Source: Deltaproteobacteria bacterium
GTDB taxonomy: Bacteria; Desulfobacterota; Binatia; HRBIN30; CADEER01
Assembly (NCBI GenBank): GCA_029262455.1
Contig: JAJCZJ010000088.1
Location: forward strand, 270,273-334,272
Length of the DNA stretch: 64,000 nt
Direction of reading: 5' to 3'
The translations under genes were made by a program, and so were the position numbers. The notes beneath the pieces are model-generated. The model ran no database searches, was not told where the DNA came from, and was given only the letters and a program-made list of their open reading frames with translations. The number at the start of each line of letters is the position of its first letter. Positions within the stretch are counted from its first letter, which is position 1. Shown in pieces: positions 1 to 64,000 of the stretch.

Positions 1-1546
1 CGAAGGTTTTCGTATAGGCCAGCGGAGTGAAGAGTTTTCCCTCGGCCGCTTCCATCGTGAAGACGGGAAGGAAACTCACGACCGTCGTCGACACTGCAGT
101 CAGGACAGCGCCTCCCACCTCGGAAGCAGCACGGTGAATCGCATCGAGCCGGCTCTGCTCAGGCGGCCGGTTCTCCAGCTTCTGTAGAATGTTCTCACAA
201 AGGACAATCCCCATATCGACCATCGTTCCAATCGCGATGGCGATCCCCGAGAGAGCGACAATGTTCGCGTCCACTCCAAAGCGCTTCATCCCGATGAACG
301 TCATGAGGATCGCAAGCGGGAGCAGCCCGGCGATGAGAAGGGAAGAGCGCAAGTGAAGCACCATCATCGCGACAACGATGATGGTCACAAGGATCTCCTC
401 GACAAGCGCCGTGTTGAGCGTCCCGAGGGTTTCGTAGATCAATCCCGTGCGATCGTAGAAGGGTACAATCACCACTTTTGAAACTGTCCCATCAGCCAGC
501 ACCTTCTTCGGAAGTCCGGCCGAGATTTCGGCGATTTTCTTCTTTACGTTCTTGATGACGGCGAGCGGATTCGCCCCGTAGCGGGCAACCACAACACCAC
601 CGACCGCTTCGGCTCCCCCCTTACTCAGAGCGCCGCGACGGAGCGCCGGGCCTTCGGTTACAACCGCCACGTCCTTGACGTAGACCGGAACATTCTCGTT
701 GGCCTTGATGACCGCGTTCTCGATGTCAGCAAGGCTGCGGATGAACCCGAGCCCACGGATGAAGTACTCAACGCCGTTGATTTCGATGTTCCCGGCTCCG
801 ACGTCCAGATTGCTCATCGCCGTCGCTTCCGCGACGTCGCCGATGCTCACGCCGAACGCTCGCATTGCGTCTGGGTCGACATCGATCTGGTACTCGCGAA
901 CGAACCCTCCAACGCTCGCAACCTCGCTGACGCCCTCAGCCGCCATCAGCGCATAACGCACATACCAGTCCTGCGCCGTTCGAAGCTCATCCAGATTCCA
1001 ACCCCCGGCGGGTTGGCCCTCTTCGTCACGGCCTTCGAGCGTGTACCAGAAAACTTGCCCCAATGCCGTCGCGTCTGGCCCAAGCGCCGGCTGTACATCG
1101 GAGGGTAGCGTCCCCGCCGGCAGACTGGCGAGCTTCTCGAGCACCCGCGTCCGCGACCAATAGAAGTCAACTCCTCCCTTGAAGATGATGTAGACCGACG
1201 AGAATCCGAAGAATGAGTAGCTTCGAATCGTCTTCACTCCCGGAATGCCGAGGAGAGAGACCGTCAGTGGGTAGGTAATCTGATCCTCGACATCCTGCGG
1301 CGAACGCCCCATCCACTCGGTGAACACAATCTGCTGATTCTCGCCGATGTCCGGAATCGCATCGACCGGCACGGGGTCGCGCGGCAACGATTGAATATCC
1401 CAGTCGAAGGGTGCCACCAGCACTCCCCAACCGATGAAGAGAGCGGTGGTGAGCACGACCACGAGTTTGTTCTCGAGGCAGAACCGAATGATGCTGGAGA
1501 TCGCCCCAGTCGCGGGCGGGCCGGATTGTGGTTCTATCGACGCCAT
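1..1546 (-). CDS. CusA/CzcA-family heavy-metal efflux RND transporter, N-terminal ~515 aa (gene continues past the window start)
   Basis: Reverse translation from the ATG at 1546 gives MASIEPQSGPPATGAISSIIRFCLENKLVVVLTTALFIGWGVLVAPFDWDIQ..., typical of the N-terminus and first TM helix of HME-RND pumps. It lies 9 nt downstream of the adaptor gene on the same strand. Confidence 0.8.
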   Translation of the reverse strand, partial: MASIEPQSGPPATGAISSIIRFCLENKLVVVLTTALFIGWGVLVAPFDWDIQSLPRDPVPVDAIPDIGENQQIVFTEWMGRSPQDVEDQITYPLTVSLLGIPGVKTIRSYSFFGFSSVYIIFKGGVDFYWSRTRVLEKLASLPAGTLPSDVQPALGPDATALGQVFWYTLEGRDEEGQPAGGWNLDELRTAQDWYVRYALMAAEGVSEVASVGGFVREYQIDVDPDAMRAFGVSIGDVAEATAMSNLDVGAGNIEINGVEYFIRGLGFIRSLADIENAVIKANENVPVYVKDVAVVTEGPALRRGALSKGGAEAVGGVVVARYGANPLAVIKNVKKKIAEISAGLPKKVLADGTVSKVVIVPFYDRTGLIYETLGTLNTALVEEILVTIIVVAMMVLHLRSSLLIAGLLPLAILMTFIGMKRFGVDANIVALSGIAIAIGTMVDMGIVLCENILQKLENRPPEQSRLDAIHRAASEVGGAVLTAVSTTVVSFLPVFTMEAAEGKLFTPLAYTKTF

Positions 1547-1555
1547 CACCGCCCC

Positions 1556-3046
1556 CTAGTGTCCCGCGTGCTGATGGCCACCGGCCGCCGCTGGGGCACC
1601 ATCGGCGCTCATCATACTCGGGCGAGCCTGGATCTGCAGCGAGCTATCGATTTTGAAGCTGCCCTTCACCACGACCTGTTCCCCCACCTCGAGACCGCTT
1701 CGAATCACATAGTGCTCGCCTGCCCGGGGGCCAAGCACGACAACGCGTCCCTCGAAAGTCGGCCGATCTTCGCCGGGTACGCGCACGTAAACCACCGCGC
1801 GCTCCCCGGTAATGAGCAAAGACTCATAGGGCACGACAATCGGCGCATGCTGCTCGTCCGCCGGCGCATACCCGAGGTCCTCCGCCTTGACCAGCGCCAT
1901 GCCACAAATCGGACACGACCCAGCTTCGTCTCGAACCACTTCAGGATGCATCGGGCCAATCCATTTACCCTCGAGGGTTGGGTCCATGACCCGACCGCCC
2001 TGCGCGACACCGGCGCGCACGACAGCGCGCACAAACATCTCAGGCTTGAGTCGCCCATCCGGATTGTCGACGTTGACGCGAATCTTGACCGTGCGAGTTT
2101 TCGGATTGAGAATCGGGTCGATGAACGCGATCCTGCCGTGGAAGGGTTCACCCGGGTAGGCCTCCGTGGTGAACTCCACGTCTTGGCCAAAACGAATCCA
2201 AGACATGTCGGATTCGTAGGCATCGAGCTGCACCCAAACCTTTGAGAGATCCGCAATCTTGTAGATCGGGGTGCCGGTGTCGACGTACAAGCCTTCGACC
2301 GCGCTCTTGTGCACCACCGTGCCACTTGCCGGCGCATAGATGGTCAAGTGGTCCGTAGCGCTACCGCGCTGCTCGATGCCGCGAACTTGCTGTTGGGTCA
2401 ACCCGAGAAGGCGAAGCTTCTCGCGCGCAGAATCAATCGTTGCGCGGGTGGACTCGCGCAACACCGATAGACCACTCCCCTTGAGCTCCGCGGTCGCCCG
2501 CTTGGCCTGCAAGAGCTCCTCCTGAACCGTGACTAGCTCTGGGCTGTAGAGCGACACCAGATGGTCGCCCTTCTTCACCTGGACGCCGGTGTAGTCGACG
2601 AAGAGACGGTCGATTCGGCCAGGCACCCAGGCAGCGATGTTGCGTAGTCGCGTCTCGTCGTAGTCGACTTTGCCGACCATCCGAACCGCGCGAGTGACCA
2701 ACATGCGCTTCACTGGTGCCGTCTCGATCTCAGCGATGGCAACCGCTGCCTGGCTCATGGCCAGGCGCCGCGGATGCTTCTCTCCATCGGCGGCCCTGTC
2801 CCCGGTTTTGACAGGTATGAGGTCCATCCCGCAGATGGGACATTTTCCGGGACCGCTCAACTTGATCTGCGGATGCATCGAGCAGCTCCAAAACTCATCG
2901 GCCGCCGCAGCCGCGGCGCCGTGCCCGGCGTGTTCGTCCATCTCCGTCACCTGATGAGTTCCGTGTGACATCGACGACAGGCGGCCGAGAACAAAGCTCA
3001 CCGAAACTAACACAACAAGGCCAATGGCTAGTCCACTTCGATTCAT
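1556..3046 (-). CDS. Efflux RND periplasmic adaptor (CusB/CzcB-like) with two heavy-metal-binding CPICGM modules and a C-terminal His-rich tail
   Basis: 496-aa ORF with HlyD/MFP-like beta-barrel and lipoyl regions. Two copies of W/GxMHPxxxxxxxxxCPICGMxL (SCSMHPQ...CPICGMDL and GPMHPEV...CPICGMAL). Ends in GGHQHAGH. Confidence 0.85.
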   Translation of the reverse strand: MNRSGLAIGLVVLVSVSFVLGRLSSMSHGTHQVTEMDEHAGHGAAAAAADEFWSCSMHPQIKLSGPGKCPICGMDLIPVKTGDRAADGEKHPRRLAMSQAAVAIAEIETAPVKRMLVTRAVRMVGKVDYDETRLRNIAAWVPGRIDRLFVDYTGVQVKKGDHLVSLYSPELVTVQEELLQAKRATAELKGSGLSVLRESTRATIDSAREKLRLLGLTQQQVRGIEQRGSATDHLTIYAPASGTVVHKSAVEGLYVDTGTPIYKIADLSKVWVQLDAYESDMSWIRFGQDVEFTTEAYPGEPFHGRIAFIDPILNPKTRTVKIRVNVDNPDGRLKPEMFVRAVVRAGVAQGGRVMDPTLEGKWIGPMHPEVVRDEAGSCPICGMALVKAEDLGYAPADEQHAPIVVPYESLLITGERAVVYVRVPGEDRPTFEGRVVVLGPRAGEHYVIRSGLEVGEQVVVKGSFKIDSSLQIQARPSMMSADGAPAAAGGHQHAGH

Positions 3047-4443
3047 TGCTTGTCCTCCTCCGAGGAAGATTCGGTTGCCACCCCATCACGCAGTGATCGT
3101 CCAACCAGCATCTCGCTCTCGGCCAGGCGCTGCTCTTGATCAGCCAGAGCGCGTTGGTACGCGAGACGAAAATCGAGCAGGGTGCGTTGCGCGTCGAGCA
3201 AGTCCAGTGAATCTGCCTCACCGGACTCGTACGCCGTGAAAGTCGCGGCGAGGGACTCGTTGCCTTTGGGCACCAGCCCGTTTCCGTAGAGATTGACCTT
3301 GCGCACGGCGTCCTGAAACTTGTAGAGCGCAAGAGCCACCCCGCTTGCGAGTTCGCGCTCACGGTCGGCCCTGCGTTCGCTGGCGGCAGCGCGGCGTGCT
3401 TCTGCTTCACGCACCCCGGCACCGTACTTGTTCCCCCAAACCGGTAGGTTGACTGAAAAACTGCCGATGACGGCGTCTTTGCCGTTGTCGCCGAGGCCAT
3501 CCACCGACCTCGACGCGGTGTCGATCCACTGCAGCCCAAAGGTCACATCCGGAAAGAAGTCTTTGCGCGCAAGCGCGATCGCGTGCTCTTCTTTCGCTAC
3601 CGCGGCGTCGAGCGCGCGAAGCTCAGGGCTCGTGCTGCCGAGCTGCCCAATCACACTACGCGTATCGACTGAGACCTGCGCCTCGGCGATGATCTTCGGC
3701 CACGGCAAGGCTCCACCCGGGCGATTGAGCGCAGCGTTGAGCCCCGCAACAAGCGGCCCTCGCAGCTCTTCGAGAGTCCGCTCTCGATCATCGAGTTTGC
3801 CGAGCTCGACTTGGACTTTGATCACATCGGGATACCGGCCCATGCCTACCCGATACTTGGCCAGCGCAAGCTTCTCCCAGTATCTGAGCAGCTCAATGTT
3901 CTCCCGGGTGATCGAGAGCGCCTGGCCCAGGTAGTAATATTCTGCGTAGGCCTCGGTCACTCGGTAGAACAAGCCGAGCTTCAAGGCCTCAAACCGCTCT
4001 CTCTTTTCCTCCGCTGCCGCTGCGGCGACATCGCCGCGCAGACCCCGCTTGCCGAGCCAAGGGACCATCTGCGAAGCCCCCAAACGATGGCGCTGAGCGC
4101 CCACACGGGTCTCCACGGAGCGAAGATAATAGCCGTAAGACAAGTTTGGATCCGGCAGCGCTTCCGCCTGCGGTACTCTCTCCATCGCTGCAATCCAGTC
4201 GTAGTAAGTCGCCCGAAGTCCTGCGTTGCGGAGCGCCGCGTAGCGGAGGTAGTCCTCCAGCGTCGGCTCTTCCGGGAGCGCTTGCAAATCGCTGGCGACA
4301 GCTCCCCCAGGCTCGAGAACCTCGGCGAGCGCGTGCGCGGGAGTTTGAACTTCGCTCGCCGACGCAGCGCAACTCGCCAGAACGAGGGCTCCGCCAATCA
4401 ATACCCGAATAGCTTGATTCCGGATCATTGGATGTACTCCCAA
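3043..4443 (-). CDS. Outer membrane efflux protein (TolC/CusC family) of the RND system
   Basis: 466 aa with an N-terminal signal peptide (MIRNQAIRVLIGGALVLASCAASAS) and coiled-coil Ala/Leu/Arg-rich OMF repeats. Overlaps the adaptor gene by 4 nt (ATGA), as in an operon. Confidence 0.8.
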   Translation of the reverse strand: MGVHPMIRNQAIRVLIGGALVLASCAASASEVQTPAHALAEVLEPGGAVASDLQALPEEPTLEDYLRYAALRNAGLRATYYDWIAAMERVPQAEALPDPNLSYGYYLRSVETRVGAQRHRLGASQMVPWLGKRGLRGDVAAAAAEEKRERFEALKLGLFYRVTEAYAEYYYLGQALSITRENIELLRYWEKLALAKYRVGMGRYPDVIKVQVELGKLDDRERTLEELRGPLVAGLNAALNRPGGALPWPKIIAEAQVSVDTRSVIGQLGSTSPELRALDAAVAKEEHAIALARKDFFPDVTFGLQWIDTASRSVDGLGDNGKDAVIGSFSVNLPVWGNKYGAGVREAEARRAAASERRADRERELASGVALALYKFQDAVRKVNLYGNGLVPKGNESLAATFTAYESGEADSLDLLDAQRTLLDFRLAYQRALADQEQRLAESEMLVGRSLRDGVATESSSEEDKQ

Positions 4444-4813
4444 ACCAGCTCCGCATCCATGCGATTCACGGCTATGTTTCTCATCTCGAGAAGTTGCCTC
4501 TTTCCATTGTGAATGTGTTCAGATCCCTTCCACGCAGGCACTAGGAGCTGCTCAGGTCGAAGCGACCCCACGGCCTCGGCATCTCTCCCTTTCGTCGGAG
4601 CAGTACCCCACCTTGGAAATGGCAGGGGAGTCCGATGCGTCGGCGACTTTCGTCAACGCAGAGCGAGACACTCAGCGAGAAGGGCGCACTTGTCCTTTAG
4701 ACGGAGCGACACTCTACGCAGCGGATGCACTGCGGCACCCACGGAGCCATCGCCTCCCCGTTGTCGACCCGAGCGGGGTCAACTACAGACGGATTGCGCC
4801 CGCCGTCGGCTCC

Positions 4814-5245
4814 TCAGCAGAGAATGGTCTGGAGAAGCAGGTAGCGGGGTGGAGAGTGCGAATGGGGCGCCTGGACGGGACCCTTCGCAACAAGACGTCT
4901 TCCCTCAATCGCAGTAGCAGTGAGGGGAGTTACCAAAACCGCTACCGCTGCTGGGGTTCCAAGCCCGACGGCCGCAGAGTCCGCAACTGTAACCTGGAGC
5001 GACGGCCGACAGCAGTCAGATCCGGGAGTGTGATCGTGACCGTCGGCAGGAGCCGGCACCTGGTGATCCTCACCGTGATGTCCGTCTGGCGGGACCGCCT
5101 CCGGAGCCGACGCGCAGTGGGCAAGGGGCGTTTCAGCAGCCGTACAATTCGGGCACAGGACGACCAAGTAGGGCAACCAGGCCACGACGAGTGCTACCGG
5201 GAGCAAGCGCCGGGAACGGAGTTTATGGAAACCGGTCCTCACCAT
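4814..5245 (-). CDS. Hypothetical small membrane-anchored His/Cys-rich protein upstream of the cus operon (speculative)
   Basis: Internal ATG of ORF 4814..5353 gives MVRTGFHKLRSRRLLPVALVVAWLPYLVVLCPNCTAAE...DGHHGEDHQVPAPADGHDHTPGSDCC: an n-region, a TM/signal segment, CxxC and His clusters. The C-terminal half is low complexity. Confidence 0.25.
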   Translation of the reverse strand: MVRTGFHKLRSRRLLPVALVVAWLPYLVVLCPNCTAAETPLAHCASAPEAVPPDGHHGEDHQVPAPADGHDHTPGSDCCRPSLQVTVADSAAVGLGTPAAVAVLVTPLTATAIEGRRLVAKGPVQAPHSHSPPRYLLLQTILC

Positions 5246-5359
5246 CACGGGAGCAATGGTAGCAGAGGGCGTGTCCGGCCTCCAATCGAAATAACGCCTC
5301 CGAGAAATCGTCGGGAACGAGAGTCTCCTGGGATCGAAGGCCCCGGAGGACACACAACG

Positions 5360-6910
5360 TCAGACCGGCTGGAGGACGATTGCGTTGGTCGGCGAGATCT
5401 CGCCCCGAAACACCTGTCCCTCATCCGGCAGCTTCGTACTCACTGCGACCTGATAGTCGCCGTCTAAGTCGATCGTTCGCTGCTCATCGGCAAACGAGAT
5501 GATCACGACTCGCTCGTCGGAATCGGTCCCGCGACGCCAAGCGAGTAGGTGCTCATCGGTCGGCAGCCATTCGAAGGAACCGCTCCACAACGCCGGCGAC
5601 TGACGACGGTGCACAAGCAAGCGTCGATAAAAGTGCAGGACGGAGTCGGGATCGCTGCGCTGCGCCTGCCAGCTTCGTTCAGCCGGTTTGGGGGAAAAGG
5701 GGAGCCAGGGCTCCTTCTGCCAGCCGTGTGGCGATTCGACTTCCCAGGGGATCGGTGCGCGACAGCCGTCGCGCCCACCGGGGTCGACGCGGGCCTCCTC
5801 GGGAACGTCGGCATCCTCGAGGCCGAGCTCTTCTCCCATGTACATAAACGGTGTACCGCGCAGCCCGAGTAGAAGAACCGCCGCGGCGCGGGCGCGGTCT
5901 TCTCCGCCGCCGAAGCGAGTACGTTGCCGACTGAAATCGTGGTTGGAGACTACCCAAGTCGGCCATGCTCGATGGCGCTCGAGTACGCCGTAGGTCGTAT
6001 CGATGCAGTTTCGCCAAGCAGCGGCGTCCCACGGTAGAAAGATCGCTGGAAAGTTGAACGCCAAGTGAAGTTCGTCACCGCGCCCGTGGTAGGTCGCCAT
6101 GCGCTCGACGTCCAAGAGAAAGACCTCGCCGACCATCATTCGCTGATCGGCGTACGATCCGAGCAGTTCGCGAATGTCGCGCAGGAAATCGTGCGTGACG
6201 TCTGCATCGTTGAGCGCGCAGTGAGGGATCTTTTCCAGCTTCGCTGGAACCGAGGCCAGAGCCGCATCTTTCCCGATGTTGTGCACGACGTCAGCGCGGA
6301 ATCCGTCGACACCGCGATCGAGCCAGAAGCGCAGGGTGTCGTGCATCGCCGCGCGGAGATCGGGGTTCGCCCAATTCAAGTCGGGCTGCTCGGACAGGAA
6401 CGAGTGCAGGTAGAACTGGCCCGTGTGCTGATCGAGAGTCCAAGCCGGCCCGCCATCTGAGAAAGCCGATGCCCAATTGTTCGGCACCTCTCCGTTCGGA
6501 CCCGGATCGCGCCACACATACCAGTCGCGTCGCGCGCTATCGCGCGAAGAGCGCGCATCGAGAAACCAAGCGTGGTCACTCGAGGTGTGGGCCGGCACCC
6601 AATCGATGATGACTCGCAGCCCGAGCGCGTGGGCGTTCTCGATCAACCGGTCGAAGTCCGCGAGCGTCCCGAACAACGGATCAACCTCGCAGTAGTCCGA
6701 GACGTCATACCCGAAGTCGCGCATCGGTGATTTGAAGAACGGCGATATCCAGAGCGCATCGACGCCGAGCCAAACCAGATCATCGAGGTGCGCGGTGATC
6801 CCGCGCAAATCGCCGACCCCGCTGCCCGACGAATCCGAAAAAGAGCGCGGGTAGATCTGGTAGAAAACCGCCTCCTCCCACCACGCAACCGAGCTCACCG
6901 CTTCCGCCAT
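5360..6910 (-). CDS. GH13 alpha-glucosidase (oligo-1,6-glucosidase / trehalose-6-phosphate-hydrolase-like)
   Basis: WWEEAVFYQIYPRSF, GDLRGITAHLDDLVWLGVDALWISPFFKSPMRDFGYDVSDY and GLRVIIDWVPAHTS are GH13 signature blocks. The ATG at 6910 is preferred over the TTG at 6958. Confidence 0.85.
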   Translation of the reverse strand: MAEAVSSVAWWEEAVFYQIYPRSFSDSSGSGVGDLRGITAHLDDLVWLGVDALWISPFFKSPMRDFGYDVSDYCEVDPLFGTLADFDRLIENAHALGLRVIIDWVPAHTSSDHAWFLDARSSRDSARRDWYVWRDPGPNGEVPNNWASAFSDGGPAWTLDQHTGQFYLHSFLSEQPDLNWANPDLRAAMHDTLRFWLDRGVDGFRADVVHNIGKDAALASVPAKLEKIPHCALNDADVTHDFLRDIRELLGSYADQRMMVGEVFLLDVERMATYHGRGDELHLAFNFPAIFLPWDAAAWRNCIDTTYGVLERHRAWPTWVVSNHDFSRQRTRFGGGEDRARAAAVLLLGLRGTPFMYMGEELGLEDADVPEEARVDPGGRDGCRAPIPWEVESPHGWQKEPWLPFSPKPAERSWQAQRSDPDSVLHFYRRLLVHRRQSPALWSGSFEWLPTDEHLLAWRRGTDSDERVVIISFADEQRTIDLDGDYQVAVSTKLPDEGQVFRGEISPTNAIVLQPV

Positions 6911-7146
6911 GAGAACGTCGTAGTTGATTGTAGGCGCATCACCAAACTCTGCGGACAAAAAGGGTCATCTCGATCGGCTACGAGGATGGGAACGACAAGT
7001 CGTTGACGAGTTGGTGATCTGAGCGGGGAGGGACGACCGGCTACGTGACCCATCAAAGATGCTGGCATGCTGATTGCTGTTCACTAGTCCAATCTCACTT
7101 CGTCATCAGTTCTTGGACCTGCCTCTCACCTTTGGGATAGACCACC

Positions 7147-7494
7147 ATGTCGATCGATTTATGCCCCGCCCTCGTCTCAATGACCGCAGAGCTCGAAAAG
7201 TGCGATGTAGTTCGCGTCAAAGAGATTCTCTTCGCGGCCCTGCGATGGTCGGACGACCATTCTCTCACTCCGGAGTCTCGCAAGGGCGCCGGCCACGTAA
7301 TCGAGTTGGCGCGTCTCGAACTCTCCGTGCGACGGCGCCCTCCGACAAGCGAAAAGCAGGCCCAGCTCATCGCCCGACTCCGAGAAACGCTGCCGCCATC
7401 CATGCGGACGATCGCCGCGGGCATCCAGGCACGTGACCAGCCGTCACAGGAGAAAACCAATCGCCAGGTCGGCAGCACCGAGGAAGACGCCTAG
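7147..7494 (+). CDS. Hypothetical 115-aa protein upstream of the MoxR-VWA pair
   Basis: ATG-initiated ORF with a coding-like composition and no recognisable motif. Confidence 0.3.
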   Translation: MSIDLCPALVSMTAELEKCDVVRVKEILFAALRWSDDHSLTPESRKGAGHVIELARLELSVRRRPPTSEKQAQLIARLRETLPPSMRTIAAGIQARDQPSQEKTNRQVGSTEEDA

Positions 7495-7754
7495 CGATCC
7501 GACTTCTCCCGCATCGCGATCCAGGATTCAGCGAGGATTCATTGAATCGAGGGCAGCCTTTGCTGGGCTGTCCGTTTCTACATGAGGAACTCAGAGTTTT
7601 CCCCCGGCTTTCACCCTGGGCGTAGGACTCTCCACCCCGTCAGGACGGTTGCCCGGGAGGCTCTGCCGATGGCCCCAGGCGTAGCTCGCACGTGCCACCT
7701 AACAGGCGACCCTCGTCCTTGCGCCGCCGTGGCGCTGCCGATAGGGGTTATCGG

Positions 7755-8636
7755 ATGGAGATGAACGACGAATTCCTTCGTTTTAAGGGCACTGAGGGCT
7801 ACATCGCCTCCGGTCCTTTGGTCGACGCTGTCAACTGTGCCATCGCCCTCGAGCGACCGCTTCTTCTAAAAGGCGAGCCTGGCACAGGAAAAACCGTGCT
7901 AGCTCGGCACGTTGCCGAGGGACTCGATATGCCGATGTTGTCTTGGCACATCAAGTCAACCTCGAAAGCGGCGGACGGCTTGTACGTCTACGACACCGTG
8001 CAGCGACTCAACGACAGTCGCTTTGGTGGCGGTAATGTGTCGGACATCAACCACTACATCAAACTCGGCCCGCTTGGGCAGGCCTTCGAGGCGAAGCAAC
8101 GTCAAGTCTTGCTGATCGACGAAATCGACAAAGCCGACCTCGAGTTTCCCAACGACCTCCTGCGCGAGCTCGACGAGATGCGTTTCACGATCAACGAAAC
8201 CAGCCGTGAAGTCGTCGCCGCCGAACGACCGGTGATGCTGATCACTTCCAACAACGAGAAGGAACTGCCCGACGCTTTTCTCCGCCGTTGCGTGTTCTAC
8301 TTCATCGAATTTCCGAACGTTGAGCTGATGCGCCAGATCATCGCCGTTCACCATCCCAACCTCGACGCGCAACTGCTCGATCAAGTCCTGATCAAGTTCT
8401 ACTGGCTGCGCGAGCAAAGCGAGTTGCGCAAGAAGCCTTCCACATCAGAGCTCATCGACTGGATCAGTGCGCTGTTACGTTCGGGAATCTCCATGGAGCA
8501 GCTCGAGTCCCACATTCCGTTCATCGGCGCGCTGCTCAAGACCGAGCAGGACGTCGAGTCGCTCAGCGAGTACAACAAGCGCGACGGACGCTTTCCGAGC
8601 AACTGGGAAGATTTGGGTCCGCGCTACAACCAGTAG
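7755..8636 (+). CDS. MoxR-like AAA+ ATPase (AAA_5; CoxD/CbbQ/NorQ-type)
   Basis: Walker A GEPGTGKT, Walker B LLIDEIDKAD and the sensor region LITSNNEKELPDAFLRRC. The ATG at 7755 is preceded by AGGGG. Confidence 0.85.
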   Translation: MEMNDEFLRFKGTEGYIASGPLVDAVNCAIALERPLLLKGEPGTGKTVLARHVAEGLDMPMLSWHIKSTSKAADGLYVYDTVQRLNDSRFGGGNVSDINHYIKLGPLGQAFEAKQRQVLLIDEIDKADLEFPNDLLRELDEMRFTINETSREVVAAERPVMLITSNNEKELPDAFLRRCVFYFIEFPNVELMRQIIAVHHPNLDAQLLDQVLIKFYWLREQSELRKKPSTSELIDWISALLRSGISMEQLESHIPFIGALLKTEQDVESLSEYNKRDGRFPSNWEDLGPRYNQ

Positions 8637-8659
8637 CCCGTACCCCGTACCCGAAAACA

Positions 8660-9862
8660 ATGTTTCTCGACTTTTTCTACGGACTGCGCGACGAAGGCGT
8701 GCCGATCGGCATCCAGGAGTGGCGTTCATTTCTCGAGGCCCTCGAGAAGGGCCTGCACGGCGCCAGCCTGTTGCGATTCTACCACCTCGGTCGGACGTGT
8801 TTGATCAAGAGCGAAACATATTTCGACGCATACGACCGAGTCTTCGCGCGTATCTTCAAGGGTATCGAAGGACAGTTCGGCGACGACGTCACCAACGAGG
8901 TGATGGACTGGCTCAACAATCCCGAGAACTTCAAAGGCCTCACCGAGGAACAACGAGCACAGCTAGAAGCTCTGTCGCGCGATGAGCTCATGCAGCGTTT
9001 TCTCGAGACCCTGCAAGAACAGGACGAGCGCCACGACGGCGGCGACAAATGGGTCGGCACCGGCGGTCGTTCACCGTTTGGCAACAACGGCGAACACCCA
9101 AGCGGCATCCGGGTCGGTGGCAAGAGCAAGAACCGGTCAGCAATGAAAGTCGCCGAAGAGAGGCGCTTCGAGGACTACCGCACGGATCAGCAACTCGATG
9201 TGCGCCAACTGAAGGTGTCGCTGCGCCGCTTACGCCAGCTCACCCGCACGGGGCAGGCGACAGAGCTCGACCTCGACGAGACCATCGACGAAACTTGTCG
9301 CAATGCGGGCGAGATCGAACTCGTCTTCCGGGCACCGCGTCGCAACAATGTTCGACTACTGCTGTTGATGGATGTCGGCGGGACCATGGACCCGTACTTC
9401 GAACCGGTCAGCCGTCTCCTCACGGCACTGCACGAGTACCACGGTCTGCGCGAGCTCAAGTCGTACTACTTCCACAACTGTATCTACGACAACGTCTACT
9501 CGAGCGGCCGACTGACCAAGGCCAACGCCGTCCCGACCGCAGACATCCTGCGCCGCCTCGATAGCCGTTGGAAAGTCGCCATCGTTGGCGATGCCGGCAT
9601 GCACCCCGCCGAGCTGCTCGAGCCTTACGGCTGCATCGACCCGCGCCAGGAGTCGGCAACCCCCGGCATCGTCTGGTTACAGCGGATCGCTGATCACTTT
9701 GAACGCATTGCCTGGATCAATCCGGACAATCGCGCCTACTGGAACGGCTCACACACATGTCGCATCGTGCAGCGCCAGTTCCCAATGTTCCACCTCAGCG
9801 TCGACGGTATCACCGAAGCAATGCAGGCCCTCGTCGGCGCCCGCCGCGCAAACGCTGCGTAG
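8660..9862 (+). CDS. VWA domain protein (CoxE-like), partner of the MoxR ATPase
   Basis: N-terminus MFLDFFYGLRDEGVPIGIQEW resembles the VWA_CoxE family. A C-terminal VWA/MIDAS-like region (LLLMDVGGTMDP) is present. It lies 24 nt downstream of the AAA gene. Confidence 0.75.
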   Translation: MFLDFFYGLRDEGVPIGIQEWRSFLEALEKGLHGASLLRFYHLGRTCLIKSETYFDAYDRVFARIFKGIEGQFGDDVTNEVMDWLNNPENFKGLTEEQRAQLEALSRDELMQRFLETLQEQDERHDGGDKWVGTGGRSPFGNNGEHPSGIRVGGKSKNRSAMKVAEERRFEDYRTDQQLDVRQLKVSLRRLRQLTRTGQATELDLDETIDETCRNAGEIELVFRAPRRNNVRLLLLMDVGGTMDPYFEPVSRLLTALHEYHGLRELKSYYFHNCIYDNVYSSGRLTKANAVPTADILRRLDSRWKVAIVGDAGMHPAELLEPYGCIDPRQESATPGIVWLQRIADHFERIAWINPDNRAYWNGSHTCRIVQRQFPMFHLSVDGITEAMQALVGARRANAA

Positions 9863-9933
9863 ACTCGATGCAGCGTGCCGTTCAAAGTCGTCAGGCTCGC
9901 AACATCGAGACTTGAAAGAGAGGCGACGAGGGT

Positions 9934-10806
9934 ATGTCGCGACTCTTCCAACGGACGGCCTATTCCGCCGGCAGGATTCGGAGAGCGGAAGTGATCCGCG
10001 GGCCGACGGGCTCATTGCCGCGTTCGCGATCTGCACCGGCATTGGCCGCAGTGCTGAGCACGCTCGGGCTCACTGCGGTGGTTTACGGGCAGGTCGTAGA
10101 GCCGGTCGTGATCGCACCGACATGGACAGAATACGTCGATGCCCTGGGAGTGTTGGAGGCTAGAAGCGCCGACGCCGACGCGGTCGCCACGGCGCTCTTT
10201 CGGGTGCAGAACGAAATCGGCCGGCGAAGGCCCAGTTCTAGGAACAGGCCGCCGTGCGACGACGAGGGGCTGGCGTCCCTGGCGCCTCGCGCCGAGGTCC
10301 TCGGTGTCGCGTTGCGAGACCGATTGCAAGCTGCACGGGCGCAGGCGCGTCGCGTCGATCGGCTCGCTGCGGCGCCCACGGTCGCACCGTTGGTGGACGG
10401 CCGAACCGGCCATCGACGGGCGGTCGTCACGGATCGCGTGACCTCTTCGACCGACATGTACCTGGAAGCCGTGGCCTGGCACGAAGGCCAGGTCGCCGAC
10501 TTCATTCGTCGTTGCAATCCGCCGCTTGCCCTCGCTGAGGGATTGGCCGTACCAGGGCCGTCGGGGCTCGATCCCAACCCAGACGGCGAACGGCCGCGGG
10601 TCGCGGTCATCGCACTACAAGGAGGTCGGATTTGCCCCGCCGGGGCGGTCACCTCGGGTGTCGCAATCACGGACGGACAGGCCTGTTACGGGGACGAGGA
10701 CTGCTCGTGCGAGCCCGCAGTCGTACTTCCAGCCGCCGTGCTCGGACCCTCCGAAGGCCAAGCACCCGAGCCCTCACCGATCGCCAGCGCCGGGTCGGCG
10801 AAGTAA
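9934..10806 (+). CDS. Hypothetical Ala-rich protein, possibly secreted
   Basis: 290-aa ORF with a possible signal segment (PALAAVLSTLGLTAVVYGQV). Its 3' end overlaps the convergent gene by ~120 nt, which lowers confidence. Confidence 0.35.
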   Translation: MSRLFQRTAYSAGRIRRAEVIRGPTGSLPRSRSAPALAAVLSTLGLTAVVYGQVVEPVVIAPTWTEYVDALGVLEARSADADAVATALFRVQNEIGRRRPSSRNRPPCDDEGLASLAPRAEVLGVALRDRLQAARAQARRVDRLAAAPTVAPLVDGRTGHRRAVVTDRVTSSTDMYLEAVAWHEGQVADFIRRCNPPLALAEGLAVPGPSGLDPNPDGERPRVAVIALQGGRICPAGAVTSGVAITDGQACYGDEDCSCEPAVVLPAAVLGPSEGQAPEPSPIASAGSAK

Positions 10807-12332
10807 GCCTTGCGCAGGCTCTCGTCTGCTTCGGCCTGGCGGCCCGAGAGCTGGAGCGCCGTCGCGCGCAGGACCAGTGCCTCAGGATCCCAACGATCTC
10901 GCTCGAGAACTTCACTGGTGAAATCGAACGCTTGTTCGGGGCTCTCGGGTAGCACTGCGGCCGCCGCGACGAGGGAGTCCTCTCGACTTCGCGACGCAGG
11001 CAGACCCTCCCGCACGTGGAGATCGCCGGCTTTCAGCCGTGCCTTCCACCGGAGGCGCCGCGCAAGGTCGAAACGATGCAGCGACTCCGCCTCACGGGCG
11101 GCGTCCTCGTGCCGCCCGAGATCGTTTGCGAGAGCCATGCGCAAGGTTTTCGCCTCGGCGATCGCTCCGCGTGTGATGAGCTCTTCGAGCAGGTCATAGG
11201 CTTCGCGAAGGCGTCCCTCGCGCACTTGCAGCGCCACCCGGCGACGAATCGGCTCTGGAGCGTCGCGGTCTACGTCCGCCCACTCGGCCAGCAGGCGCTC
11301 GTAGTCGGCGCCCGGCCCCTCCCGTTCCGCGATGTCGACGCGCAACGCGACCACGGCGGGGTCACGCTCGTGGTGTCGCGACAGCCCGTCGAGAAGCGAC
11401 CGTGCAACTCGGGGCTCGCCGACGTCTAGATACGCGGCGGCGCGCGCCACGGGGAAACGGCTGTCCTCCGACCACTGCGTTGCCAACGACTCCCACGCCT
11501 GCAGCGCGCCCGCTGCGTCCCCCGACGCGGACAGTGCGGCAGCGACTCCGGCGCGAAGGGCGAGCCAGTCTCCCCCCGTCACGACACCCGCTTCGAAGGC
11601 CAGGCGCGCGCCTCCCGGGTCGTTGGCGGCGAGCCGGCGGCGGCCGGCGAGCCATTGCGCTGCGACCATCGTCGGGTCGACTCGCAGCGCAGCAGCCAGC
11701 GGCCCGAGGCGTCCGTAGGTGACGCCGGCCGGAAGCGGCAGGTCGTAGTCAGCGACGGCCGCCCTGCCCAGGAGCAAGCGCGCGTACCGGTCGGCGGACA
11801 CCGGTCGCCGCCACTTCTCGATCATCGCAGGCCCGGCCGGGCGGTGCAGAGTCGCCGCGCACCAGACGAGCGCCTCGGCGACACCTTGGCCAAGCTCCTC
11901 CGCGTCGCCCGACCAAGTCGTCTCAGCGTACGACGCGTCAGGCGGCGAGAGCCGCAGCCGGATCTCCAGTGCGCCGCCGGTCGAGAACGAGGAAACGATC
12001 ACCGCCAGGCCCCAGTGCTCGACCCCGTGGCGCAGCCAGCGGTCCAGACCGGGGGCAGATCGCCCGTTGTTCCACGAAACGACGACGCCGTCGATCTCGA
12101 TCAGCCCCATTTCCATCAAGACGGCCACCAGACCGGCTCTCTCGACGCGCCAACGATGGTCACCGCGGACCTCCGGCCTTTCGACCAGGATCCTGGCGAT
12201 TGGCGGAGGACGACCGGGCTCGAGACCGCCGGCACCGTCCGCGATCGTGCTGGTCTCGCTGCGACAGCCTGTGCCGACGGCGCTTGCCGCCACGGTCATC
12301 AGGATGTAGGCGCGTAGGGTGCGCAAGCTCAT
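10686..12332 (-). CDS. Putative lipoprotein with TPR-like helical repeats
   Basis: N-terminus MSLRTLRAYILMTVAASAVGTGC is a signal peptide with a lipobox-like Cys. The Ala/Leu/Arg-rich body is helical-repeat-like. Confidence 0.5.
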   Translation of the reverse strand: MSLRTLRAYILMTVAASAVGTGCRSETSTIADGAGGLEPGRPPPIARILVERPEVRGDHRWRVERAGLVAVLMEMGLIEIDGVVVSWNNGRSAPGLDRWLRHGVEHWGLAVIVSSFSTGGALEIRLRLSPPDASYAETTWSGDAEELGQGVAEALVWCAATLHRPAGPAMIEKWRRPVSADRYARLLLGRAAVADYDLPLPAGVTYGRLGPLAAALRVDPTMVAAQWLAGRRRLAANDPGGARLAFEAGVVTGGDWLALRAGVAAALSASGDAAGALQAWESLATQWSEDSRFPVARAAAYLDVGEPRVARSLLDGLSRHHERDPAVVALRVDIAEREGPGADYERLLAEWADVDRDAPEPIRRRVALQVREGRLREAYDLLEELITRGAIAEAKTLRMALANDLGRHEDAAREAESLHRFDLARRLRWKARLKAGDLHVREGLPASRSREDSLVAAAAVLPESPEQAFDFTSEVLERDRWDPEALVLRATALQLSGRQAEADESLRKAYFADPALAIGEGSGAWPSEGPSTAAGSTTAGSHEQSSSP

Positions 12333-14643
12333 TGGGTACCTCGCCGTCGTCTTGTCACTAGCCTTCCTTGTCGGCGCTGGCTACGGGCTGCATTGGTTCA
12401 ACCTGCACGTGTGGTCGGAGTTGCCGAGCGACCTGAGCTCGCTGCGCGACTTCCGCCCGCTGTCCAGCTGCCTCGTCTACGCGGCCGACGGTAGCCGCAT
12501 CGACCAATTCTACATCGAGCGCCGTATCTGGGTCCCCATCGACGAGATCCCACCGATCGTCTGGCAGGCCTTCGTCGCAATCGAAGACCGACGCTTCCTC
12601 GATCACAAGGGAATCGACCCCGTTGGCATCATGCGCGCGGCCGTGCGCAATATGCAAAGCGGCAACGTGATGGAAGGCGCCTCGACGATCACCCAGCAGA
12701 TCGTCAAGAACCTCTTGGTCGGCAACGATCGAACGTACCGCCGCAAACTCAAGGAAGCCGTTCTGGCGCTTCGCCTCGAGCGCGAGCTCGACAAGATGAC
12801 GCTGCTCGAGATCTATCTGAATCTGGTCTACCTGGGTGACGGAAACTACGGCGTCGGGGCGGCGGCAGAGGATTACTTCGGCCGGCCGGCACGCGAGCTC
12901 GACCCCGGACAAGCCGCAACTCTCGCCGGTCTGGTGGCGGCGCCGTCGCGACGCTCTCCGCGCAAGCACCCGCGGCGCGCCGCGGCGCATCGGCTCCAGG
13001 TGCTTGCAAGCATGGTCACCGGCGGCTACCTGTCCGCGGCGGCGGCGGCGGGCTACGAGGGTGATCCGGTGTACGCTCCCTTGCAGGCCGCGGAGCCGCG
13101 CACGCGAGCCGCGGCCTACCAGACCGTCGTGCGGCGGGAGATCCGCACGCTGCTCGGCCGGCAGGCGCCGTTTCGTCTCGGACTGCGTGTACACACCGCC
13201 CTCGACCTGGATATTCAAGAAACCGCCGAAGACGCTCTGCGGAAGGCGCTGCAGGCAATCGACGAACGGCAGGGCCGCCGCGGGCGGGTGGCCGTGTTGT
13301 CGCAGTCGGAGGTCGAGGCCTTCCTGCGGCGAGCGCCTGGACTGCCGGCGCCGGCCGGGCATGACGCCCCGCCCGAACCGCAGGCAGGGAGCTGCTTTCC
13401 CGCTGTGCTCGGCCGAGCCGGGCTGGACGAGCTGCGTGCCGCGTCTTGGTCGTATCGGATGCGGGACGATCAGCGCGAGGTTCTCGTGTACGCTGGAGAG
13501 CGCGGCGAAGCTCCCTTGCGGGAGATGGTCCGCGAAGGCGACATTCTGCAGGTATGTCTCGACCAGAACGGCGAGGCAGGGTTGGACACGACGCCGCGCG
13601 CAGAGGGAGCAGTGGTCGTGATCGAGAACCAGACCGGCTACGTCCGCGCGATCGTCGGCGGATATCGTGACCGACTCGAAGGGTTTGTCCGAGCCACACA
13701 GGCACGCCGGCAACCCGGCAGCAGCTTCAAGCCCTACGTCTACGCCACCGCACTGGTGGCAGGGCGCCGGCAGACTTCGCGTGTGCTCGACGGCCCGTTG
13801 TCGCTGCCGGCGGGAAACGGCAAGGTCTGGAGCCCAGGCAACTTCGGCGATCGGTATCTCGGGTGGGTGCGAATGCGCGAGGCGTTGGCAGCCAGCCTCA
13901 ACTCGGTGGCAGTCCGCCTGGCTGTGGAGGTCGGCGTCCCTGCGGTGGTGCAGACGGCTCGGGCGATGGGTGTTCGTTCGCCGCTCGAGAGCAATGCGGC
14001 GCTGGCACTCGGCGCCAGCGAGGTGACCCCGATGGATCAGGCGCTCGGATACGCCACGATTGCTCGTCAGGGAGTCCCCACTGATCCAATTTTCATCCTC
14101 TCGCTGCAGGATGATCGGGGCGGCGTCGTTGCGCAGGCCGGCCAACGGTTACCGAGCGATCTCGGCGGTGCGCGGCTACCCGGCGGCCCTCTGCCACGAG
14201 CCCTGCCTGCAGGAGTGGCCTACGAGCTCGCCGACATGCTGCGCAACGTCGTCGAGTCGGGAACGGGCAGGCGGGCCTTCGATCCGGATGGTGATCGCGC
14301 TGGCAAGACGGGTACGACCAACGGTTTCGCAGACGCATGGTTCGTCGGATTCACCTCGCGCTATACGATCGCAGTCTGGATCGGCACCGACGACCGGGAG
14401 CCGTTGGGCCACGGGGAGACCGGATCGCGCGCCGCTCTCCCGGCCTGGCTGCGAATCGTCGAATCGCTGCCCCACCCTCAAGGCGCACGCTTTGCCGTCC
14501 CCGACGAGGCCGTTATCGTTCGCGTCGGCGAACGCTGGCTCGGCTTTCCTCGCGGCCGCGCCCCGCGCGATAGCCTACCACGGGCGACAGCTTCGGACGC
14601 CCCGCTTCCTCCCTTCCTCCGTCGGTCGGCGCTCAGGCACTGA
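12319..14643 (+). CDS. mrcA: Penicillin-binding protein 1A (bifunctional transglycosylase/transpeptidase)
   Basis: An N-terminal TM anchor, the GT51 motifs AFVAIEDRRFLDHKGIDP and EGASTITQQIVKNL, and a transpeptidase region with GSSFKP. GTG start. Confidence 0.85.
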   Translation: MRKLIGYLAVVLSLAFLVGAGYGLHWFNLHVWSELPSDLSSLRDFRPLSSCLVYAADGSRIDQFYIERRIWVPIDEIPPIVWQAFVAIEDRRFLDHKGIDPVGIMRAAVRNMQSGNVMEGASTITQQIVKNLLVGNDRTYRRKLKEAVLALRLERELDKMTLLEIYLNLVYLGDGNYGVGAAAEDYFGRPARELDPGQAATLAGLVAAPSRRSPRKHPRRAAAHRLQVLASMVTGGYLSAAAAAGYEGDPVYAPLQAAEPRTRAAAYQTVVRREIRTLLGRQAPFRLGLRVHTALDLDIQETAEDALRKALQAIDERQGRRGRVAVLSQSEVEAFLRRAPGLPAPAGHDAPPEPQAGSCFPAVLGRAGLDELRAASWSYRMRDDQREVLVYAGERGEAPLREMVREGDILQVCLDQNGEAGLDTTPRAEGAVVVIENQTGYVRAIVGGYRDRLEGFVRATQARRQPGSSFKPYVYATALVAGRRQTSRVLDGPLSLPAGNGKVWSPGNFGDRYLGWVRMREALAASLNSVAVRLAVEVGVPAVVQTARAMGVRSPLESNAALALGASEVTPMDQALGYATIARQGVPTDPIFILSLQDDRGGVVAQAGQRLPSDLGGARLPGGPLPRALPAGVAYELADMLRNVVESGTGRRAFDPDGDRAGKTGTTNGFADAWFVGFTSRYTIAVWIGTDDREPLGHGETGSRAALPAWLRIVESLPHPQGARFAVPDEAVIVRVGERWLGFPRGRAPRDSLPRATASDAPLPPFLRRSALRH

Positions 14644-14684
14644 TTGATGCGAGGAGCAACCTCCGATCAGCAGGAAGCTACGCC

Positions 14685-15956
14685 ATGAGGGCCACCCTGG
14701 CACCTGTAGCTGCTCTGCTGCTCAGCGTCGCACTCCTGCTGATGGGCAACGGCCTTCAGGGGACGCTACTGCCGGTCCGCGCTCAACTCGAGAAGTTCTC
14801 GACGTTCGATATCGGTGTTCTTGGGTCGTGCTATTTCCTCGGCTTTGCGGCCGGGTGCTATCTGGGGCCCTACGTGGTGCGGCGTGTCGGGCACATCCGC
14901 GCTTTTACGGCGACGGTTTCGCTCGCCTCGACCTTGGTGCTCGTCCACGCCTTGGTAGTTCAACCGTCTCTCTGGTGGTCGATAAGGGCGCTGACCGGGT
15001 TTTGTTTTGCCATCCTCTACATGGTGATTGAGAGTTGGCTTAGTGAAAAATCGACCAACGAGAACCGCGGCGTTGTGTTTTCCTTGTACACGATCATCAA
15101 TTTCACCGTCGTGACACTTGGGCAGATGATGTTGACGCTCGGCGACCCTACGGCCTTCCCCCTTTTTGCTGCGGCTTCCATCCTGGTGTCACTCGCTGCC
15201 CTCCCGGTTGCGCTGACCAGTGCACCGGCGCCGGCGCCGATCGCGACCGTAAAAATCCGCGTTCGTCACCTCTACGAATCCTCGCCCGTCGCGGTTGCCG
15301 GTGTCCTGGTCGTAGGATTTGCGAACGGCTCGTTCTGGGCGCTTGGGCCAGTCTTCGCATTAAGCAATCCTTTCATCTCGGGAACGACTGGAATCGCGTT
15401 GTTCATGAGCACCGCCGTTATTGCGGGCGCTGCCGGGCAGTGGCCGCTTGGACGTCTTTCGGATAAGATCGATCGCCGCAAGGTCATTGTGATTTCTTGT
15501 GCTGGTGCGGCCTTGGCAGGTATCGGGATGAGCATTTTCGCAGACCGGTGGGAACAGGCTGTGTATGCTTTCGCATTTCTCTTCGGAGTTTTCGCGTTTC
15601 CGCTGTATTCCTTGTCTGCCGCGCACATGAACGATTCCGTGGAACCGGGTGGCTTCGTGGAGGCCTCCAGCGGCCTCCTCTTGCTCTATGCCGTCGGGGC
15701 CGTTCTTGGCCCGCTGATGGCCGCGTCGACCATGCGTATCGCGGGGCCGAATGGACTGTTCCTTTACACTGCGGCGGCACACGCCGTGATGGTCCTGTTC
15801 GCCGCTTACCGACTTCATCGCAGCCCGCGCCCGACAGACGATCAACGCGAGCCCTTCATGGATTCGGTTCGCGTCGCGCAGACCATCGTCCCGCTCGATC
15901 CTCTCGACCCACTCGACCCACTCGTGGAGCATCCGCCAGAGAGGCCGGAAGAGTAG
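14685..15956 (+). CDS. MFS transporter
   Basis: 12-TM-like hydrophobic profile. An AGGAAG RBS precedes the ATG. Confidence 0.8.
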   Translation: MRATLAPVAALLLSVALLLMGNGLQGTLLPVRAQLEKFSTFDIGVLGSCYFLGFAAGCYLGPYVVRRVGHIRAFTATVSLASTLVLVHALVVQPSLWWSIRALTGFCFAILYMVIESWLSEKSTNENRGVVFSLYTIINFTVVTLGQMMLTLGDPTAFPLFAAASILVSLAALPVALTSAPAPAPIATVKIRVRHLYESSPVAVAGVLVVGFANGSFWALGPVFALSNPFISGTTGIALFMSTAVIAGAAGQWPLGRLSDKIDRRKVIVISCAGAALAGIGMSIFADRWEQAVYAFAFLFGVFAFPLYSLSAAHMNDSVEPGGFVEASSGLLLLYAVGAVLGPLMAASTMRIAGPNGLFLYTAAAHAVMVLFAAYRLHRSPRPTDDQREPFMDSVRVAQTIVPLDPLDPLDPLVEHPPERPEE

Positions 15957-16076
15957 CGGGCAGGTGAAAGGCTTGCGAGTCCCGGGCAGGCGGGTATCCG
16001 TTTGCTCTGGATGCGGGTGCCCTCGACCTGATAGACGGGAGCTGGAGTTCCGGCATCGCTGGAGCCCAAACTCCTC

Positions 16077-16913
16077 TTGAGACTTCTCCCCTCAGCGTCG
16101 CTTTTTCACCGCAGTGAACGCAAACGGACCCCAGCAATCGCCAACAGACCGAGGACTGAATTGCACCCAACCCTATTCGGAACCGTTGCATCGTACTCCG
16201 TGTTTTTCACACTGGCCGTCGGAGTTGGCTTGGTTGTCTCTTTCATTTTGGCACATCGCTCCGGAGTCCTCACCCGCGACTATGCGCTCGCGATCATCGT
16301 CGTCGCCGCCGCGACCCTTGTCGGAGCGAAGCTGTACGGATCGATCGAACGCGGGGGTGAGTTCGCACCACTCTCGGCTGAACTGTTCGCCGGCTATCGA
16401 GCTCCGGGAGCGGTACTCGGTGCTGCCTTGGCGCTCTCACTGTTACAAAGATTCCTCGCCGTTCGACCCTGGGCCGTTGCTGACATTCTCGCTCCTGGCG
16501 CAGCCTTTGGAATGGCCGTGTTCAGAATCGGGTGCTTGCTAGCAGGGTGTTGCGTAGGATCCGTCTGCGAGCTTCCGTGGGCAATTCGGCTCCCCCGAGA
16601 GACCTTGCTCTGGCACAAGCACGTTGGAGAAGGATTGCTTCCGAGCACCGCTGGCGCGAGTTTGCCGGTACACCCATTCGCTCTCTACCTCGGCGGATGG
16701 TCGATGATCGTTGGGCTCGCAGTTTCCTTGTACTTGCGAAGCAAGCCCAAAGAAGGCCAGGTCTTTCTCGCGTACATTGCGCTCGCCGGCCTCGGAAAAT
16801 TCGTGATCGAGAACTACCGATCCACAAACCTTCCCCATATCCAGTACGCGGCACTGGCGAGCGGCCTAATCGGCGCAGCACTCTTCCTCTACCGGCGGCC
16901 CGTGATCCACTAG
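16077..16913 (+). CDS. lgt: Prolipoprotein diacylglyceryl transferase (Lgt-like)
   Basis: LHPTLFG near the N-terminus, FRIGCLLAGCCVG (compare Lgt GRLGNFINGELWG), HPFALYL and GLGKFVIENYR match conserved Lgt blocks. The start codon is uncertain. Confidence 0.6.
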   Translation: MRLLPSASLFHRSERKRTPAIANRPRTELHPTLFGTVASYSVFFTLAVGVGLVVSFILAHRSGVLTRDYALAIIVVAAATLVGAKLYGSIERGGEFAPLSAELFAGYRAPGAVLGAALALSLLQRFLAVRPWAVADILAPGAAFGMAVFRIGCLLAGCCVGSVCELPWAIRLPRETLLWHKHVGEGLLPSTAGASLPVHPFALYLGGWSMIVGLAVSLYLRSKPKEGQVFLAYIALAGLGKFVIENYRSTNLPHIQYAALASGLIGAALFLYRRPVIH

Positions 16914-16957
16914 AAGGAGGGAGCGTCAGACGGCGCCAAGCGTGCTATTTGTTCACC

Positions 16958-17821
16958 ATGCGCGCTTTCATAGTTTTCTCGCTGGCCGGCGCATTGGCCG
17001 GATTCGCTCCCGTCCATGCCCTCACAAAAAGCATAGGGTGCGGCACTGCCGGTACCTTCGGTCGCCGCATCGAACGACAAATCGAGGTTACCGGGACAAC
17101 GCGGCACTTCATTCTCGACGTCCCAAAGGGCATCGACGCCGAACATCCCGCTGCCCTGCTGTTTGACTTCCACGGTTTCGGACACAGCGGGGCCGGAGTA
17201 TGGAGTGTTTCGGAATTCCGCAAGCTCGCCGAATCCAAGCGCTTCGTCACCGCATATCCGACCGGACTGCCGATCAAGATCGAACTACGCGGTCAATCGC
17301 ACACCGGACCCGGTTGGGAGATGGAGGCGATCGAGGGCAACCGCGACATCGCCTTCACCCGCGCCATGATCGAGGAGATCGGTCGCCAGTACTGCATCGA
17401 TCTCGATCGAGTCTACGCCACCGGATTTTCAAACGGCGCCTTCTTCTCATCACTGCTGGGTTGCGAGATGAGCGATACCTTTGCCGCCGTTGCACCCGTA
17501 TCAGGCGGCGGACTGCGGTCGGCGTGTAAACCGAAGAGAGCGGTTCCGATACTCATCCATCACGGCACCAAGGATGATCTGATCACGATCGACCGGGCGC
17601 GCGCCGGACGCGACCAATGGCTCGAGGCCAACGGTTGCCAGGATCGTGGTAAACCCGCCCCCTCGGCTCCCAATTGCCACAACTACGACCAATGCGCTGC
17701 CGGTGTCGTCTACTGTGAGGAAGACGTCGCACATCGCTGGCCCGCACAGGCAACTGGTCGGATTTGGAGTTTTTTCGAAGCCCGCACGCGGAGCGTTGGA
17801 CGAGCCGGCAATCCAAGATAG
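16958..17821 (+). CDS. Secreted esterase, PHB-depolymerase family (alpha/beta hydrolase)
   Basis: Signal peptide [32 protein letters not shown], a GFSNGA nucleophile elbow and IHHGTKDD. Confidence 0.7.
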
Positions 17822-17900
17822 AAATGGGTACAATGAAGAACCCAGCACGTTGCCAGCCGACCACATCCGGCCCACGAGGAACGCAGAGGTACACCCTGCC

Positions 17901-18983
17901 ATGAGTTCATCGTTCGGCCAATTGTTCCGCATCAGTACCTTCGGGGAATCGCACGGTGGCGGTGTTGGGGTGGTCGTAGACGGATGCCCGCCGCGTCTGC
18001 CGATCACCGTCGAAGAGATCCAACGCGATCTCGATCGACGCAAGCCCGGCCAGAGCAAACTCACGACACCACGTGGCGAAGCCGACGAAGCAGAAATTCT
18101 GTCAGGTGTCTTCGAGGGGCAAACGCTCGGCACACCGATCGGGATCCTCGTCCGAAACAAAGACGCACGACCAAGCGCCTACGAAGACTTCAAAGACGTC
18201 TACCGCCCGTCTCACGCCGACTACACCTACGAGGCGAAGTACGGCATTCGCAATTGGCAAGGTGGCGGGCGCGCTTCGGCCCGCGAAACCATCGGGCGGG
18301 TAGCCGCCGGGGCGATCGCTCGAAAGCTGCTGCAGCAAGAGACTGGCTTGGAGGTTCTCGCCTATGTCAGTCGCGTAAACGACATCCGCGCCGAGATCGA
18401 CACCGACAACGTGACTCTCGAACAGGTGGAGGCGAACATCGCGCGTTGCCCCGACGCCAAAACCGCCGAGGCAATGATCGAACGCATCGACAGTGCACGC
18501 AAGGACGGTGACTCACTCGGTGGGGTCGTCGAATGCGTCTGCCGCAACGTGCCGCCCGGCCTGGGCGAACCCGTTTTCGACAAACTCGAGGCAGATCTCG
18601 CGCACGCTACGATGTCCCTTCCCGCGTCCAAAGGTTTTGAAATTGGCAGCGGGTTCGCCGGCACCGAGTTAACGGGCATCGAGCACAACGATCCTTTTAC
18701 GATCAAGGATGGGCGCGTGCGTACCACGTCGAACCGCTCCGGCGGAGTGCAGGGTGGAATCAGCAACGGCGAATCCATCATCTTTCGTGTTGCCTTCAAG
18801 CCAACCGCAACGATCCGCAAGCCACAAGATACCGTAGACAGCAGCGGCACCGCCCGGGTGCTCGAAGCCAAGGGCCGACACGACCCGTGTGTGTTGCCTC
18901 GGGCCGTGCCAATGGTGGAAGCGATGGCGTGCCTGGTACTCGCAGATCACTATCTGCGCCAGCGCGCGCAGACCGGCAAGTAA
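17901..18983 (+). CDS. aroC: Chorismate synthase
   Basis: [31 protein letters not shown] and [19 protein letters not shown] are AroC signatures. GAGG precedes the ATG. Confidence 0.9.
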
Positions 18984-19000
18984 TTCGTCAGCCGGATCCG

Positions 19001-19411
19001 CTAGTGCAGAGTCTCTTCGTCGTCGGATTGGGTCTCGAACGATGGCGACACCCCGCCGGCTTGATGGTGTACCAGTCGCCAAGCGGCGTCTTCGACGACG
19101 AAAATGTTGGTCGCCACCAGCTTGCCCGAAGGCAGCAGCTCTTCGCAGGTCACGAACGCGGCGTCGCCCAGGATTGCAACCTCCGCATTCCTGCACTGGA
19201 CCGTAGGCGATCCCGGACCGTCAAGAATGCTCCGCCAACTCGCCAAGACACGGTCTCGTCCCCGCAATACAGGCCACCCGGGATGAATGCATGCAACCGG
19301 CGACTGCGCCGCCCACACTTTCTCCAATCCGTCAAAGTCGCACTCGTTGAAAGCGCGATAGAATTCCGCATTGACGGCGAGCACGGCTTCACGTTGCATA
19401 GGTACCGCCAT
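19001..19411 (-). CDS. SnoaL-like / NTF2-like (DUF4440-type) small protein
   Basis: MAVPMQREAVLAVNAEFYRAFNECDFDGLEKVWA...VACIHPGW is a typical NTF2-like fold sequence. Start chosen at an internal ATG. Confidence 0.5.
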   Translation of the reverse strand: MAVPMQREAVLAVNAEFYRAFNECDFDGLEKVWAAQSPVACIHPGWPVLRGRDRVLASWRSILDGPGSPTVQCRNAEVAILGDAAFVTCEELLPSGKLVATNIFVVEDAAWRLVHHQAGGVSPSFETQSDDEETLH

Positions 19412-19448
19412 CTCGCACTGTGGACTCCGGGTCAAGGGAACAACTGAA

Positions 19449-22430
19449 ATGCCTTTATCGCCGCAATCACTTGAGAAACGCCATCGACTGAGGGGCTTCG
19501 CCGAGACTCTCGAGCCTTCCCTCACCCGAAGTCCGGACACCGAACAAGCCTTGCGAGGAATCGCCGACCTGCTGGCCGGCACCAATGCAAAGGATTTGTC
19601 CGCTGCGTGGAAGGCCAACCCCGCTCAAGTCTGCCGCATCCTCGCGACAGTTTGCGGCGGCGCACCGTTCTTGATTAGCCACCTTCTGCATCATCCCGAA
19701 TGGTTGGCGCGCCTGGCGGCCGAAGACCTCGGGAACGAGCGCAGCAGCGAAGCCTACCGGGCACGCTTGGCGCAGTTGACCGACGGTGTCGACAAACGTG
19801 CCGACATCACGCGTATTCTGCGCGAGTTTAAATACTACGAGTTGACGCGTATCACGGTGCGCGATCTTTCGAGCGACCTGGTGCCGCTCGACTCCAGCGG
19901 CGAGGTCTTGGCGGAGCTTTCCCACCTCGCCGATGCGCTGCTAGCAAGAGCCTACGAGTACTCCCAAGCCCGCTTCGATGCGGACGACGATGGCTCTCAC
20001 TTTGCCGTCATCGGCATGGGCAAGCTCGGGTCCGAGGAACTGAACTACTCCTCGGACGTCGACCTAGTCTACGTCTGCGGCGACGAAAGCAATGACGACC
20101 CCGGAGCAACTCCGAACCTGCAGAAAGTCGCGCGATCACTCGGCGAGATCGTGCGACGAAAGACCGAGAACGGCTTCCTCTATCGAATCGATCTCGACTT
20201 GCGTCCAGAAGGGGCCTCCGGGCCCCTGGTTGTCAGTGCATCCGCGCTCGCAGACTACTACGAACGCTGGGCCGAGACCTGGGAAAAGGCCGCCTTGATG
20301 AAAGCGCGACCCGTCGCAGGAGACTTGGCGTTCGGGTGGAGAGTGATCCGTTCGATGGATCCGATTATCTACCGCTCGTCGATGGACCTCGAAGGGGTCG
20401 AAGCGATCCGCGCCATGAAGGACAAGATCGAACGAGCAAAAGGTCGTGAAGGGAAGACCTTCAACGTGAAGATCGGCCGCGGCGGGATCCGCGACATCGA
20501 ATTCATATCGCAAGCACTGCAGATGATGTACGGCGGCAAGCAGCCGCAGGTTCGGCAACGATCCACCCAGGCAGCGTTGCAAGCGTTGGTCGAAACCGGG
20601 GCCCTCGACCAGGACGCTGGCGACGAATTACTCGAAGCCTATCGCTTCCTGCGTCGCATCGAGAATCGCATCCAGATGGAGAACGAGCGGCAGCTCTACC
20701 ATCTACCGACCAGCACGGCCGGCCGGCAACGCCTAGCCCGAGCGATGGCCTCTTTCGAAGACGGCAATCCGGACAAGTTTGACGAAGACCTCACGGCACA
20801 CAGAGATCGGGTCAGAAGAATCTTCAGCAGACTATTCGACAAGGACGAAGGCGAGCGAATTCTCGACCTGTTCCAGGATAGTGCCCCGTCCCTGCTCGCG
20901 AATCCCGCGACCCGCAAACTCGCCGAAGATCTCGCCAAGCAGATGGCGCACCAAATCGAGGCCAGTTCGTCACCCGACCGGGCAATGAACAACCTCGACG
21001 AATTCATACGGGGGGTTGGCCAGCGCAAGTTCTTCTACGAGCTCTTGCTCGACCGGCCCGAGCTCGTCCCCCGGCTGGTCCGATTGTTCGCAGCGTCAGA
21101 ATACTTGTCCAGCTACGTAGCAACCCATCCGCGCCTGATCGAACCGCTGTTCGACGACCCTGACGTTCTTCTGCATTCGCGCGCCGAGCTCGAAGCCAGC
21201 TACGTCGAGATCCGGCAAACTCTCGCCGAGGAACAGTCGAGCAGTGACCCTGAGCTGAGCCTCGATGCCGTGCGGCTGTTTCACAACCGTGAGCTGGTCA
21301 ACGTCGGGCTTCTCGACCTCGACGAGCGTATCGATCGGCGTTCGGCGGAACAATCGCTCACTGAAATTGCGGAGGTCTGTCTCGACCAGGGCGTCGCCAT
21401 CGCGGAGTTGGAGGTTGTCCGAAGGACCAAGAAGAAACCGACTTGGCTGAAGAAGGGCGAGTTTCTCGTAGTGGCGATGGGCAAAATGGCGAGCCACGAG
21501 CTGACGTATGGGAGCGATCTGGACGTCATTTTTCTGTATGACGTGCCCGCGGCCGACGAAGACATGGAACTCGCGGCGCAGAGCGGCTTTGCCGGTCTGG
21601 CCCAGAAAGTGATCTGGGCGCTGCAAACGCGAACCCACGAAGGAACTTGCTACGAGATCGACGCTCGCCTGCGCCCATCCGGAAACCAAGGCCTGCTCGT
21701 TTCCCACATCGCCACCTTCAAGAAGTACCACGCCGGCAAGTCCGAGCTATGGGAACGGCAGGCGTTGCTTCGATCCCGCCCCGTCGCCGGCGCGAAGCGA
21801 TTGGCCGAGGCCTTCCAAGAGATCCGCGCAGAGATCTTGTCCCGTCCGATCTCGACCGACGCACAAACCGAAGTGCATCGAATCCGCATGCGCATGGAAG
21901 CAGAGCTCGCATACGAGTCTGGCGGGCATCGCGACTTCAAGACCGGGCGAGGCGGACTCCTCGACATCGAAACCATCGTGCAGTGCCAGCAGCTGGCAAA
22001 CGGCCACCAGCACCCGTACCTCTTCGAGGTGCATCCCATCGCCGACCACATCCAGTACTTGCTCCAACATCAGCTCATTAGCGAATCCGATTCGGAAACG
22101 CTGCTCGGCGGCTGGGAGTTCTTACAGCGATTGTCGAGCCGCCTCCGAATCATCGAGAATCGCTCCATTTCCGACCTCGACGCCGAGCGCGGGGATCTTG
22201 ACGAGGTCGCGCGCAGGCTGGGCTACCGGTCGACCGGACGCGCCAGCGGAGCGCGCCGTGGCCTTCTCGACGAGTACCATCAACGCACAGGAGACATCCG
22301 AGCCGTCTATGAGGGATACCTCGGAAGAACCGAACCGGTCGTCCACGAAGTCTCGGCCGGCAAAGCCGAGATTCCAAAGCGGCAACGGACCGTGCGCGGC
22401 GCAGCAAGGCGACGACTCGCGAAGAGGTGA
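19449..22430 (+). CDS. glnE: Bifunctional glutamine synthetase adenylyltransferase/adenylyl-removing enzyme
   Basis: ~990 aa with two nucleotidyltransferase domains (GMGKLGSEELNYSSDVDLVYV and AMGKMASHELTYGSDLDVIFLY) plus GlnE-type helical linkers. Confidence 0.9.
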   Translation: MPLSPQSLEKRHRLRGFAETLEPSLTRSPDTEQALRGIADLLAGTNAKDLSAAWKANPAQVCRILATVCGGAPFLISHLLHHPEWLARLAAEDLGNERSSEAYRARLAQLTDGVDKRADITRILREFKYYELTRITVRDLSSDLVPLDSSGEVLAELSHLADALLARAYEYSQARFDADDDGSHFAVIGMGKLGSEELNYSSDVDLVYVCGDESNDDPGATPNLQKVARSLGEIVRRKTENGFLYRIDLDLRPEGASGPLVVSASALADYYERWAETWEKAALMKARPVAGDLAFGWRVIRSMDPIIYRSSMDLEGVEAIRAMKDKIERAKGREGKTFNVKIGRGGIRDIEFISQALQMMYGGKQPQVRQRSTQAALQALVETGALDQDAGDELLEAYRFLRRIENRIQMENERQLYHLPTSTAGRQRLARAMASFEDGNPDKFDEDLTAHRDRVRRIFSRLFDKDEGERILDLFQDSAPSLLANPATRKLAEDLAKQMAHQIEASSSPDRAMNNLDEFIRGVGQRKFFYELLLDRPELVPRLVRLFAASEYLSSYVATHPRLIEPLFDDPDVLLHSRAELEASYVEIRQTLAEEQSSSDPELSLDAVRLFHNRELVNVGLLDLDERIDRRSAEQSLTEIAEVCLDQGVAIAELEVVRRTKKKPTWLKKGEFLVVAMGKMASHELTYGSDLDVIFLYDVPAADEDMELAAQSGFAGLAQKVIWALQTRTHEGTCYEIDARLRPSGNQGLLVSHIATFKKYHAGKSELWERQALLRSRPVAGAKRLAEAFQEIRAEILSRPISTDAQTEVHRIRMRMEAELAYESGGHRDFKTGRGGLLDIETIVQCQQLANGHQHPYLFEVHPIADHIQYLLQHQLISESDSETLLGGWEFLQRLSSRLRIIENRSISDLDAERGDLDEVARRLGYRSTGRASGARRGLLDEYHQRTGDIRAVYEGYLGRTEPVVHEVSAGKAEIPKRQRTVRGAARRRLAKR

Positions 22431-22484
22431 GCCTTCGACCAAGCGAGACCAACGCCCACACCGTTCCACCTCGACAACACGGCC

Positions 22485-22513
22485 TTGACTTGATCCGCCA
22501 AATGGCGTAGTAA
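22485..22513 (+). promoter_or_regulatory. Sigma70-like promoter candidate (TTGACT-17nt-TAGTAA) immediately upstream of the antitoxin gene
   Basis: TTGACT at 22485-22490 and TAGTAA at 22508-22513. The ATG at 22524 implies a very short leader. Confidence 0.3.
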
Positions 22514-22523
22514 CTAGAGCCAT

Positions 22524-22976
22524 ATGGCGGGCATCGGCCACGAAGATTCTCTTGAGAAGGACGGACCACACACCTATGCAGCCTTGCTCGGGTTGCGGAC
22601 GTTCGATTCAACTGGGCTCAAGGAGCGCATCGAGGCCGGACTCTCCTTCCAGTCGCTCGAGCGATTCCGTGAAAAGGTCGAGCTGCCGATGGCGGAGCTG
22701 GCGAAGCTGCTCCAGATACGCATGCGAACCCTCAGCCGACGTAAGGAGGAAGGCCGGTTGCGCCCCGATGAGTCGGATCGCTTGCTGCGCGCCTCGCGAC
22801 TGTTTTCAAAAGCGGTCGATCTCTTTGAGGGCGACATGGGCGCCGCTAGATCGTGGCTCGCGGCTCCGCAGGAGGCGCTCGGCGGGGCGACCCCTCTCGA
22901 CTTTGCACGCACGGACATTGGATCGCGTGAAGTTGAAAACTTGATCGGCCGACTCGAGTTCGGCATCTCCGCATAA
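22524..22976 (+). CDS. Type II antitoxin, DUF2384 (Xre-like/ParS/MbcA family), partner of the RES toxin
   Basis: 150 aa. The C-terminal half (WLAAPQEALGGATPLDFARTDIGSREVENLIGRLEFGI) is the characteristic DUF2384 block. It lies 22 nt upstream of the RES gene. Confidence 0.75.
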   Translation: MAGIGHEDSLEKDGPHTYAALLGLRTFDSTGLKERIEAGLSFQSLERFREKVELPMAELAKLLQIRMRTLSRRKEEGRLRPDESDRLLRASRLFSKAVDLFEGDMGAARSWLAAPQEALGGATPLDFARTDIGSREVENLIGRLEFGISA

Positions 22977-22998
22977 ACCACCGCCGTACCGTACGCCA

Positions 22999-23490
22999 AT
23001 GCCGACCGGGTGGAGAGTTCTCAAGTCAAAGTACGACGCGCACGCCTTCGACGGAGAGGGGTCGCGGCTGTACGGGGGACGGTGGAACAGTCCAGGGCGG
23101 CGCGTAGTCTACGCGGCTCAGAGTATCGCCCTCGCCGCACTGGAGTTGCTGGTGCATCTCGGCAATCGCGAAGTTTTGAACCACTACCGACTGCACGCGA
23201 TTCATTTCGCCGACAACCACGCGATGACCGTGAAGCCTAAGAGCCTTCCCGCGGATTGGCGCAACTCCTCCGGGCCGAATTCGCTCCGCAAGATCGGGGA
23301 TGCTTGGCTCACCGATGGCACATCCGTGATTCTCGCCGTGCCGAGCGCTGTGGTGCCATTGGAACTCAACTATCTGATCAACCCCGAGCACCGCGACTTC
23401 GCCTCCCTAACCACAGAGGGGCCGCTCGACTTTACCTTCGACACTCGCCTCATGACCGTCGAGAGGCCGCCACGGCACCCGCGCTCCTGA
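22999..23490 (+). CDS. RES-domain toxin (NAD+-targeting, ParT/MbcT-like)
   Basis: GGRWNSPGRRVVYAAQSIALAALE...S carries the R-E-S residues in the canonical order and spacing. Confidence 0.8.
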   Translation: MPTGWRVLKSKYDAHAFDGEGSRLYGGRWNSPGRRVVYAAQSIALAALELLVHLGNREVLNHYRLHAIHFADNHAMTVKPKSLPADWRNSSGPNSLRKIGDAWLTDGTSVILAVPSAVVPLELNYLINPEHRDFASLTTEGPLDFTFDTRLMTVERPPRHPRS

Positions 23491-23495
23491 GTCGG

Positions 23496-24227
23496 TCACG
23501 AACGGCGATCGTACGCACCCGCCCGGCGCAACTGGCGGACTTTCCACACTTCGCCCATCACTTCGAGGTACGCGTTGGGAGGAACTTTGCTGTCCGGGTT
23601 GTTGATCCAACGAATGGGGGCCTCTTTCACTTGATAGCCACGGTGTCGGGCAGCGGCGATGAGCTCTACATCGAAACCCCAGCGGTCGATCTGCAAATAC
23701 GGCAACAGATCGTCGAGACAAGCGCCCGTAAACATCTTGAATCCAGCCTGGGTGTCTTTGATACCTGGCGCCGCGAGCATCTGGATGACCATATTCCCGA
23801 TCTTTCCGCCGAGCTCCTTCTGCCAAGATTGATGGACAACTACGTTGGCGTCGGCCACGTCGCGCGAACCAATCACCGCGTCGAAACCATCCTCAAAGTG
23901 CGGCCAAAATCCCTCGATCTGATCGATAGTCGTCGAGTTATCAGCGTCCATGAACAGTCGATACTCACCAGACGCCAAGGCAAACCCGCGTCGGACCGTT
24001 GCCCCTTTACCGTGGTTGCGCCCATCCTCATGGGCAGCCACTCGCAGCGATGTCGTACCGGCATCCCAATCCCGCACCAACGCCGCGGTACCATCGGTTG
24101 AGCCGTCATCGACGACGATAACCTCAGACTCGTAGTCTTGGTTCCCCAAATAACCGATCGCGCTCGCCAGCGTCACCGGGAGTCGCTTCTCTTCGTTTAG
24201 GGCCGGTATGATCACAGAAAGCCGCAT
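23496..24227 (-). CDS. Family 2 glycosyltransferase (polyprenyl-phosphate sugar transferase-like)
   Basis: MRLSVIIPALNEE, VIVVDDGSTDGT and the DxD region LFMDADNST. GAGGA RBS. Confidence 0.8.
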   Translation of the reverse strand: MRLSVIIPALNEEKRLPVTLASAIGYLGNQDYESEVIVVDDGSTDGTAALVRDWDAGTTSLRVAAHEDGRNHGKGATVRRGFALASGEYRLFMDADNSTTIDQIEGFWPHFEDGFDAVIGSRDVADANVVVHQSWQKELGGKIGNMVIQMLAAPGIKDTQAGFKMFTGACLDDLLPYLQIDRWGFDVELIAAARHRGYQVKEAPIRWINNPDSKVPPNAYLEVMGEVWKVRQLRRAGAYDRRS

Positions 24228-24251
24228 GGAAAATCCTCAGCAACGCGCTCT

Positions 24252-25148
24252 TCAGCGCGGCGGTACTGCCTTGGTAGCTGCATCGCTACGCAAAAACATC
24301 ATCTGTGTGCCAGAGGCGATCAGCTTTCCTTCCAGATCCCAGATCTCGACGTCGGCAGTCGCGTATCCAAATCCAGCCCAGCGGGCGCGCACATCCGTAA
24401 GCATCCATTCCGCCCACGTGTCCTCGAGAAAATGCACTGTCAGATCGAGACTCGGGGCGAAGAACGGCGGATGATCCGGCCCCAATTTCTGAATCAACGC
24501 CGGAGGCATGGTGTCCGCGATCGGGGGGATGGCGAGCGGATCGAGGCGTCCATCCGTCAGTTTCTGCGGAACACGATAGCGATACCAACGTGCCATCCGG
24601 GCGCGCCCCGGCTTCCAACCGCTCTCCCACCAAGGCTCACCGACGGCAAGTCTCGTGTCGAGGTTGTTAAAAATCGCTGGCCGCGGCTGTCCGGCAATAT
24701 CGGTTAGAGCATCCATCGGCGGCAGATCATCTGGACGGGGCACATCCGGCACCTCGGCATCCAACATCGCAACCATGGCCGGGCGCCGACGCGCAAACGT
24801 GGCGCTCACCTCCAGCCCCGGCCCCGGTACTACGGTCGAGGAGAGCTGGGCGCGCACCTGAGCCGCGGACCTGCCGTGGCGTAACACTTCGACACGGATT
24901 TCCATCGGTCCGGCCGGCACGGGCGAGCAAAAATGCGTATTCGCAGACAACGGACGCAAATCGTCGTCCCCCAGCTCCTCCGACATCGCCCGCATCGCAA
25001 TCGACATCAGCACTCCGCCGGACGGCGTTTGAAAATTCCACGCCTCACTTAGCGAAGCAGTGTACCAACCCGGGGCCGCCTTCAACCGGGTCACCGCTAT
25101 ATCGACCGCCAAACTACTCGGCTTCTTTTCCTCAACCGCCGCCATCAT
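24252..25148 (-). CDS. Acyl-CoA thioesterase (TesB-like double hot-dog)
   Basis: ~298 aa with two hot-dog halves and TesB-family-like blocks (WYTASLSEAWNFQTPSGGVLMSIA ... TVHFLED). Confidence 0.65.
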   Translation of the reverse strand: MMAAVEEKKPSSLAVDIAVTRLKAAPGWYTASLSEAWNFQTPSGGVLMSIAMRAMSEELGDDDLRPLSANTHFCSPVPAGPMEIRVEVLRHGRSAAQVRAQLSSTVVPGPGLEVSATFARRRPAMVAMLDAEVPDVPRPDDLPPMDALTDIAGQPRPAIFNNLDTRLAVGEPWWESGWKPGRARMARWYRYRVPQKLTDGRLDPLAIPPIADTMPPALIQKLGPDHPPFFAPSLDLTVHFLEDTWAEWMLTDVRARWAGFGYATADVEIWDLEGKLIASGTQMMFLRSDAATKAVPPR

Positions 25149-25309
25149 CCGCTTCCGCTCCGCACGATAAGGTGCAAACCGTCAACATTCCACCCCTCTT
25201 CGCCCGTCCCAGCGAGATTTGGTCCGGTCGTGTCCCACTCGCATCGTGCACCTCGCTTGCAGTCGTCCCATCCACCAGTGACACTCCGGAGCCTTACAAG
25301 GAGGCCCAC

Positions 25310-26251
25310 ATGCCAGAAATTCGTACATTCGAGCTGCTGCTCTCTGAGGTCAAAGCACATGCCAGAAAACGCGTCGCGATCGCCTGCGGAGACATGGAGT
25401 CGGTGGTTGAAGCCGCGGCCCGTGCCGAGGCCGAAGATGTCGCAGACGCGATCCTATTCGGGGACAAGAAGGCGACGGAGACGGCCGCCCGCAACGCTGG
25501 CGTCGACCTAAGCTCGGCAGAATTGATCGATATCCCCGACCGTGACGAGGCTGCCAGCGAAGCCGTCAGGTGGGTCGCCCGCGGCGACGCCGACATCGCC
25601 ATGAAGGGTCGCATCCATACCGACGACTTTCTCCGGGCAGTCCTCCAACGGCAAGACGGCCTGCGTACAGGGAAGTTGTTGAGCCATTGCTTCCTGCTCG
25701 AAGTCGCCCACCTAAACAAGTTGCTGATCGTCACCGACGGCGCGATGAATATCGCCCCCAACTTCGAGCAGAAGGCGCAGATCGCGCGCAACGCGATCTC
25801 CGTTGGACGCCTCCTCGGCATCGACCAACCAAAAGTCGCCGTCCTCGCTGCTGTCGAGCTCGTCAACCCGAAGATGCCGGCAACCCAAGACGCAGCAATC
25901 TTGGCTCTGATGAGCAGTCGGGGCCAATTCGAACAGGGCATCGTCGAGGGACCATTCGCGCTCGACAACGCGATCTCCCAGAAAGCTGCAGCCGTCAAAG
26001 GGATCGACAACCCCGTCGCTGGGCGCGCCGACATCCTCCTGGTGCCCGATATCGAGGCCGGCAATATCCTCACCAAGAGCTTCGTCTATCTCGCCCAGGG
26101 CCGTATCGCTGGCGTCGTCATCGGTGCTGGAGCGCCGGTCGTGCTGACATCGCGTGCGGACACTGCCGAGTCAAAGTTTCTCTCGATCGCAACCGCCGTA
26201 TACAGCGCCCAGATGCAGAGCCTCAGCGTCAAGATCGGCGCCCGACGCTGA
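25310..26251 (+). CDS. ptb: Phosphate acetyl/butyryltransferase (Pta/Ptb family)
   Basis: PF01515-like VAIACGDM, LLIVTDGAMNIAP and ADILLVPDIEAGNIL. AAGGAGG lies 5 nt upstream of the ATG. Confidence 0.8.
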   Translation: MPEIRTFELLLSEVKAHARKRVAIACGDMESVVEAAARAEAEDVADAILFGDKKATETAARNAGVDLSSAELIDIPDRDEAASEAVRWVARGDADIAMKGRIHTDDFLRAVLQRQDGLRTGKLLSHCFLLEVAHLNKLLIVTDGAMNIAPNFEQKAQIARNAISVGRLLGIDQPKVAVLAAVELVNPKMPATQDAAILALMSSRGQFEQGIVEGPFALDNAISQKAAAVKGIDNPVAGRADILLVPDIEAGNILTKSFVYLAQGRIAGVVIGAGAPVVLTSRADTAESKFLSIATAVYSAQMQSLSVKIGARR

Positions 26252-27423
26252 TGCACATCCTGGTCGTCAACGCCGGCTCGACTTCCTTGAAGGTCGACGT
26301 ATTCGCGATGCCCGAGGAAGTGTGCGCAGCGTCGGCAACTGCGGAGAGAATCGGCAAAGGCAGGCCATCCCTCAAAATTTCTTTTGGTGACGAAGAACGT
26401 GTCGATCGCAGCATCGAAGCCGCCACGCACGCCGACGCCCTTCGCGAAGTCCTCACCGAGATCGCCCCGCACTTCGACATCGACGCGGTCGGCCATCGCG
26501 TCGTTCACGGCGGCGAGTCACTCACCGCACCGACCATCGTCGACGACGCCGTCGAACAGATCATCGAGGACTTCGCGAAGTTCGCACCGCTGCACAATCC
26601 GCCGAACTTATCCGGTATCCGCGCCGCGCGTTCCGCGTTCCCGGAGGCCCCCCACGTCGCGGTAATGGACACCGGCTTTCACCGAACCCTCCCGCCGGAA
26701 GCCTTTGTCTACGGCCTGCCATACGACCTGTACGAACAGCACGGCGTCCGACGCTACGGCTTTCACGGCACCAGTCACGAGTATGTTGCCCACGAAGCCG
26801 CAAAAACTCTCGGCCGCGACTTGAGCGAACTCAAGCTCATCACGTGTCACCTCGGCGGTGGCGCCAGTGTCTGCGCCATCGAGCACGGTCGCTCGGTCGC
26901 CACATCAATGGGCCTCACACCACTCGAGGGCCTGTTGATGGCAACCCGCTGCGGCGATCTCGACCCAGGCGTCGTGGTGTTCCTGCAAGATCAGCTAAAA
27001 ATGTCCTGCGCGGAAATCGACGACCTGCTAAACCGCAAGTCCGGCCTGCTCGGAGTATCGGGAACCAGTCGCGACATGCGCGAGCTACTAAAGGAGGCCG
27101 ACACCGCGGAGAGAGCGCGTCTGGCAATCAATATCTTTTGCCGGCGGGTCCGCTTTTACCTAGGCGCCTATACTGCCGAACTCGGCGGTGCTGACGCGTT
27201 CGTGTTCACCGGCGGAATCGGCGAGAACTCCGCCCAGATCCGGCAAGAAATCCTCGCACCCCTGCAAGGCCTCGGAGTTGCCCTCGACCCCGAGAGCAAC
27301 CAGATCCGGGCCGAGTCTGGACGGGTCATCAGTATGCCCGACAGCCGCGTTTCGGTTCTCGTCGTGCCAACCGACGAAGAGCTACAGATCGCCCGTTGCG
27401 TCGCCGAGATCCTGGCGCGCTAA
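26251..27423 (+). CDS. ackA: Acetate (or short-chain acyl) kinase
   Basis: MHILVVNAGSTSLKVDVF, VGHRVVHGG, FHGTSH and TCHLGGGASVCAI are acetate-kinase signatures. TGATG stop/start overlap with ptb. Confidence 0.9.
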   Translation: MHILVVNAGSTSLKVDVFAMPEEVCAASATAERIGKGRPSLKISFGDEERVDRSIEAATHADALREVLTEIAPHFDIDAVGHRVVHGGESLTAPTIVDDAVEQIIEDFAKFAPLHNPPNLSGIRAARSAFPEAPHVAVMDTGFHRTLPPEAFVYGLPYDLYEQHGVRRYGFHGTSHEYVAHEAAKTLGRDLSELKLITCHLGGGASVCAIEHGRSVATSMGLTPLEGLLMATRCGDLDPGVVVFLQDQLKMSCAEIDDLLNRKSGLLGVSGTSRDMRELLKEADTAERARLAINIFCRRVRFYLGAYTAELGGADAFVFTGGIGENSAQIRQEILAPLQGLGVALDPESNQIRAESGRVISMPDSRVSVLVVPTDEELQIARCVAEILAR

Positions 27424-28436
27424 CCTGGCTTAGACACCCAGAACTCCGTCGTCGCGTGGCGCGAAAGAAGCGACCCGACGGCCTCTGCGGCGGGAATCCC
27501 TTCGTGCAGAAACTGCCGCACCTGTTCACAGATCGGCAACTCAACGCCAAGTTTTTCGGCTAGGGCGATGACCGTCTGACTGTTCCGTACCCCTTCCGCG
27601 ACCATCTTCATATCGGCCAAGATAGCGTCCAGGGTTTCGCCGCGCCCGAGGCGAAGGCCGAGCGTCCGGTTGCGGCTCAGGTCACCAGTACATGTTAGGA
27701 TCAGGTCGCCAGCGCCGGCCAAACCGGCGGAAGTCTGCGGATCGCCGCCCGCTCGAGCAACCAGACGCGCCGTCTCAGCGATACCTCGGGTAATGACCGC
27801 AGCACGCGTACTGTGGCCGAAGCCCAAGCCGTCGCCGACTCCTGCGGCAATCGCGATCACATTTTTCGACGCGCCGCTGAGTTCAACCCCAACCACGTCC
27901 AAGCTACTGTAGACGCGAAAGTTCGGAGCCGAAAAAAGCTTCTGAATAGCCGCGGCAGCACTCGCATCGGGCGCCGCCACAGTCACCGCCGTCGGCATGC
28001 CAGCCGCAACTTCGCGCGCAAAGCTCGGGCCCGACAAGACTCCGACCCGTGGTCGATGGACCTCCCCGACTACGTCGACGAGCACATCGGTCATCATCTT
28101 GAGGGTGCCGGCTTCGATCCCCTTCGAAGCACTAACCACCAAAGACCCGGCCCTCAGCAGCGGCGCGACCGGCGAAAACACCTCGCGCATGACGTGCGAA
28201 GGGCAAGCGGCCACGACAGCATCGGCCTCGACCACCGCCTCGGCAAGGTCAGTCGTCGTCCGCAGACTTGACGGAAACGAAAAACCCGGAAGATAGATCT
28301 GATTCTCGCCGGCAGAAGCGGCAATTTTCTCAACCGCCGGGTCGTGAAACCACAAAACGACCTCGTGCCCGGCCACAGCCAGCAAGCGAGCCAACGCCGT
28401 CCCCCAGCTCCCTCCACCAATGACTCCAACGCGCAT
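27420..28436 (-). CDS. gpsA: NAD(P)H-dependent glycerol-3-phosphate dehydrogenase
   Basis: MRVGVIGGGSWGTALA Rossmann motif and GpsA C-terminal blocks. Start chosen at the ATG with an AGAGGA RBS. Convergent 4-nt overlap with ackA. Confidence 0.9.
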   Translation of the reverse strand: MRVGVIGGGSWGTALARLLAVAGHEVVLWFHDPAVEKIAASAGENQIYLPGFSFPSSLRTTTDLAEAVVEADAVVAACPSHVMREVFSPVAPLLRAGSLVVSASKGIEAGTLKMMTDVLVDVVGEVHRPRVGVLSGPSFAREVAAGMPTAVTVAAPDASAAAAIQKLFSAPNFRVYSSLDVVGVELSGASKNVIAIAAGVGDGLGFGHSTRAAVITRGIAETARLVARAGGDPQTSAGLAGAGDLILTCTGDLSRNRTLGLRLGRGETLDAILADMKMVAEGVRNSQTVIALAEKLGVELPICEQVRQFLHEGIPAAEAVGSLLSRHATTEFWVSKPG

Positions 28437-28704
28437 GTCGATCATTCCTCTGCGAGCTATTCTGCCAGGATACCGCCCCGAAAGGCAGAGAGCGACTGAC
28501 GAAGTCCCGCCCGTGCACCTGTCGAACGCAGCCAAATCCTGCCGGTTTCCAGATCGCAAGCTCTTTCGCAAGCCGGCCTACCCGACGGACCGGTCTCCTC
28601 CGAATGTTGTTTTCCCATTGATCTACAACAATCTAGCGGAGACAATTTCCTTGACCCAAGACGCCTGGGTTGAGAGGATTCACGCTTGGGAAGATGCCAT
28701 TTTT

Positions 28705-28738
28705 GGGCCCACGATCCACAACGGACGGGCCTTTTTGT
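28705..28738 (+). terminator. Terminator-like GC hairpin (GGGCCC...GGGCC) followed by TTTTTGT, 27 nt upstream of the large secreted-protein gene
   Basis: Seen directly in the sequence. A plus-strand hairpin plus U-tract lies in a divergent 330-bp intergenic region. Confidence 0.3.
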
Positions 28739-28764
28739 ACGAGTAAGCGATCGAGGGGGTAAGT

Positions 28765-31700
28765 ATGTCCAGTTCCGTACGCCTTGCAGGTGTCGCATCG
28801 GCGATGTTGCTGATTTTCAGCGCGTCGTACGCAGCAGCGATTCCGCTCACTTCTGACGAAGCAAAATGTCAGAAAACCGTTGCCACCCAAGGCCGCGTCT
28901 TCTTCAAGAAGCGCATCAAAGCCCTACAAAAGTGCAACGACGACATCATCAAGGGCAAGCTTGCCTCCGGCACGGATTGTACACTCGAATCCAAGGCAGC
29001 CAGCAAGATCACCAAGGCCGAGACTAAGTTCAGCGCCAAGGTCGGTGGCAAGTGCACCGATGCTTTGGTCGCAGCACTCGATTTTGGCGGCCAATGCGCC
29101 GGCGCGGCGACAACCGCCACGTTGACCTCGTGCCTTCGGCAAGACCATAGCAGTGCAGCCGACTCGCTGATCGCAACCGTCTACCCGACAACCGCGGTCA
29201 AGCAATGCGCCGGCGGAGCAAACGACGGTCTCGTGTGCACCGGGAACCCCGGATGCCCAGGCGGTACATGCGCCCTCCCGGGTCACGCATGTGACGGTGG
29301 AGACAACGACGGCACCGCTTGCGATATCGACGCAGACTGTACCGGCGGCGGCTCCTGTCTTCAGGGCAAGGACCACGCAAATTGCATCAAGACTGTCGGC
29401 AAGACAGTTGCCAAGCAAGCCAACAAGCGCATGGCCCTCGTACAGAAGTGCAAGAAGTCTGTCGGCAAAGGCAAGCTGCCGATCGGCACCGATTGCGTCG
29501 CCGAGTCGCAAGCGAAGCTCGACAAGCTGATGACCAAATCGATTCAGAAGATTCAGGACAAGTGTCCTACTTCGATCGCTTCGGGTCAGTTGTTCGGCGG
29601 CTCGTGTAAAGGTTCCGACACCACCGACAACGTCGCTTTCTGTGCCCTGTGCGAAACGAATAGCGGAGCCGACGACTTGATCGTCGTCCAGCACGGCTCC
29701 GGATCGAACGGCGGCGCAGCGGGTGCGATTCAGATCACCGACACCGCGGACTGTGTCGACGGCCCACAGAGTCGTTGCCGGATCGGCGACTACCTCCTAT
29801 CGAACGGCAACATTCGCGTCGTCGTACAGGACATCCAACGCCAGTACCTCGCGGGGATCGGCCAGTTTGGCGGTCAAATCATCGACGCCGACTTGGTTCG
29901 CACCGTAGGTGCCGACCGCGACAGTTTCGAAGAGTGGGCCGTTTCGCTCAACATCGAGTCCACCGCTCACTACACAAACCTCACGATTATCAACGATGGC
30001 ACCAACGGCGGTCCGGCGATCCTTCGCGCGACCGGCGTCGACGACCTTCTCGACCTGCTCAACCCGAGCGCAACCATTGCCAGCTTCGGACTTCTCTTGC
30101 CCCCTACGGCCGACGACTTTGATATCCCGGTAACGGTCCAAACGGATTACATCCTCGATCCGGGCTCGAATGCGGTCGAAGTCGAGACCACCGTTCTAAA
30201 CACCAGCGGCGCCTCTATCGACATCTTCTTCGGGGAGTTCATCAACGGCAGTGGCCAAGTCGAGCTCTTCCAATCCGGCTATGGCTTCGGCGAGCCACTG
30301 ATCGCGTCACCGTGCGGCGGCCGATCCAAATGCAACCAGCTCGCCAACATGATCGGTTACAGCGGAGAGCTGGAGTCTGCCGGAGTCTCCTACGCGTATG
30401 CTTCGGATACCCCCAACTCGTCATCGTTTTCGACCTCCGGAGTGTCCGTCGAACTCCTCGGTGTCGACGCGCTCGGTGCGCTGATTGGCGCCGCAACAGC
30501 CAACTTCACGCTCGAAGCAAACGGTACTACCGGCGATAGCCTCACCTTCTCCCGCCTATTCATCGTCGGGGACGGGACCATTTCCTCCCTGATTGACACC
30601 AGGATCGCGACTCAATGCCTGCCGTTCGGAACAGTCGACGGCACCGTGGATCTCGGAGGCAGCGTCATAGCCGACGCCGACGTGGTGGTTCTTGGTACCC
30701 CCGCCAACGGCCCCGGTGGCGGCCTGCACAACAATCTAACCCGCAACGTCGTGACACATACCCGCACCGACGCTGCGGGAGCCTTCTCACTGACACTGCC
30801 ACCGGGCAGCTACACCCTGGCAGCAAACTTTCAAGGCGCCCTGTACGAAGGTGCTGGAACATCGCCGACCGAGCACAGCATCACGGTGGTCGCGGCGACC
30901 ACCGTAACCCAGAACGTAAGCCTCCCGACGACGGGCGCGTTGCGCGTCATCGTGGACGACGAAAATACCGATCCGATCGCCGCCAGAATCGCCGTGGTCG
31001 GATTCGATCCGTCCCCGGATCCCAAGAACAATCAGAATCTTCTGGGACTGATCTTCAACACAACCGGCGTGTTTGGCGACCAAAACGAAGACGGCTTCCC
31101 GTTTGGCGTCGCACACAATCGCTACGCCGATGCGTCGGGCGACACCGGAGAGTTTCCAATGGAGCCGGGATCGTACCGCGTTTATGTCTCCCACGGCACC
31201 GAGTACTCCATCGACTTCGAAGACGTAACGATTACGGCCGGGGCCACGACGACGGTCAACGCTACGGTCGAACGGGTCATCGACTCCACCGGGTTCGTTT
31301 CCGGTGATTTCCACGTCCACTCGATCGATAGCCCAGACGCCGCTATCAGCCGCACCGATCGAGTCATCGCCATGCTCGGAGAAGGTGTCGATTTCTTTGC
31401 CACCACCGACCACGGCTACCGTGCCGACTTCTCTTCCGCCATCACCAGCCTCGGGGTTGGTGGACTGGTCTCCACCGCCATCGGACAGGAGATCACAACC
31501 TTTGACTACGGGCACTTCAACGCGTGGCCGCTCGACCTGAACACGTCGCTGGCCAACGGCGGTTTCGTGGACCACGGCGGCGCCGCTCCGGATGGATTGG
31601 ACTACCCGTCCGCCGGCTTCTACAGCGAAACGCCGGCAACCATCGTAGCGCTCGCCCACGCCGACTACACAGGCACCAACACCGTCCAGATCAACCACAT

Positions 31701-32781
31701 CCACAGTCACTTCGGTGTGGATGGTGGATCCGGGCTCGGCATCGACACCGGACTGACACCGCCAGCATCTGTCGTACCGGCTGCGGCCCGTCGGCTGAAT
31801 CCGGCCGTCACCAACTACTTCACCGACACCTTCGACGCTCTCGAAGTGTGGATCGGCGAAAGCTTAGGCCAAATCGACGATAACTTCCTCGGGCAGAACG
31901 CTGGTGACTGGATGAACATGATCAACCAGGGAATCATTTCGACGGGTGTCGCCAACTCGGACACGCACCGTCGCTTCATCACACAGTCGGGTTTTCCACG
32001 CAGCATGGTCGCCTCGCTCGAGGACGATCCCGGGCTGCTTTCGCAAGACGATGTCTCGTCGAGCGTCAACGCCGGGCGTGTGATTGGGACCAACGGGCCG
32101 CTGCCGCGGATTACGGTCCACTCTGCCGCAACCGGCGAAAGTGGTGGCCTCGATCTCGGACGCTGTACCGGAGTCGTGGCGTGCACCAACACGACGACAT
32201 GCCCGCCGTGCACGGACACCAGTCAATGCGCAATCGGCGAGACATGTACGACGCTTCCGACAACGATTACCTCCACTTCCGGGACCGATGTCGACATCAC
32301 CGTCGACGTGCAAAGTCCCGAATGGGCGCCGTTCGACAGGATCGAGTTCTACATCAACACCACAACTACCAAGACCACCACGATGGACGTCGAAACCGGG
32401 TCTGGAGAAGTTGATGTCAATCGCTATTCACTGACACCGGATCTCGTACACACCGCCGGAGTCGACTTCGCCGTCTCGACGGTCGCCGTGCCCGGTACGG
32501 GCTCCTCGCGACTCGTCGCAACGACCAGCACGACTCTGACTGGCCTGACCACCGACTCATGGGTAAGCGTCATGGTCGTCGGCACTGACGGTGTTTCCAA
32601 TCCGCTGTTTCCGGTCGTGCCAAACAGCCTCACGCAAGCCGGCAACACCACTCTGGCGAACCTGATCGACGGCAACCTTGGTGAGTCGGGTATGCCTGCG
32701 TTGGCGTTCACGAACCCGATCTTCATCGATACGGATGGCTCGGCCGGCTGGGACGCGCCGGGTGTACAGATTGCACCGTAG
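28765..32781 (+). CDS. Large secreted multidomain protein: duplicated Cys/Lys-rich N-terminal modules, a Cys-rich linker, a carboxypeptidase-regulatory-like domain and a PHP-type metallophosphoesterase domain
   Basis: Signal peptide MSSSVRLAGVASAMLLIFSASYAAA. Two ~75-aa modules with an identical Cys spacing (CQKTV...KC...GTDC...KC...GGQC and CIKTV...KC...GTDC...KC...GGSC). TDAAGAFSLTLPPGSYTL (CarboxypepD_reg-like). DFHVHSIDSPDAAISRTDRVIAMLGEGVDFFATTDHGY (PHP domain HxH...D...TDH). Confidence 0.8.
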   Translation: MSSSVRLAGVASAMLLIFSASYAAAIPLTSDEAKCQKTVATQGRVFFKKRIKALQKCNDDIIKGKLASGTDCTLESKAASKITKAETKFSAKVGGKCTDALVAALDFGGQCAGAATTATLTSCLRQDHSSAADSLIATVYPTTAVKQCAGGANDGLVCTGNPGCPGGTCALPGHACDGGDNDGTACDIDADCTGGGSCLQGKDHANCIKTVGKTVAKQANKRMALVQKCKKSVGKGKLPIGTDCVAESQAKLDKLMTKSIQKIQDKCPTSIASGQLFGGSCKGSDTTDNVAFCALCETNSGADDLIVVQHGSGSNGGAAGAIQITDTADCVDGPQSRCRIGDYLLSNGNIRVVVQDIQRQYLAGIGQFGGQIIDADLVRTVGADRDSFEEWAVSLNIESTAHYTNLTIINDGTNGGPAILRATGVDDLLDLLNPSATIASFGLLLPPTADDFDIPVTVQTDYILDPGSNAVEVETTVLNTSGASIDIFFGEFINGSGQVELFQSGYGFGEPLIASPCGGRSKCNQLANMIGYSGELESAGVSYAYASDTPNSSSFSTSGVSVELLGVDALGALIGAATANFTLEANGTTGDSLTFSRLFIVGDGTISSLIDTRIATQCLPFGTVDGTVDLGGSVIADADVVVLGTPANGPGGGLHNNLTRNVVTHTRTDAAGAFSLTLPPGSYTLAANFQGALYEGAGTSPTEHSITVVAATTVTQNVSLPTTGALRVIVDDENTDPIAARIAVVGFDPSPDPKNNQNLLGLIFNTTGVFGDQNEDGFPFGVAHNRYADASGDTGEFPMEPGSYRVYVSHGTEYSIDFEDVTITAGATTTVNATVERVIDSTGFVSGDFHVHSIDSPDAAISRTDRVIAMLGEGVDFFATTDHGYRADFSSAITSLGVGGLVSTAIGQEITTFDYGHFNAWPLDLNTSLANGGFVDHGGAAPDGLDYPSAGFYSETPATIVALAHADYTGTNTVQINHIHSHFGVDGGSGLGIDTGLTPPASVVPAAARRLNPAVTNYFTDTFDALEVWIGESLGQIDDNFLGQNAGDWMNMINQGIISTGVANSDTHRRFITQSGFPRSMVASLEDDPGLLSQDDVSSSVNAGRVIGTNGPLPRITVHSAATGESGGLDLGRCTGVVACTNTTTCPPCTDTSQCAIGETCTTLPTTITSTSGTDVDITVDVQSPEWAPFDRIEFYINTTTTKTTTMDVETGSGEVDVNRYSLTPDLVHTAGVDFAVSTVAVPGTGSSRLVATTSTTLTGLTTDSWVSVMVVGTDGVSNPLFPVVPNSLTQAGNTTLANLIDGNLGESGMPALAFTNPIFIDTDGSAGWDAPGVQIAP

Positions 32782-34093
32782 CAAAACGTATCTCGCGACT
32801 ACCCCGCGGAACCTGGACGTAACCAGGTTCCGCGGGGCCACCTCCGCCCTGCGGGCTGCCACGAATCTGCTGCTCGCTCTGGTACTGTTGGCGCCAGCTT
32901 CAGCTTACGGCGCCTTTGCACCAAAGACCCGTGAGATGCTGCGCAAGGCTACGTTCGTCGGCGGCGGCGAGATCCTTGCGACGTCCGAGTACGACGACGG
33001 TCGCATTGGCGTAGTCCATATTCGCATCGACGAAATGTTCAAACCGGGCAAGACCAAAGGTCCCCACAGTGTGCGCGTCGTTTCGATCACCGATGAACCG
33101 GGCGCGGTTCAACCCGAAGTCGGCGCCAAAGGGCTGCTCTTTGTCCAGCCTCTGCGACGCACCTCCTACATCGATCGACACGTGCCGGACAGCACCAGCA
33201 CCTACTCTTTCGTCGATGGACGCGATGGCTGGCGCCAAGCACGAGCCAACCAGATGGAAAAGTTGGCCGCCCCTATCCGACAGCTGGTCGCGAACAGCCG
33301 CGGAAAACAGAAAGATCCATCGGCTCAGACCGCCCAGCGCACGATTACGTTTCAGCTCATCTCTTCGCTCGACCCAATCCTGGTGCCTGACGGACTCGTC
33401 GTGCTTGCGGAACTCCCGGATCTCGCTAATTCCCTTAGTGAAGCAGAGGTCGACAGCCTCAAGGCCGCCCTCCACTCCGACACGCTGCCGACGAAAGTCC
33501 GCAAGACCGTCATCAGCGCGATCGCCGACAATCGACTCACCGTGCTTGCCGACAGCTTGCGCAAGATCGACGACACAGAGCTTCAACGTGACGCCTGGGG
33601 CGCGTTGCGCCGACTCGGGCATCCGATAAACGTCGACACTTTGCACGAAGATCTAAAAAGCGAAAAGCCGGGAGTTCGCACCGCGGCTGCTTTGGAACTT
33701 CTCGACCGGGATCCCGAAAAGGAGATCGCGACCGTGTCGAAACAGCTCCTGAAGGATCCCGATCCCGAGGTCAGGCTCGAGGTAATCGAAGCACTAGGCG
33801 CAACCGGCTCGGCACAGGCGGCTACGGTGCTCGAACCGGTCTTCTCCGACTCCGACCTGAAGCAGCGCCAAGCAACGGCGCGGGCCCTACTTGCGATCGG
33901 CGGACCCACCGCCGCAGACTCGTTTCACCGCCTTGCCTTCGAGGGTTCAATTCAAGCCCAACGGTTTGCAGTATTCGGACTGTTCTCGCTCGGCGTCGGG
34001 CGCGAGGATGGCCGCCTGCAGGACATCGCAAGACGCCACACCGACAAGAAAATCAAGGAACTGATCGAACATGGCATCGAGCACGGCCACTGA
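32735..34093 (+). CDS. Secreted HEAT-repeat (PBS-lyase-like) protein
   Basis: Signal peptide LLLALVLLAPASAYG and C-terminal HEAT-like repeats (VRTAAALELL..DPEVRLEVIEALGATG..LKQRQATARALLAIG). The first ATG (32735) overlaps the upstream gene by 47 nt; in-frame GTG 32762 or TTG 32771 are alternatives. Confidence 0.6.
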   Translation: MARPAGTRRVYRLHRSKTYLATTPRNLDVTRFRGATSALRAATNLLLALVLLAPASAYGAFAPKTREMLRKATFVGGGEILATSEYDDGRIGVVHIRIDEMFKPGKTKGPHSVRVVSITDEPGAVQPEVGAKGLLFVQPLRRTSYIDRHVPDSTSTYSFVDGRDGWRQARANQMEKLAAPIRQLVANSRGKQKDPSAQTAQRTITFQLISSLDPILVPDGLVVLAELPDLANSLSEAEVDSLKAALHSDTLPTKVRKTVISAIADNRLTVLADSLRKIDDTELQRDAWGALRRLGHPINVDTLHEDLKSEKPGVRTAAALELLDRDPEKEIATVSKQLLKDPDPEVRLEVIEALGATGSAQAATVLEPVFSDSDLKQRQATARALLAIGGPTAADSFHRLAFEGSIQAQRFAVFGLFSLGVGREDGRLQDIARRHTDKKIKELIEHGIEHGH

Positions 34094-34142
34094 CACTCCG
34101 CGGAAATTTCGAACTCCCAGACCATTCTCCCCAACCGCATTA

Positions 34143-34541
34143 ATGATTGCGTTGACTGCAGCAGCGATCTTTGCGGCAGCGACAACCTCGGCTCATACCA
34201 AGCCACGCGCCGCGAAAGAGCTGGTGCGAATTCACGGAACCATCGCCGCCGGCGGAACTTGCGAAAAGGCGACCCTGGTGAAGCTGGCAGTGTTGGGGCG
34301 AGCCCTGCAGATCTGCGCCAGTGATCTGAGGCGCATCGTGGTTGCAACAGAGGAAGGGGCCGACGAACCAGCTCCAACCGAGCTGGATTTGCAGGGAGAG
34401 AGGTCCTCCCTGGCTCGCTTGCGCAAAGCACAGCCACCACAGACGGTATCGATCCTCGGTGAATGGCGGCCCGGCCGACGGGACCTGTTCCTGATCTCGC
34501 TCGATCTTTGTGATTGCGGAGATCCGCCTCCAGACAATTGA
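34143..34541 (+). CDS. Hypothetical small secreted protein
   Basis: MIALTAAAIFAAATTSAHT is a signal peptide. ~130 aa with a C-terminal CDCG. Immediately precedes the LRAT-family gene. Confidence 0.35.
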   Translation: MIALTAAAIFAAATTSAHTKPRAAKELVRIHGTIAAGGTCEKATLVKLAVLGRALQICASDLRRIVVATEEGADEPAPTELDLQGERSSLARLRKAQPPQTVSILGEWRPGRRDLFLISLDLCDCGDPPPDN

Positions 34542-34553
34542 GGCTTTTCTCGT

Positions 34554-35105
34554 TTGGGTCACCGCTCGGTTCACGGTATGATCGCTGCCATGGCAGCAGG
34601 GGACCACATCCGCGTTCTACGGCGACGGCTATACTGGCACCACGGAATCGACCTCGGCGATGGCTCAGTGATCCACGCCAGCGGCGAGCCCGGTCGTAGA
34701 AATATCGATGCCGAAGTACGACACTCTTCGATTGAGGAGTTCGCGCGCGGTGGCGAGATCGAGATCGTCGATGATGGAGGCCTGCTCTCCGGTGACGAAG
34801 TGGTCGCCCGCGCAAGGCAGGCGCTCGGGACCAAGGACTACAGTCTGCTTTCCAACAACTGCGAGCACTTCGCACGCTGGTGCCGTACTGGTCGCGGCAA
34901 CAGCGAGCAGATCGACGCCTTTGCGATCGCCGGAACAGTTCTCGGGTTGGCAGCACGACTCGCCATCGCTGGGATCGCCCGAAAGGGCGGAACTTCGTTG
35001 GCGATCCGCGCACTCCCGTTGGCGGGGCCGCTGGCGACCGGACTGGCTGTCGCCGCCGCAGCCGTCGCAGTGGGCACTCGCGTCCTACGCGCTGAAGAGA
35101 ACTGA
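34554..35105 (+). CDS. LRAT/PLAAT-family protein (NlpC/P60 superfamily papain-like acyltransferase/phospholipase) with a C-terminal hydrophobic anchor
   Basis: GDHIRVLRRRLYWHHGIDLGDGSVIHASGEP (the catalytic His region) and LLSNNCEHFARWCRTG (the catalytic NCEHF Cys motif). An Ala/Gly-rich hydrophobic tail follows. The start may be the ATG at 34578. Confidence 0.7.
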   Translation: MGHRSVHGMIAAMAAGDHIRVLRRRLYWHHGIDLGDGSVIHASGEPGRRNIDAEVRHSSIEEFARGGEIEIVDDGGLLSGDEVVARARQALGTKDYSLLSNNCEHFARWCRTGRGNSEQIDAFAIAGTVLGLAARLAIAGIARKGGTSLAIRALPLAGPLATGLAVAAAAVAVGTRVLRAEEN

Positions 35106-35124
35106 GATCCAGGGGACGCGTCGG

Positions 35125-35496
35125 ATGGGAGCACGTATCTTGTTGGGCGTGTCAGCCGCCGTATGGCTCCCCTATGGCCTGCTCTGCCTCGCGTTACCCG
35201 ACACCCTCCAAACCGCTGCCGGCGTCGCATTCTTCAGCCCGACCGGGCGTACCGAGATCCGCGCGATGTACGGTGGCTTGCAAATTGCGATCGGCGTTCT
35301 CTGTTGCATCGGTCTGGTGCGGGCGAGTTGGCAGCAGACCGCGCTACGAACCCTGTTGGTCCTTGCAAGTGGGTTGATCGGAGCCCGCCTCCTCGGCGGA
35401 TTCATTGACGCCTCGTTCTCGGCCTACACGGTATTCGCCGCGCTCTTCGAAGCGATCACGGTCGGATTCTCAGCCTGGCTGCTGCGCGAACCATAG
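35125..35496 (+). CDS. DUF4345-like small integral membrane protein
   Basis: MGARILLGVSAAVWLPYGLLCLALPDTL... has four predicted TM segments. An AGGGGA RBS lies 20 nt after the LRAT gene stop. Confidence 0.6.
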   Translation: MGARILLGVSAAVWLPYGLLCLALPDTLQTAAGVAFFSPTGRTEIRAMYGGLQIAIGVLCCIGLVRASWQQTALRTLLVLASGLIGARLLGGFIDASFSAYTVFAALFEAITVGFSAWLLREP

Positions 35497-35530
35497 TCGG
35501 AGTCGCGTTGGTTGGGCGTTCTTATGATGA

Positions 35531-36382
35531 CTAGGCTACCTCAGCCGTCACCATCCAGGTAGACGCACTCATCCGCAATCCGTTGTCGCCTTGGAACGGC
35601 TGCAGTGCCTCCGCGATGGACGCTGCTACGCGTTCCTTGACGTCGTCCGAAGCCTCCTGCAGCAACCGGCCGGTCGGCCCCATCTGCATCACCACCCGGA
35701 CAGTCTCTTCGAGCGAACGCCCCGCGCCGATCGCGACTTTCGTGTCGAAGCGATCAATCGCAACCGCCCCAAAGTCCGCCTCTTCCAAAATTCGGCGCAA
35801 ACGATCCCCATCGGCAAACGCAAACGGTCCTGGGGCACCAGGGGCAGGGATCTCCGGCGGCGGCAAGTGTTGCAACGCTGCCGCAACCGGGACCGTCATC
35901 CACTCGTTGTCTTCGACCCCGCGCCAACACGCGAAGGACAGCCTCGCTCCAGATCGTGCAGCGCGACCCAGGTTCGCAAACGCCGCTTTCGGGTCCGAGA
36001 AAAACATCACACCGAAGCGCGAGAAGATCGCATCGAACGCCGTCTCGAACGCGCGACTCTGAGCATCGGCTTCGAGGAAGGTAAGACCGGCCGCTAACTC
36101 AGCCGACGCGGCACTAGCTCGCGCGCGAGCTAACATGGGTGCCGATAGATCGATCCCAACAACTGTCCCGCCCGCGCCGACCCGGCGTGCCAGCTCGAGC
36201 GAAGTCGCCCCACAACCGCAGCCGACATCCAGGACACTCGACCCCTCAATCGCGCCGAGCCGACTCATCGCCTCAAGACCCAGGGGCTCGAGCTGCGCGT
36301 CGATGAAGGCTTGTAACTCGACCCACTTTGGGCCCGCTTGTTCACTCCAGTAGAGCGCCTGCTCGGAATTCTGATCGGTCAT
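35531..36382 (-). CDS. Class I SAM-dependent methyltransferase
   Basis: The SAM-binding motif [17 protein letters not shown] and motif II/III spacing. Confidence 0.8.
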
Positions 36383-36783
36383 TCATCCATGTCGTCGCTG
36401 TGACGCAGCGACACCGAATTCATGCAGTACCGCTGCCCCGAAGGACCCGGACCATCGGGAAAGACGTGCCCCAAATGGGCATCGCACCGAGCACAAAGAA
36501 CCTCGACTCGGCGCATCCCGTGACTCTCGTCTGCTTCCGTGCGGACAGCCCCTTCTGTCAGTGGATTCCAAAAGCTCGGCCATCCGGTGCCGGAGTCGAA
36601 CTTGGTCTCCGACGAGAACAATTCATGACCACAGCATCGGCAGTGGAAGACCCCAACGCCCTTGTAGTCGTTGTACTTACCGGTGAAGGCAGGCTCAGTC
36701 CCTTTTTGGCGACAGACCGAATATTCCTCTGCCGAAAGCTCTTGCCGCCATTCCTCGTCGCTCTTCTCAAGCTTCTCAGTCAT
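36379..36783 (-). CDS. msrB: Peptide-methionine (R)-S-oxide reductase
   Basis: Two CxxC pairs ([21 protein letters not shown]) and GTGWPSF form the MsrB signature. 4-nt overlap with the methyltransferase gene. Confidence 0.9.
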
Positions 36784-36898
36784 CCCGAGTGCTCCCTCTC
36801 AAGTGAAGTCCACAGGATACGGTGGCTGCGACAGACGGTCCAGCGCGGAACGCCAAGTTTTGCTTTGGTCAGCGCGGAACCACCGCTACGAAACGAAG

Positions 36899-38368
36899 CT
36901 AGGGACAGCTCGTAAACACTGGAGCATCGAATTCAGCGTCGCTGATCTCAATGGTGCCGCCAGCGTCGATTGCGATACAACCGAGACCGTCTGTTTGGAA
37001 ATCGCCGTCCGCGGTCAAGCTTCCATTCCGCGACTTGGCAACGATCGTGCCGCCACCACGAACACGAAAGTCGCTGCGCATCAGAAGGTCACCCTCGGTT
37101 TCGATCCGGATCGTACCGCTACCGTCCTCGCCGTCGGCGCGAACATCGACGCGAGACTCGAACACAGCGTCATCGGCATTGACAGCGATGGAACCTCCAC
37201 TCATACCTTGCGCCAACAAACTGGTCCGGCGATCGACCCTCAACGATCCAACGTCGATTGTGATCTCACCGCCATCGGTCCGGCCACCGGTCGAGATCGA
37301 AGCGTCGACAATGGTATCACCAGCACTAATCGCCACGCCCCCGCCACTCCCAACTTTCCCAGTCGCCACGATGCGTCCCCGCGCTTCCAATGATCCGCCG
37401 CCCAATGCGACGTGACCGCCCTCAGCGCCGTCGACAAAAATCGTGTCGCGAACGAACAGCGAGTCCTGACCAAAAAGCCAGACTGTGCCACCTTGCGCGT
37501 CCCGCAATCCACTTCGCGCACGGATCAAATCTAAGCTCAGAGTATCCTGCCCGGAGAGCGCAACGAAACCACCGACCGTAGCACCGTTGGCATCGATCCG
37601 CCGATCCGTACGGAGTACGCGCGCCGCACTAAGTAAGACGACGCCGCCGCGTTTACTTCTTCCGCTCGCGTCGAGCTTCTGCATGATCACCACATCGCCC
37701 GCCGAGCTATCGATACGAATGCTGCCGCCCTCGCCTCCGCGAGCGTCGACAACTCCGCTGAGGCGGACTCCCTCATCGCCCGATATCGTAACCAGGCCGC
37801 CCCTGCGGTTCACTCCAGAACGCGCTTGAATTCTCGCTCGCCCGACGGTCGACACTAATCCAGTCGCATGAATGTCGATCGTACCGCCGTCAAAGATTGT
37901 ACCTGTCCCGGTCGCCGACGCACGCAGCGGCGCGCGGATTTCAATATTGTCTCCGGCATCGAGGAGTATCGATCCAGCGCCCTTCTGACCCGAAACATCC
38001 AGACGCCAGCGAATGTTAATGTCGTCTGTCGCGCGAAGCTCGATCGTGCCTCCAAGAGAAGTGGCGGCTTGCGCCGGGCGCGCGACAATTGCGCGTCGGA
38101 CATCGAACGAACGCGCGGAGAAGGCAATTTTTCCGCCGTCTTCAGTTCGCAAAGTGCCGGCTACGACAACGTGACGATCGCCGAAGTCAACTTCACACGG
38201 GTCCGCCAGAGTTGCGCTGCGAATCTCGCACGGATCTCCAACACAGAGCTTGTCCGGACTGTCACAAATCAGCGCCGACACCGACCGACCACCGAGGCCG
38301 ATCAGCCCGACAGCTAGCAAAACCGTCAGTCCGCCAATGCGTCTCCTAGCGTTTTCAGCTTCCATCAT
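36899..38368 (-). CDS. Secreted Gly-rich parallel beta-helix repeat protein
   Basis: Signal peptide, then repeated G-x-I/V-x-I/L-x-A/S-x-x motifs (GGTIDIHATG, GGSIRIDSSAGD, GGEITIDVGS, GSGTIRIETEGD). Confidence 0.6.
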   Translation of the reverse strand: MMEAENARRRIGGLTVLLAVGLIGLGGRSVSALICDSPDKLCVGDPCEIRSATLADPCEVDFGDRHVVVAGTLRTEDGGKIAFSARSFDVRRAIVARPAQAATSLGGTIELRATDDINIRWRLDVSGQKGAGSILLDAGDNIEIRAPLRASATGTGTIFDGGTIDIHATGLVSTVGRARIQARSGVNRRGGLVTISGDEGVRLSGVVDARGGEGGSIRIDSSAGDVVIMQKLDASGRSKRGGVVLLSAARVLRTDRRIDANGATVGGFVALSGQDTLSLDLIRARSGLRDAQGGTVWLFGQDSLFVRDTIFVDGAEGGHVALGGGSLEARGRIVATGKVGSGGGVAISAGDTIVDASISTGGRTDGGEITIDVGSLRVDRRTSLLAQGMSGGSIAVNADDAVFESRVDVRADGEDGSGTIRIETEGDLLMRSDFRVRGGGTIVAKSRNGSLTADGDFQTDGLGCIAIDAGGTIEISDAEFDAPVFTSCP

Positions 38369-38491
38369 CTCCCCCGTGAAGCAAAGCCCTCAAACTACGG
38401 GCGAATCCTCGCTCACTCGGACTACAGATGTCAAGCAACCAATCCCCAGGAACCAATCCGCCAAGCCCCTGCAATCCAACAACTTTGGTGT

Positions 38492-39265
38492 TTAAGGAGG
38501 TGCGGACTGGCGAGGGAACTTGCGGACCTGCCGGTAGCGCCGCAGCAAAGCTGCGAACCCGTTTGGAAGACTCGCGGCGTACCCGATAAACCCGGGTAGA
38601 GTGGCAAAACATTCTTCAGCAGCCACGTAAGCCGGATCATCCCGCAACGCGCTCTGCGCCCGACGCGGCGGCTCCGCGCCCGGATCGACTCGAAAGTCTC
38701 GGACATAAGCGAGGAGGCGCCGGTGGTAGTCCGGATCCTCGACGATCGCGCCAATGGTCCCCTGGCGGGGATGCCGCCCTTCGACCATCGCCAGCACCTG
38801 GTCCTCTAGAGCACCGACTCCATTTGGAAACATCTGCAATATTTGAAGGTCGTAGACCGGGTTTAAGTGGACCACTTGCATTAGGTGACCAATGATCGTG
38901 TCGCGATCAGAGTAGAATCCGGTCGGATCTATCATCGAAACCGGGTCATCAAGGATCCGCAAGAGTTGATGGAAGCCGAAATTGATACCCTTCGATTCAT
39001 AGTACTCGCGTGCCGCCGGTTCGATGACGAAACGGAGCATGTCGAAACCGCCGAAAAGTAGCTGGCGACGACTGGGGCGCTGCTCGACGACGTTCTGGGC
39101 AACCAGCGAGTCGAGCCGCCGCGGCACTTCGCGGGGATCCAAGTAGATTCGGACAGTGCGCGCCAGTCGGCGCACCTTGCCCGCCAGCTGCCGAGGCCCC
39201 CCGATCGCTGCCAGCAACAAGCGCAACGGCCCGGCACTCGTCCTCGTCAAGCGCTCTTCGCCCAT
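38492..39265 (-). CDS. Hypothetical protein (family not recognised)
   Basis: Long ORF with protein-like composition. Start set at an internal ATG to avoid overlap with the divergent DCC gene. Confidence 0.4.
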   Translation of the reverse strand: MGEERLTRTSAGPLRLLLAAIGGPRQLAGKVRRLARTVRIYLDPREVPRRLDSLVAQNVVEQRPSRRQLLFGGFDMLRFVIEPAAREYYESKGINFGFHQLLRILDDPVSMIDPTGFYSDRDTIIGHLMQVVHLNPVYDLQILQMFPNGVGALEDQVLAMVEGRHPRQGTIGAIVEDPDYHRRLLAYVRDFRVDPGAEPPRRAQSALRDDPAYVAAEECFATLPGFIGYAASLPNGFAALLRRYRQVRKFPRQSAPP

Positions 39266-39365
39266 CAAGGCCTCAGCATGCCGCAACCTCGACCGGCGTT
39301 TCAATCCTGACAACCCAGTCCATGACCTTTGCGGCCTACCTGCGGCGTGTATGATGGAGGTACCG

Positions 39366-39836
39366 ATGGAATCAACGGCACGCGAAATCCCAGCCGGTAG
39401 CGTCATCGTATTCTACGATGGAGTCTGCGGTTTTTGTAACCGAACCACTCAGTTCGTCGGCAGGCACGATACCGAGAATCACTTTCGCTTCGCTCCGCTC
39501 CAAGGAGGTCTCGCTGCCGAGCTCCTCCTCGCTCACGATGTAGACCCATCCGGCCTCGACACAGTGTATGTTCTCACCTCTTACGGTCTACCCGACGAGA
39601 CGGTCTACACACGAGCACACGGGATCCTCCGCATCCTCACGGAACTCGGCGGTCTCTGGCGGTTGTTCGCGATTTTTTCCTTTATACCAAAGGCTATTCT
39701 CGACCCGTTCTACCTCGCTTTCGCCAAGCGTCGCTATGACTTCTTCGGCCGGTACGATGAATGCCCTATCCCAGATCCGTCACTGCGGGCTAAGTTCGTC
39801 GACGTCGGCAACGGAAACAACGAATCCGAAGCGTAA
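39366..39836 (+). CDS. DCC1-like thiol-disulfide oxidoreductase family protein (DUF393)
   Basis: VIVFYDGVCGFCNRTTQFV is the DCC-family signature. GGAGG lies 6 nt upstream of the ATG. Confidence 0.75.
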   Translation: MESTAREIPAGSVIVFYDGVCGFCNRTTQFVGRHDTENHFRFAPLQGGLAAELLLAHDVDPSGLDTVYVLTSYGLPDETVYTRAHGILRILTELGGLWRLFAIFSFIPKAILDPFYLAFAKRRYDFFGRYDECPIPDPSLRAKFVDVGNGNNESEA

Positions 39837-39887
39837 CAATCGCCGCGCAGGAAAGTACTAGTGAAGGAACCAACAGGAGATCACTCA

Positions 39888-40868
39888 ATGGCAGTCCTGA
39901 TTCGCTCGAAGACTCCCGCAGATCTGTCCGAGCGCGACGTAACCAACGAGAAACACTACTGGCACCGCCGAGATTTTATCAAGATCGCCGGCGCAAGCGC
40001 CGCACTCGTCGGAAGTGGGTTGATCGGTTGCGAAAACGGCGGGGAGTCCGCCCAGGCGAGCGCTGAACCTCCGGCCGCCGTAACCGGCTTGACGAAATCA
40101 CCGCTGAGTACGGCTGAGGATCAGACCGACTACGCCGACGCAACGAGCTACAACAACTTCTACGAGTTCGGCACCGACAAGTCCGATCCGGCACGATACG
40201 CCCACTCGCTCGTCACCGACCCTTGGACAATTGAAATCGGCGGCGCGGTCAATAAACCCGGAAAGATCGCCCTCGAGGACCTCCTGGCGCAACACTCCCT
40301 CGAGGAACGGATCTACAGACTCCGGTGCGTCGAAGCATGGTCGATGGTCATTCCGTGGATCGGCATACCGCTGGCGTCGGTTCTCCCGCGATTTGAACCG
40401 ACCGGAAACGCGAAGTACGTCGCCTTCAAAACCCTTCACGACCCGAAACAAATGCCCGGCCAAAATCGACGCGCCCTGCAATGGCCGTACCGCGAGGGAC
40501 TTCGTATGGACGAAGCGATGCACCCTCTCACGATCCTCGCCACGGGGATGTACGGACGTGAAATGCCGAATCAGAATGGAGCCCCGCTGCGGCTGGTCGT
40601 CCCTTGGAAATACGGGTTCAAGAGTATCAAATCGATCGTCAGCATCGATTTGGTCGCGAACCAGCCTGACACCTCCTGGAACATGCAAGCCGCGCGCGAG
40701 TACGGATTCTACTCCAACGTCAACCCAGAGGTGGATCACCCGCGCTGGAGCCAGGCCAAGGAAAGACGGATCGGCGAATTCCGACGCCGTAAGACGCTGC
40801 CGTTCAACGGCTATGGGGAACAGGTCGCTTCCCTGTACAGCGGAATGGACCTCAAGAAGCACTTCTGA
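39888..40868 (+). CDS. msrP: Protein-methionine-sulfoxide reductase catalytic subunit (molybdopterin, YedY)
   Basis: Tat-like N-terminus [35 protein letters not shown] and [22 protein letters not shown]. Confidence 0.9.
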
Positions 40869-41059
40869 CTCAGATTCGTCAAAAGGCTTGCCTCCAACCA
40901 CCGCGCGGAGTTAAAGCAGAATTCGCACTCGGCATGTAACTGTCGATATCGACGGGCTCGGCCAGGTAACCGGGGGGTCCACGGGTTCTACCCTCCGCGA
41001 CACCTGCGCCGCGCCCGTCGAAGCCGGATCTCGTGACAGTCGCACTGCGAACTTGGCCC

Positions 41060-41632
41060 ATGATCGACAAACGTTCTCAACAGCTGGCCGCAGCTGCACT
41101 TGGCCTTCTCCCCGCCACCTTTCTGCTATTCCGATTTCTCACCGACTCGCTGGGCGCCAATCCGATTGAGGAGATCACACACGAGACAGGAGAGTGGGCG
41201 CTACGGCTTCTACTCCTGAGTCTCTCCATCACTCCGCTGCGCCGGATCACCGGACGCAACTCTCTGGTGCCTTTTCGCCGAACCTTCGGCCTCTTGTCTT
41301 TTTTCTACGCACTTCTGCATTTTTCGACGTGGCTCGGTCTCGATCACTTCTTCGACTGGCAAGGGATCATCGAAGACATCTTCGAGCGGCCCTACATCAC
41401 CGCCGGCTTCACCGCATTCGCGAGTCTCACTCCACTCGCCATTACCTCGACCCGGGGCTGGATTCGCAGGCTCGGCAAAAAGTGGACTCACCTGCACCGG
41501 TTGGCCTACTTCGCGGCCATCGCGGCAGTGGTTCATTTCTGGTGGCTGGTGAAGTCAGACGTCACCGAGCCGCGCTACTACGCGGCAGCGCTGGGAGTGC
41601 TCTTGGCAGCACGCCTGGTCCCGCGCCGTTAG
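41060..41632 (+). CDS. msrQ: Protein-methionine-sulfoxide reductase heme-binding subunit (YedZ)
   Basis: Ferric-reductase-like TM protein (ALRLLLLSLSITPLRR, HRLAYFAAIAAVVHFWW), paired with msrP. Confidence 0.85.
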   Translation: MIDKRSQQLAAAALGLLPATFLLFRFLTDSLGANPIEEITHETGEWALRLLLLSLSITPLRRITGRNSLVPFRRTFGLLSFFYALLHFSTWLGLDHFFDWQGIIEDIFERPYITAGFTAFASLTPLAITSTRGWIRRLGKKWTHLHRLAYFAAIAAVVHFWWLVKSDVTEPRYYAAALGVLLAARLVPRR

Positions 41633-41733
41633 CAGCCCGTCGAAAGTGGACACGCGCTTTTCAAGTGACCGTCAGGCGACGGGGCGCGGCCGAGGCCATT
41701 CGTTGCACCCGCGAGACCGGGAAGCTCTAAGAC

Positions 41734-43089
41734 CTAACGCCGACGCGGAGGCCTCGCGGGCGGGACCGGACGCTCCGGGCGCGGTGGCCGCTCGGGACGT
41801 TGCGGTCTTGCCGGCCGCTGTGGGCGCTCAACGCGAGCCGGCCGTTGGGCGCGAGCCGGAAGATCAGGGTGCCGGTCCTGTCGCGCCCTGGGAGGGGACG
41901 CCGGCCGAAGCCCGTCTCCATTCGTCGGTCGATGGCGGCCAGAGCCAACGCCCGCAGCCGCTCCATCCAAACCCCTGTCGGTTTCGTCAGGTCGGCCCCG
42001 CAGGGCCCCGCCACGGTGCTGTCTTGCCGGAGGATGCTTCAGCGGCGTCAACCGTTCCACCACCGGTACGGCGCCATCCAACCGCGCATCGATTCGCACT
42101 CGCTCGCCACTTTGAAGCTCGACACCGGGAGCGGCAACGTCAATCCGCACTCCTCCCACCGCCGCGAACGAACGGCCATCGATGCGCCGTACAACCGCTT
42201 CGATCTGGACCCGCTCGACTCGCCCATCAAACAGCCGGCGCGGGGCAACATGGAATTCATCGGCCTGCAGACGACCACCGATCCAACGTCCGACCACTTC
42301 GACCTCACGACCGAGGTCCGGCGAATCGCGTCCCCCGGCCCAGGAAATAACCGTGCCTCCCACCGTCCACTTCCCGACCTGCGCCGCGGTCACGACGCCG
42401 CGCACGTAGGAAGGCGCAGCTGCATCGATCCGCTCAACTCGCGAGGCAACGAGAGCCCGCTCGCCGACGCGCAGACCGCTGACGCGAACCGCTTCACCAA
42501 CACGATACTCCAACACGTCCGCCTTGCTTGGCTCGCCGGCGCGACCTTCCCAAGTCCCGGCGTCGAGACGGATCGTCTCGCCGAGCACCGTCAATTCACC
42601 GCGACTCGGATCGATCGCCGAGATCGGCCCAGACACCTCGTGGCGGACCTCAATGCGCTGTGCCTGCAAGGTACCGCCTCGGCTCGGTGACGCCACCACT
42701 TCCACCACCTGGCCGACAGCGAGATCCGCAACCCCCAGTCCTGAAACGATTGTCGTGGCGCCGTCGTAGTGAATCTCCGTACCGCCGACACAGATACTGG
42801 CGAATCCGGTCACGGTGCCGAGGACACCGACCTTGGCCGACTCGACGCCGGTCCCACCGATACCGCCTTCATCGGGTTCGTTAGGACCGCGACCGGTTCC
42901 GCCGATGCCGTCGGCGCTATCGTCTTCGATACCGGTACCGCCGACGCCGTCGGCGGTGGCTGCGATCGGGGTCAGTCGACCCCCATCGGCACACGGATTG
43001 TCGACAGCAGCGACTGACGCAACAATGGTCACGCTCACAAACGTCCACAACAACGTATACCGGGCGAGCGTCACGAACTCAGCTTTCAC
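41734..43089 (-). CDS. DUF5666-domain secreted protein with N-terminal GIGGTG repeats and a C-terminal Pro/Arg-rich tail
   Basis: Signal/TM segment, GVGGTG/GIGGTG x3, repeated VSGxIxxIDxxxGxLTVLGxxIxxDxxT modules and an RPARPQRPERPPRPERP tail. Confidence 0.6.
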   Translation of the reverse strand: MKAEFVTLARYTLLWTFVSVTIVASVAAVDNPCADGGRLTPIAATADGVGGTGIEDDSADGIGGTGRGPNEPDEGGIGGTGVESAKVGVLGTVTGFASICVGGTEIHYDGATTIVSGLGVADLAVGQVVEVVASPSRGGTLQAQRIEVRHEVSGPISAIDPSRGELTVLGETIRLDAGTWEGRAGEPSKADVLEYRVGEAVRVSGLRVGERALVASRVERIDAAAPSYVRGVVTAAQVGKWTVGGTVISWAGGRDSPDLGREVEVVGRWIGGRLQADEFHVAPRRLFDGRVERVQIEAVVRRIDGRSFAAVGGVRIDVAAPGVELQSGERVRIDARLDGAVPVVERLTPLKHPPARQHRGGALRGRPDETDRGLDGAAAGVGSGRHRPTNGDGLRPASPPRARQDRHPDLPARAQRPARVERPQRPARPQRPERPPRPERPVPPARPPRRR

Positions 43090-43948
43090 TCTCGTCTTGC
43101 GAATCCGGCTTCATATCCTCGGAGAAGAAGTAGACGCCGAAATTGATTCGATGTTTTGCCCCGTCCTGCTCGCCATCGCGCCGTTGGAGCTCGGCAGCGC
43201 GCTCGTTCACCGCTCGCAATCCCCGCATCCCCTCTGTGCGCGCAAGCTCTTCGAGTTCACGCACTGACTCGGCGCTTAGATTGTTGTAGTAGACACTTCG
43301 CTCGAGCAGCGGATCGCCTTCGGCCAACAGATTGTGCGCGCCTGCGGCGATGTGATCGTGAAGGTTGCGACCGAAGTAGTAGGAGAGTTCCTCTTCGCCC
43401 TGGGCCGGGACAAAGGCGTCCACGTCGAGATGCACGACGTCCTCGCCATCCACATGCACCAAGCCCAGCCGCTCCCATTCATCGAGGACAACGCGGGGTC
43501 GAATGTCCGTACTGACCGAACGAACCAACGTCTCGAACGTTGCAGGTTTCGCCTCGGCGGACGCGTAAGCAAGGGCCCGCGGCGCTCCCTGAGGGTCGAC
43601 GTACTCCGGCAACGTCGTCCAACGCGAGACCAGCTGAACCCCGAGAGTCGCACTCTTCGGAGCCCGGAACGCGGGCGAAGCACGTCGGCGCAAACGCTTC
43701 ACCTCGCGCCGGTGAACGCCCGTCAATAAGCTGACCCGACTATCCGTCTGCGGCTTTCCCTCGATGCGAAAGTCGTTGCTCGCCACATCGACGTAAACCC
43801 ATCGGAGCAGGTCGGCGAAGTTCGTGTACGGAATCGACCGAGCAACCAAGAGCCGTACGAGAGGCCGCAACATTCTGCGCAATGCCCGCATCAGGGGCGC
43901 GCCTTCGTCGCTTTGAACTGCTGTTGGCCTCTCCATCCTTCGTTCCAC
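43079..43948 (-). CDS. Hypothetical conserved protein
   Basis: 289-aa ORF with coding-like composition, co-directional with the DUF5666 gene and overlapping it by 11 nt. Confidence 0.5.
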   Translation of the reverse strand: MERRMERPTAVQSDEGAPLMRALRRMLRPLVRLLVARSIPYTNFADLLRWVYVDVASNDFRIEGKPQTDSRVSLLTGVHRREVKRLRRRASPAFRAPKSATLGVQLVSRWTTLPEYVDPQGAPRALAYASAEAKPATFETLVRSVSTDIRPRVVLDEWERLGLVHVDGEDVVHLDVDAFVPAQGEEELSYYFGRNLHDHIAAGAHNLLAEGDPLLERSVYYNNLSAESVRELEELARTEGMRGLRAVNERAAELQRRDGEQDGAKHRINFGVYFFSEDMKPDSQDESES

Positions 43949-43988
43949 TCGATCTTCCTACCATGGAGATTTTTCTTATTCTAGATTG

Positions 43989-44038
43989 ACGTGGGACATT
44001 ATTCCACATACAAGTACGGCGTGGGATAAAATCCCACG
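43989..44038. promoter_or_regulatory. Operator-like site: half-site ACGTGGGA (43989-43996) plus perfect inverted repeat ACGTGGGA-TAAAA-TCCCACGT (~44018-44038) in an AT-richer divergent intergenic region
   Basis: Seen directly in the sequence: 8-bp arms, 5-bp spacer, ~65 nt upstream of the ATG at 44102. Confidence 0.45.
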
Positions 44039-44101
44039 TAGAACCGAGGGGTCGGCATGGTGCCGGCGCCGCAGGACAACTAGCCCCAGGAGGTATTGGG
44101 A

Positions 44102-44527
44102 ATGAAAATCAGTATTCGAGGACTCGCTCTGATCAGTTTGGCAGTGGCCGCACTACTCGCGACACCTGCATTCGCACAGGACGGAATCGACAATGAGTGC
44201 GTCGCGTCCTGTCGCGACGAACACCGCGACTGTCGATTCGACGCCCGCGAGGCTGCCTCGCAATGCCTCGAAGAGGCCGGTTGCACGGCCCTACGCGAGG
44301 ACTACCGAGCCGCGTGCTTCTCCGACGACCGCGACGAAGACGTCTGCGCAGCCGCTCGCGGTGCTTACCGTGAATGCAAAGAGCCTTGCCGAGACGAACA
44401 ACGCGACGCGGCCGGTGAGTGCCGTGACGAAATCACCTCGTGCCTGGCAGACGAATGCGGAATCGACGAACCACTACGACGCCCTGGTCGTCGCGGTGGG
44501 CGCCGAGGGTTCGGCGGCAGACGCTAG
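44102..44527 (+). CDS. Small secreted acidic Cys-rich protein with a C-terminal RGG-like basic tail
   Basis: AGGAGG lies 8 nt upstream. Signal peptide MKISIRGLALISLAVAALLATPAFA, 12 Cys in repeated CRDE/CxxEC contexts, and the tail RRPGRRGGRRGFGGRR. Confidence 0.55.
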   Translation: MKISIRGLALISLAVAALLATPAFAQDGIDNECVASCRDEHRDCRFDAREAASQCLEEAGCTALREDYRAACFSDDRDEDVCAAARGAYRECKEPCRDEQRDAAGECRDEITSCLADECGIDEPLRRPGRRGGRRGFGGRR

Positions 44528-44542
44528 CCGAACCACCCACTC

Positions 44543-44590
44543 CAGCCGGGGCGGTGCTGCCCCCTCCCTGATAAGCGCCGCCCCGGCTGG
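44543..44590 (+). terminator. Strong GC hairpin (13-bp perfect arms CCAGCCGGGGCGG / CCGCCCCGGCTGG) between the Cys-rich gene and the outer-membrane-barrel gene
   Basis: Seen directly in the sequence. There is no clear U-tract, so it may be an attenuator or stabiliser rather than a full terminator. Confidence 0.4.
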
Positions 44591-44669
44591 AGCCCCCCCA
44601 ACGGCCTCGGCCGAAAGAAAATGTACGCAACGATTTGAACCACACCCGACCGACTGACAGGTTGCCGGG

Positions 44670-45446
44670 ATGTCGATGATGGTAGCGATAGCGTTCGTGC
44701 TCCTGTCATCTGCAACCTGCATTCTCGCCGACGAGGAAGAGGTGGGTAGCGCGCTACAACTGTCCGGCAGCCTCGGCTACCACTATTCGACGGGAAAGTA
44801 CGGAAGCAGCGAACGAACAGACATCTCGTTCGTGCCGCTCACCCTGACCGCCCGCGATGTCAGCTGGATGGCGCGCCTAACACTTCCGTACATCAACGTA
44901 AGTGGACTGCCCGCGCTCGACGGGACGGCGGTCGGGGACACGGTCGTCACCGGCACCGGAAGCGGTATCGGCGACATTGTCCTCGAAGGCGTCTACACCG
45001 TCACACCTCTCGAAGACTGGATGCCGTACTTGGATGTTGGCGCACGCGTCAAGTTCCCAACCGCCGATGACGAGCGCGGCCTGGGAACCGGCAAATTCGA
45101 CTATCAACTCAATCTCGAAGTCGCACGCGTCTTCGGCAACGTGACACCGTTCGCTTCCGTCGGCTATCGCTTCGTCGGCGACCCCGCCAGCTTCGACCTA
45201 CGCAATGTTTGGCTCGCTTCGGTCGGCACTGTGCTCCAGGTCGCCTCGGGCGTAAACGCTGGGGCGTTTCTCTTTTACCAACAGTCAGCCTCGACGACAT
45301 CCGAAGACCAACTCGACATCATGCCGTACATCGACTGGAAACCGACGACCGACTGGTCGATCTCGCTCTACACGACCGCCGGCCTACAAGACGGCAGCCC
45401 GGACTTCGGTACCGGAGTGCAGCTGACCTATTCCGTTGGTCGATAG
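44670..45446 (+). CDS. Outer-membrane beta-barrel protein (MetA-pathway/phenol-degradation-like OMP family)
   Basis: Signal peptide, alternating amphipathic beta-strands, a C-terminal aromatic-rich last strand (QLTYSVGR) and family-like LSGSLGYHYSTGKY. Confidence 0.6.
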   Translation: MSMMVAIAFVLLSSATCILADEEEVGSALQLSGSLGYHYSTGKYGSSERTDISFVPLTLTARDVSWMARLTLPYINVSGLPALDGTAVGDTVVTGTGSGIGDIVLEGVYTVTPLEDWMPYLDVGARVKFPTADDERGLGTGKFDYQLNLEVARVFGNVTPFASVGYRFVGDPASFDLRNVWLASVGTVLQVASGVNAGAFLFYQQSASTTSEDQLDIMPYIDWKPTTDWSISLYTTAGLQDGSPDFGTGVQLTYSVGR

Positions 45447-45448
45447 AA

Positions 45449-47035
45449 TTAGCGACCTCGCTTCTTCTTCGCCGCAGCTCTCGTTCCTTTTCGTTTCGCT
45501 GCGGTTTTCTTCGTCGCTACCCTTTTCTTCGCGCTACGCACCGGCAACTGCCGCACCTTCTTAGCCCCTTTGGACCCCGCCGCCTTGGCCACTTTTGGCC
45601 CGTCCGCAGCATTCTCCCGCTTTGCTACCGGGCGCAGCGATGCAAGTTTGAGCAGTGCCTGAAAAGCCGAGCGAACCTCCTGAACAAAGACCGGAAGATC
45701 TGTGACCAGGTCCGGATCACAATTGAAGCCCCAAAAAATCTTGCCGTTGTAACTGACCAGCGCGATCCCAAGCCCGGTATTCTCCAACAACGGGACTTGA
45801 GGAAACATCTCCAAGAGCTCCGCCCCCATGTTGTAGAGCGGCATCTGGGGGCCCGGAACATTTGTCACGATCATGTTGATGGGGCCGGAAGTAGCCTGAG
45901 AACCCAGTGATAGCAGCTGGGCCGGGGCCCATTCGGCAGCGGCCATGAGCATTTGCACGCCGAGCGCTTGCTTGGAGGTCTTCAACTCCTCGGTGCGCTT
46001 ATGCAGCGCCCGCAACTGTTCTAGGGGATCGGCACAGCCGAGTGGCAGCTGAAGAATCCAGCTCGAAACCTTATTGCCCAGTTGTCCTCGATCTTCTTCG
46101 CGGCGAACACTCACAGGCGCTGACACGCGAAAATCGAGCGAGGCAGGGTCCACCCTGCGCCGCACCATGTAGCTGCGAACCGCTCCGGTGACCGTCGCCA
46201 AGACGACATCGTTGACGGTGCACCCCAGCGCACGCCGTACAGACTTGACCTCCTCGAGATCCATCTGCAGCCAGTCGAGATAACGGTGCGGTCCGAGTTC
46301 GCCATTCAGCGGCGTATCCGACGCACCGCTGATCGCATATCCCGCCAGCTCCTGCAGAGCCTTCAGCCTCAGCGTCAGATCGTCGCGGATCGACCCCGCC
46401 TCATCGGTGAGCGAACGGATCCCACGCAGTGCTTGCAGCGGGAGACTCAAACGCCGTGCCAGCTGATCGGCGAAAAGCTCAGATCCGCGCGGTGCAGGGC
46501 GCGGGATGTACGGCAACGGGTCCGGCAGACTTCGATCGCGCGTCGTCGACATCATGATCTGCGCCAAGTCGACGCCAGAGCTGCCGTCGATCATGCAATG
46601 GTGAATCTTGGTCACGACTGCGAAGCGATCATCCTCCAGCCCCTCGATAACCCAATACTCCCAAAGCGGCTTTCCACGATCCAACTGCTGCGCCATGATC
46701 CTCGCCCCGAGGCGCTTCAGCTGATCGATCGATCCAGGGCGGGGCAGGCTCGTATGGCGAACGTGGTACTCTAAATCAAAACGATCATCGTCGACCCAAA
46801 CCGGAACACCCGCGACCGGAACCCACTGCAAGACTTGCCGATAACGCGGGATGAGATGCAGTACGGCCTCGATGGAGCGTCGAATCGAGGCGAAGTCGAT
46901 GCCACCTTCCGCGGTGCGCAACGGTCCAGCTTCGTAGATCGAGGTCGCCGCCACGTGCATGTGGACGTTGGGCCTCTCCATGGCCAAGAACGAGTGGTCC
47001 TGGGCCGACAATCGGTCGAAGCTATAACTGGGCAT
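45449..47035 (-). CDS. Wax ester synthase/diacylglycerol acyltransferase (WS/DGAT) with a Lys/Ala-rich histone-like C-terminal tail
   Basis: Catalytic HHCMIDGSSG (HHxxxDG) and WS/DGAT N- and C-terminal blocks. A ~55-aa tail (KAAGSKGAKKVRQ...KKTAAKRKGTRAAAKKKRGR). GGAGG RBS before the ATG at 47035. Confidence 0.85.
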   Translation of the reverse strand: MPSYSFDRLSAQDHSFLAMERPNVHMHVAATSIYEAGPLRTAEGGIDFASIRRSIEAVLHLIPRYRQVLQWVPVAGVPVWVDDDRFDLEYHVRHTSLPRPGSIDQLKRLGARIMAQQLDRGKPLWEYWVIEGLEDDRFAVVTKIHHCMIDGSSGVDLAQIMMSTTRDRSLPDPLPYIPRPAPRGSELFADQLARRLSLPLQALRGIRSLTDEAGSIRDDLTLRLKALQELAGYAISGASDTPLNGELGPHRYLDWLQMDLEEVKSVRRALGCTVNDVVLATVTGAVRSYMVRRRVDPASLDFRVSAPVSVRREEDRGQLGNKVSSWILQLPLGCADPLEQLRALHKRTEELKTSKQALGVQMLMAAAEWAPAQLLSLGSQATSGPINMIVTNVPGPQMPLYNMGAELLEMFPQVPLLENTGLGIALVSYNGKIFWGFNCDPDLVTDLPVFVQEVRSAFQALLKLASLRPVAKRENAADGPKVAKAAGSKGAKKVRQLPVRSAKKRVATKKTAAKRKGTRAAAKKKRGR

Positions 47036-47280
47036 GACGTACCTCCTAGTGAATCGAGCCGCATGAACGACCAAACACCGATCAGCATCTCCTGAACAGG
47101 CAGAAGAATCATGGCGGCGCCACGCTGGCAAGCCACCGATCCGGCCGTCCAATCCATTATGCTCCTCCTGACAAGACCTGAATATCTCTTCACGACCGGG
47201 CTACCTGCGATTTCATGTGGACGACCAGCAAATGCGCCGGTAGTTTCTAAAGCGTTTGGCTTCCCAAACACCGATCCCCC

Positions 47281-49149
47281 ATGGAAGAAGACCGAAAAGC
47301 CAACTCTTTGCTGCCTCCGATGCCGCTCGATTCCGAGCGGCTCGACCCATTGTCGAGCGCTGAACTAGAGGAACAACGGTCAGCTCTCGCTGAACGTCTG
47401 CAGAAAAGCCTCGATGCGCGCGAGTTCGACGGTCTTGTAGAGCTCGCGCAACAACTCGCCGACATGGAGCTTACTCTCGGTATGCGCGACGCTGCGCTAG
47501 GTAGCTACCGCCGGGCCTCCCAACTCCTCCGGGATCAGGGGAATATCGCGGGTCTGGCCGCCAACCTTTACGCAATCGCCGAAATCGAGCGGGCAAAGGG
47601 GCGCTATGGCGAGGCCGAAACGAGCTACGTCGAAGCCGGCGTCGCTTACCGTGAGGCCGAAGATCCCTGTGCCCGCATCACATGCCTCCTGTGCGCCGGC
47701 GAGATGCGTGCTCTTACCAATCGCGCCGAAGCCGCAATCGATCTTTACGGCCAGGCCACTACGATTGCCGAAGAACTTCAGATCCCCTTGGCGCGAGCAT
47801 ATCTGCTCCTGCGAACGGCAGAGTCATTGGTAAGCGTCGACCCGGAGGGAGCCAAGGCCCAGTTTGCAGAGGCCGAGAAGCTCTTCGTTCAAGTCGACAA
47901 AGACATCACCATCGACCCCGGCGATCGCGTCGCGAATCCAACTCTCCCGACATCAAGAAGCGATCTGCGTAAGTTTGAGCCCTGGGTCCTAGCCAAACTC
48001 TGCAAATTCAAATCCGAGCAACCGAACTTCGGCGCAGCGCCGAAGGCAACGAAGCTGGCTCCGCCGAAGGCGTCCGCAAACGACCAAAAGAAGCTCATGG
48101 GAATGGGCGCACTAGCCGCAGCAATGCTCTTGTTCGCGTTGGGCTACCCGATGCTGACCTCGACCAACGACTTCACGACCAGCGGCTCGGGCACCAGCGC
48201 CGTCCCGGCAAGACCGGCCCAGCCACCCGCGGCCGAACGAGCCGTCGGCTTTCGCAACAAGGCGGCTGCCGCTTTCACCGCCGGTGACTCGGAGAAGGCT
48301 CGGGAGCTCTACGCGCAAGCCCTCGCTCTGTTTGAAAAGCTGAGGAATCGCAAAGGTCAGGCTACCGTCCTGCTCGCCCTCGCAAAGATCGAGGAGAGCG
48401 TCCCCGAGGAAAGCGGCGACCGGTCCGAGCGCGTGCGCGAACTCTACCAACAAGCACTCGCCTTGTTCGTGGCAGTTGGGAATACCAAGGGGCGGGCGGA
48501 GTCAATCGCAGCCATCGTCGAGATCGACGAAGCGGGACAGGACCGCGCACGAATGCGGTCAAGCTACGAACACGCCCTGAGTCTCTACGAGTTTCAGGAT
48601 GATCTCGACGCACAGATTCAAACCCTGCAGCGAATCGCCGCACTCGACCTGCAAGAGAAAGATCTCGCACAATCACACGAGACCCTGTTGCACCTGCTCC
48701 AGCTCCAGGAAAGCGCAAACACGACCCGCGGCGTCGCAACCACCCTCGAGCGTCTCGCAGCAATCGAGGCCATCACCGACAGCGAGCACAAAGCGCGTAT
48801 CAAGCTCGAGCGCGCATACACCCTGCATCGCGAGAACAACCACATCGAGGGGCAAGCGCGTTCGCTGATCGCCCTTGGCGACCTCGACATGTCAGGAAAG
48901 AACCCCCGTCAAGCCCGCGCGTCCTACCGGCAGGCGCTTAGTCTCGTCGACAACTCCGGTCTCGATTCGCAACGCGAAGCACTCGTCAAGCTCGGCAACG
49001 CAGAGATCACGCTTGGCCGAAACGACCGCGCCGCCGAACTCTTCCAACGGGCGTTCGAGAGCTGCGCATCCAGCGAAGATGCCGACTGTACCGCAACTGT
49101 CCAATCGCACATCGACGGCGCCGTCCCGGAGGTAGCGACCCTCGGTTGA
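47281..49149 (+). CDS. TPR-repeat protein with a central transmembrane segment
   Basis: N-terminal and C-terminal TPR-like repeats flank the hydrophobic segment ALAAAMLLFALGYPMLTST. Confidence 0.6.
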   Translation: MEEDRKANSLLPPMPLDSERLDPLSSAELEEQRSALAERLQKSLDAREFDGLVELAQQLADMELTLGMRDAALGSYRRASQLLRDQGNIAGLAANLYAIAEIERAKGRYGEAETSYVEAGVAYREAEDPCARITCLLCAGEMRALTNRAEAAIDLYGQATTIAEELQIPLARAYLLLRTAESLVSVDPEGAKAQFAEAEKLFVQVDKDITIDPGDRVANPTLPTSRSDLRKFEPWVLAKLCKFKSEQPNFGAAPKATKLAPPKASANDQKKLMGMGALAAAMLLFALGYPMLTSTNDFTTSGSGTSAVPARPAQPPAAERAVGFRNKAAAAFTAGDSEKARELYAQALALFEKLRNRKGQATVLLALAKIEESVPEESGDRSERVRELYQQALALFVAVGNTKGRAESIAAIVEIDEAGQDRARMRSSYEHALSLYEFQDDLDAQIQTLQRIAALDLQEKDLAQSHETLLHLLQLQESANTTRGVATTLERLAAIEAITDSEHKARIKLERAYTLHRENNHIEGQARSLIALGDLDMSGKNPRQARASYRQALSLVDNSGLDSQREALVKLGNAEITLGRNDRAAELFQRAFESCASSEDADCTATVQSHIDGAVPEVATLG

Positions 49150-49279
49150 AGCAGGATTTTCACCGAGAAGCCTCCCATCGCCACCTCGGCACAGCGCTTG
49201 AGGCTTTACCTCGACCTCGGGGCACCATACGATGCCAGGTTCCATTTCGGGGCCATTCTAAACCAGACGAGGTCGGACG

Positions 49280-50401
49280 ATGCGTACAGAACTATGCGAC
49301 AAACTCGGGATCGAGCTTCCAATCTTCGCCTTCACCCACTGCCGCGACGTCGTCGCAGCGGTCAGCCAGGCAGGCGGATTCGGGGTTCTCGGCGCCGTAG
49401 GATTCACTCCCGAGCAACTCGAGGTCGAGTGTAAATGGATCGACGAACATGTCGGAGACAAACCGTACGGAGTCGATATCGTCATTCCCGGCAAGTACGA
49501 GGGGATGGATGAGCTCGATCCGGAAAAACTCGAAGAACAACTGCGCGCCGCCATTCCCGAGCAGCATCGCCACTTCGCCGCCAAGCTCTTGTCCGACCAC
49601 GGTGTTCCGGAGCTCCCTGCCGAAGAAAAGCACCACGAGCTGCTGGGTTGGACCGCGGCGACCGCGACACCGCAAGTCGAAGTAGCCCTCAAACACGAGA
49701 AGGTACGGCTCATCGCCAACGCGCTGGGCACTCCGCCAACCGACGTGATCGACATGATCCACGATGCTGGCCGGCTGGTATCGGCGCTTTGCGGGCGACC
49801 GGAACAGGCATTGAAACACAAGGAAGCCGGCGTCGACATCATCATCGCACAAGGCTACGAGGGCGGCGGTCACACTGGCGAGATCGGCAGCCTGGTTCTT
49901 TGGCCCCAAGTCATCAAAGCCGTCGCTCCCACTCCAGTCCTTGCGGCCGGAGGCATCGGCAGCGGCCACCAGATCGCGGCCGCTCTCGCAATGGGCGCAC
50001 AAGGCGCCTGGACCGGATCTCTGTGGCTCACCGTTCGCGAGGCCGAATCACCCCCAGCACAAATGGATTCGTACATCTCCGCTACGAGTCGTGACACGAT
50101 TCGCTCGCGATCCTACACAGGCAAGCCATGCCGCATGTTGCGCAACGAATGGACCGACGCCTGGGAAGGACCGGACTCACCCGGTTACCTCGGCATGCCA
50201 CTACAAGGCATGGTGACCATGGACGCGGTACAACGCACGCACCGCTACGCTGAGAAGGCGCAGTCGGTGGCGTTCAACCCAGTCGGACAGGTCGTCGGCA
50301 TGATGAACGAGGTGCGCACCGTGCGCGACCTAGTCTACCAGCTGGCCGAAGAGTACCTCGAAGCGACCGAACGGCTACAGGGATTGACCCCGCAAGAGTA
50401 G
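49280..50401 (+). CDS. Nitronate monooxygenase (NMO/2-nitropropane dioxygenase-like; FabK-like FMN TIM barrel)
   Basis: LGIELPIFAFTHCRDVVAAVSQAGGFGVLGA, IIAQGYEGGGHTG and VLAAGGIGSG. Confidence 0.85.
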   Translation: MRTELCDKLGIELPIFAFTHCRDVVAAVSQAGGFGVLGAVGFTPEQLEVECKWIDEHVGDKPYGVDIVIPGKYEGMDELDPEKLEEQLRAAIPEQHRHFAAKLLSDHGVPELPAEEKHHELLGWTAATATPQVEVALKHEKVRLIANALGTPPTDVIDMIHDAGRLVSALCGRPEQALKHKEAGVDIIIAQGYEGGGHTGEIGSLVLWPQVIKAVAPTPVLAAGGIGSGHQIAAALAMGAQGAWTGSLWLTVREAESPPAQMDSYISATSRDTIRSRSYTGKPCRMLRNEWTDAWEGPDSPGYLGMPLQGMVTMDAVQRTHRYAEKAQSVAFNPVGQVVGMMNEVRTVRDLVYQLAEEYLEATERLQGLTPQE

Positions 50402-50457
50402 GGCTTCAGCAACGGGTGGGCGAAAGCCCACCCTCGGTCACGTCGATTCCCGACGGC

Positions 50458-51465
50458 TCAACGTGCCGCCTTCATCAACTCTGACGCCGCGTCCGCTTCG
50501 CCGGTCTCATTGTAGAGAATGATACTCGTTCGATCCGCAAAGTGGTTGCGCTGACGCAGCTTCGCACCAGCTTCTGCCGGGGTCCCGCAAACACCGATCA
50601 CCTCGAGCATGTCGTCGGGGATGAAGCTCATCATGTCGAGCCACTTGCCCTGTTTCGACAGGCGGTTGAGTTCCGGTTGAATATCGCCCCAACCGTGGTG
50701 ATCGAGCACGACCTTGTAGGCCGGTGTCGATGAGTAGAACGATAACTGCGCTCGCGCGCCGTCGCGTGCCTTGGCGAGCTGCTCGTCGTTGTTCCCGATC
50801 ATCACAATGGTCTGACAGGAGATCTGCACATCCGACTCCTGCCGACCCGACTTCACCAGGCCTTCGCGCAGCGCCGGCATCGTGACTTCATCGATGAACG
50901 ACGGCGAGTGGAGGGGGTGCAGGATCCAACCATCGGCGACTTCACCGGCAACCCGCACCATGCTCGGACCGAAGCCGGCGAGAAAGATCGGCGGTGTGCC
51001 GTGCGGGTTCTTTCCCGGGTTGAAGATCGGCGTCATGAGGGTGTGGCTGTAGAACTCGCCGCGAAAGTCGAGCTTCTCGCCATCGTTCCAGCTGCGCCAA
51101 ATGGCCCGGATCGCTTGAACGAACTCGCGCATGCGCGCGTTGGGCTTCGACCACGTCTGCGAGAATCGTCGCTCGATGTGCGGTCGAATCTGCGTACCCA
51201 AGCCGAGAATGAATCGCCCTTTGGCAATCAACTGCAGATCGTTGGCCAACTGCGCGCAGTTCATTGGGTTGCGCGCGAAGGCGATCGCAATCGCCGTCGT
51301 CAGCTCGACACGCTCGGTCGCACTCGCCGCCAAAACGAGTGGCAAAAACGGATCGTGCGGGCCTTCAAAGCTCAACACCCCATCATAGCCAAGATCCTCG
51401 GCAGCGCGCGCCGCCACTCCGGTTTCCCCGATCTCACTCGGCATCAACGCCGCTTCAAACTTCAT
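50458..51465 (-). CDS. LLM-class (luciferase-like) F420-dependent oxidoreductase
   Basis: MKFEAALMPSEIGETGVAARAAEDLGYDGVLSFEGPHDP and RFILGLGTQIRPHIE are typical of F420-dependent LLM TIM-barrel enzymes. GGAGGA RBS. Confidence 0.65.
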   Translation of the reverse strand: MKFEAALMPSEIGETGVAARAAEDLGYDGVLSFEGPHDPFLPLVLAASATERVELTTAIAIAFARNPMNCAQLANDLQLIAKGRFILGLGTQIRPHIERRFSQTWSKPNARMREFVQAIRAIWRSWNDGEKLDFRGEFYSHTLMTPIFNPGKNPHGTPPIFLAGFGPSMVRVAGEVADGWILHPLHSPSFIDEVTMPALREGLVKSGRQESDVQISCQTIVMIGNNDEQLAKARDGARAQLSFYSSTPAYKVVLDHHGWGDIQPELNRLSKQGKWLDMMSFIPDDMLEVIGVCGTPAEAGAKLRQRNHFADRTSIILYNETGEADAASELMKAAR

Positions 51466-51550
51466 CGATCCTCCAGCCGCTGCGCGGCAATTCCAAGCGC
51501 GAGCGCCGCGCGCAGTCCACTGCTCCCAACGAGTGTTCCACCGACATTGT

Positions 51551-52381
51551 TTACTTTGGCTTTGAGTCCGGCAGTTTCGGTTCTGGCGGGAGCTCTTTTG
51601 CGACACTGCCACTCCACTCCGGCTGACGGCGCTCCAAGTACGCCATTGGACCCTCGATCGCATCTGGATGCTTCATCAAGAGGTGGTGCAACTCGGTTTC
51701 GCGCCGCTCGATCTCGTCCGCCGACAATGCGAAACTCTCCCACAACAACTGCTTGCTCACCGCCGCCGACAGTGGGGCGGCATTGTCCGCAATGTCGCGT
51801 GCAATATCTCGGGCAGTGGTCAGTACATCGTCGGCTGCAACAACTCGACTCGCCACCCCGAGCTCGCCGGCCTCCTCGCCGCGAAATGTTCGACCGGTGA
51901 GCAGAATATCCGCAGCCCGCGCCATCCCGACGATCCTGGGCAGAGTCCAATGCGAGTACGCGTCCCCCATCATGCCGCGCCGGACCTGAAGAATGCCGTA
52001 CTTTCCTTCCCTCGCCATGACCCGGATGTCACATTGCAACGCCAAGGTGAGGCCCAATCCCACCGCGTGGCCGTTGACTGCAGCGATCACAGGTTTCCGC
52101 ACTCGCCAGGCCGGAAAAGCAACCGCAGCAGCACTGAAGGTGCTCTGATCCTGCGGCGCAAACGTCTCCGCTCCGCCGCTCAGATCCGCACCGGCACAGA
52201 AAGCACGGCCTGCTCCCGTGAGAATCACGACGCGCACTGCGTCATCGCCATCGCACCTTCGGTAGGCCTGCTCCAAATCAGGGCCCATGGCCCCGGTAAA
52301 GGTGTTGAGTTGGTCCGGCCGGTTTAGGGTGATCTCGGCGATCCCCCCGTCAAGGGCAAACTCGATGTCGGTGTAGCTCAT
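51551..52381 (-). CDS. Enoyl-CoA hydratase/isomerase (crotonase family)
   Basis: ITLNRPDQLNTF, VVILTGAGRAFCAGADL and AAVNGHAVGLGLTLALQCDIRV. Confidence 0.85.
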   Translation of the reverse strand: MSYTDIEFALDGGIAEITLNRPDQLNTFTGAMGPDLEQAYRRCDGDDAVRVVILTGAGRAFCAGADLSGGAETFAPQDQSTFSAAAVAFPAWRVRKPVIAAVNGHAVGLGLTLALQCDIRVMAREGKYGILQVRRGMMGDAYSHWTLPRIVGMARAADILLTGRTFRGEEAGELGVASRVVAADDVLTTARDIARDIADNAAPLSAAVSKQLLWESFALSADEIERRETELHHLLMKHPDAIEGPMAYLERRQPEWSGSVAKELPPEPKLPDSKPK

Positions 52382-52752
52382 CTAGCCCCCGGTATCCGTC
52401 GGCCTGGGTTTTCTCTTGAAATCATCGTCGTCACAATCTGTGAGTTGATCCCTCTGGCGACGACAACCAATATCCCGCCAGCACCACAACAAACAGAGAC
52501 CATCGAGCGGGGCAAATGGTTCCTCTCAATAACGAAGTCGCTCACGACCAGTTGATTGCCAAGCGGAGGGTGCTCGACCGGCCACGGTCACACTCACTAG
52601 CAGCCCGATGATAAACACGACACGCGCTGCAACTGGTCTTTTCTCGCTTGCAGACCTGTTTCTCAAGAGACTAGTCCAGCCACGTAGCGGCACTCTCGGG
52701 GCCCTCGTCCGTGGCAACGAACGACGATGTCCGCTAGGCTGCGGCGGTTGTG

Positions 52753-53733
52753 ATGAAGAAATTTCTGGCAGCCCCACCCACTCATTTTGTCTTGCTCGGG
52801 GCCCTCTTATTCGCATGGCAAAGCGTTCGTGAGGACGCTCCCAGCAGGGTCCCTGCCGACCCCGCCCGCTACCAGATCGTCGTCGAGCCGACGACAATGG
52901 AAGAACTGCGCAACAACTACCGCAAAGCAACCGGCCGCGAACCATCTCCTAAGGATGAGAAGGCACTCGTCCGCGACTATGCGGATCGGGAAATTCTCTA
53001 TCGGGAAGCACGATCCCGTGGCCTCGATCAGGCCGACCGCAGCGTCAAATGGCGCCTCGTGCAGAAGATGCAATTCCTCGAGGGTCGCGAGAACGACGAC
53101 CCTGACGATCTTTACAAAGAGGCCCTCGCCCTCGGTCTCGATCGCGACGACCTCGTGATCCGCCGCTTGTTGATCGAGAAGATGCGGCTGCTCATCAAGC
53201 TCGGCGCCGTCCGCGAGGCGCCGTCCGAACAAACCCTGGTCGAGTTCTACGAGACCAACGCCGAAGACTACCGCCAGCCGGCGCGCGTCTCCCTGCGCCA
53301 CGTCTTCCTCTCCTCCGACAAGCGAGGAGAGACGATGCACGGCGATGCCGAACAACTCCTGGAAACGCTCCGGGACTCCTCGGCAACCCCGAAAGAGGCG
53401 GTGGCGCTCGGCGACGTCTTCGCGCTCGGCCACCACCTGCGAAGCAGCTCCGAACGAAATCTGGCCAAACTTCTCGGGCCGGATTTTGCCAAGGCATCAA
53501 TCGACTTAGAAGCCGGCAAGTGGCACGGCCCAATCCGCTCCGCCTACGGCACCCACCTGGTATGGGTTGAAGACCGTACGGAGTCGTCGCTGCCCGGTCT
53601 CGAACCGGTCCGCAATCAGGTCCTGCAACGCTATCTGGCAGAACGGCGCGAGATCGCGATGCGCGAGGAACTCGAGCGAATGCGAAAAGAGTATGCAGTA
53701 TCGGTGCGAGAAGAGGGAGCCGCCCAGGGATGA
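52753..53733 (+). CDS. Parvulin-like peptidyl-prolyl isomerase (SurA/PpiC family) with an N-terminal anchor
   Basis: N-terminal hydrophobic segment and the C-terminal parvulin-like GKWHGPIRSAYGTHLVWVEDR. Confidence 0.5.
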   Translation: MKKFLAAPPTHFVLLGALLFAWQSVREDAPSRVPADPARYQIVVEPTTMEELRNNYRKATGREPSPKDEKALVRDYADREILYREARSRGLDQADRSVKWRLVQKMQFLEGRENDDPDDLYKEALALGLDRDDLVIRRLLIEKMRLLIKLGAVREAPSEQTLVEFYETNAEDYRQPARVSLRHVFLSSDKRGETMHGDAEQLLETLRDSSATPKEAVALGDVFALGHHLRSSSERNLAKLLGPDFAKASIDLEAGKWHGPIRSAYGTHLVWVEDRTESSLPGLEPVRNQVLQRYLAERREIAMREELERMRKEYAVSVREEGAAQG

Positions 53734-54734
53734 GCTTGCGATCTCTCATCTGTGTCGTCTGGATTATCGCAACAACGGCGACCTCGGGATTGGCCCACCC
53801 TCTATCTCCCACGCTGCTCGAAGTGATCGAGCGCGATTCATCTCCGGGAACATACGACGTGCGGTGGAAGACTTCCGTCCTCCGAGTACCAGGCAGCGAT
53901 CTCCAACCCGATATCCCTCAACGCTGCACCCAAGTCAGAGAAATGACCGCACGCGAGGAGGGCGACAGCCTGTATCGCGAATGGGCCATCGACTGCGGCG
54001 ACACTGGCATCGTCGGCGCCGCCGTCGGGTTCAGCGGTCTCGGACCCGCCAAAATCGACGGTTTGGTTCGCGTGCAGCTCGCCAACGGCCACACCGTGCG
54101 CGGTGTGGTTCGGCCAACAGCGCCCACCTTGACCATCACCAAGGCCCAAGGCCGCTTCGACGTTTTCGTCTCTTACGTACGTCTCGGGTTCGAACACATT
54201 CTCAGCGGCCTCGACCACTTGCTCTTCGTGTTCGGCCTGCTTCTCCTAGTCGACAACCGACGTCTGCTAATTCAAACGATCACCTCTTTCACCTTCGGAC
54301 ACAGTGTCACTCTATCGCTGGCCGCTCTCGGAGTGGTCAGCTACCCGACCCGGCCGATCGAGCTCGTCATCGCTCTGAGCGTCTTCTTCCTTGCCGTCGA
54401 GCTGAGCAGGGGAGGCAAAGGTCGGCACTCGATGATGCGCCGATGGCCGTGGGCAGTGGCGATGGGCTTTGGCCTACTCCACGGCCTCGGATTCGCTGGC
54501 GCGCTCGCACAGGTCGGACTTCCCGCACACGAGATTCCCCTGGCGCTCTTTTCGTTCAATGTCGGGATCGAGCTCGGCCAGCTCCTGTTTGTCGCCGTCG
54601 TTTTCGTCGCGCGCGCTCTGAGCCGGCCTCTGACAAACAACCTGCCGCGTTGGGCAGAGATGATCCCGCTCTATGTGATGGGATCGCTAGCGGCATTCTG
54701 GTGTTTCGAACGCTTGGCGGAGGTGCTGGCGTAA
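53730..54734 (+). CDS. HupE/UreJ-family membrane protein (Ni/Co transporter-like) with an extended N-terminal periplasmic domain
   Basis: FEHILSGLDHLLFVFGLLLL (the HupE/UreJ HxxxGxDH motif), six TM segments and a signal peptide. ATGA overlap with the PPIase gene. Confidence 0.7.
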   Translation: MSLRSLICVVWIIATTATSGLAHPLSPTLLEVIERDSSPGTYDVRWKTSVLRVPGSDLQPDIPQRCTQVREMTAREEGDSLYREWAIDCGDTGIVGAAVGFSGLGPAKIDGLVRVQLANGHTVRGVVRPTAPTLTITKAQGRFDVFVSYVRLGFEHILSGLDHLLFVFGLLLLVDNRRLLIQTITSFTFGHSVTLSLAALGVVSYPTRPIELVIALSVFFLAVELSRGGKGRHSMMRRWPWAVAMGFGLLHGLGFAGALAQVGLPAHEIPLALFSFNVGIELGQLLFVAVVFVARALSRPLTNNLPRWAEMIPLYVMGSLAAFWCFERLAEVLA

Positions 54735-54862
54735 TGCACGACAACTCATCAGCCAATCTCGTTACGACCAAACGACGCACGCAGGCCGAGCGCAGTGCCA
54801 CCACGCGCGCCAAAGTGATCGAAGCAGCCGCTGGCCCGGCCTACAACGACGGATTGCGCATT

Positions 54863-56263
54863 CTACTCAGCGACCGCAGTTGACCCATCTCCAGCGTCGA
54901 GCTCCCGCAAGATTTCGACCAGGCGCCTGATACCGGCGCCGAGCTCGGCAACAGGGACGCGTTCGTCGACCCCGTGCATGCGGCGGGTCTCCTCGTCCGC
55001 TAGAACCACCGGGACAAACCCGTACGTGGTGATTCCCTTTTCCCGAAAAAAGTGACTGTCGGTGAAACCACGCACGACGTTCGGCACAACGTACGCTTTC
55101 TCCCGCGCCGCAACTCGCTCGATGGCTCGATACAATGGAGTGTCGATACTCGACGAAGTCGGCGCAAAATTGAGCAACACCTCGATCTCGATCTCGTCGT
55201 CAATAGTTTCACGAAGACTCTGGAGAAACTCGTCGGGTGTTTCCCCCGGCAGCAAGCGGCAATCGAGCTCGGCAGAGGCTGACGCTGGAACGACATTGGT
55301 CTTGGTACTCGCTTTGAGAACCGTCATGGAAATCGTCGATTCGACAAGCGCAGCATCCTCAGCGCGGGCGAGAAACTCGGCCTTCGTCGTTTTGTCCTCG
55401 AGCGCCTTGGCGAGGTCGCTGTAGCGCGTGCGGAGCTCGCCCGTCTCGCGCTTCGCCAACGCCTTGTAATAGACATCCACTTCGGGAACGACGCGGATCC
55501 GCCTGGTGCGCGTGCGGATCTTCTCCAACGCTCGCACTAATCGCTCGACGGACGACATTCCGCGCGGCGTCGAGCCGTGACCCGGTGGTCCTTTCGCCGT
55601 GAGCTTCAACCAATAGGGCGTCTTCTCAACTCCGCTGACTTCATAGACAACCGTCCCGTCGGCGAGCCGTCGGCCGTGTCCGCCCTCGTTGAAAACAAAC
55701 TCCGGATCGCCCAACAGATCGAAATGTTTCGCGACAAACCAGCCCGCTCCAAGAGCGCCGCCGCGCTCTTCGTCTGCGGTTCCGAGAAAGATCAAGTCGC
55801 GGTCGAGTCGCTGACCGGATCGACCGATCGCCGCCATCGCCATGGCTTCGACTGTCGCCATTCCCTTGCAGTCAATCGCGCCCCGCCCATAGAGAAATCC
55901 GTCAGAGATTTCCGCGCCAAACGGTGGGTGGCTCCACTCGTCAGGATTCACCCCGACGGTGTCGAGGTGATTGAGCAGAACGATTGGACGACCTTTCCCG
56001 CTGCCTTCGAGGCGGGCCAGAATCGTCGCGCGCCCAGGCTCGGACTCGAAGATTTGGCTCTCGATCCCATGCCGATCAAACCAACCTGCCAAGTAGCGCG
56101 CCGCCGCAATCTCATTCCCCGGCGGGTTGACCGACTCGACGCGCACATATTCCTGCAGCAGCGCGGTCGCTTCACTGCTCACCGATGTCCAATCGATCTC
56201 GTCGCCGGCCGCCAAAAAAGGTAGGAGAACAAATGATGCGATAGCCCCTAGAACTCGTCTCAT
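54863..56263 (-). CDS. M20-family metallopeptidase (ArgE/DapE/carboxypeptidase-like), secreted
   Basis: Signal peptide MRRVLGAIASFVLLPFLAAG. LLNHLDTVG and GRGAIDCKG metal-binding blocks, and GTADEERGG. Confidence 0.8.
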   Translation of the reverse strand: MRRVLGAIASFVLLPFLAAGDEIDWTSVSSEATALLQEYVRVESVNPPGNEIAAARYLAGWFDRHGIESQIFESEPGRATILARLEGSGKGRPIVLLNHLDTVGVNPDEWSHPPFGAEISDGFLYGRGAIDCKGMATVEAMAMAAIGRSGQRLDRDLIFLGTADEERGGALGAGWFVAKHFDLLGDPEFVFNEGGHGRRLADGTVVYEVSGVEKTPYWLKLTAKGPPGHGSTPRGMSSVERLVRALEKIRTRTRRIRVVPEVDVYYKALAKRETGELRTRYSDLAKALEDKTTKAEFLARAEDAALVESTISMTVLKASTKTNVVPASASAELDCRLLPGETPDEFLQSLRETIDDEIEIEVLLNFAPTSSSIDTPLYRAIERVAAREKAYVVPNVVRGFTDSHFFREKGITTYGFVPVVLADEETRRMHGVDERVPVAELGAGIRRLVEILRELDAGDGSTAVAE

Positions 56264-56484
56264 CGCGGGATACTTAGCCAAAAACTGTGCAGTGAAGCAA
56301 AGCTCAGAGCGGCATACGCGCTTCGCACACTCGAACCAGCGGGCTGGAACCCTATCTACCCGAGGTCTACCCGTACCAAGGGCTCGTCTCACGACCATCT
56401 TCGTACTCCCAGCGAAAGTTGGCATCGAAGCTGCCCGCGACTACGTCGTCCACTGCCGTAGGCATTCCGTATCGGTCCCTCTGC

Positions 56485-57093
56485 TCAAGCCGGAATCCGC
56501 ACGCTCTTTCGCGCCGTCTCGACGACCCCGCGAGAACGACAATCGGGCAGGTGATCGTTGACCAAGCCCATCGCCTGCATGAAGGCATAGGCCGTCGTCG
56601 GACCAACAAAGGTCCAGCCGCGATTGCGCAGGTCCGAGCTGAGCTCCTTGGATCGCGGCGTCTGCGAGACCACCCCCTCGAACTCCCGCCGATCCTCGAA
56701 CTCCCAAAAATACGCCGCCAGGCTACCTTTCTCACCGACGAGATCGATGGCACGGCGCGCATTGTTGATCGTCGACTCAATCTTGCCGCGGTGCCGCACG
56801 ATCCCAGCATCCTGCAACAAGCGCTCCACACTCCGAGAATTGAAGCGGGCCACCTTCTCGAACTCAAAGTTCTTGAAGGCCCTCCGAAAGTTCTCCCGCT
56901 TGCGCAATATCGTCAGCCAACTCAAGCCCGCCTGAAACCCCTCCAAACAAATCTTCTCAAACAAGCGGTCATCATCGACAGTCGGCAAGCCCCACTCCGA
57001 GTCATGGTAGTCGACATACTGCTCATCATCACCGCACCACCAACACCGCCGAACACCATCCGCACCCACGATCGTCTTACCGACAAAGCTCAT
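56485..57093 (-). CDS. tag: DNA-3-methyladenine glycosylase I
   Basis: RCWWCGDDEQYVDYHDSEWGLP and EGFQAGLSWLTIL are Tag signatures. The C-terminal Cys/His zinc ligands are present. Confidence 0.85.
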   Translation of the reverse strand: MSFVGKTIVGADGVRRCWWCGDDEQYVDYHDSEWGLPTVDDDRLFEKICLEGFQAGLSWLTILRKRENFRRAFKNFEFEKVARFNSRSVERLLQDAGIVRHRGKIESTINNARRAIDLVGEKGSLAAYFWEFEDRREFEGVVSQTPRSKELSSDLRNRGWTFVGPTTAYAFMQAMGLVNDHLPDCRSRGVVETARKSVRIPA

Positions 57094-57132
57094 TCATTCC
57101 CTCTCGATCGCACCGCCGATCGCCAAAAGAAG

Positions 57133-57226
57133 AAACCGCAGATGAGCGCTGGTGAACGCTGATAGTCTTCAATATTTTGAGTCGTAGCCACCCTTGTCAG
57201 CGTTTATCAGCGTTCATCTGCGGTTT
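57133..57226 (-). terminator. Intrinsic terminator of the acyl-CoA synthetase gene: imperfect ~23-bp inverted repeat (AAACCGCAGATGA...TCATCTGCGGTTT) followed on the minus strand by a TTTCTTCTTTTGG tract
   Basis: Seen directly in the sequence. The hairpin starts right after the stop codon (57225) of the minus-strand gene. Confidence 0.45.
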
Positions 57227-58850
57227 AAGAAGGAAGCTCATACCCCTCAAACTGCTTACGCAACTCCAACTTCTGAATCTTTCCCGTCGCGGTGTGCGGG
57301 ATCTCGTCGACGAAGGCGACGTCATCCGGCATCCACCACTTCGCGATCTTGCCTTTCATGAACGACAGCACGTCCTCCTTCGAGGGACTGGCTCCTTCTG
57401 CGGGCACGATGATCAAGAGCGGTCGCTCATCCCATTTCGGGTGGTAGACACCAATAACGGCGGCCTCGGCAACTCCCGGATGGCCGACCGCAACGTTCTC
57501 GATTTCGATCGACGAAATCCACTCGCCACCGGACTTGATCACGTCTTTGGCGCGGTCGGTGATCTGCATGAAACCGAGCTCGTCCAAAGTCGCCACGTCG
57601 CCGGTGTCGAACCATCCCTCATCGTCGAGTACCGTACCGCCTTCGCCTTTCAAGTATGACGCCGCGATGGCCGGACCCCGAACCATCAGATGACCGAAGG
57701 CTTTGCCATCGCGCGGCAACTCCTTGCCGTCGTCATCCGTGATCTTCATCTCGACGGTGTACATCGGACGGCCCTGCTTGACCTTGATGTCCATGCGCTC
57801 ATCAAAGGTCAGGTCCTCCATGCCAGACTTGAATGAGCCCAAGGTGCCGATTGGGCTCAGCTCGGTCATGCCCCACGCATGCGCTACATCCACTTCGTAG
57901 TCGCGCTCAAACGCCTCCAGCATCACACGCGGCACGGCCGAGCCTCCGATCACCACACGCTTGAGATGCGGTAACTTCGAGCCCGTCTTTTCGAGATGCT
58001 GCAACAGCATCGACCAAACCGTCGGCACGGCCGCCGTCACCGATACCTTCTCTGTGTCGAGCAACTCGTAGATGCTCGCTCCGTCCAGTTTCGGCCCTGG
58101 CATGACCAATTTGCAGCCGGCCATCGGACCGGCGAAGACCAAACCCCAAGCGTTGGCGTGAAACATCGGAACGACCGGTAGGATGTTGTCGACACTGCGG
58201 GCGCCGATTGCATCCGGAGCGTTCCCGGCCAGGCCGTGAATTACATTCGAGCGATGTGAGTACACGACACCCTTCGGGTTGCCCGTAGTCCCCGACGTGT
58301 AACACATCCCGCTGGCATCGGTCTCGTCGACTGGAACCCACGCGAAGTCGCCGCTTTCCGCACCAACCAGCTCCTCGTAGCAATGGCAATTCGCCAGCTT
58401 TGTATCTGGCATGTGGGCGCGGTCCGTCATCAAGACGTAACCCTTGACCCCCGGCAACTGATCTTGAATCGCTTCCAGGATCGGGACGAAAGTCGTGTCG
58501 ATGAGCAGGAGCTTATCTTCCGCATGGTTGATGATGTAGACCAACTGCTCGGCGAAGAGCCGCGGATTGAGGGTATGGCAAACAGCGCCGACCCCCATGA
58601 TCGCATACCAGGTCTCGAAGTGGCGGTGCGTATTCCAGGCCATGGTTGCAACGACGTCACCCTTGGCGACGCCGAGCTTCTGCAAAGCCTGCGCGAGTTT
58701 TCGCGAACGCAGATGGAGCTCTGCGTAATTCGTACGGTGAATCGGTCCCTCTACGGTCCGCGTCACCATCTCGCGCTCGCCATGCCACTGCGCCGCGTGG
58801 TCGATGACCGAGGTCACGACCAACGGCCAATCCTGCATCAATCCGTTCAT
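57225..58850 (-). CDS. Acyl-CoA synthetase (AMP-dependent fatty-acid--CoA ligase, medium/long-chain)
   Basis: The AMP-binding motif [19 protein letters not shown] and the C-terminal GEWISS/ATGKIQK blocks. AAGGAG RBS before the ATG at 58850. Confidence 0.85.
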
Positions 58851-59098
58851 CAGGTCCGTCTCCTTACATCCTGTTCCGCACCTCCTCCCATAGAGCGCCG
58901 CCGCCAGCAACCGCAACGCGCAAAGCGCGGCGCCACAGCATCGCTGGTGCGAAAAAGAACCGGCAAACGTCCAGTTTGCGACGCCGCATAACAGGTAGAA
59001 ACCCCGGTCGCTGGCGAAAATCTACCGTGCACTACGGTCCAGCCAGGTGGCATGGCCGCTGCATATCCAAAGAGATAGTTCAGCAGTGGAATGAATCC

Positions 59099-60331
59099 GT
59101 GAGAGTCCTACTTTCCGTCGCAATACTCCTCGCTTGCGCACCAGCTGTGTCAGCACGCATGTTGTTCGTAGCCGGCCAACCCGTACCGGTATCGTCGCGG
59201 CCACGATACCTCGCGACCGACGATATCGATCAGGACGGCCTTGCCGACGCCATTGTCGTCAGCACGCGCGACACTCTCTCGATCCTCTACGGCTCCGAGA
59301 CCTCGCAGACGCTCTTCAGCGCGCCGCAGGTCGTCACCTTCGGCCGCCGTTTGCGCAGACCCAACACCGGTGACGTCAACGCCGACGGAATTACCGACAT
59401 CGTCGTGCCCGACGAAAGCAGCGGGGCCGTGTGGGTCCTGCTCGGCGAGGGAACTCGCGGCTTCGCCGCACCGCGGCTTATTCCTGTGGGAAGCAAGATG
59501 AGGCCATACGCAGTCGCGATCGGAGACATCGATGGCATCGGCGGCAACGATATCGTCGTCGGCGAACGGCGCAGCGGGCAAATCCACGTGCGACTCAACA
59601 CCGCCGCTTTCTCCTTTCGCAACGGGCCGGTCATGAACACCCGGGGCGGACTCGAACAGATCGAATGTGAGGATCTAAACGGCGACGGTCTGCCTGAACT
59701 GATCAGCGTCTCAGCCGGGCGCGTCGGACGCGTTTCAGTATTCCCCGCCACGGCACAGGCCAATGGTTCCCTCACCTACGGCGACCCGATGTCATTCAAC
59801 ACCGATTCGACCAAAGCGAGCTTCGCCACCGGCGACTTCGACAACAATGGTACGCGCGATCTAGCCGTCCTTTCCAGAACCCGCGGCGGCAAGAACAGCA
59901 TCCTCGGCATCAGATCGACGAACCCGGATCACAGTGTCGGCGCGTCTTTGTCCCTCGAAGCACCCTGTCCCGATCAGGGCCGCCGCCGCTTCTGCAGAGC
60001 CCGAGGCATCGCGGCGGCCGACTTCGATAGAGACGGCATCATCGACCTGGCGATCGGCCTGCGCAATCGCGCCGTCCTCGGAGCCTTGGGAACGAGACGT
60101 TCCGGCGTCGTCGCAATCATGCGCGGCCGCGGCGACACCTTCGTCGCCGCCGACAGCGCCCCGTGGCTGGAAAAAGCACCCGCCGAGATCGACTCAGGCG
60201 ATTTCGACGGCGACGGCCGCCCCGACATCGTCGCCATCAGCAAGTCGAGCAGCCTCCTACAAGCAATGCGAAACATCTCCTCACCCGGCCCAACCGTGCG
60301 CAGAAAGCGCCGCGTCGAGCCTCGCAGGTAA
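59099..60331 (+). CDS. Secreted FG-GAP/VCBS-repeat beta-propeller protein
   Basis: A GTG start gives the signal peptide MRVLLSVAILLACAPAVSA. Repeated DxDxDGxxD Ca-binding loops (TDDIDQDGLADAIVV, GDVNADGITDIVV, EDLNGDGLPELISV, GDFDGDGRPDIVAI). Confidence 0.6.
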   Translation: MRVLLSVAILLACAPAVSARMLFVAGQPVPVSSRPRYLATDDIDQDGLADAIVVSTRDTLSILYGSETSQTLFSAPQVVTFGRRLRRPNTGDVNADGITDIVVPDESSGAVWVLLGEGTRGFAAPRLIPVGSKMRPYAVAIGDIDGIGGNDIVVGERRSGQIHVRLNTAAFSFRNGPVMNTRGGLEQIECEDLNGDGLPELISVSAGRVGRVSVFPATAQANGSLTYGDPMSFNTDSTKASFATGDFDNNGTRDLAVLSRTRGGKNSILGIRSTNPDHSVGASLSLEAPCPDQGRRRFCRARGIAAADFDRDGIIDLAIGLRNRAVLGALGTRRSGVVAIMRGRGDTFVAADSAPWLEKAPAEIDSGDFDGDGRPDIVAISKSSSLLQAMRNISSPGPTVRRKRRVEPRR

Positions 60332-60364
60332 GATCCTATTATCGCGAGCTTTGAGGATGGCGAG

Positions 60365-60652
60365 TTACAGCTTCGGCGATCGCTGGGCACTGTGCCAGAC
60401 GCGGACGATCTCAAGCGGGTCGGAGTCCGGCAAAAAGATTATTTGGTACGAGTAAACCGGGTGAAACCGGTACTTCGGATCAATCTTCGGCCGCGTGTAG
60501 CCAATACGGGGTTTTGCGGCCAAGAGACGAAATGCGTCGTGGAACTCTTGCTCGACACGGAGCGCCGAATCGAGGTTGTCCTCGGCGATGTACGCGAAGA
60601 TCTCAGCGACATCGACCTCAGCTCGCGGGGCGAGCCGATAGGTCTTGCTCAT
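60365..60652 (-). CDS. parE: ParE/RelE-family type II toxin
   Basis: 95 aa. YQIIFLPDSDPLEIVRVWHSAQ is the typical ParE C-terminus. ATGA overlap with the upstream antitoxin gene. Confidence 0.8.
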   Translation of the reverse strand: MSKTYRLAPRAEVDVAEIFAYIAEDNLDSALRVEQEFHDAFRLLAAKPRIGYTRPKIDPKYRFHPVYSYQIIFLPDSDPLEIVRVWHSAQRSPKL

Positions 60653-60894
60653 TGCCGCTGACGGAAAGACTCCGCTAGCTCCGCCATGTGCTGGCGAAAC
60701 TGCTCTTCGGTGACGTACTCGCCCCGGTCGAGCTCGGCCTGACCTTCAGCGATCGCTTCGCGAATCGCATCGGTTTCGGCCTCTTGCTGCTCCCGTTGGT
60801 CGAGCAACTCGGTGAGGTATTCTTCGGCCGACGCGTAGCGGCCAGCCTTGACTGGCGCGGCAAGTCGGTCCTCGAGTTTCTTGTCCAGCTTCAT
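60649..60894 (-). CDS. parD: ParD-family type II antitoxin
   Basis: MKLDKKLEDRLAAPVKAGRYASAEEYLTELLDQRE...AIAEGQAELDRGEYVT is the ParD (PF03693-like) pattern. Confidence 0.7.
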   Translation of the reverse strand: MKLDKKLEDRLAAPVKAGRYASAEEYLTELLDQREQQEAETDAIREAIAEGQAELDRGEYVTEEQFRQHMAELAESFRQRQ

Positions 60895-61001
60895 GCCGGT
60901 AGAGTCTACAACAGGTTCGGAAACGTGAAAAGCGTCGTATCCCAATTGAGTTCAACAGGGGAGGCCCTTGATCACACAAGCCCGGGCTGGGAAAAGCTTC
61001 C

Positions 61002-61139
61002 GGCGATTTCGACGGCGACGGCCGCCCCGACATCGTCGCCATCAGCAAATCGAGGAACCTCTTACAGCAATGCGAAACATCTCCTCACCAGGGCTCACGG
61101 TGCGCAGAAAGCGCCGCGTCGAGTCGCGACGGTAAGATC
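61002..61139 (+). pseudogene. Duplicated, frameshifted copy of the last 138 bp of the FG-GAP gene (copy B; ~90% identical to 60197-60334)
   Basis: Direct alignment: GGCGATTTCGACGGCGACGGCCGCCCCGACATCGTCGCCATCAGCAA...GCGCCGCGTCGAG...GGTAAGATC. Copy B has a 1-nt deletion that breaks the frame. Confidence 0.6.
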
Positions 61140-61194
61140 TCTATCGCAATCTGCGCCCTTGCCTCACTCAGCGGACCTGGTGCGGAAAAAGAGT

Positions 61195-61343
61195 CAACAC
61201 GAAGACACAAGGACACGAAGACACGAAGATTGCGCGACTTGTCATGGCCGCACGGACCCTTTTCGAAACGGAGTCCATGGAGTGGCTAGCTCCTGGTCCG
61301 AAAAACCCTAACAACCCCTTTGTGTCTTCGTGTCTTTGTGTTG
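61195..61343. repeat. AT-richer inverted-repeat element: arms built from GAAGACAC/AAGGACAC octamers (61195-61228 versus 61314-61343) enclose an ~85-nt structured spacer. A T-run follows on the minus strand
   Basis: Seen directly in the sequence. It could be a MITE-like element, a structured sRNA or a minus-strand terminator. Confidence 0.4.
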
Positions 61344-61458
61344 AAAATAACGAACCACCGGTTCATCTGAGATGCCACTGAGACTGTGCTCTGACGGTGC
61401 GGGACGACGCAATCCCGTTACCTAGAGGCTCGGCCGTAGGCAATCAAATCACCGCGCC

Positions 61459-61527
61459 GCGAAACATTTCGTCTCCCGTCCCAACGGTATGCAGAATGCG
61501 CCGCGTCGAGCTTCGTGGGTAAGATCC
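61459..61527 (+). repeat. Third, more degenerate copy (copy C) of the FG-GAP gene 3'-end repeat
   Basis: GCGAAACAT...GCGCCGCGTCGAGCTTCGTGGGTAAGATCC aligns with 60266-60336 at ~80% identity. It shares the 3' flank ATCTGCGCCC with copy B. Confidence 0.45.
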
Positions 61528-61986
61528 CCGATCTGCGCCCGCTGCCCCAATTGTTGAGGTTCCTGCTACGGCCGAGCAGGGTTAGAGAGTCACTAGCCCA
61601 GGGTTCGAACCAGGGCCGACCCAGGGCTTCCGATGGTTGAGACGAACAGCAATGTGAAGTGGCTGTGCGCGATTCGATGAATCAACCAGTCTCAACCCGG
61701 CCCTGCGCAATGCGTCCGCAGATCGATCGATGCTCCCTCGGATAAACCTGGGCCCTTCGACTACAGCCCATGTCGGAGCAAGTCGGCATCGCGGGTCCCT
61801 GTCCCGGCAAAAGCAGAGGAGTAGTTTCCTCGGCAAAAACGAGATCTGCCCCTTAGCGGCGTAGAGTCTCCTCAGCAGCCTCCCGTAGGTTTCCCCCGAG
61901 CTGGCCTGGGACACACGACTTGGCAACACGCAATGTCAGCGGCATAACGGTAGCCGAGAAGAACGTCCCCGACGAAAGGCCAATGT

Positions 61987-63990
61987 ATGGCAAAAAGCAA
62001 AGCCTATCAGCGAGCGAAACAGAAAATCGAAGAGGCACGAGGCTCAGCGGCCTGGCGACTCGATCTCGCAGGGTTGGGTCTCACAGCTCTCCCTGACTCC
62101 CTGGCTCAGCTCACCAACTTGCAGAGCCTCTATCTCAGCTCCAACCAACTCACCGCTCTCCCTGACTCCCTGGCTCAGCTCACCAACTTGCAGAGCCTCT
62201 ATCTCAGATCCAACCAACTCACCGCTCTCCCTGACTCCCTGGCTCAGCTCACCAACTTGCAGATCCTCGATCTCAGATCCAACCAACTCACCGCTCTCCC
62301 TGACTCCCTCGCTCAGCTCACCAACTTGCGGATCCTCTTCCTCAGTTCCAACCAACTCACCGAGTTACCGGCGTCGCTGCGGCACTTGGCCGACAACGCC
62401 GTATTGCGCGAGCTCTACCTTCACGATAACCCGGCCCTCGAACTGCCCAGCGAGTTGCTGGGGCCAGAGCACGCACGGGACACTTACAATCCACCGAAGC
62501 CGCCAAAGGAGATCCTGGATTACTACTTCTCAACCCGCGGTGACGCCGGGCAGGCGCTGCGGGAACTTCGGCTGATCGTCGTCGGCCGCCCCAAGGTTGG
62601 GAAGACGACTCTGATCAAGCGACTGCGCGGCCATCCGATGGACCCGCACGAGGCCGAGACCCACGGCATCGACATTCTACCGATGGATCTGAAGTGTCCG
62701 GACGGCCCCCTCCGAGCGCGGGTCTGGGACTTCGGTGGACAGCACGTGTTGCATGCCATGCACGAGTTCTTTCTGCGCAACCGCTGCCTCTACCTGTTGG
62801 TGGTCGAACAACGCGCCAACGACGTCGAACGGGAGCTGACGTACTGGCTCCAACTGATCCGCAGCTACGCTGGCGATGCGCCGGTGGTCGTCGCGCTGAA
62901 CCAGAGCAAGGGTATCCCACGCTCCTTGGCGAGAGCAGCGCTGGAGCGAGACTACGGGCCGATTCTCGCCTGGGTTCCCACCGAGTGCGCGTCGGAAGAC
63001 GAAGTCCCCGGTGCCGACGCCACCATCGAGGCGCTGCGCGCTGCACTCACCACAACCGCAGCCGCGATGCCCGAGCCGAAGAAGCTTTTTCCGAAGAAGT
63101 GGTTGGCGATCAAGCAATGGCTAGAAGCCATGCAAGAGCCATACCTGGACTACGCCACCTACGCCGAGCATTGCGCAGAGTTGAACGAGCGCGATCCGCA
63201 GCAGCAAGCCGCCCTCGCAGCCGCCATGGATGAACTCGGCGTGGCACTCAACTACGCCCGCGATCCCCGCCTGCGCGACACCACCGTGTTGCGGCCGAAC
63301 TGGCTGGCCAACGGCATCTACGCGTTGCTGCGCGCCAACATTCTGGCGCCCGAACCGCTGGCGCCTGAGGGCGTGCTGACAGAGTCAATGGTCGGGACAG
63401 TCCTGAAGGTTGCGGGCCAGGCGAAGGTACTCGATGCGGCCGAGTACCCGCCCGAGAAGTGGTCGTTCTTGCTGCGGCTGATGAACCTCTTCCAGCTGAG
63501 CTTTCCACTCGACGAAGAGGGCGAGCGCTATCTAGTGCCGGCCTTGCTACCCGCCGATGAGCCGGTGGACAGCGGCGAACCGGGCGGCCCGAACCAAGTG
63601 AAGCTGCGCTACGAATTCGACGTCGTCCCAGGCCCGCTGATCGGGCGCTTGCTCGTACGCCTGTTCGCGATCATCGACGGCCGCAAGGTTTGGCACCGCG
63701 GTGCGCGGCTGCGCTACGGCGATGCAAAAGCGCGCGCGTGGGCCGATCTGGAAGAGAAGTACGTCTTCGTCAGCGTTGCCGGCGACGCGAACGATGCCGC
63801 GGAGCTGCTCGAGATGATTCGCGAAACGCTCAAAGAGTTGTTCCGTGAATACGAACGACTGCGCGTCGTCGAGCAGTGGTGGCACGGCGACAACTGGGTG
63901 CCGCGCGGCACCCTGGAGCAGATCGGCGTGCTAGCCCGCGAAGTGGTCAGCGAAGGCAAGCAACCGGGCGGACAGGAGGTGCGCGATTAA
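61987..63990 (+). CDS. ROCO-family GTPase: LRR - Roc (Ras-of-complex G domain) - COR
   Basis: At least five LRRs (LTALPDSLAQLTNLQSLYLSSNQ). The P-loop RLIVVGRPKVGKTTLIKRL and switch II WDFGGQ. A long COR-like C-terminal region. Complete ORF ending in TAA at 63990. Confidence 0.85.
   Translation: MAKSKAYQRAKQKIEEARGSAAWRLDLAGLGLTALPDSLAQLTNLQSLYLSSNQLTALPDSLAQLTNLQSLYLRSNQLTALPDSLAQLTNLQILDLRSNQLTALPDSLAQLTNLRILFLSSNQLTELPASLRHLADNAVLRELYLHDNPALELPSELLGPEHARDTYNPPKPPKEILDYYFSTRGDAGQALRELRLIVVGRPKVGKTTLIKRLRGHPMDPHEAETHGIDILPMDLKCPDGPLRARVWDFGGQHVLHAMHEFFLRNRCLYLLVVEQRANDVERELTYWLQLIRSYAGDAPVVVALNQSKGIPRSLARAALERDYGPILAWVPTECASEDEVPGADATIEALRAALTTTAAAMPEPKKLFPKKWLAIKQWLEAMQEPYLDYATYAEHCAELNERDPQQQAALAAAMDELGVALNYARDPRLRDTTVLRPNWLANGIYALLRANILAPEPLAPEGVLTESMVGTVLKVAGQAKVLDAAEYPPEKWSFLLRLMNLFQLSFPLDEEGERYLVPALLPADEPVDSGEPGGPNQVKLRYEFDVVPGPLIGRLLVRLFAIIDGRKVWHRGARLRYGDAKARAWADLEEKYVFVSVAGDANDAAELLEMIRETLKELFREYERLRVVEQWWHGDNWVPRGTLEQIGVLAREVVSEGKQPGGQEVRD
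62080..62355 (+). repeat. Four near-identical 69-bp tandem DNA repeats encoding the LRR units of the ROCO gene
   Basis: Seen directly in the sequence: CTCACCGCTCTCCCTGACTCCCTGGCTCAGCTCACCAACTTGCAGAGCCTCTATCTCAG(C/A)TCCAACCAA is repeated with 1-3 substitutions per unit. Confidence 0.8.
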
Positions 63991-64000
63991 ACCTCGGAAC

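Follow-up and report, generated by a model that had tools for sequence, protein, structure and literature searches.

In the 64,000-nt stretch of Binatia DNA analyzed here (the window), an open reading frame on the forward strand at 28765-32781 constitutes a genuine gene, with a Shine-Dalgarno-like GAGGGGG located 6 nt 5' of its ATG. Together with its domains and two downstream genes, it defines the following features, in which residue numbers refer to the 1338-aa protein and a slash marks signal-peptide cleavage:

28765-32781, forward strand: hydrolase gene, 1338 aa, encoding an exported multidomain PHP-family metallohydrolase (ORF list, translation and homologs)
28765-28839, forward strand: Sec-type signal peptide, residues 1-25, predicted cleavage AAA/IP (hydropathy and AxA rule)
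28855-29181, forward strand: Cys/Lys-rich module 1, residues 31-139, basic six-Cys three-helix bundle (self-BLAST and AF2)
29197-29364, forward strand: Cys-rich linker, residues 145-200, two short β-hairpin knots (sequence and AF2 short strands)
29371-29694, forward strand: Cys/Lys-rich module 2, residues 203-310, duplicate of module 1 (self-BLAST and AF2)
29722-30618, forward strand: β-supersandwich, residues 320-618, galactose-mutarotase/polysaccharide-lyase-like
30628-30924, forward strand: first CarboxypepD_reg (transthyretin/Ig-like) β-sandwich, residues 622-720 (Pfam PF13620)
30934-31269, forward strand: second Ig-like β-sandwich, residues 724-835 (AF2 strands)
31291-32079, forward strand: PHP-type catalytic barrel, residues 843-1105, with ligands H850, H852, D858, H883, E909, H917, H978, D1066 and H1068
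32080-32778, forward strand: C-terminal β-sandwich, residues 1106-1338 (AF2 strands; NF038032 match to residue 1218)
32735-34093, forward strand: exported partner with a ~200-aa N-domain and C-terminal HEAT repeats (sequence and Pfam HEAT_2)
34071-34541, forward strand: third gene, 156 aa, with an N-terminal hydrophobic segment (23-nt overlap with the partner end)

Absent from the first-pass annotation of this locus were the β-supersandwich of 300 aa, the Ig-like domain that follows CarboxypepD_reg, the β-sandwich at the C-terminus together with its cysteine-rich insert, and the partner genes lying downstream.

The N-terminus of the hydrolase, MSSSVRLAGVASAMLLIFSASYAAA/IP, combines an n-region (R6), an h-region (residues 8-20) and an AxA site (A23-A24-A25/I26), as in a Sec-exported protein cleaved by SPase I; this call is rule-based, relying on a positively charged n-region, a hydrophobic h-region of 10-15 residues, an AxA site and no lipobox. 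No L-[AS]-[GA]-C lipobox occurs at the end of the signal peptide, and the first cysteine (C35) lies past the cleavage site. More than 250 full-length homologs were recovered, and counts given out of 120 refer to the best 120 of these, which share 48-71% identity with the hydrolase. A hydrophobic N-terminus with AxA is kept in 112 of these best 120 (e.g., AHA/IPLS and AQA/VPLS), a conservation that upholds the initial proposal of an exported rather than cytoplasmic protein. The extracytoplasmic part contains 32 cysteines.

Past the predicted cleavage site, residues 31-136 align with residues 203-306 at 40% identity in a self-BLAST comparison (E = 4e-23), establishing a genuine N-terminal duplication. 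The first-pass annotation had recognized this duplication but described the unit as a 75-aa module with five exactly spaced cysteines; each module instead spans ~108 aa and carries six conserved cysteines (module 1: 35, 57, 72, 97, 111 and 123, spacings 22/15/25/14/12; module 2: 207, 229, 244, 267, 281 and 293, spacings 22/15/23/14/12), the spacings being not exactly equal because the third interval is 25 in one and 23 in the other. All six are invariant in 80 sequences, consistent with disulfide stabilization. The Lys-rich, helical character ascribed to the modules earlier was confirmed, with Lys contents of 12.5% (module 1) and 14.3% (module 2), a pI of 9.1 for each, and AF2 three-helix bundles (model pLDDT 93.5), with helices at residues 30-62, 76-96 and 117-139 in module 1; module 2 is likewise helical in its AF2 model. 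Their description as adhesin-like has to give way to that of basic, disulfide-rich three-helix bundles, as predicted by AF2. The module pair is also present on a myxobacterial trypsin-like protease. Between the two modules, residues 148-198 of the linker hold eight cysteines in two C-x9-C-x5-C-x4/5-C units, and this count varies by lineage, with eight in 40, four in 29 and none in 50 of the best 120 homologs. An identity of the linker with the Myxococcus-type cysteine-rich repeat TIGR02232 was rejected, as the NCBIfam scan of the hydrolase at E <= 1 returned only NF038032 and a spurious Sca4 match.

The catalytic barrel has the distorted (βα)7-barrel fold of the PHP superfamily. Across 233 sequences (~30-100% identity), D848, H850, H852, S856, D858, R866, H883, E909, H917, N977, H978, R1010, E1027, D1066 and H1068 are at least 95% invariant. 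PHP motif I (H-x-H-x3-S-x-D) appears as H850-V-H852-SID-S856-P-D858, invariant in the same 233 sequences, and its residues align with their equivalents in 9etk and 3e38. H850, H852, D858 and H883 align with H9, H11, D17 and H42 of the Lactococcus lactis histidinol-phosphate phosphatase (HPP; 4gc3), which we take to be metal ligands of that enzyme, and the HxH/TDH block was thus correctly read at first pass as PHP metal ligands. The remaining ligands are likewise present: H883 (TDH), E909 (G.EIT) and H917 (GHFN), all three aligned to PHP proteins in the PDB, followed by H978 (NH) and D1066-T-H1068. As judged from these motifs, the barrel contains the full nine-residue set for the PHP trinuclear metal site. 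By analogy with L. lactis HPP, we assume an alpha site of H850, H852, E909 and D1066, a beta site of E909, H917 and H978, and a gamma site of D858, H883 and H1068, the assignment of H978 and D1066/H1068 to particular metal sites following motif order only. The Pfam PHP model PF02811 gave no match to the hydrolase at E <= 1 and matched only one of 41 distant relatives (E = 1.4e-4); this miss reflects the limited reach of the Pfam model and leaves the case from fold and ligands intact. With a PHP-only profile, RNase AM (E = 6.8e-5), 3e38, 7ug9 (a 5'-3' exoribonuclease) and HPP were retrieved, their motifs aligned, and the best sequence-level PDB relatives (RNase AM, the 5'-3' exoribonuclease and HPP) are phosphoesterases.

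The barrel is embedded in a multidomain body that is predicted to be rigid, the AF2 model of residues 310-1338 having a pTM of 0.91 and a pLDDT of 91.3. The core is acidic (pI 4.1, with 3 Lys in 1009 residues), and over 116 homologs the median pI is 8.5 for the modules and 4.27 for the core. The CarboxypepD_reg domain, already suggested at first pass, is matched by PF13620 at residues 625-720 (E = 5.4e-9; 36.7 bits against a gathering threshold of 32.3), and the same domain is matched in 36 of the 41 distant relatives. The sole Pfam match of the second Ig-like domain is a weak one to fn3_3 (residues 787-831; 22.4 bits, below the cut-off of 24.4). Within the C-terminal β-sandwich, a six-Cys insert (residues 1134-1161; nt 32164-32247) is shared by just 25 of the best 120 homologs. 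The protein in 3e38 also joins a PHP domain to a β-domain, as do the barrel and C-terminal β-sandwich here. Many Ig-like or β-sandwich domains, along with pilin structure matches, would suit a surface protein, an adhesin or a structural component that lacks enzymatic activity and keeps its PHP fold as a degenerate scaffold, in line with the adhesin-like impression of the first pass. Such a role is highly improbable, as the pilin matches are confined to the CarboxypepD_reg/CnaB-like sandwiches, and the nine metal ligands and further active-site residues are invariant across the 233 sequences.

The β-supersandwich is the best-conserved region outside the catalytic domain; among relatives at 28-47% identity, D342 never varies and D374 and D386 hardly do. 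Its top fold matches are PL4/PL26 rhamnogalacturonan lyases, the GH174 fucanase, galactose-mutarotase-like domains and OpgG/OpgD, all at 7-13% identity and with low global TM-scores. These matches raise the alternative of a mainly glycan-processing enzyme whose supersandwich provides a second center, for catalysis or for glycan binding, with PHP as one of two activities; an example would be a phosphoglycan that is cleaved or stripped of phospho-substituents. The supersandwich is conserved as much as the PHP domain, and its order, followed by an fn3-like domain, mirrors that of PL4. We nevertheless regard this reading as unlikely given the low identities and TM-scores, the occurrence of the same fold as a scaffold without catalytic function in YidC P1 and many GH accessory domains, and the absence of conserved carbohydrate-utilization genes nearby. 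None of the lyase or GH Pfam models matched the hydrolase above its cut-off, and the only PL4-named model to appear was the sub-threshold fn3_3. Membership in PL4 itself was considered and rejected, because the fold likeness to 1nkg, at 7-12% identity, is one of scaffold only.

The best curated family match of the hydrolase is NF038032, the CehA/McbA metallohydrolase model (89.8 bits against a cut-off of 80), in which residues 843-1218 align with model positions 1-284 of 315; several homologs are already named CehA/McbA family metallohydrolase by NCBI. In the literature, McbA and CehA count as carbaryl hydrolases of the esterase type, and a PHP-like domain, with His467, His477 and His504 as essential residues, is predicted for McbA of strain XWY-1 (PMC8292978). 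By this kinship, the hydrolase might be an amidase or an esterase of the carboxyl or carbamate type, acting on a natural ester, such as an acylated or carbamoylated glycan or lipid. We consider this rather unlikely, though it is the alternative to which the curated match points. NF038032 is a 'domain'-type model rather than an equivalog, and CehA and McbA are set apart from the hydrolase by their descriptions as plasmid-borne xenobiotic carbamate hydrolases. A tblastn search with the PHP half as query, run on 72,556 plasmid records that may not include the cehA/mcbA plasmids, found nothing at E = 1e-3, and any relation to CehA/McbA is therefore distant. The nearest PDB relatives by sequence are the phosphoesterases named above, and the invariant R866 and R1010 would fit an anionic phosphoryl substrate.

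Among solved structures, the two closest to the hydrolase are TM0559 (2anu) and the two-domain PHP-like protein of Bacteroides vulgatus (3e38), structural-genomics entries of 224-343 aa that are described just as predicted phosphoesterases and lack the 840 N-terminal residues of the hydrolase. The TrpH/YciV-type enzymes (RNase AM, 9etk; exoribonuclease, 7ug9) and HPP (4gc3) are, unlike the hydrolase, single-domain proteins of ~280-290 aa, acting on nucleotides, RNA or histidinol phosphate, and they are cytoplasmic. The first-pass annotation had called an exported PHP enzyme unusual, which overstates the case given two experimental precedents. In Sb-PDE, a phosphodiesterase of Sphingobium TCM1 with a PHP domain, cleavage of the Sec signal peptide was proven by N-terminal sequencing (PMC5460133), and this enzyme offers the best functional precedent for PHP phosphoesterases that are exported; compared by description, it differs from the hydrolase as a 441-aa homodimer with a direct Pfam PHP match and without the accessory β-domains or helical modules. 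The second precedent is the carbaryl hydrolase McbA, which is periplasmic in Pseudomonas C5pp, and a signal peptide has also been reported for CehA of strain AC100 (PMC8292978).

Searches with the core recovered a family of 3018 cluster representatives at E <= 0.001 (671 at E <= 1e-30), spanning at least six phyla. A hydrophobic N-terminus was found in 96 of the 99 long representatives examined and a lipobox-like motif in 52 of the 99, a pattern that also tempers the view of PHP export as exceptional. By these N-terminal features, the core family appears to be almost always exported and often a lipoprotein. The N-terminal add-ons of relatives vary (lipobox, dockerin-like or Ig-like), and no characterized member of this ~1000-aa core family was found.

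Downstream, the partner has start candidates at ATG 32735, GTG 32762 and TTG 32771; its frame overlaps the hydrolase stop codon, and the two genes are probably co-transcribed. Its N-terminus is hydrophobic and signal-like in alignment with the partners of loci L001-L003. The partner lies directly 3' of the hydrolase in all 30 Cys-module loci and in 56 of 71 loci across phyla (Binatia, Myxococcota, Spirochaetales, Opitutales and others), whereas the upstream genes differ between loci. The third gene is found in 25 of the 30 Cys-module loci and was seen only in such loci, which are mostly from Binatia; its product has no match in Pfam or NCBIfam and ends in a conserved C-terminal motif, LAEWRPG..DLF....D.C. 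An exported hydrolase and an exported partner encoded in overlapping frames resemble an effector-immunity pair, in which the hydrolase would be a secreted toxin and the HEAT-repeat protein its periplasmic immunity protein. This is very unlikely: the pair is conserved and largely syntenic across many Binatia and other phyla, its neighbors are housekeeping genes (glnE, ackA, gpsA, rnpA/yidC), and no secretion-system, Rhs or mobile-element neighbors occur in the loci inspected. The 48-71% full-length identity among the best 120 homologs is likewise unlike that of fast-evolving effectors.

Taken with moderate confidence, our preferred reading is that the protein is an extracytoplasmic metal-dependent hydrolase, most probably of phosphoesters, that uses its modules as localizers and works with the HEAT partner. 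A metal-bridged hydroxide would attack an ester bond of the substrate, most probably a phosphoester, held in a putative cleft to which the highly conserved β-supersandwich and the Ig-like domains would contribute; such a scaffold is typical of enzymes acting on polymers. The two basic modules occupy the slot that in relatives is taken by a lipoprotein anchor or another add-on. Judged from their charge and position only, they probably bring the very acidic catalytic body to a surface or polymer of negative charge, for which the cell envelope, an exopolymer or nucleic acid are candidates, or to the HEAT partner. The product of the next gene, the co-translated and exported HEAT-repeat protein, would act jointly with the hydrolase. 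For the substrate, our best guess is an anionic polymer outside the cytoplasm, attacked at a phosphoester; extracellular nucleic acid and polyphosphate, suggested at first pass, are candidates on which the analysis bears neither way. Counting against a phosphoester, CehA and McbA, the sole characterized enzymes named by NF038032, cleave a carbamate ester (PMC8292978). More tentatively, the hydrolase and its HEAT partner could represent an undescribed two-component extracytoplasmic system distributed across phyla, with a new PHP substrate class, for example phosphodiester-linked or esterified envelope or matrix glycans, and with the Binatia module pair as a new targeting domain.

PHP enzymes have been best studied intracellularly, examples being DNA polymerases, histidinol phosphatase and RNase AM. 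Exported members have precedents, and the export of a PHP domain is not surprising in itself; what is new here is the domain architecture, the supersandwich, the acidic core, the extent of the family and the linkage to a HEAT partner. The family points to a large PHP branch built for the periplasm or cell exterior, fused to β-domains like those of polymer-acting enzymes and usually paired with a HEAT-repeat protein. For annotation, the analysis provides a domain map, a catalytic-residue list and a partner gene for co-expression. Soils and sediments harbor abundant, uncultured Binatia, and a conserved exported hydrolase in this group may be relevant to the scavenging of phosphorus or carbon or to the upkeep of the envelope.

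The ORF at window positions 28765-32781 (+) encodes a protein of 1338 residues according to the ORF list and its translation (hereafter the hydrolase), and a GAGGGGG lies 6 nt 5' of its ATG. By rule-based inspection, its N-terminus, MSSSVRLAGVASAMLLIFSASYAAA followed by IPL, shows the n-, h- and c-regions of a Sec signal peptide and lacks a lipobox Cys, and this layout, with AxA and then (A/V/I)(L/P)(T/S/L), recurs in 112 of the best 120 homologs. This bears out the secretion proposed in the first-pass annotation; a lipoprotein reading was dropped because the signal peptide lacks the lipobox Cys. A promoter/terminator scan returned no promoter-like sites and terminator-like sites no more frequent than at shuffle level, and a contig look-up for the identical protein, P0001, found no encoding contig on record. 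AlphaFold2 models, built on an 80-sequence alignment with the hydrolase split into two overlapping halves (residues 25-332, pLDDT 93.5 and pTM 0.88; residues 310-1338, pLDDT 91.3 and pTM 0.91), delineate the regions that follow the signal peptide:

Residues 1-25: signal peptide
Residues 31-139: three-helix-bundle module 1
Residues 145-200: Cys-knot linker with short hairpins
Residues 203-310: three-helix-bundle module 2
Residues 320-618: β-supersandwich
Residues 622-720: CarboxypepD_reg sandwich (Pfam match spanning 625-720)
Residues 724-835: second Ig-like sandwich
Residues 843-1105: PHP barrel
Residues 1106-1338: C-terminal β-sandwich, split by a six-Cys insert at 1134-1161

The catalytic assignment rests on fold and ligands, which place the hydrolase in the PHP superfamily, and on score, which makes it a member of the NCBIfam CehA/McbA metallohydrolase domain family (residues 843-1218, 89.8 bits against a cut-off of 80). 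A phmmer search of PDB sequences with the whole protein gave no match, and PHP structures were reached by profiles only. A PHP-only profile retrieved RNase AM (9etk, E 6.8e-5), with the first motifs aligned residue for residue, and 3e38 (E 2e-3), which also has GHFNA in common; the first motifs align likewise with the 5'-3' exoribonuclease 7ug9, and H9, H11, D17 and H42 of the L. lactis histidinol-phosphate phosphatase correspond to H850, H852, D858 and H883. Across 233 PHP-domain segments of roughly 30-100% identity, the positions conserved in at least 95% were D848, H850, H852, S856, D858, R866, H883, E909, T911, G916 and H917 in the first half, and P922, G933, D936, P957, N977, H978, R1010, E1027, G1056, D1066 and H1068 in the second. 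This set contains the full PHP ligand pattern, HxH...SxD, H, E, H, H, DxH. The HxH/TDH block on which the PHP domain was originally proposed thus aligns with PHP structures, and its ligand set is conserved. Assignment of these residues to alpha, beta and gamma metal sites follows what is established for histidinol-phosphate phosphatase, rather than geometry. That the hydrolase is a non-enzymatic structural protein is contradicted by the invariant ligands and is scarcely credible.

Upstream of the PHP barrel, the Pfam CarboxypepD_reg match (36.7 bits against a cut-off of 32.3) supports the carboxypeptidase-regulatory-like domain named at first pass. The β-supersandwich has no Pfam model and equals the catalytic domain in conservation, with motifs that include GDYLL.N, GGQIIDAD, RD.FEEW and NDG..GGPA.LR..G.DDLLD. 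Its fold matches comprise PL4/PL26 rhamnogalacturonan lyases, a GH174 fucanase, galactose mutarotases, OpgG, OpgD and the YidC periplasmic domain, at an identity of only 7-13%. A glycan-directed enzyme with a second active or binding site contributed by the supersandwich would accord with the carbohydrate-active folds in this list and is in our view quite improbable; membership of the PL4 lyases was dropped because fn3_3, the sole PL4-named Pfam model listed, scored 22.4 bits, below its cut-off of 24.4, and because the likeness to a lyase fold, at 7-12% identity, concerns the scaffold.

The first-pass annotation had treated an exported PHP enzyme as unusual. Two experimental precedents weaken that central surprise: Sb-PDE of Sphingobium sp. 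TCM1 is an exported phosphodiesterase for which N-terminal sequencing confirmed removal of the signal peptide (PMC5460133), and the carbaryl hydrolase of Pseudomonas C5pp is periplasmic (PMC8292978). Both are exported PHP enzymes like the hydrolase described here. A carboxyl or carbamate esterase resembling CehA and McbA, with which the hydrolase shares its domain family, is an unlikely alternative to a phosphoesterase; a tblastn search of plasmids with the PHP half, aimed at cehA or mcbA, gave no match.

The N-terminal modules arose by internal duplication, as residues 31-136 and 203-306 align at 40% identity (E 4e-23) in a self-alignment. Each is ~108 aa long and carries six conserved Cys (35, 57, 72, 97, 111 and 123 in module 1; 207, 229, 244, 267, 281 and 293 in module 2), with spacings of 22/15/25/14/12 and 22/15/23/14/12 that differ in a single interval. 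The duplication recognised at first pass therefore stands, while its 75-aa length, five Cys and exact spacing do not. The linker holds eight Cys between residues 148 and 198, arranged as two C-x9-C-x5-C-x4/5-C units, and among 120 homologs it has eight Cys in 40, four in 29 and none in 50; the six-Cys insert is confined to 25 of 120. Both are lineage-specific decorations. The modules are basic (pI 9.1, 12.5-14.3% Lys), and the remaining 1009 residues (330-1338, window 29752-32778) have a pI of 4.1 and three Lys (0.3%), an asymmetry that recurs over 116 homologs (median pI 8.5 for the modules and 4.27 for the remainder). Lys depletion of the catalytic body is likewise conserved, at a median of 0.9% in the same 116. 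The modules may anchor the acidic enzyme at, or direct it to, an anionic surface, a polymer or the partner; an adhesin reading was dropped, and the protein is not demonstrably an adhesin.

The N-terminal region can be described as a variable localisation slot among relatives, in which the stretch before the core (the homology unit, residues 310-1338) is a lipoprotein signal, a dockerin-like segment, Ig-like domains or divergent Cys-rich helical modules, and a lipobox-like motif is present in 52 of 99 long representatives of the core family. A Myxococcota locus, L049 (MAG contig JANQFA010000016.1), encodes at 4..1752 (+), in a 5'-truncated ORF, a trypsin-like serine protease (TAAHC ... GDSGGP) followed by two copies of this six-Cys helical module (HMM domain E ~1e-15 each) and a C-terminal domain, making the module pair a portable unit found on exported enzymes unrelated to each other. 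L049 additionally has a core-family gene, whose Cys modules are divergent, together with a HEAT partner. Module 1 alone as query yielded 23 candidates and a single match, P0121, and is uninformative on module distribution. P0121 (188 aa, on a 24.9-kb ENA contig) is 66% identical to module 1 before an unrelated Arg/Pro-rich tail, and most likely represents the same gene in a frameshifted, truncated or mis-assembled form; a stand-alone module protein is the less likely reading. Elsewhere in the window, the Cys module, core and PHP domain do not recur.

Upstream of the hydrolase gene lie the housekeeping genes glnE, acyl-CoA thioesterase, acetate kinase and the divergently transcribed gpsA, and downstream are two genes on the same strand:

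32735-34093, + strand: partner, exported, with HEAT repeats at the C-terminus after an N-domain of ~200 aa
34071-34541, + strand: third gene, product of 156 aa with a hydrophobic segment at the N-terminus

The only possible starts of the partner (ATG 32735, GTG 32762 and TTG 32771) all lie within the 3' end of the hydrolase gene. In independent loci the downstream pair is retained while the upstream genes differ: among 30 Cys-module loci whose downstream sequence extends for 1.5 kb or more, the partner is present in all 30 and the small protein in 25. Of 71 loci with data, 56 had a full-length partner directly downstream by a jackhmmer profile, including Myxococcota, Spirochaetales and Opitutales loci without Cys modules; it is missing in Dehalococcoidia, gammaproteobacterial and some paralogous loci. 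Clustering of neighbouring ORFs recovered the HEAT protein as the sole neighbour conserved across phyla, and the small protein in Binatia. The linkage might suggest a toxin-immunity pair, a reading that the housekeeping context and slow evolution disfavour and that we consider very unlikely.

Several further features of these neighbourhoods were recorded. Just past the three-gene cluster, the ORF at 34554-35105 (+) has no NCBIfam match, and its positional equivalent (13750-14328) in L001, the closest long contig, matches Pfam LRAT; this gene is missing from the other inspected loci and is therefore probably outside the conserved module. L001 also carries a 162-aa CHRD-domain gene (7156-7644) immediately upstream of the hydrolase gene, where the window has just a 193-bp intergenic region. 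AAA (AAA_5) and VWA_CoxE genes lie a few kb from the hydrolase gene in two Binatia loci (L002, 3249-5282; L003, 17151-19129), and the VWA_CoxE gene of the window (8660-9862) is ~19 kb upstream; this proximity may be coincidence or loose linkage. Elsewhere, window positions 10001-14000 reach a GC of 0.68-0.70 against ~0.60 in the rest, a patch containing a class A penicillin-binding protein gene (12319-14643; Transgly and Transpeptidase) and a minus-strand 548-aa ORF (10686-12332) with no Pfam match. Near the window end, 61987-63990 (+) encodes a 667-aa bacterial ROCO-type protein (LRR, Roc GTPase, COR-A, COR-B).

Full-length matches number more than 250 proteins, the best 120 of which are 1240-1400 aa long, 48-71% identical and, where named, from Candidatus Binatia, 'Deltaproteobacteria' or Thermodesulfobacteriota MAGs; homologs carry the label 'hypothetical' or 'CehA/McbA family metallohydrolase'. 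Residues 310-1338, used as query in an exhaustive HMMER search, matched 3018 cluster representatives at E <= 0.001, of which 671 reach E <= 1e-30; the majority are 990-1130 aa long, with the homologous core starting at residue 40-130. A genome scan placed loci in Binatia, Myxococcota, Dehalococcoidia, Limnocylindria, Gemmatimonadota, Halieaceae, Spongiibacteraceae, Spirochaetales and Opitutales. A cluster look-up of ten distant relatives gave an informative name for none, and a literature search on the family name returned nothing relevant to the core family. Several Binatia MAGs carry two or three core-protein paralogs (L024/L038/L048, L039/L042 and L034/L044, one MAG each), in which the canonical copy with the Cys-module pair always has the HEAT partner; some paralogs with different N-termini (L044, L048) lack the partner.

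On balance, and with modest confidence, we favour an extracytoplasmic, probably disulfide-stabilised, trinuclear-PHP hydrolase. Ester cleavage, most probably of a phosphoester, would proceed through attack by a metal-activated hydroxide on a polymeric or surface-bound substrate, possibly within a cleft, and the enzyme would act together with its HEAT partner. The analysis shows the export signals, the fold, the ligand set, the linkage to the partner and the charge asymmetry, whereas bond type, substrate, formation of a cleft and what the modules do are inferred. The original finding is real and its domain-level reading largely correct. The ~1000-aa supersandwich-Ig-Ig-PHP-sandwich core, the widespread occurrence of this core together with a HEAT-repeat partner and the pair of basic six-Cys helical modules all appear undescribed. 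Ordinary in kind, as an exported PHP metallohydrolase that already bears a generic label at NCBI, the hydrolase belongs to a large, experimentally uncharacterised core family with a conserved partner.

Follow-up and report, generated by a model that had tools for sequence, protein, structure and literature searches.

An LRAT/PLAAT-family gene packed between a gene for a small secreted protein and a gene for a membrane protein, as found in the 64,000-nucleotide stretch of Binatia DNA analysed here (the window), raises two questions: whether the gene truly belongs to this family of acyl-enzymes, and whether it forms with its neighbours a unit dedicated to membrane lipids. In animals, PLAAT and LRAT proteins have roles in vitamin A storage, N-acyl-PE synthesis, organelle degradation and picornavirus entry. 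The features of the locus to which we refer are the following.

28765..32781, plus strand: 1338-aa Cys-rich secreted protein with a CarboxypepD_reg domain
32678..34093, plus strand: HEAT-repeat protein (PF13646 HEAT_2, E = 5.7e-16; gene callers place its start at about 32762)
34071..34541, plus strand: lineage-restricted small protein, 156 aa (132 aa if read from the ATG at 34143)
34554..35105, plus strand: LRAT/PLAAT-family protein (PF04970), maximal ORF of 183 aa from the TTG at 34554
34638..34640, plus strand: codon of His29, read from the sequence and aligned with the catalytic His23 of PLAAT3
34674..34676, plus strand: codon of His41, aligned with His35 of PLAAT3, the third residue of the triad
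34860..34862, plus strand: codon of Cys103 in the NCEHF motif, aligned with the catalytic Cys of PLAATs; predicted acyl-thioester nucleophile
34905..35099, plus strand: paired long Ala/Gly-rich hydrophobic helices, a predicted membrane anchor (Kyte-Doolittle (KD) windows and AlphaFold (AF2) model)
35127..35496, plus strand: DUF4345 (PF14248) four-helix membrane protein of 123 aa, a facultative neighbour
35531-36382, minus strand: SAM-methyltransferase, convergent to the LRAT run and part of the syntenic block described below
36379-36783, minus strand: MsrB, likewise convergent and part of the block

Family, fold and catalytic residues

We found that the gene at 34554..35105 encodes a true bacterial LRAT/PLAAT protein, one of the circularly permuted papain-like enzymes, with its triad intact, and this assignment is robust. 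The HMM search that the initial annotation had called for gave a match to PF04970 spanning profile positions 3-118 of 120, with E = 1.9e-25 and 89.9 bits, well above the gathering score of 24.3, and the same family was present in all 120 of 120 homologues. At E <= 0.01 it was the sole Pfam family, with no match to PF00877 or PF05708, and NCBIfam, PADLOC and PHROGs gave no usable match. The best PDB sequence match of the protein was PLAAT2, and the family profile retrieved from the PDB solely chains of PLAAT2/3/4 and of the HRASLS3/LRAT chimera (E from 9e-20 to 2e-15), with no YiiX or BcPPNE chain among its matches at E <= 0.01. The AF2 model (pLDDT 83.4) aligned in Foldseek with PLAAT4, PLAAT2 and PLAAT3 at E values of 1e-6 to 1e-5, with target TM scores of 0.70-0.81 and rmsd of 2.5-3.8 Å, whereas canonical NlpC/P60 chains were matched only at E >= 0.29 across some 60 columns. 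The earlier placement of the protein in the LRAT/PLAAT branch, rather than among generic NlpC/P60 endopeptidases, is thus borne out. Its true start is probably the ATG at 34590, giving 171 aa, since nearly all of the best 150 homologues begin at query residue 13.

The H...NCEHF pair on which that placement had been founded also held when aligned at the level of residues, with His29, His41 and Cys103 falling on the catalytic positions of PLAAT2/3 (PDB 4dpz, 4dot, 4fa0). Among 262 homologues, His29 is a histidine in 258 and His41 in 247 (Gln, Glu or Asp in the remainder), and N102, C103 and E104 are invariant. Both histidines lie N-terminal to Cys103, which is the permuted order, and the corresponding CHH triad of LRAT has been described (PMC10318531). 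A second cysteine, C110, is near-invariant as well (256/262) and may point to a chemistry other than that of PLAATs.

Could the LRAT-like motifs reflect mere superfamily membership, in a non-lipid hydrolase that cleaves the cell wall as an endopeptidase or amidase, in the manner of canonical NlpC/P60 enzymes, or that acts on proteins as a deacylase or peptidase? This can be considered since the bacterial NlpC/P60 superfamily is dominated by peptidoglycan hydrolases, and since permuted members of the YiiX type have been proposed to be lipid-peptide amidases (PMC3142127). We regard it as highly improbable in view of the Pfam and Foldseek results above and of the order of the residues, His before Cys. 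Moreover, no N-terminal signal peptide or export signal was seen on the LRAT protein, so its catalytic domain cannot reach the cell wall. On the HMM result, the permuted order and the missing signal peptide we rejected a peptidoglycan endopeptidase (PF00877), and on the lack of a PF05708 match a YaeF/YiiX-like permuted amidase (C92).

Predicted membrane anchor and proposed reaction

Two hydrophobic stretches close the LRAT protein (residues 119-143 and 153-175, KD values of 1.8-1.9), and the AF2 model gives this tail as two long helices, 118-144 and 147-182, with pLDDT of 72-82. At least one hydrophobic segment follows the catalytic domain in 78% of the 262 homologues. The hydrophobic C-terminal region reported in the initial annotation is therefore present, but as two helices and not as a single tail anchor. 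The protein is predicted to be anchored in the membrane through these helices, which are rich in Ala and Gly, carry conserved Arg residues and so may be interfacial rather than membrane-spanning. The soluble domain would stay on the cytoplasmic side because there is no signal peptide, and thus the catalytic domain probably faces the cytoplasm.

The closest known proteins are the human PLAAT2, PLAAT3 and PLAAT4 (HRASLS2/3, H-rev107, TIG3; PDB 4dpz, 4dot, 7zom, 7zot), with which the window protein has in common PF04970, the permuted papain-like fold, the His-His-Cys triad with its Cys in NCEHF, and a hydrophobic C-terminal anchor after the catalytic domain. It differs from them in being only 27-28% identical, in having two long Ala/Gly-rich helices with conserved Arg residues where PLAATs have a single tail-anchor helix, and in the near-invariant Cys of the bacterial 'RWC' motif, which is Leu in PLAAT2. 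In a bacterial host, the substrates available in the membrane are presumably PE and PG instead of PC. Vertebrate LRAT, known in structure as a chimera (4q95), shares the family and the thioester-forming Cys/His chemistry and is matched by the profile at E = 1.1e-15, but the HRASLS3/LRAT chimera aligns poorly in structure with the window protein (rmsd of about 13 Å). A further Foldseek match was the Euglena gracilis complex I subunit NDUEG7 (PDB 8iuf chain E7), with 168 columns and a query TM of 0.53; no PLAAT chain covers as much of the query, so the match probably takes in both the LRAT-like domain and the C-terminal helices. NDUEG7 is, however, a structural accessory subunit of a eukaryotic respiratory complex, is 15% identical (sequence E of 0.49) and is not among the matches of the family profile at E <= 0.01.

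Lipid specificity is established for several permuted NlpC/P60 enzymes, namely PLAATs, LRAT, Tox-Act1 and TseH (PMC12994826, PMC3142127, PMC10318531). The T6SS toxins Tox-Act1 and TseH, YiiX/YaeF (C92), DUF4105 and LnsA of S. aureus resemble the window protein in the permuted His...Cys order and in lipid-directed activity, and some bacterial enzymes of this kind have a membrane partner or an immunity protein (PMC12994826, PMC7387801, PMC3142127). In a published tree, however, these proteins form clades apart from LRAT (PMC12994826). Several are described as working outside the cytoplasm, with Tox-Act1 secreted by the T6SS and acting in the periplasm and a signal peptide predicted for LnsA (PMC12994826, PMC7387801), whereas the window protein matches PF04970 only, lacks an export signal and stands outside any conflict-system context.

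We therefore favour, with moderate confidence, a reading of the LRAT protein as an autonomous, membrane-anchored, probably cytoplasm-facing thiol acyl-enzyme that would act on phospholipid acyl esters. The analysis shows its family, its fold, its conserved triad, its hydrophobic tail and how its neighbours are distributed; its membrane topology, lipid substrate and reaction outcome are what we infer, the steps of the reaction by homology with PLAAT2/3 and LRAT. The soluble domain of some 115 residues would lie on the cytoplasmic side, with the two C-terminal helices holding the protein at the inner membrane. His29, oriented by His41, would deprotonate Cys103, which would then attack a membrane glycerophospholipid at its sn-1 or sn-2 acyl ester, leaving an acyl-thioester enzyme. 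From there the acyl group could go to water, making the enzyme a phospholipase A1/2, or be moved onto the oxygen or nitrogen of a lipid acceptor, the amine of PE being one example. The literature searched yielded classification papers but no biochemical characterisation of a bacterial PF04970 member, so that the substrate and reaction proposed here are carried over from proteins of about 27% identity.

Neighbours of the LRAT gene

The three plus-strand ORFs for the signal-peptide orphan, the LRAT protein and the DUF4345 protein are tightly packed between 34071 and 35496, with intergenic gaps of 12-21 nt, in keeping with the co-orientation and tight spacing first noted, and they are real genes rather than chance ORFs because each has orthologues in other genomes. 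The 5' end of the small-protein gene overlaps the 3' end of the HEAT gene by 23 nt, and the gene for the 1338-aa secreted protein is probably the first of the co-directional run; orthologues of 1338-1339 aa hold the same position in loci L002 and L097. With gaps this small, co-transcription of the LRAT gene with its co-directional neighbours in the window is plausible and even probable. A scan of positions 28000-37000 showed no promoter-like sites, and its 6 terminator-like sites, fewer than the 8.4 expected from shuffled sequence, are uninformative on operon boundaries.

The DUF4345 protein is as it had been described, a four-TM neighbour downstream, with four hydrophobic segments and a PF14248 match over positions 2-119 of 119 (E = 3e-12, 47 bits against a gathering score of 26.5). 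All 89 of its 89 homologues carry PF14248, and NCBIfam, PADLOC and PHROGs gave no usable match. It adjoins the LRAT gene in 6 of the 9 Binatia-like loci (window, L002, L003, L004, L006, L084), overlapping it by 4 bp in L003, and is missing from L007, L008 and L097, three loci that do not form a single clade on a simple NJ tree built without bootstraps. The three closest DUF4345 homologues found outside the Binatia-like block (51-57% identity) lie in unrelated contexts with no LRAT neighbour; one of them adjoins a YhhN-family gene, and another an FlK-like thioesterase gene.

The upstream neighbour also agrees with its first description, as a secreted protein of about 130 aa, in having an N-terminal signal-like segment, with a single hydrophobic segment at residues 17-43 (KD 1.83) followed by a conserved AHTKPR. 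Its gene probably starts at the ATG at 34071, 72 nt before the 34143 given earlier, because AAGGAA lies 10 nt upstream and this start supplies a positively charged n-region. Besides the signal-like segment, it shows a conserved HTKPR at the mature N-terminus, GEWRPGRRDLFL, and CxC at the C-terminus. No match was found in Pfam, NCBIfam or PHROGs, the PADLOC value (E = 0.081) was noise only, and a homology search among 5.8 billion proteins returned just 3 matches. With an alignment of 3 sequences its AF2 models are unreliable (71.5 for the best, 40-54 for the other four), and Foldseek on this unreliable model gave non-significant OB-fold-like matches only (E >= 0.06). The gene occurs in 7 of the 9 Binatia-like loci, only where the HEAT gene occurs and never without it. 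HEAT orthologues lie 5' of it in L002, L004, L007, L008, L084 and L097. In L003 there is no small-protein gene beside the LRAT gene, only a partial match some 6 kb off on the other strand; in all other loci it abuts or overlaps the HEAT gene. The small protein thus goes with the HEAT gene and not with the LRAT gene.

These observations bear on the small membrane-lipid-remodelling operon which the initial annotation had suggested, that is, a dedicated three-gene unit with DUF4345 as the membrane partner that presents the substrate or handles the acceptor, in the manner of LnsA/LnsB. The co-orientation and short gaps, the LRAT-DUF4345 adjacency in six loci, the YhhN-family and thioesterase neighbours of DUF4345 homologues, and the precedent of LnsAB N-acylation, in which a permuted NlpC/P60-like enzyme needs a separate polytopic membrane protein (PMC7387801), all argue for it. 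However, the adjacency is limited to a single lineage in which a whole block is syntenic, genes on the opposite strand included: a large secreted protein, HEAT, the small protein, LRAT, DUF4345 (in some genomes), and the convergent methyltransferase and MsrB, these last two being kept beside the LRAT gene in every Binatia-like locus long enough to show them. Both LRAT neighbours are restricted to these 9 loci, and neither was found, HMMs included, in 75 other, non-Binatia LRAT loci; LRAT orthologues of 56%, 50% and 43% identity are monocistronic, with genes of the opposite strand on either side. To this are added the absence of DUF4345 from three loci that do not group together on the simple tree, the link of the small protein to the HEAT gene, and the export of the small protein as against an LRAT domain with no export signal. 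The neighbours whose conservation the proposal counted on are thus largely not conserved across genomes, and a three-gene operon of this kind seems unlikely to us. The LRAT gene is an autonomous unit, and its Binatia-like neighbours are lineage-specific and not obligatory partners, with the 4-bp overlap in L003 and the adjacency in six of nine loci leaving room for a lineage-specific functional link.

A role in conflict was likewise considered, with the LRAT protein as a membrane-lytic phospholipase toxin of interbacterial competition or abortive infection, and DUF4345 as its immunity or regulatory factor. Permuted NlpC/P60 domains do act as phospholipase toxins with membrane immunity proteins, as in Tox-Act1 and TseH (PMC12994826), and a gene for a small membrane protein lies directly 3' of LRAT in some loci. 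Many LRAT orthologues, however, have no adjacent small gene, the LRAT protein lacks any domain for trafficking or secretion, and the neighbourhoods examined contained no genes of the T6SS/T5SS, Rhs or PAAR kinds. None of the three proteins matched PADLOC or PHROGs, the wider surroundings in the window are housekeeping (gpsA, msrB and msrPQ-like genes), and in picocyanobacteria the LRAT gene is fixed in a housekeeping position. We consider such an effector very unlikely, and a toxin-immunity pair or anti-phage defence effector was rejected on the database results and the housekeeping neighbourhoods.

Spread of the bacterial clade

The autonomous acyl-enzyme that we favour belongs to a clade far larger than the Binatia-like loci. 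We found 5,425 clusters of the bacterial LRAT type at 50% identity, 1,873 of them at E <= 1e-10. Its genome loci number no fewer than 345, with hosts in Binatia, Hydrogenedentota, Nitrospiraceae, Acidimicrobiia, Myxococcota-like lineages, Planctomycetota and picocyanobacteria, so that the statement that this branch is sparse in bacteria does not stand. The Binatia gene, which normally works alone and not in the proposed unit of three, is one member of a large, phylogenetically broad and uncharacterised bacterial clade, and the window locus itself adds little beyond one further member and a lineage-specific neighbourhood.

More speculatively, and in our judgement with a low probability, the clade bearing 'NNCEHFARWC' could consist of widespread, uncharacterised membrane-anchored thiol acyltransferases. 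Their product may be an acylated lipid peculiar to bacteria, such as N-acyl-PE or acyl-PG, or they may work from the cytoplasmic face to remodel acyl chains; Cys110 might then have a part in acyl relay, and DUF4345 might have been recruited as a membrane partner in the Binatia-like lineage.

The question to follow up shifts to the role of this conserved clade, for example in Synechococcus or Cyanobium, where the position of the gene is fixed. When the raw ORFs around LRAT in 80 loci were clustered all against all, spurious ORFs of high GC made the result noisy, and the one clear synteny in it was that of picocyanobacterial clpX and dnaX; about 20 picocyanobacterial loci have the order clpX-LRAT-dnaX, within the fixed arrangement tig-clpP-clpX-LRAT-dnaX.

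The locus and its LRAT-family protein

Three successive ORFs occupy 34071-35496 on the + strand of the window, separated by 12 nt (small protein/LRAT) and 21 nt (LRAT/DUF4345).

ORFs of the locus
34071-34541, +, small protein, 156 aa (132 aa from ATG 34143, the start proposed in the initial annotation)
34554-35105, +, LRAT protein, 183 aa, PF04970 match
35127-35496, +, DUF4345 protein, 123 aa, PF14248 match

This confirms the layout described in the initial annotation, with small corrections needed to two start codons. For the LRAT gene, ATG 34590 (MAAGDHIRV...) is the probable start, since in almost all alignments with the 150 top homologues query residue 13 is the first to be matched. The small-protein gene overlaps the 3' end of the upstream HEAT-repeat gene, and the gaps are so tiny that the LRAT gene is probably co-transcribed with its neighbours in the window; a promoter and terminator scan gave no information bearing on this.

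The middle ORF had been assigned to the LRAT/PLAAT family, and sequence, profile, fold and conserved residues all agree with that call. The protein matches Pfam PF04970 (LRAT) over nearly the whole profile (E = 1.9e-25, 89.9 bits, gathering score 24.3), and its best solved relative by sequence alone is human PLAAT2 (4dpz, E = 1e-5). Its YWHHG and VIHAS motifs align to His23 and His35 of PLAAT3, and NNCEHF to the catalytic Cys. A profile made from 35 homologues retrieved PLAAT2/3/4 and an HRASLS3/LRAT chimera from the PDB (E 9e-20 to 2e-15), and no further chains at E <= 0.01. In Foldseek, the AlphaFold2 model (pLDDT 83.4) matched PLAAT4/2/3 with E 1e-6 to 1e-5, target TM 0.70-0.81 and rmsd 2.5-3.8 A, while the canonical NlpC/P60 endopeptidases SagA, MepS and Spr reached only E >= 0.29 over ~60 columns. 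Among 262 homologues N102, C103 and E104 are invariant, H29 is kept in 258, and H41 in 247, with Q, E or D in the others. The best matches are therefore to this family and not to a generic endopeptidase, and membership, judged from sequence and model, is as secure as a computational case can be. The domain call is correct, and the window protein is an ordinary member of a known family. A peptidoglycan hydrolase was also considered; the family match and the fold rule it out, as do the order of the catalytic residues and the absent export signal.

The model also aligned with the Euglena gracilis complex I accessory subunit NDUEG7 (8iuf chain E7) over 168 columns (query TM 0.53, 15% identity), a larger share of the query than is covered by any PLAAT chain, which hints at an LRAT-like membrane-anchored subunit inside a respiratory complex.

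Hydrophobic tail, second cysteine and proposed mechanism

Whereas PLAATs have a single tail anchor, the tail of the window protein is modelled as a pair of long, Ala- and Gly-rich helices (118-144 and 147-182) that carry conserved Arg residues. One or more hydrophobic segments follow the catalytic domain in about 78% of homologues. Other forms have ~140 aa with one segment, or ~280 aa with several Gly-rich segments; the latter (P0065, P0076, P0081, P0097, P0113) have long tails that repeat the hydrophobic motif GLSGxGIMSGLATxGG. The same clade contains cyanobacterial fusions to PspA/IM30 (PF04012) and a single fusion to DUF1232 (PF06803); P0117, P0119 and P0052 also belong to these variants. 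A second cysteine, C110 (codon 34881-34883; the RWC of NNCEHFARWC), is kept in 256 of the 262 bacterial-type homologues and corresponds to Leu in human PLAAT2; the role of this cysteine could be structural, acyl relay or redox-related. No signal peptide was found in the LRAT protein, so the catalytic domain would be expected on the cytoplasmic face of the membrane.

Family membership, fold, triad, hydrophobic tail and the autonomy of the gene are shown by the comparisons made here, and topology, substrate and product are inferred. By homology with PLAAT2/3 and LRAT, His29, oriented by His41, would activate Cys103, which would attack an acyl ester at sn-1 or sn-2 of a membrane phospholipid, giving an acyl-thioester. 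Either water (PLA1/2 activity) or a lipid acceptor (O- or N-acyl transfer) could then resolve this intermediate, and the C-terminal helices would hold the enzyme at the bilayer.

Neighbouring genes and their conservation

Every ORF of 83 LRAT loci was searched by phmmer and, in a second round, by HMMs made from the Binatia orthologues. Matches to the small protein, DUF4345, HEAT, methyltransferase and MsrB genes came from the closest loci alone, which are Binatia-like.

Genes at the LRAT loci of nine distinct genomes, from this search, further locus look-ups and a tblastn check
Locus; HEAT; small protein; LRAT; DUF4345
Window (L001); yes; yes; yes; yes
L004; yes; yes; yes; yes
L084; yes; yes; yes; yes
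L002; yes; yes; yes; yes, split over two reading frames
L006; not visible (LRAT at contig start); not visible; yes; yes
L003; no; no; yes; yes
L007; yes; yes; yes; no
L008; yes; yes; yes; no
L097; yes; yes; yes; no

In L007, L008 and L097 the convergent methyltransferase comes straight after LRAT, and these three loci, which lack DUF4345, do not form a single clade in a simple, unbootstrapped NJ tree built from LRAT proteins. The small protein was seen only where HEAT occurs, abutting or overlapping it (by 4 bp in L002). L003 instead carries DUF6502 and DUF5666-like genes upstream of LRAT, with a partial small-protein match ~6 kb off on the opposite strand. Orthologues of LRAT with 56%, 50% and 43% identity stand singly between opposite-strand genes for amidohydrolase/MacB, branched-chain amino-acid ABC transport and polysaccharide ABC transport. 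In ~20 picocyanobacterial loci (within L056-L082; Synechococcus, Cyanobium, Vulcanococcus, Prochlorococcus; LRAT match at ~5001-5360 of each locus) the order tig-clpP-clpX-LRAT-dnaX is conserved, with dnaX immediately downstream and often ~10 nt off, which suggests that the homologue is a core rather than accessory gene there.

Since these neighbours were found only in Binatia-like loci, and the orthologues at 43-56% identity stand alone, the neighbours are largely not conserved, and the small lipid-remodelling operon initially suggested does not survive cross-genome comparison: the adjacency is block synteny inside one lineage, each neighbour is dispensable and the LRAT gene is autonomous. 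A dedicated three-gene system, or an LRAT-DUF4345 pair, is improbable; it keeps some probability because LRAT and DUF4345 overlap by 4 bp in L003 and adjoin in six of the nine loci, and because LnsA/LnsB, in which a permuted NlpC/P60-like enzyme requires a polytopic partner, offers a precedent (PMC7387801). A role for the LRAT protein in toxin-immunity or defence is unlikely, given that PADLOC and PHROGs give no matches, the protein has no trafficking domain, its surroundings are housekeeping genes and many orthologues have no adjoining small gene.

The small protein matches nothing in Pfam, NCBIfam or PHROGs and has only three hits among 5.8 billion proteins; it is a lineage-restricted orphan. 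A single N-terminal hydrophobic segment precedes a conserved AHTKPR, of which the invariant His is likely the first residue of the exported, mature protein (A|HTKPR). Invariant in the three sequences are the mature N-terminus HTKPR, the motif GEWRPGRRDLFL and a C-terminal CxC, and four further orthologues translated from the loci show minor substitutions only. The protein also has two internal Cys. The N-terminal His and Cys motifs hint that it may bind metal. Its AF2 model is weak and vaguely OB-like, and a structure search from it gave no significant match.

The DUF4345 protein, with four hydrophobic segments, matches PF14248 over its full length (47 bits, cut-off 26.5). The three homologues examined from other contexts (51-57% identity) lie in unrelated surroundings: DUF456-DUF4345-YhhN, MFS-DUF4345-beta-lactamase and unknown-DUF4345-FlK. 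In L085 (3502-5013) and L089 (624-1429) the gene overlaps or abuts YhhN (lysoplasmalogenase-like family) or an FlK-type hotdog thioesterase, a lipid/acyl-related annotation seen in few cases only. The split orthologue of L002 (6584-6931, on a 4.77-Mb Binatia contig) has scrambled ends and is either a genuine pseudogene or an indel error of the 13x long-read assembly.

In the window, the co-directional run starts with a Cys-rich secreted protein of 1338 aa (28765-32781; CarboxypepD_reg domain, N-terminal Cys-rich repeats), followed by the HEAT_2 protein; gpsA lies upstream and divergent. Same-length orthologues head the run in L002 and L097, and an HVHS...DH stretch of the protein looks like a putative metal-dependent phosphoesterase (PHP-like) motif. 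Downstream of DUF4345, 35531-41632 is a methionine-sulfoxide/redox repair-like neighbourhood: a convergent SAM methyltransferase and MsrB, then two unannotated proteins, a DCC1-like thiol-disulfide oxidoreductase, a molybdopterin oxidoreductase (MsrP-like) and a ferric-reductase-like membrane protein (MsrQ-like), a set conserved in L002, L003, L084 and L097. At 10001-14000, G+C rises to 0.70 and 0.675 against ~0.60 elsewhere; a TPR-like ORF of 548 aa (- strand) lies here, as does a class A penicillin-binding protein (12319-14643; transglycosylase and transpeptidase).

Breadth of the bacterial clade

The branch had been called sparse in bacteria, which the census contradicts. Exhaustive phmmer over 1.84 billion representatives at 50% identity found 5,425 proteins when the threshold was E <= 1e-3, falling to 1,873 for E <= 1e-10 and to 10 for E <= 1e-30, and the strict motif NCEHFA[RHE]W by itself gave at least 345 confirmed loci among 185,579 species (one genome each). 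These cover Binatia, Hydrogenedentota, Nitrospiraceae, Acidimicrobiia and other Actinomycetota, Myxococcota-like lineages, Planctomycetota and numerous picocyanobacteria; the loci closest to the window are named Candidatus Binatia, and a 623-kb NCBI contig encodes LRAT and DUF4345 proteins identical to those of the window. The clade is uncommon per genome, yet numerous and phylogenetically broad. In the literature searched, no bacterial member of PF04970 is described as characterised, and reviews treat animal and viral members only (PMC10318531, PMC3142127, PMC12994826). One animal entry, the 152-aa 'PLAAT3-like' P0118 of Actinia tenebrosa, carries the bacterial-type NNCEHFARWC at 37% identity to the window protein, which could reflect horizontal transfer or a contaminated animal assembly.

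Follow-up and report, generated by a model that had tools for sequence, protein, structure and literature searches.

In the loci of autoregulated helix-turn-helix repressors, such as TetR/tetA and those of the ArsR, MarR or IclR type, the regulator gene lies divergent from its target genes, and the shared intergenic region carries palindromic operators that overlap the promoters, one between the -35 and -10 elements and one at the transcription start, with sites in the regulator's own promoter region as well. A similar layout is predicted at a locus where a gene for a DUF6502 protein faces its putative targets, the shared intergenic regions of DUF6502 loci containing two or three inverted repeats of about 19 bp. 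No sequence match links DUF6502 to any of these families, and its similarity to them in fold is weak; it is about 285 aa long with a large, very conserved C-terminal part. Our main reading, to which we assign a probability of roughly 0.65, is that the region between the divergent genes is the control region of a four-gene unit, in which a DUF6502 dimer would occupy the operators, repress the target genes and its own operon and be released by a signal, with a hairpin attenuating expression of the last gene.

A preliminary description of the window, that is, the whole 64-kb stretch of DNA that was analysed, had reported a palindrome-controlled two-gene module consisting of a Cys-rich secreted protein and an outer-membrane beta-barrel protein (OMP). 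The features collected in Table 1 make up a divergent unit of four genes instead, DUF6502-DUF5666 on one side and Cys-rich-OMP on the other, in which DUF6502 and DUF5666 form a widely conserved core that is usually joined by the OMP gene. Counting neighbouring genes across 80 genomes with tblastn placed a DUF5666 homologue immediately downstream of DUF6502 in 59 genomes and an OMP homologue beside DUF6502 in 48; the Cys-rich gene was found in 6 and is, judging from these neighbourhoods, a lineage-specific addition to the module. An 11-nt overlap between the DUF6502 stop and the DUF5666 start is suggestive of translational coupling of the two genes. For DUF6502 itself, an alternative GTG start at 43948 would give a protein of 289 aa. 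The DUF5666 protein begins with a hydrophobic anchor or signal, contains three G(I/V)GGTG motifs and ends in a Pro/Arg-rich tail. The view of the locus as an envelope module held, as the genes downstream of the palindrome encode exported envelope proteins, and all three non-regulator products of the unit are predicted to be exported. In the literature, "DUF5666" was mentioned only in tables and "DUF6502" was absent from the searchable part, and no solved relatives of DUF6502, DUF5666 or the OMP were found.

Table 1 Features of the divergent four-gene unit in window coordinates
Feature	Position	Strand	Remarks
DUF5666-repeat gene, 451 aa	41734..43089	-	Pfam PF18914, 68.8 bits against a cut-off of 27, two matched stretches
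DUF6502 gene, 285 aa	43079..43936	-	Divergent from the Cys-rich gene; proposed cognate DNA-binding regulator
Control region	43937-44101		Between the divergent genes; AT-rich, two 19-bp palindromic operators
Candidate -35 hexamer TTGACG	43986..43991	+	Putative Cys-rich gene promoter, assigned at consensus level
Operator site 1, CGTGGGAcattaTTCCACA	43990..44008		Degenerate palindrome; occupies the 17-nt spacer of the candidate -35/-10 pair
Candidate -10 hexamer TACAAG	44009..44014	+	Consensus match, poor -10 box
Operator site 2, CGTGGGAtaaaaTCCCACG	44020..44038		Perfect palindrome at or just past the predicted transcription start
Shine-Dalgarno AGGAGG	44088..44093	+	8 nt ahead of the ATG at 44102
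Cys-rich acidic secreted protein, 141 aa	44102..44527	+	Signal peptide of ~25 aa, 12 Cys, basic Arg/Gly tail
GC-rich hairpin	44540..44592	+	13 nt past the Cys-rich stop, no U-tract
Predicted outer-membrane beta-barrel gene, Phenol_MetA_deg type, 258 aa	44670..45446	+	Pfam PF13557

The control region was correctly singled out as AT-rich, since an 80-bp stretch from 43953 has the lowest GC content of the window (39%, against 61% overall), and the strong ribosome-binding site ascribed to the Cys-rich gene was also recovered. Site 2 can be read as CGTGGGA-TAAAA-TCCCACG or as 8-bp arms, CGTGGGAT and ATCCCACG, flanking AAA. The perfect palindrome of the preliminary description therefore exists as an inverted repeat at this position, but not in the form ACGTGGGA-N5-TCCCACGT: base 44019 is a G, and the outermost pair is non-complementary. 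What had been taken for an upstream half-site proved to be a complete second operator, site 1, which lies 30 bp from site 2 and is degenerate, with two mismatches in its right arm. Using a weight matrix built from related loci, site 2 scored 25.9 bits, the best in the window, and site 1 scored 24.0 bits, against 8.2 bits for the runner-up in the 64 kb and 20.7 bits for the best match among 50 shuffles; the two sites were the sole matches to the operator motif within the window. The TTGACG hexamer is joined identically to site 1 in all five Cys-rich-type loci, and the orthologues carry TATATT, TACAAC or TATTCT as -10 boxes at equal distance. A promoter scan picked an alternative pair, TCCACA-18-TAAAAT at 44003-44032, which likewise overlaps both sites. 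Counterparts of site 1 are present in the orthologous loci L002, L003, L004 and L007; the control regions of the first three contain three operators and that of L007 contains two. The third operator of the orthologues (site 0) lies about 43 bp from site 1, and the corresponding position in the window has decayed to a score of -2.5 bits or less.

The operator consensus was yGTGGGAAwwwTTCCCACr. CRP/FNR sites have the form TGTGA-N6-TCACA or TTGAT-N4-ATCAA, and this identity was rejected for the motif, whose consensus GTGGGAA-N3-TTCCCAC, i.e. TGTG-N11-CACA, has a mismatched geometry. A site of at least 20.7 bits was found within 420 bp upstream of the DUF6502 gene in 61 of 80 species loci, a count that is partly circular because the matrix was derived from those very loci, and 19 loci had no high-scoring site in this interval. 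Free of such circularity is the count obtained with the pattern derived from the window (CGTGGGA-N5-TCCCACG, up to two mismatches), which gave 75 matches in 23.8 kb upstream of DUF6502 genes of the 80 species and 31 in the remaining 608 kb, a 62-fold enrichment. Motif-bearing taxa included Binatia, Myxococcota, alpha-, beta- and gamma-proteobacteria and Pseudomonas putida, the closest DUF6502 loci being those of Candidatus Binatia MAGs. The same operator precedes genes for other secreted, highly charged low-complexity proteins in other lineages, and in some lineages it also precedes genes for multihaem cytochromes. In a reciprocal test, DUF6502 was present on 36 of 120 metagenome contigs with the exact motif CGTGGGAA-N3-TTCCCACG, and in 30 of these 36 its 5' end was at most 600 bp away from the motif. 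The DUF6502-linked exact sites had an A/T central triplet (32/36), often a second site nearby (19/36) and a local GC dip, whereas most of the 84 motifs without DUF6502 on the same contig piece look like chance matches, their central triplets being random and a local GC dip missing; only 5 of the 84 had a second site. These counts established that, at the level of predicted sites, the motif is a cis-element conserved at DUF6502 loci across many bacterial phyla. A unique, unconserved palindrome had been named at the outset as the outcome that would speak against a regulatory role; we found it conserved upstream of orthologues, and its predicted action as the operator of a dimeric transcription factor is supported.

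Given this distribution, we consider it highly improbable that the inverted repeats are chance palindromes or RNA structures such as a 5'-terminal stem-loop on the Cys-rich mRNA. Were transcription to start near 44020, the mRNA would begin with a stem-loop of 9 bp formed by site 2, but it is the sequence (GTGGGAA/TTCCCAC) that is conserved and not the pairing, degenerate copies retaining the half-site consensus and not the complementarity. The sites also occur in two or three copies per locus and in either gene orientation across loci, they gave no Rfam match, and the shuffles, like the 62-fold enrichment, rule out a chance origin.

The earlier view that no cognate regulator stands out in the window needs revision, considering that the divergent neighbour encodes DUF6502 and that the motif tracks the DUF6502 family across phyla. 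The protein matched Pfam PF20112 with 115 bits (cut-off 27, E 3.6e-33) over profile positions 5-264 of 268, at least 2984 homologues were found at E <= 1e-5, and the 120 best homologues listed share 52-75% identity with it. Only DUF6502, DUF5666 and OMP genes are conserved in association with the motif, and of their products DUF6502 alone is without an N-terminal signal or hydrophobic anchor. It is a cytoplasmic protein with an invariant N-terminal helix-turn-helix-like segment and an invariant FGRNLHDH in its C-terminal part, and its structural model bears a weak resemblance to winged-helix DNA-binding domains. All eight loci with exclusively GTGT(G/A)-type sites have HRR(D/E) in the second helix of DUF6502, and no HRK locus has only such sites; this apparent co-variation of the second helix with site type is suggestive; no more than two independent clades underlie the pattern, and in the window HRRE goes with GGG-type sites. 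The adjacent DUF6502, tied to the motif by association, is thus likely to be the missing, autoregulating repressor of the exported envelope genes.

The operators could also be genuine and yet be bound by an unlinked regulator, DUF6502 then being a regulated target with another cytoplasmic function. Such a regulator would agree with the failure of sequence searches to place DUF6502 in any known DNA-binding family, with the weakness of its structural similarity, with the Crp/Fnr-type genes that lie divergent in a few Rhodocyclaceae and gamma-proteobacterial loci, and with the 84 exact motifs found apart from DUF6502. However, no other regulator gene is conserved beside the motif across the 80 genomes, the Crp-type neighbour is restricted to a handful of loci and its TGTGA-N6-TCACA does not fit TGTGGGA-N5-TCCCACA, and most of the 84 motifs have the chance-like character described above. 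The tracking of DUF6502 by the motif through at least five phyla is expected if the gene is autoregulated and is hard to explain by a trans-acting global regulator. We regard an unlinked regulator as unlikely.

According to the favoured mechanism, a dimer of the adjacent DUF6502 would bind the sites via its invariant N-terminal helix-turn-helix, with site 1 filling the TTGACG-N17-TACAAG spacer and site 2 covering the transcription start, so that bound repressor would keep RNA polymerase away and the Cys-rich/OMP transcript would be repressed. With the sites only 55-95 bp away from the DUF6502 start codon, binding would probably repress the DUF6502-DUF5666 operon as well, making DUF6502 autoregulated. 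Release of the repressor would follow from a signal sensed by the highly conserved C-terminal part, with its FGRNLHDH and the residues around it; the Cys-rich protein would then be made abundantly from its strong ribosome-binding site, and the hairpin past its stop would end or attenuate most transcripts, leaving the OMP at a lower level.

We infer repression instead of activation from where the sites lie. In many loci the region between the divergent genes contains two or three sites distributed over some 100 bp, a layout that could activate one side and repress the other, and the promoter was assigned by consensus only, so DUF6502 might act as an activator or dual regulator and not as a simple repressor. 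This appears improbable to us, as a site in the -35/-10 spacer and another at the predicted start are positions typical of repressors. MerR-type activators bind an operator in an over-long -35/-10 spacer of 19-20 bp; the spacer here is 17 nt, the same distance is kept in orthologues, and an activator of this type was rejected.

The hairpin between the Cys-rich and OMP genes, described earlier as having 13-bp arms and no U-tract, is indeed very strong and devoid of a U-tract, but it is larger than reported, its 19-bp stem (15 perfect pairs; 44540-44558/44574-44592) enclosing a 15-nt loop with a dG of -44 kcal/mol and a folding z-score of -5.5 versus shuffles for the region. Hairpins directly past the Cys-rich stop were found in four orthologous loci (including L002, L003 and L004) with unrelated sequences, so the hairpin is a conserved feature in position and not in sequence. 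In this respect, and as a GC-rich stem-loop right after a stop codon, it resembles intrinsic terminators, whereas the CCCCCCCAACGG that follows in place of a U-tract, the 15-nt loop and the unusually long stem set it apart; owing to the missing U-tract it fails the classical definition of an intrinsic terminator, and a terminator scan did not report it. Another hairpin of the window (32802-32837) likewise has no U-tract. Two other identities were rejected for the stem-loop: an Rfam scan of 43800-44800 for known RNA elements gave only a sub-threshold miRNA match on it, and further copies of its arm, as expected of a REP-like repeat, were absent from the window. We propose that it serves as a terminator or attenuator, or as a stabiliser of the mRNA 3' end, and partial termination between the two genes is plausible.

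Less probable, though deserving of weight, is that the hairpin is a full terminator or a mere mRNA-stability element and that a separate, unregulated promoter drives the OMP gene, which would then not share a transcription unit with the Cys-rich gene. The great stability of the stem would suit this arrangement, as would the long spacers between the genes (142 nt in the window, about 196 nt with extra hairpins in L002 and L004), the peroxidase gene that separates them in L003 and the placement of the OMP gene elsewhere, behind DUF5666, in most other phyla. On the other hand, no promoter-like site or operator was found in the spacer, the order Cys-rich-then-OMP and the strand are kept in five of the six genomes with a Cys-rich gene, and absence of a U-tract usually lowers termination efficiency.

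The Cys-rich product agreed with its first description as a 141-aa secreted protein with an acidic core and an RGG-like tail in its open reading frame, its signal-peptide-like N-terminus (AFA|Q) and its Cys count; the core has a pI of 4.2 and the tail reads RRPGRRGGRRGFGGRR. Its 12 Cys are invariant, with spacings of 3, 6, 10, 5, 10, 9, 9, 3, 10, 6 and 4, and comprise two internal repeats of the form ECxxxCRDExRD...C...CL and one C-x9-C-x9-C stretch, the other long spacings being x10. An AF2 model had an all-helical core with pLDDT above 90, on which basis the protein is a predicted disulfide-rich helical member of a small family without annotation, which counts 128 clusters in a set of 1.84 billion representatives. 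No significant match was obtained in Pfam, NCBIfam or PDB, and the metal or redox binding suggested for the protein at first found no direct support. Control of the whole family by the same operator was rejected in view of four remoter members (L088-L092) that have no upstream site, though on short contigs; the link to DUF6502 is confined to the close subfamily, as judged from the upstream regions.

CHCH proteins such as the twin-Cx9C proteins PET191, NDUFS5 and the Cox17-like group are eukaryotic, act in the mitochondrial intermembrane space and consist of helical hairpins stapled by disulfides. The Cys-rich protein likewise has Cys pairs 9-10 residues apart on predicted antiparallel helices, and its sole database hints, all below threshold, point to this group: Pet191_N (Pfam PF10203) scored 14.9 bits against a cut-off of 24.4 (E 0.032), and a PDB sequence search returned only NDUFS5 (E 0.28). 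Unlike CHCH proteins, it is bacterial and carries a Sec-type signal peptide, its core is very acidic and its RGG tail basic, and its two internal repeats also contain CxxxC and Cx6C. Periplasmic stress proteins of the CpxP/Spy/ZraP type are helical hairpin proteins induced by envelope signals; they are similarly small, secreted and all-helical, and ZraP and Spy were among the non-significant fold matches, but the Cys-rich protein differs from them in its 12-Cys framework and matches none significantly in sequence or structure. Beside the distant family member L091, the product of the next gene has an LSEDQ that by eye resembles the LTXXQ motif.

Phenol_MetA_deg barrels are named for their occurrence in aromatic-degradation clusters. 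The OMP had been assigned to this MetA-pathway-like family, and its Pfam match is borderline at 21.8 bits, 0.2 bit below the cut-off of 22.0 (E 2.2e-4, positions 49-240 of 242). Matches to PF13557 are on record for the orthologues in L002-type and L004-L006 loci, and the match in L003 is weak. The protein shares with PF13557 barrels a size range of about 250-270 aa, the signal peptide and the borderline profile match, and differs from its namesakes in context, which is the DUF6502/DUF5666 module and not a catabolic cluster, so that phenol uptake should not be taken for granted as its role. Literature on the "MetA-pathway of phenol degradation" concerns catabolic clusters and not the DUF6502 module.

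Looking beyond this locus, we hold with a confidence only a little above even that DUF6502 founds a DNA-binding regulator family not described before, whose thousands of members range from Binatia and Myxococcota to Pseudomonas putida and which would act through the consensus operator on an envelope system made up of the DUF5666 repeat protein, the MetA-like outer-membrane barrel and lineage-specific secreted proteins that are extremely charged or rich in Cys/His. Cation or mineral handling at the cell surface is one possible role for this regulon. What had looked like an isolated two-gene oddity in the window would be a conserved module rearranged in a lineage-specific, Binatia-type manner, and a domain of unknown function with at least about 3000 sequence clusters would be linked to a concrete role through a DNA motif, a layout that suggests autoregulation and an initial regulon. 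Culturable strains of the Pseudomonas putida group have the system as well. Since the regulon consists almost entirely of unannotated exported proteins, the signal to which it responds could reveal a so far unrecognised function of the envelope, one shared widely among soil, groundwater and marine bacteria.

The intergenic region between the two divergent genes (43937-44101) contains an 80-bp core, starting at 43953, whose GC content of 39% is the lowest in the 64-kb window (mean 61%). The perfect palindrome noted in the preliminary description was confirmed as an inverted repeat (site 2), although the outer A/T pair ascribed to it is absent because base 44019 is G, and what had been taken for an upstream half-site is a full second site (site 1). 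Scanning the window with a symmetrised weight matrix (consensus yGTGGGAAwwwTTCCCACr) showed that only these two sites score, at 25.9 and 24.0 bits; elsewhere the maximum was 8.2 bits, and the best of 50 shuffles reached 20.7 bits. The palindromes are thus real and far beyond chance. Among related loci in other genomes or contigs (L numbers), the orthologous intergenic regions of L002, L003 and L004 carry three motif copies and that of L007 two, and in all four TTGACG is fused to the middle site with a TAnnnT-like box 17 nt further on. The third site has decayed in the window.

Features of the divergent unit and its surroundings (window positions)
Feature	Position	Strand	Details
Second strong hairpin	32802-32837		15-bp perfect arms, 6-nt loop, dG -33 kcal/mol
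msrP and msrQ	39861-41632	+	Periplasmic methionine-sulfoxide reductase (NCBIfam equivalogs); adjoin DUF5666 gene, convergent
DUF5666-repeat protein gene	41734-43089	-	Start overlaps DUF6502 stop
DUF6502 gene	43079-43936	-	Divergent from Cys-rich gene; E 3.6e-33
Predicted -35	43986-43991		TTGACG
Site 1	43990-44008		CGTGGGAcattaTTCCACA; two right-arm mismatches; 30 bp upstream of site 2
Predicted -10	44009-44014		TACAAG
Site 2	44020-44038		CGTGGGA-TAAAA-TCCCACG, or equally 8-bp arms around AAA
AGGAGG	44088-44093		Upstream of ATG at 44102 (Cys-rich gene)
Hairpin	44540-44592		19-bp stem, 15-nt loop, dG -44 kcal/mol; 13 nt past Cys-rich stop codon
Barrel (OMP) gene	44670-45446	+	Next ORF; Pfam Phenol_MetA_deg 21.8 bits, just below cut-off of 22.0
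Wax-ester synthase/DGAT gene	45449-47152	-	Convergent with OMP gene

The DUF6502 family is large (at least 2984 proteins at E ≤ 1e-5, the best 120 listed being 52-75% identical to the window protein), and no mention of it was found in the searchable literature. Scanning one genome per species yielded 80 DUF6502 loci, spread over Binatia, Myxococcota, Marinimicrobia-type MAGs and alpha-, beta- and gamma-proteobacteria, the Pseudomonas putida group among them. Searching for CGTGGGA-N5-TCCCACG with up to 2 mismatches, a pattern derived only from the window, gave 75 hits in the 23.8 kb immediately upstream of DUF6502 and 31 in the other 608 kb, a 62-fold enrichment, and in 61 of the 80 loci a site scoring 20.7 bits or more lay no further than 420 bp upstream of the gene. 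In the reverse test, DUF6502 was found on 36 of 120 metagenome contigs carrying the exact CGTGGGAA-N3-TTCCCACG motif, with its 5' end no more than 600 bp from the site in 30. These linked sites had A/T central triplets (32/36), a local GC dip and a second site nearby (19/36), whereas most unlinked sites had none of these features and look like chance matches. The motif goes with DUF6502, not with the Cys-rich gene.

DUF6502 was also alone among the motif-conserved genes in having no N-terminal signal or hydrophobic anchor, and is likely, judging from its sequence and context, to be the regulator of the operator-bearing genes. A regulator had been described as not obvious in the window; this candidate lies next door, and the motif tracks its family through several phyla. 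In eight loci (L019-L021, L044, L037, L038, L051 and L052), GTGT(G/A) half-sites replace GTGGGAA at all sites, about 70-370 bp upstream of DUF6502, and all eight proteins carry HRR(D/E) instead of HRK(D) in the second, putative recognition helix; no HRK locus in the 80-locus set had GTGT(G/A)-type sites only. With no more than two clades behind it, this co-variation is at best suggestive. The divergent gene in L037 and L051 encodes a multihaem cytochrome. The C-terminal half of DUF6502, poorly modelled but highly conserved (FGRNLHDH and adjacent residues), would be the natural candidate for the signal-sensing part.

Site 1 would fill the 17-nt spacer between the predicted promoter boxes and site 2 would cover the predicted transcription start; an alternative promoter from the promoter scan (TCCACA-18-TAAAAT) is likewise overlapped by the sites. 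Such positions are typical of repressors, and the 17-nt spacer argues against a MerR-type mechanism. With only 55-95 bp between these sites and the start codon of DUF6502, autoregulation is likely.

The Cys-rich gene product (141 aa, 12 Cys) begins with a signal-peptide-like segment (…TPAFA|QDG) and ends in a basic tail, RRPGRRGGRRGFGGRR; its core is acidic (pI 4.2). The protein also shows an internally duplicated pattern, ECxxxCRDExRD…C…CL, which aligns with a score of 66 (shuffles, mean 33 and maximum 63). A word search returned a tiny family of seven proteins with 12 invariant Cys, and a profile search of 1.84 billion representatives gave 128 clusters, some with two tandem domains; no operator was found upstream of the more distant members, which lie on short contigs. 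Our reading is of a helical protein, stapled by disulfides, that resides in the periplasm or at the cell surface; metal binding or redox activity is possible but unsupported. In L091 (113-1757), a distant family member lacking the DUF6502 operator is the first gene of an apparent three-gene operon. One further product contains LSEDQ, by eye resembling the LTXXQ motif of CpxP/Spy proteins, and the other combines repeated, EF-hand-like DxDGDGxLSxSE motifs with a terminal Gly/Arg tail similar to that of the window Cys-rich protein.

The hairpin behind the Cys-rich gene is followed by CCCCCCCAACGG, with no U-tract; it is not a repeat element in the window, and matches no Rfam family, while L002, L003 and L004 each have a counterpart of unrelated sequence in this position. 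Because the U-tract is missing and read-through is judged from sequence alone, we infer only that it fits a terminator, attenuator or 3'-end stabiliser, any of which would let the small Cys-rich protein outnumber the barrel. The only other hairpin of comparable strength in the 64 kb lies 20 nt past the stop codon of a 1338-aa ORF, likewise without a U-tract; GC hairpins of this kind may be this organism's usual terminators.

The proposal, an envelope module under operator control and with a hairpin separating its genes, was right in kind. Its two-gene extent was too narrow, as the unit includes DUF6502-DUF5666 on the divergent side. On every readable contig, the Cys-rich gene and DUF6502 diverge; DUF5666 lies behind DUF6502, and the barrel gene downstream of the Cys-rich gene wherever the contig extends that far. 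In L003 (3608-5218), an animal-haem-peroxidase (An_peroxidase) gene is inserted between the Cys-rich and OMP genes and a SnoaL-like gene follows the latter; L029 has homologues of the peroxidase and SnoaL-like genes next to its module. The two closest Binatia-like loci have homologous ORFs beside the module, MsrQ-like in L008 and MsrP-like in L009, and the msrP/msrQ adjacency could either be mere synteny or point to a context of oxidative envelope stress. The window DUF5666 protein has three G(I/V)GGTG motifs ahead of beta-rich repeats and a Pro/Arg-rich tail, RPQRPARPQRPERPPRPERP; GIGGTG recurs in unrelated DUF6502 neighbours: small lipoproteins and, in Gallionella-like loci, FecR-domain proteins. 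The wax-ester synthase/DGAT protein ends in an unusual Lys/Ala-rich tail of about 60 aa (…KVAKAAGSKGAKKVRQLPVRSAKKRVATKKTAAKRKGTRAAAKKKRGR), resembling histone H1-like or phasin-type basic tails.

By tblastn, DUF5666 lay directly behind DUF6502 in 59/80 genomes and a MetA-like barrel nearby in 48/80, most often in the same operon behind DUF5666; the Cys-rich gene occurred in six, all Binatia-like, and was followed by the barrel gene in five, as in the window. Further operators elsewhere in DUF6502 loci preceded other exported proteins. In Pseudomonas this is a Gly/His-rich protein built with (GDDHGNHVGGEP)n repeats; other gamma-proteobacteria have lipoproteins ending in Asp/Ser tails, and Gallionella-like loci a FecR-domain protein with a TPR/SlipAM barrel behind it. 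Multihaem cytochromes and secreted proteins carrying QEDRRADR or ERAERPER repeats complete the set. The Pseudomonas site, near-perfect and 800-1040 bp upstream of DUF6502 in ten loci (L045, L048, L063, L066, L069, L076, L078, L081, L082 and L086), precedes the gene for the secreted repeat protein, just upstream of DUF6502-DUF5666-OMP. Because the module is conserved and its cargo varies across the 80 genomes, the window arrangement is a lineage-specific version of a widespread regulon of envelope proteins. The regulatory logic is of a familiar kind, while DUF6502 as a protein family seems to be undescribed, as do its operator and regulon, and the Pseudomonas loci offer a version of this regulon open to experiment in P. 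putida-group strains.
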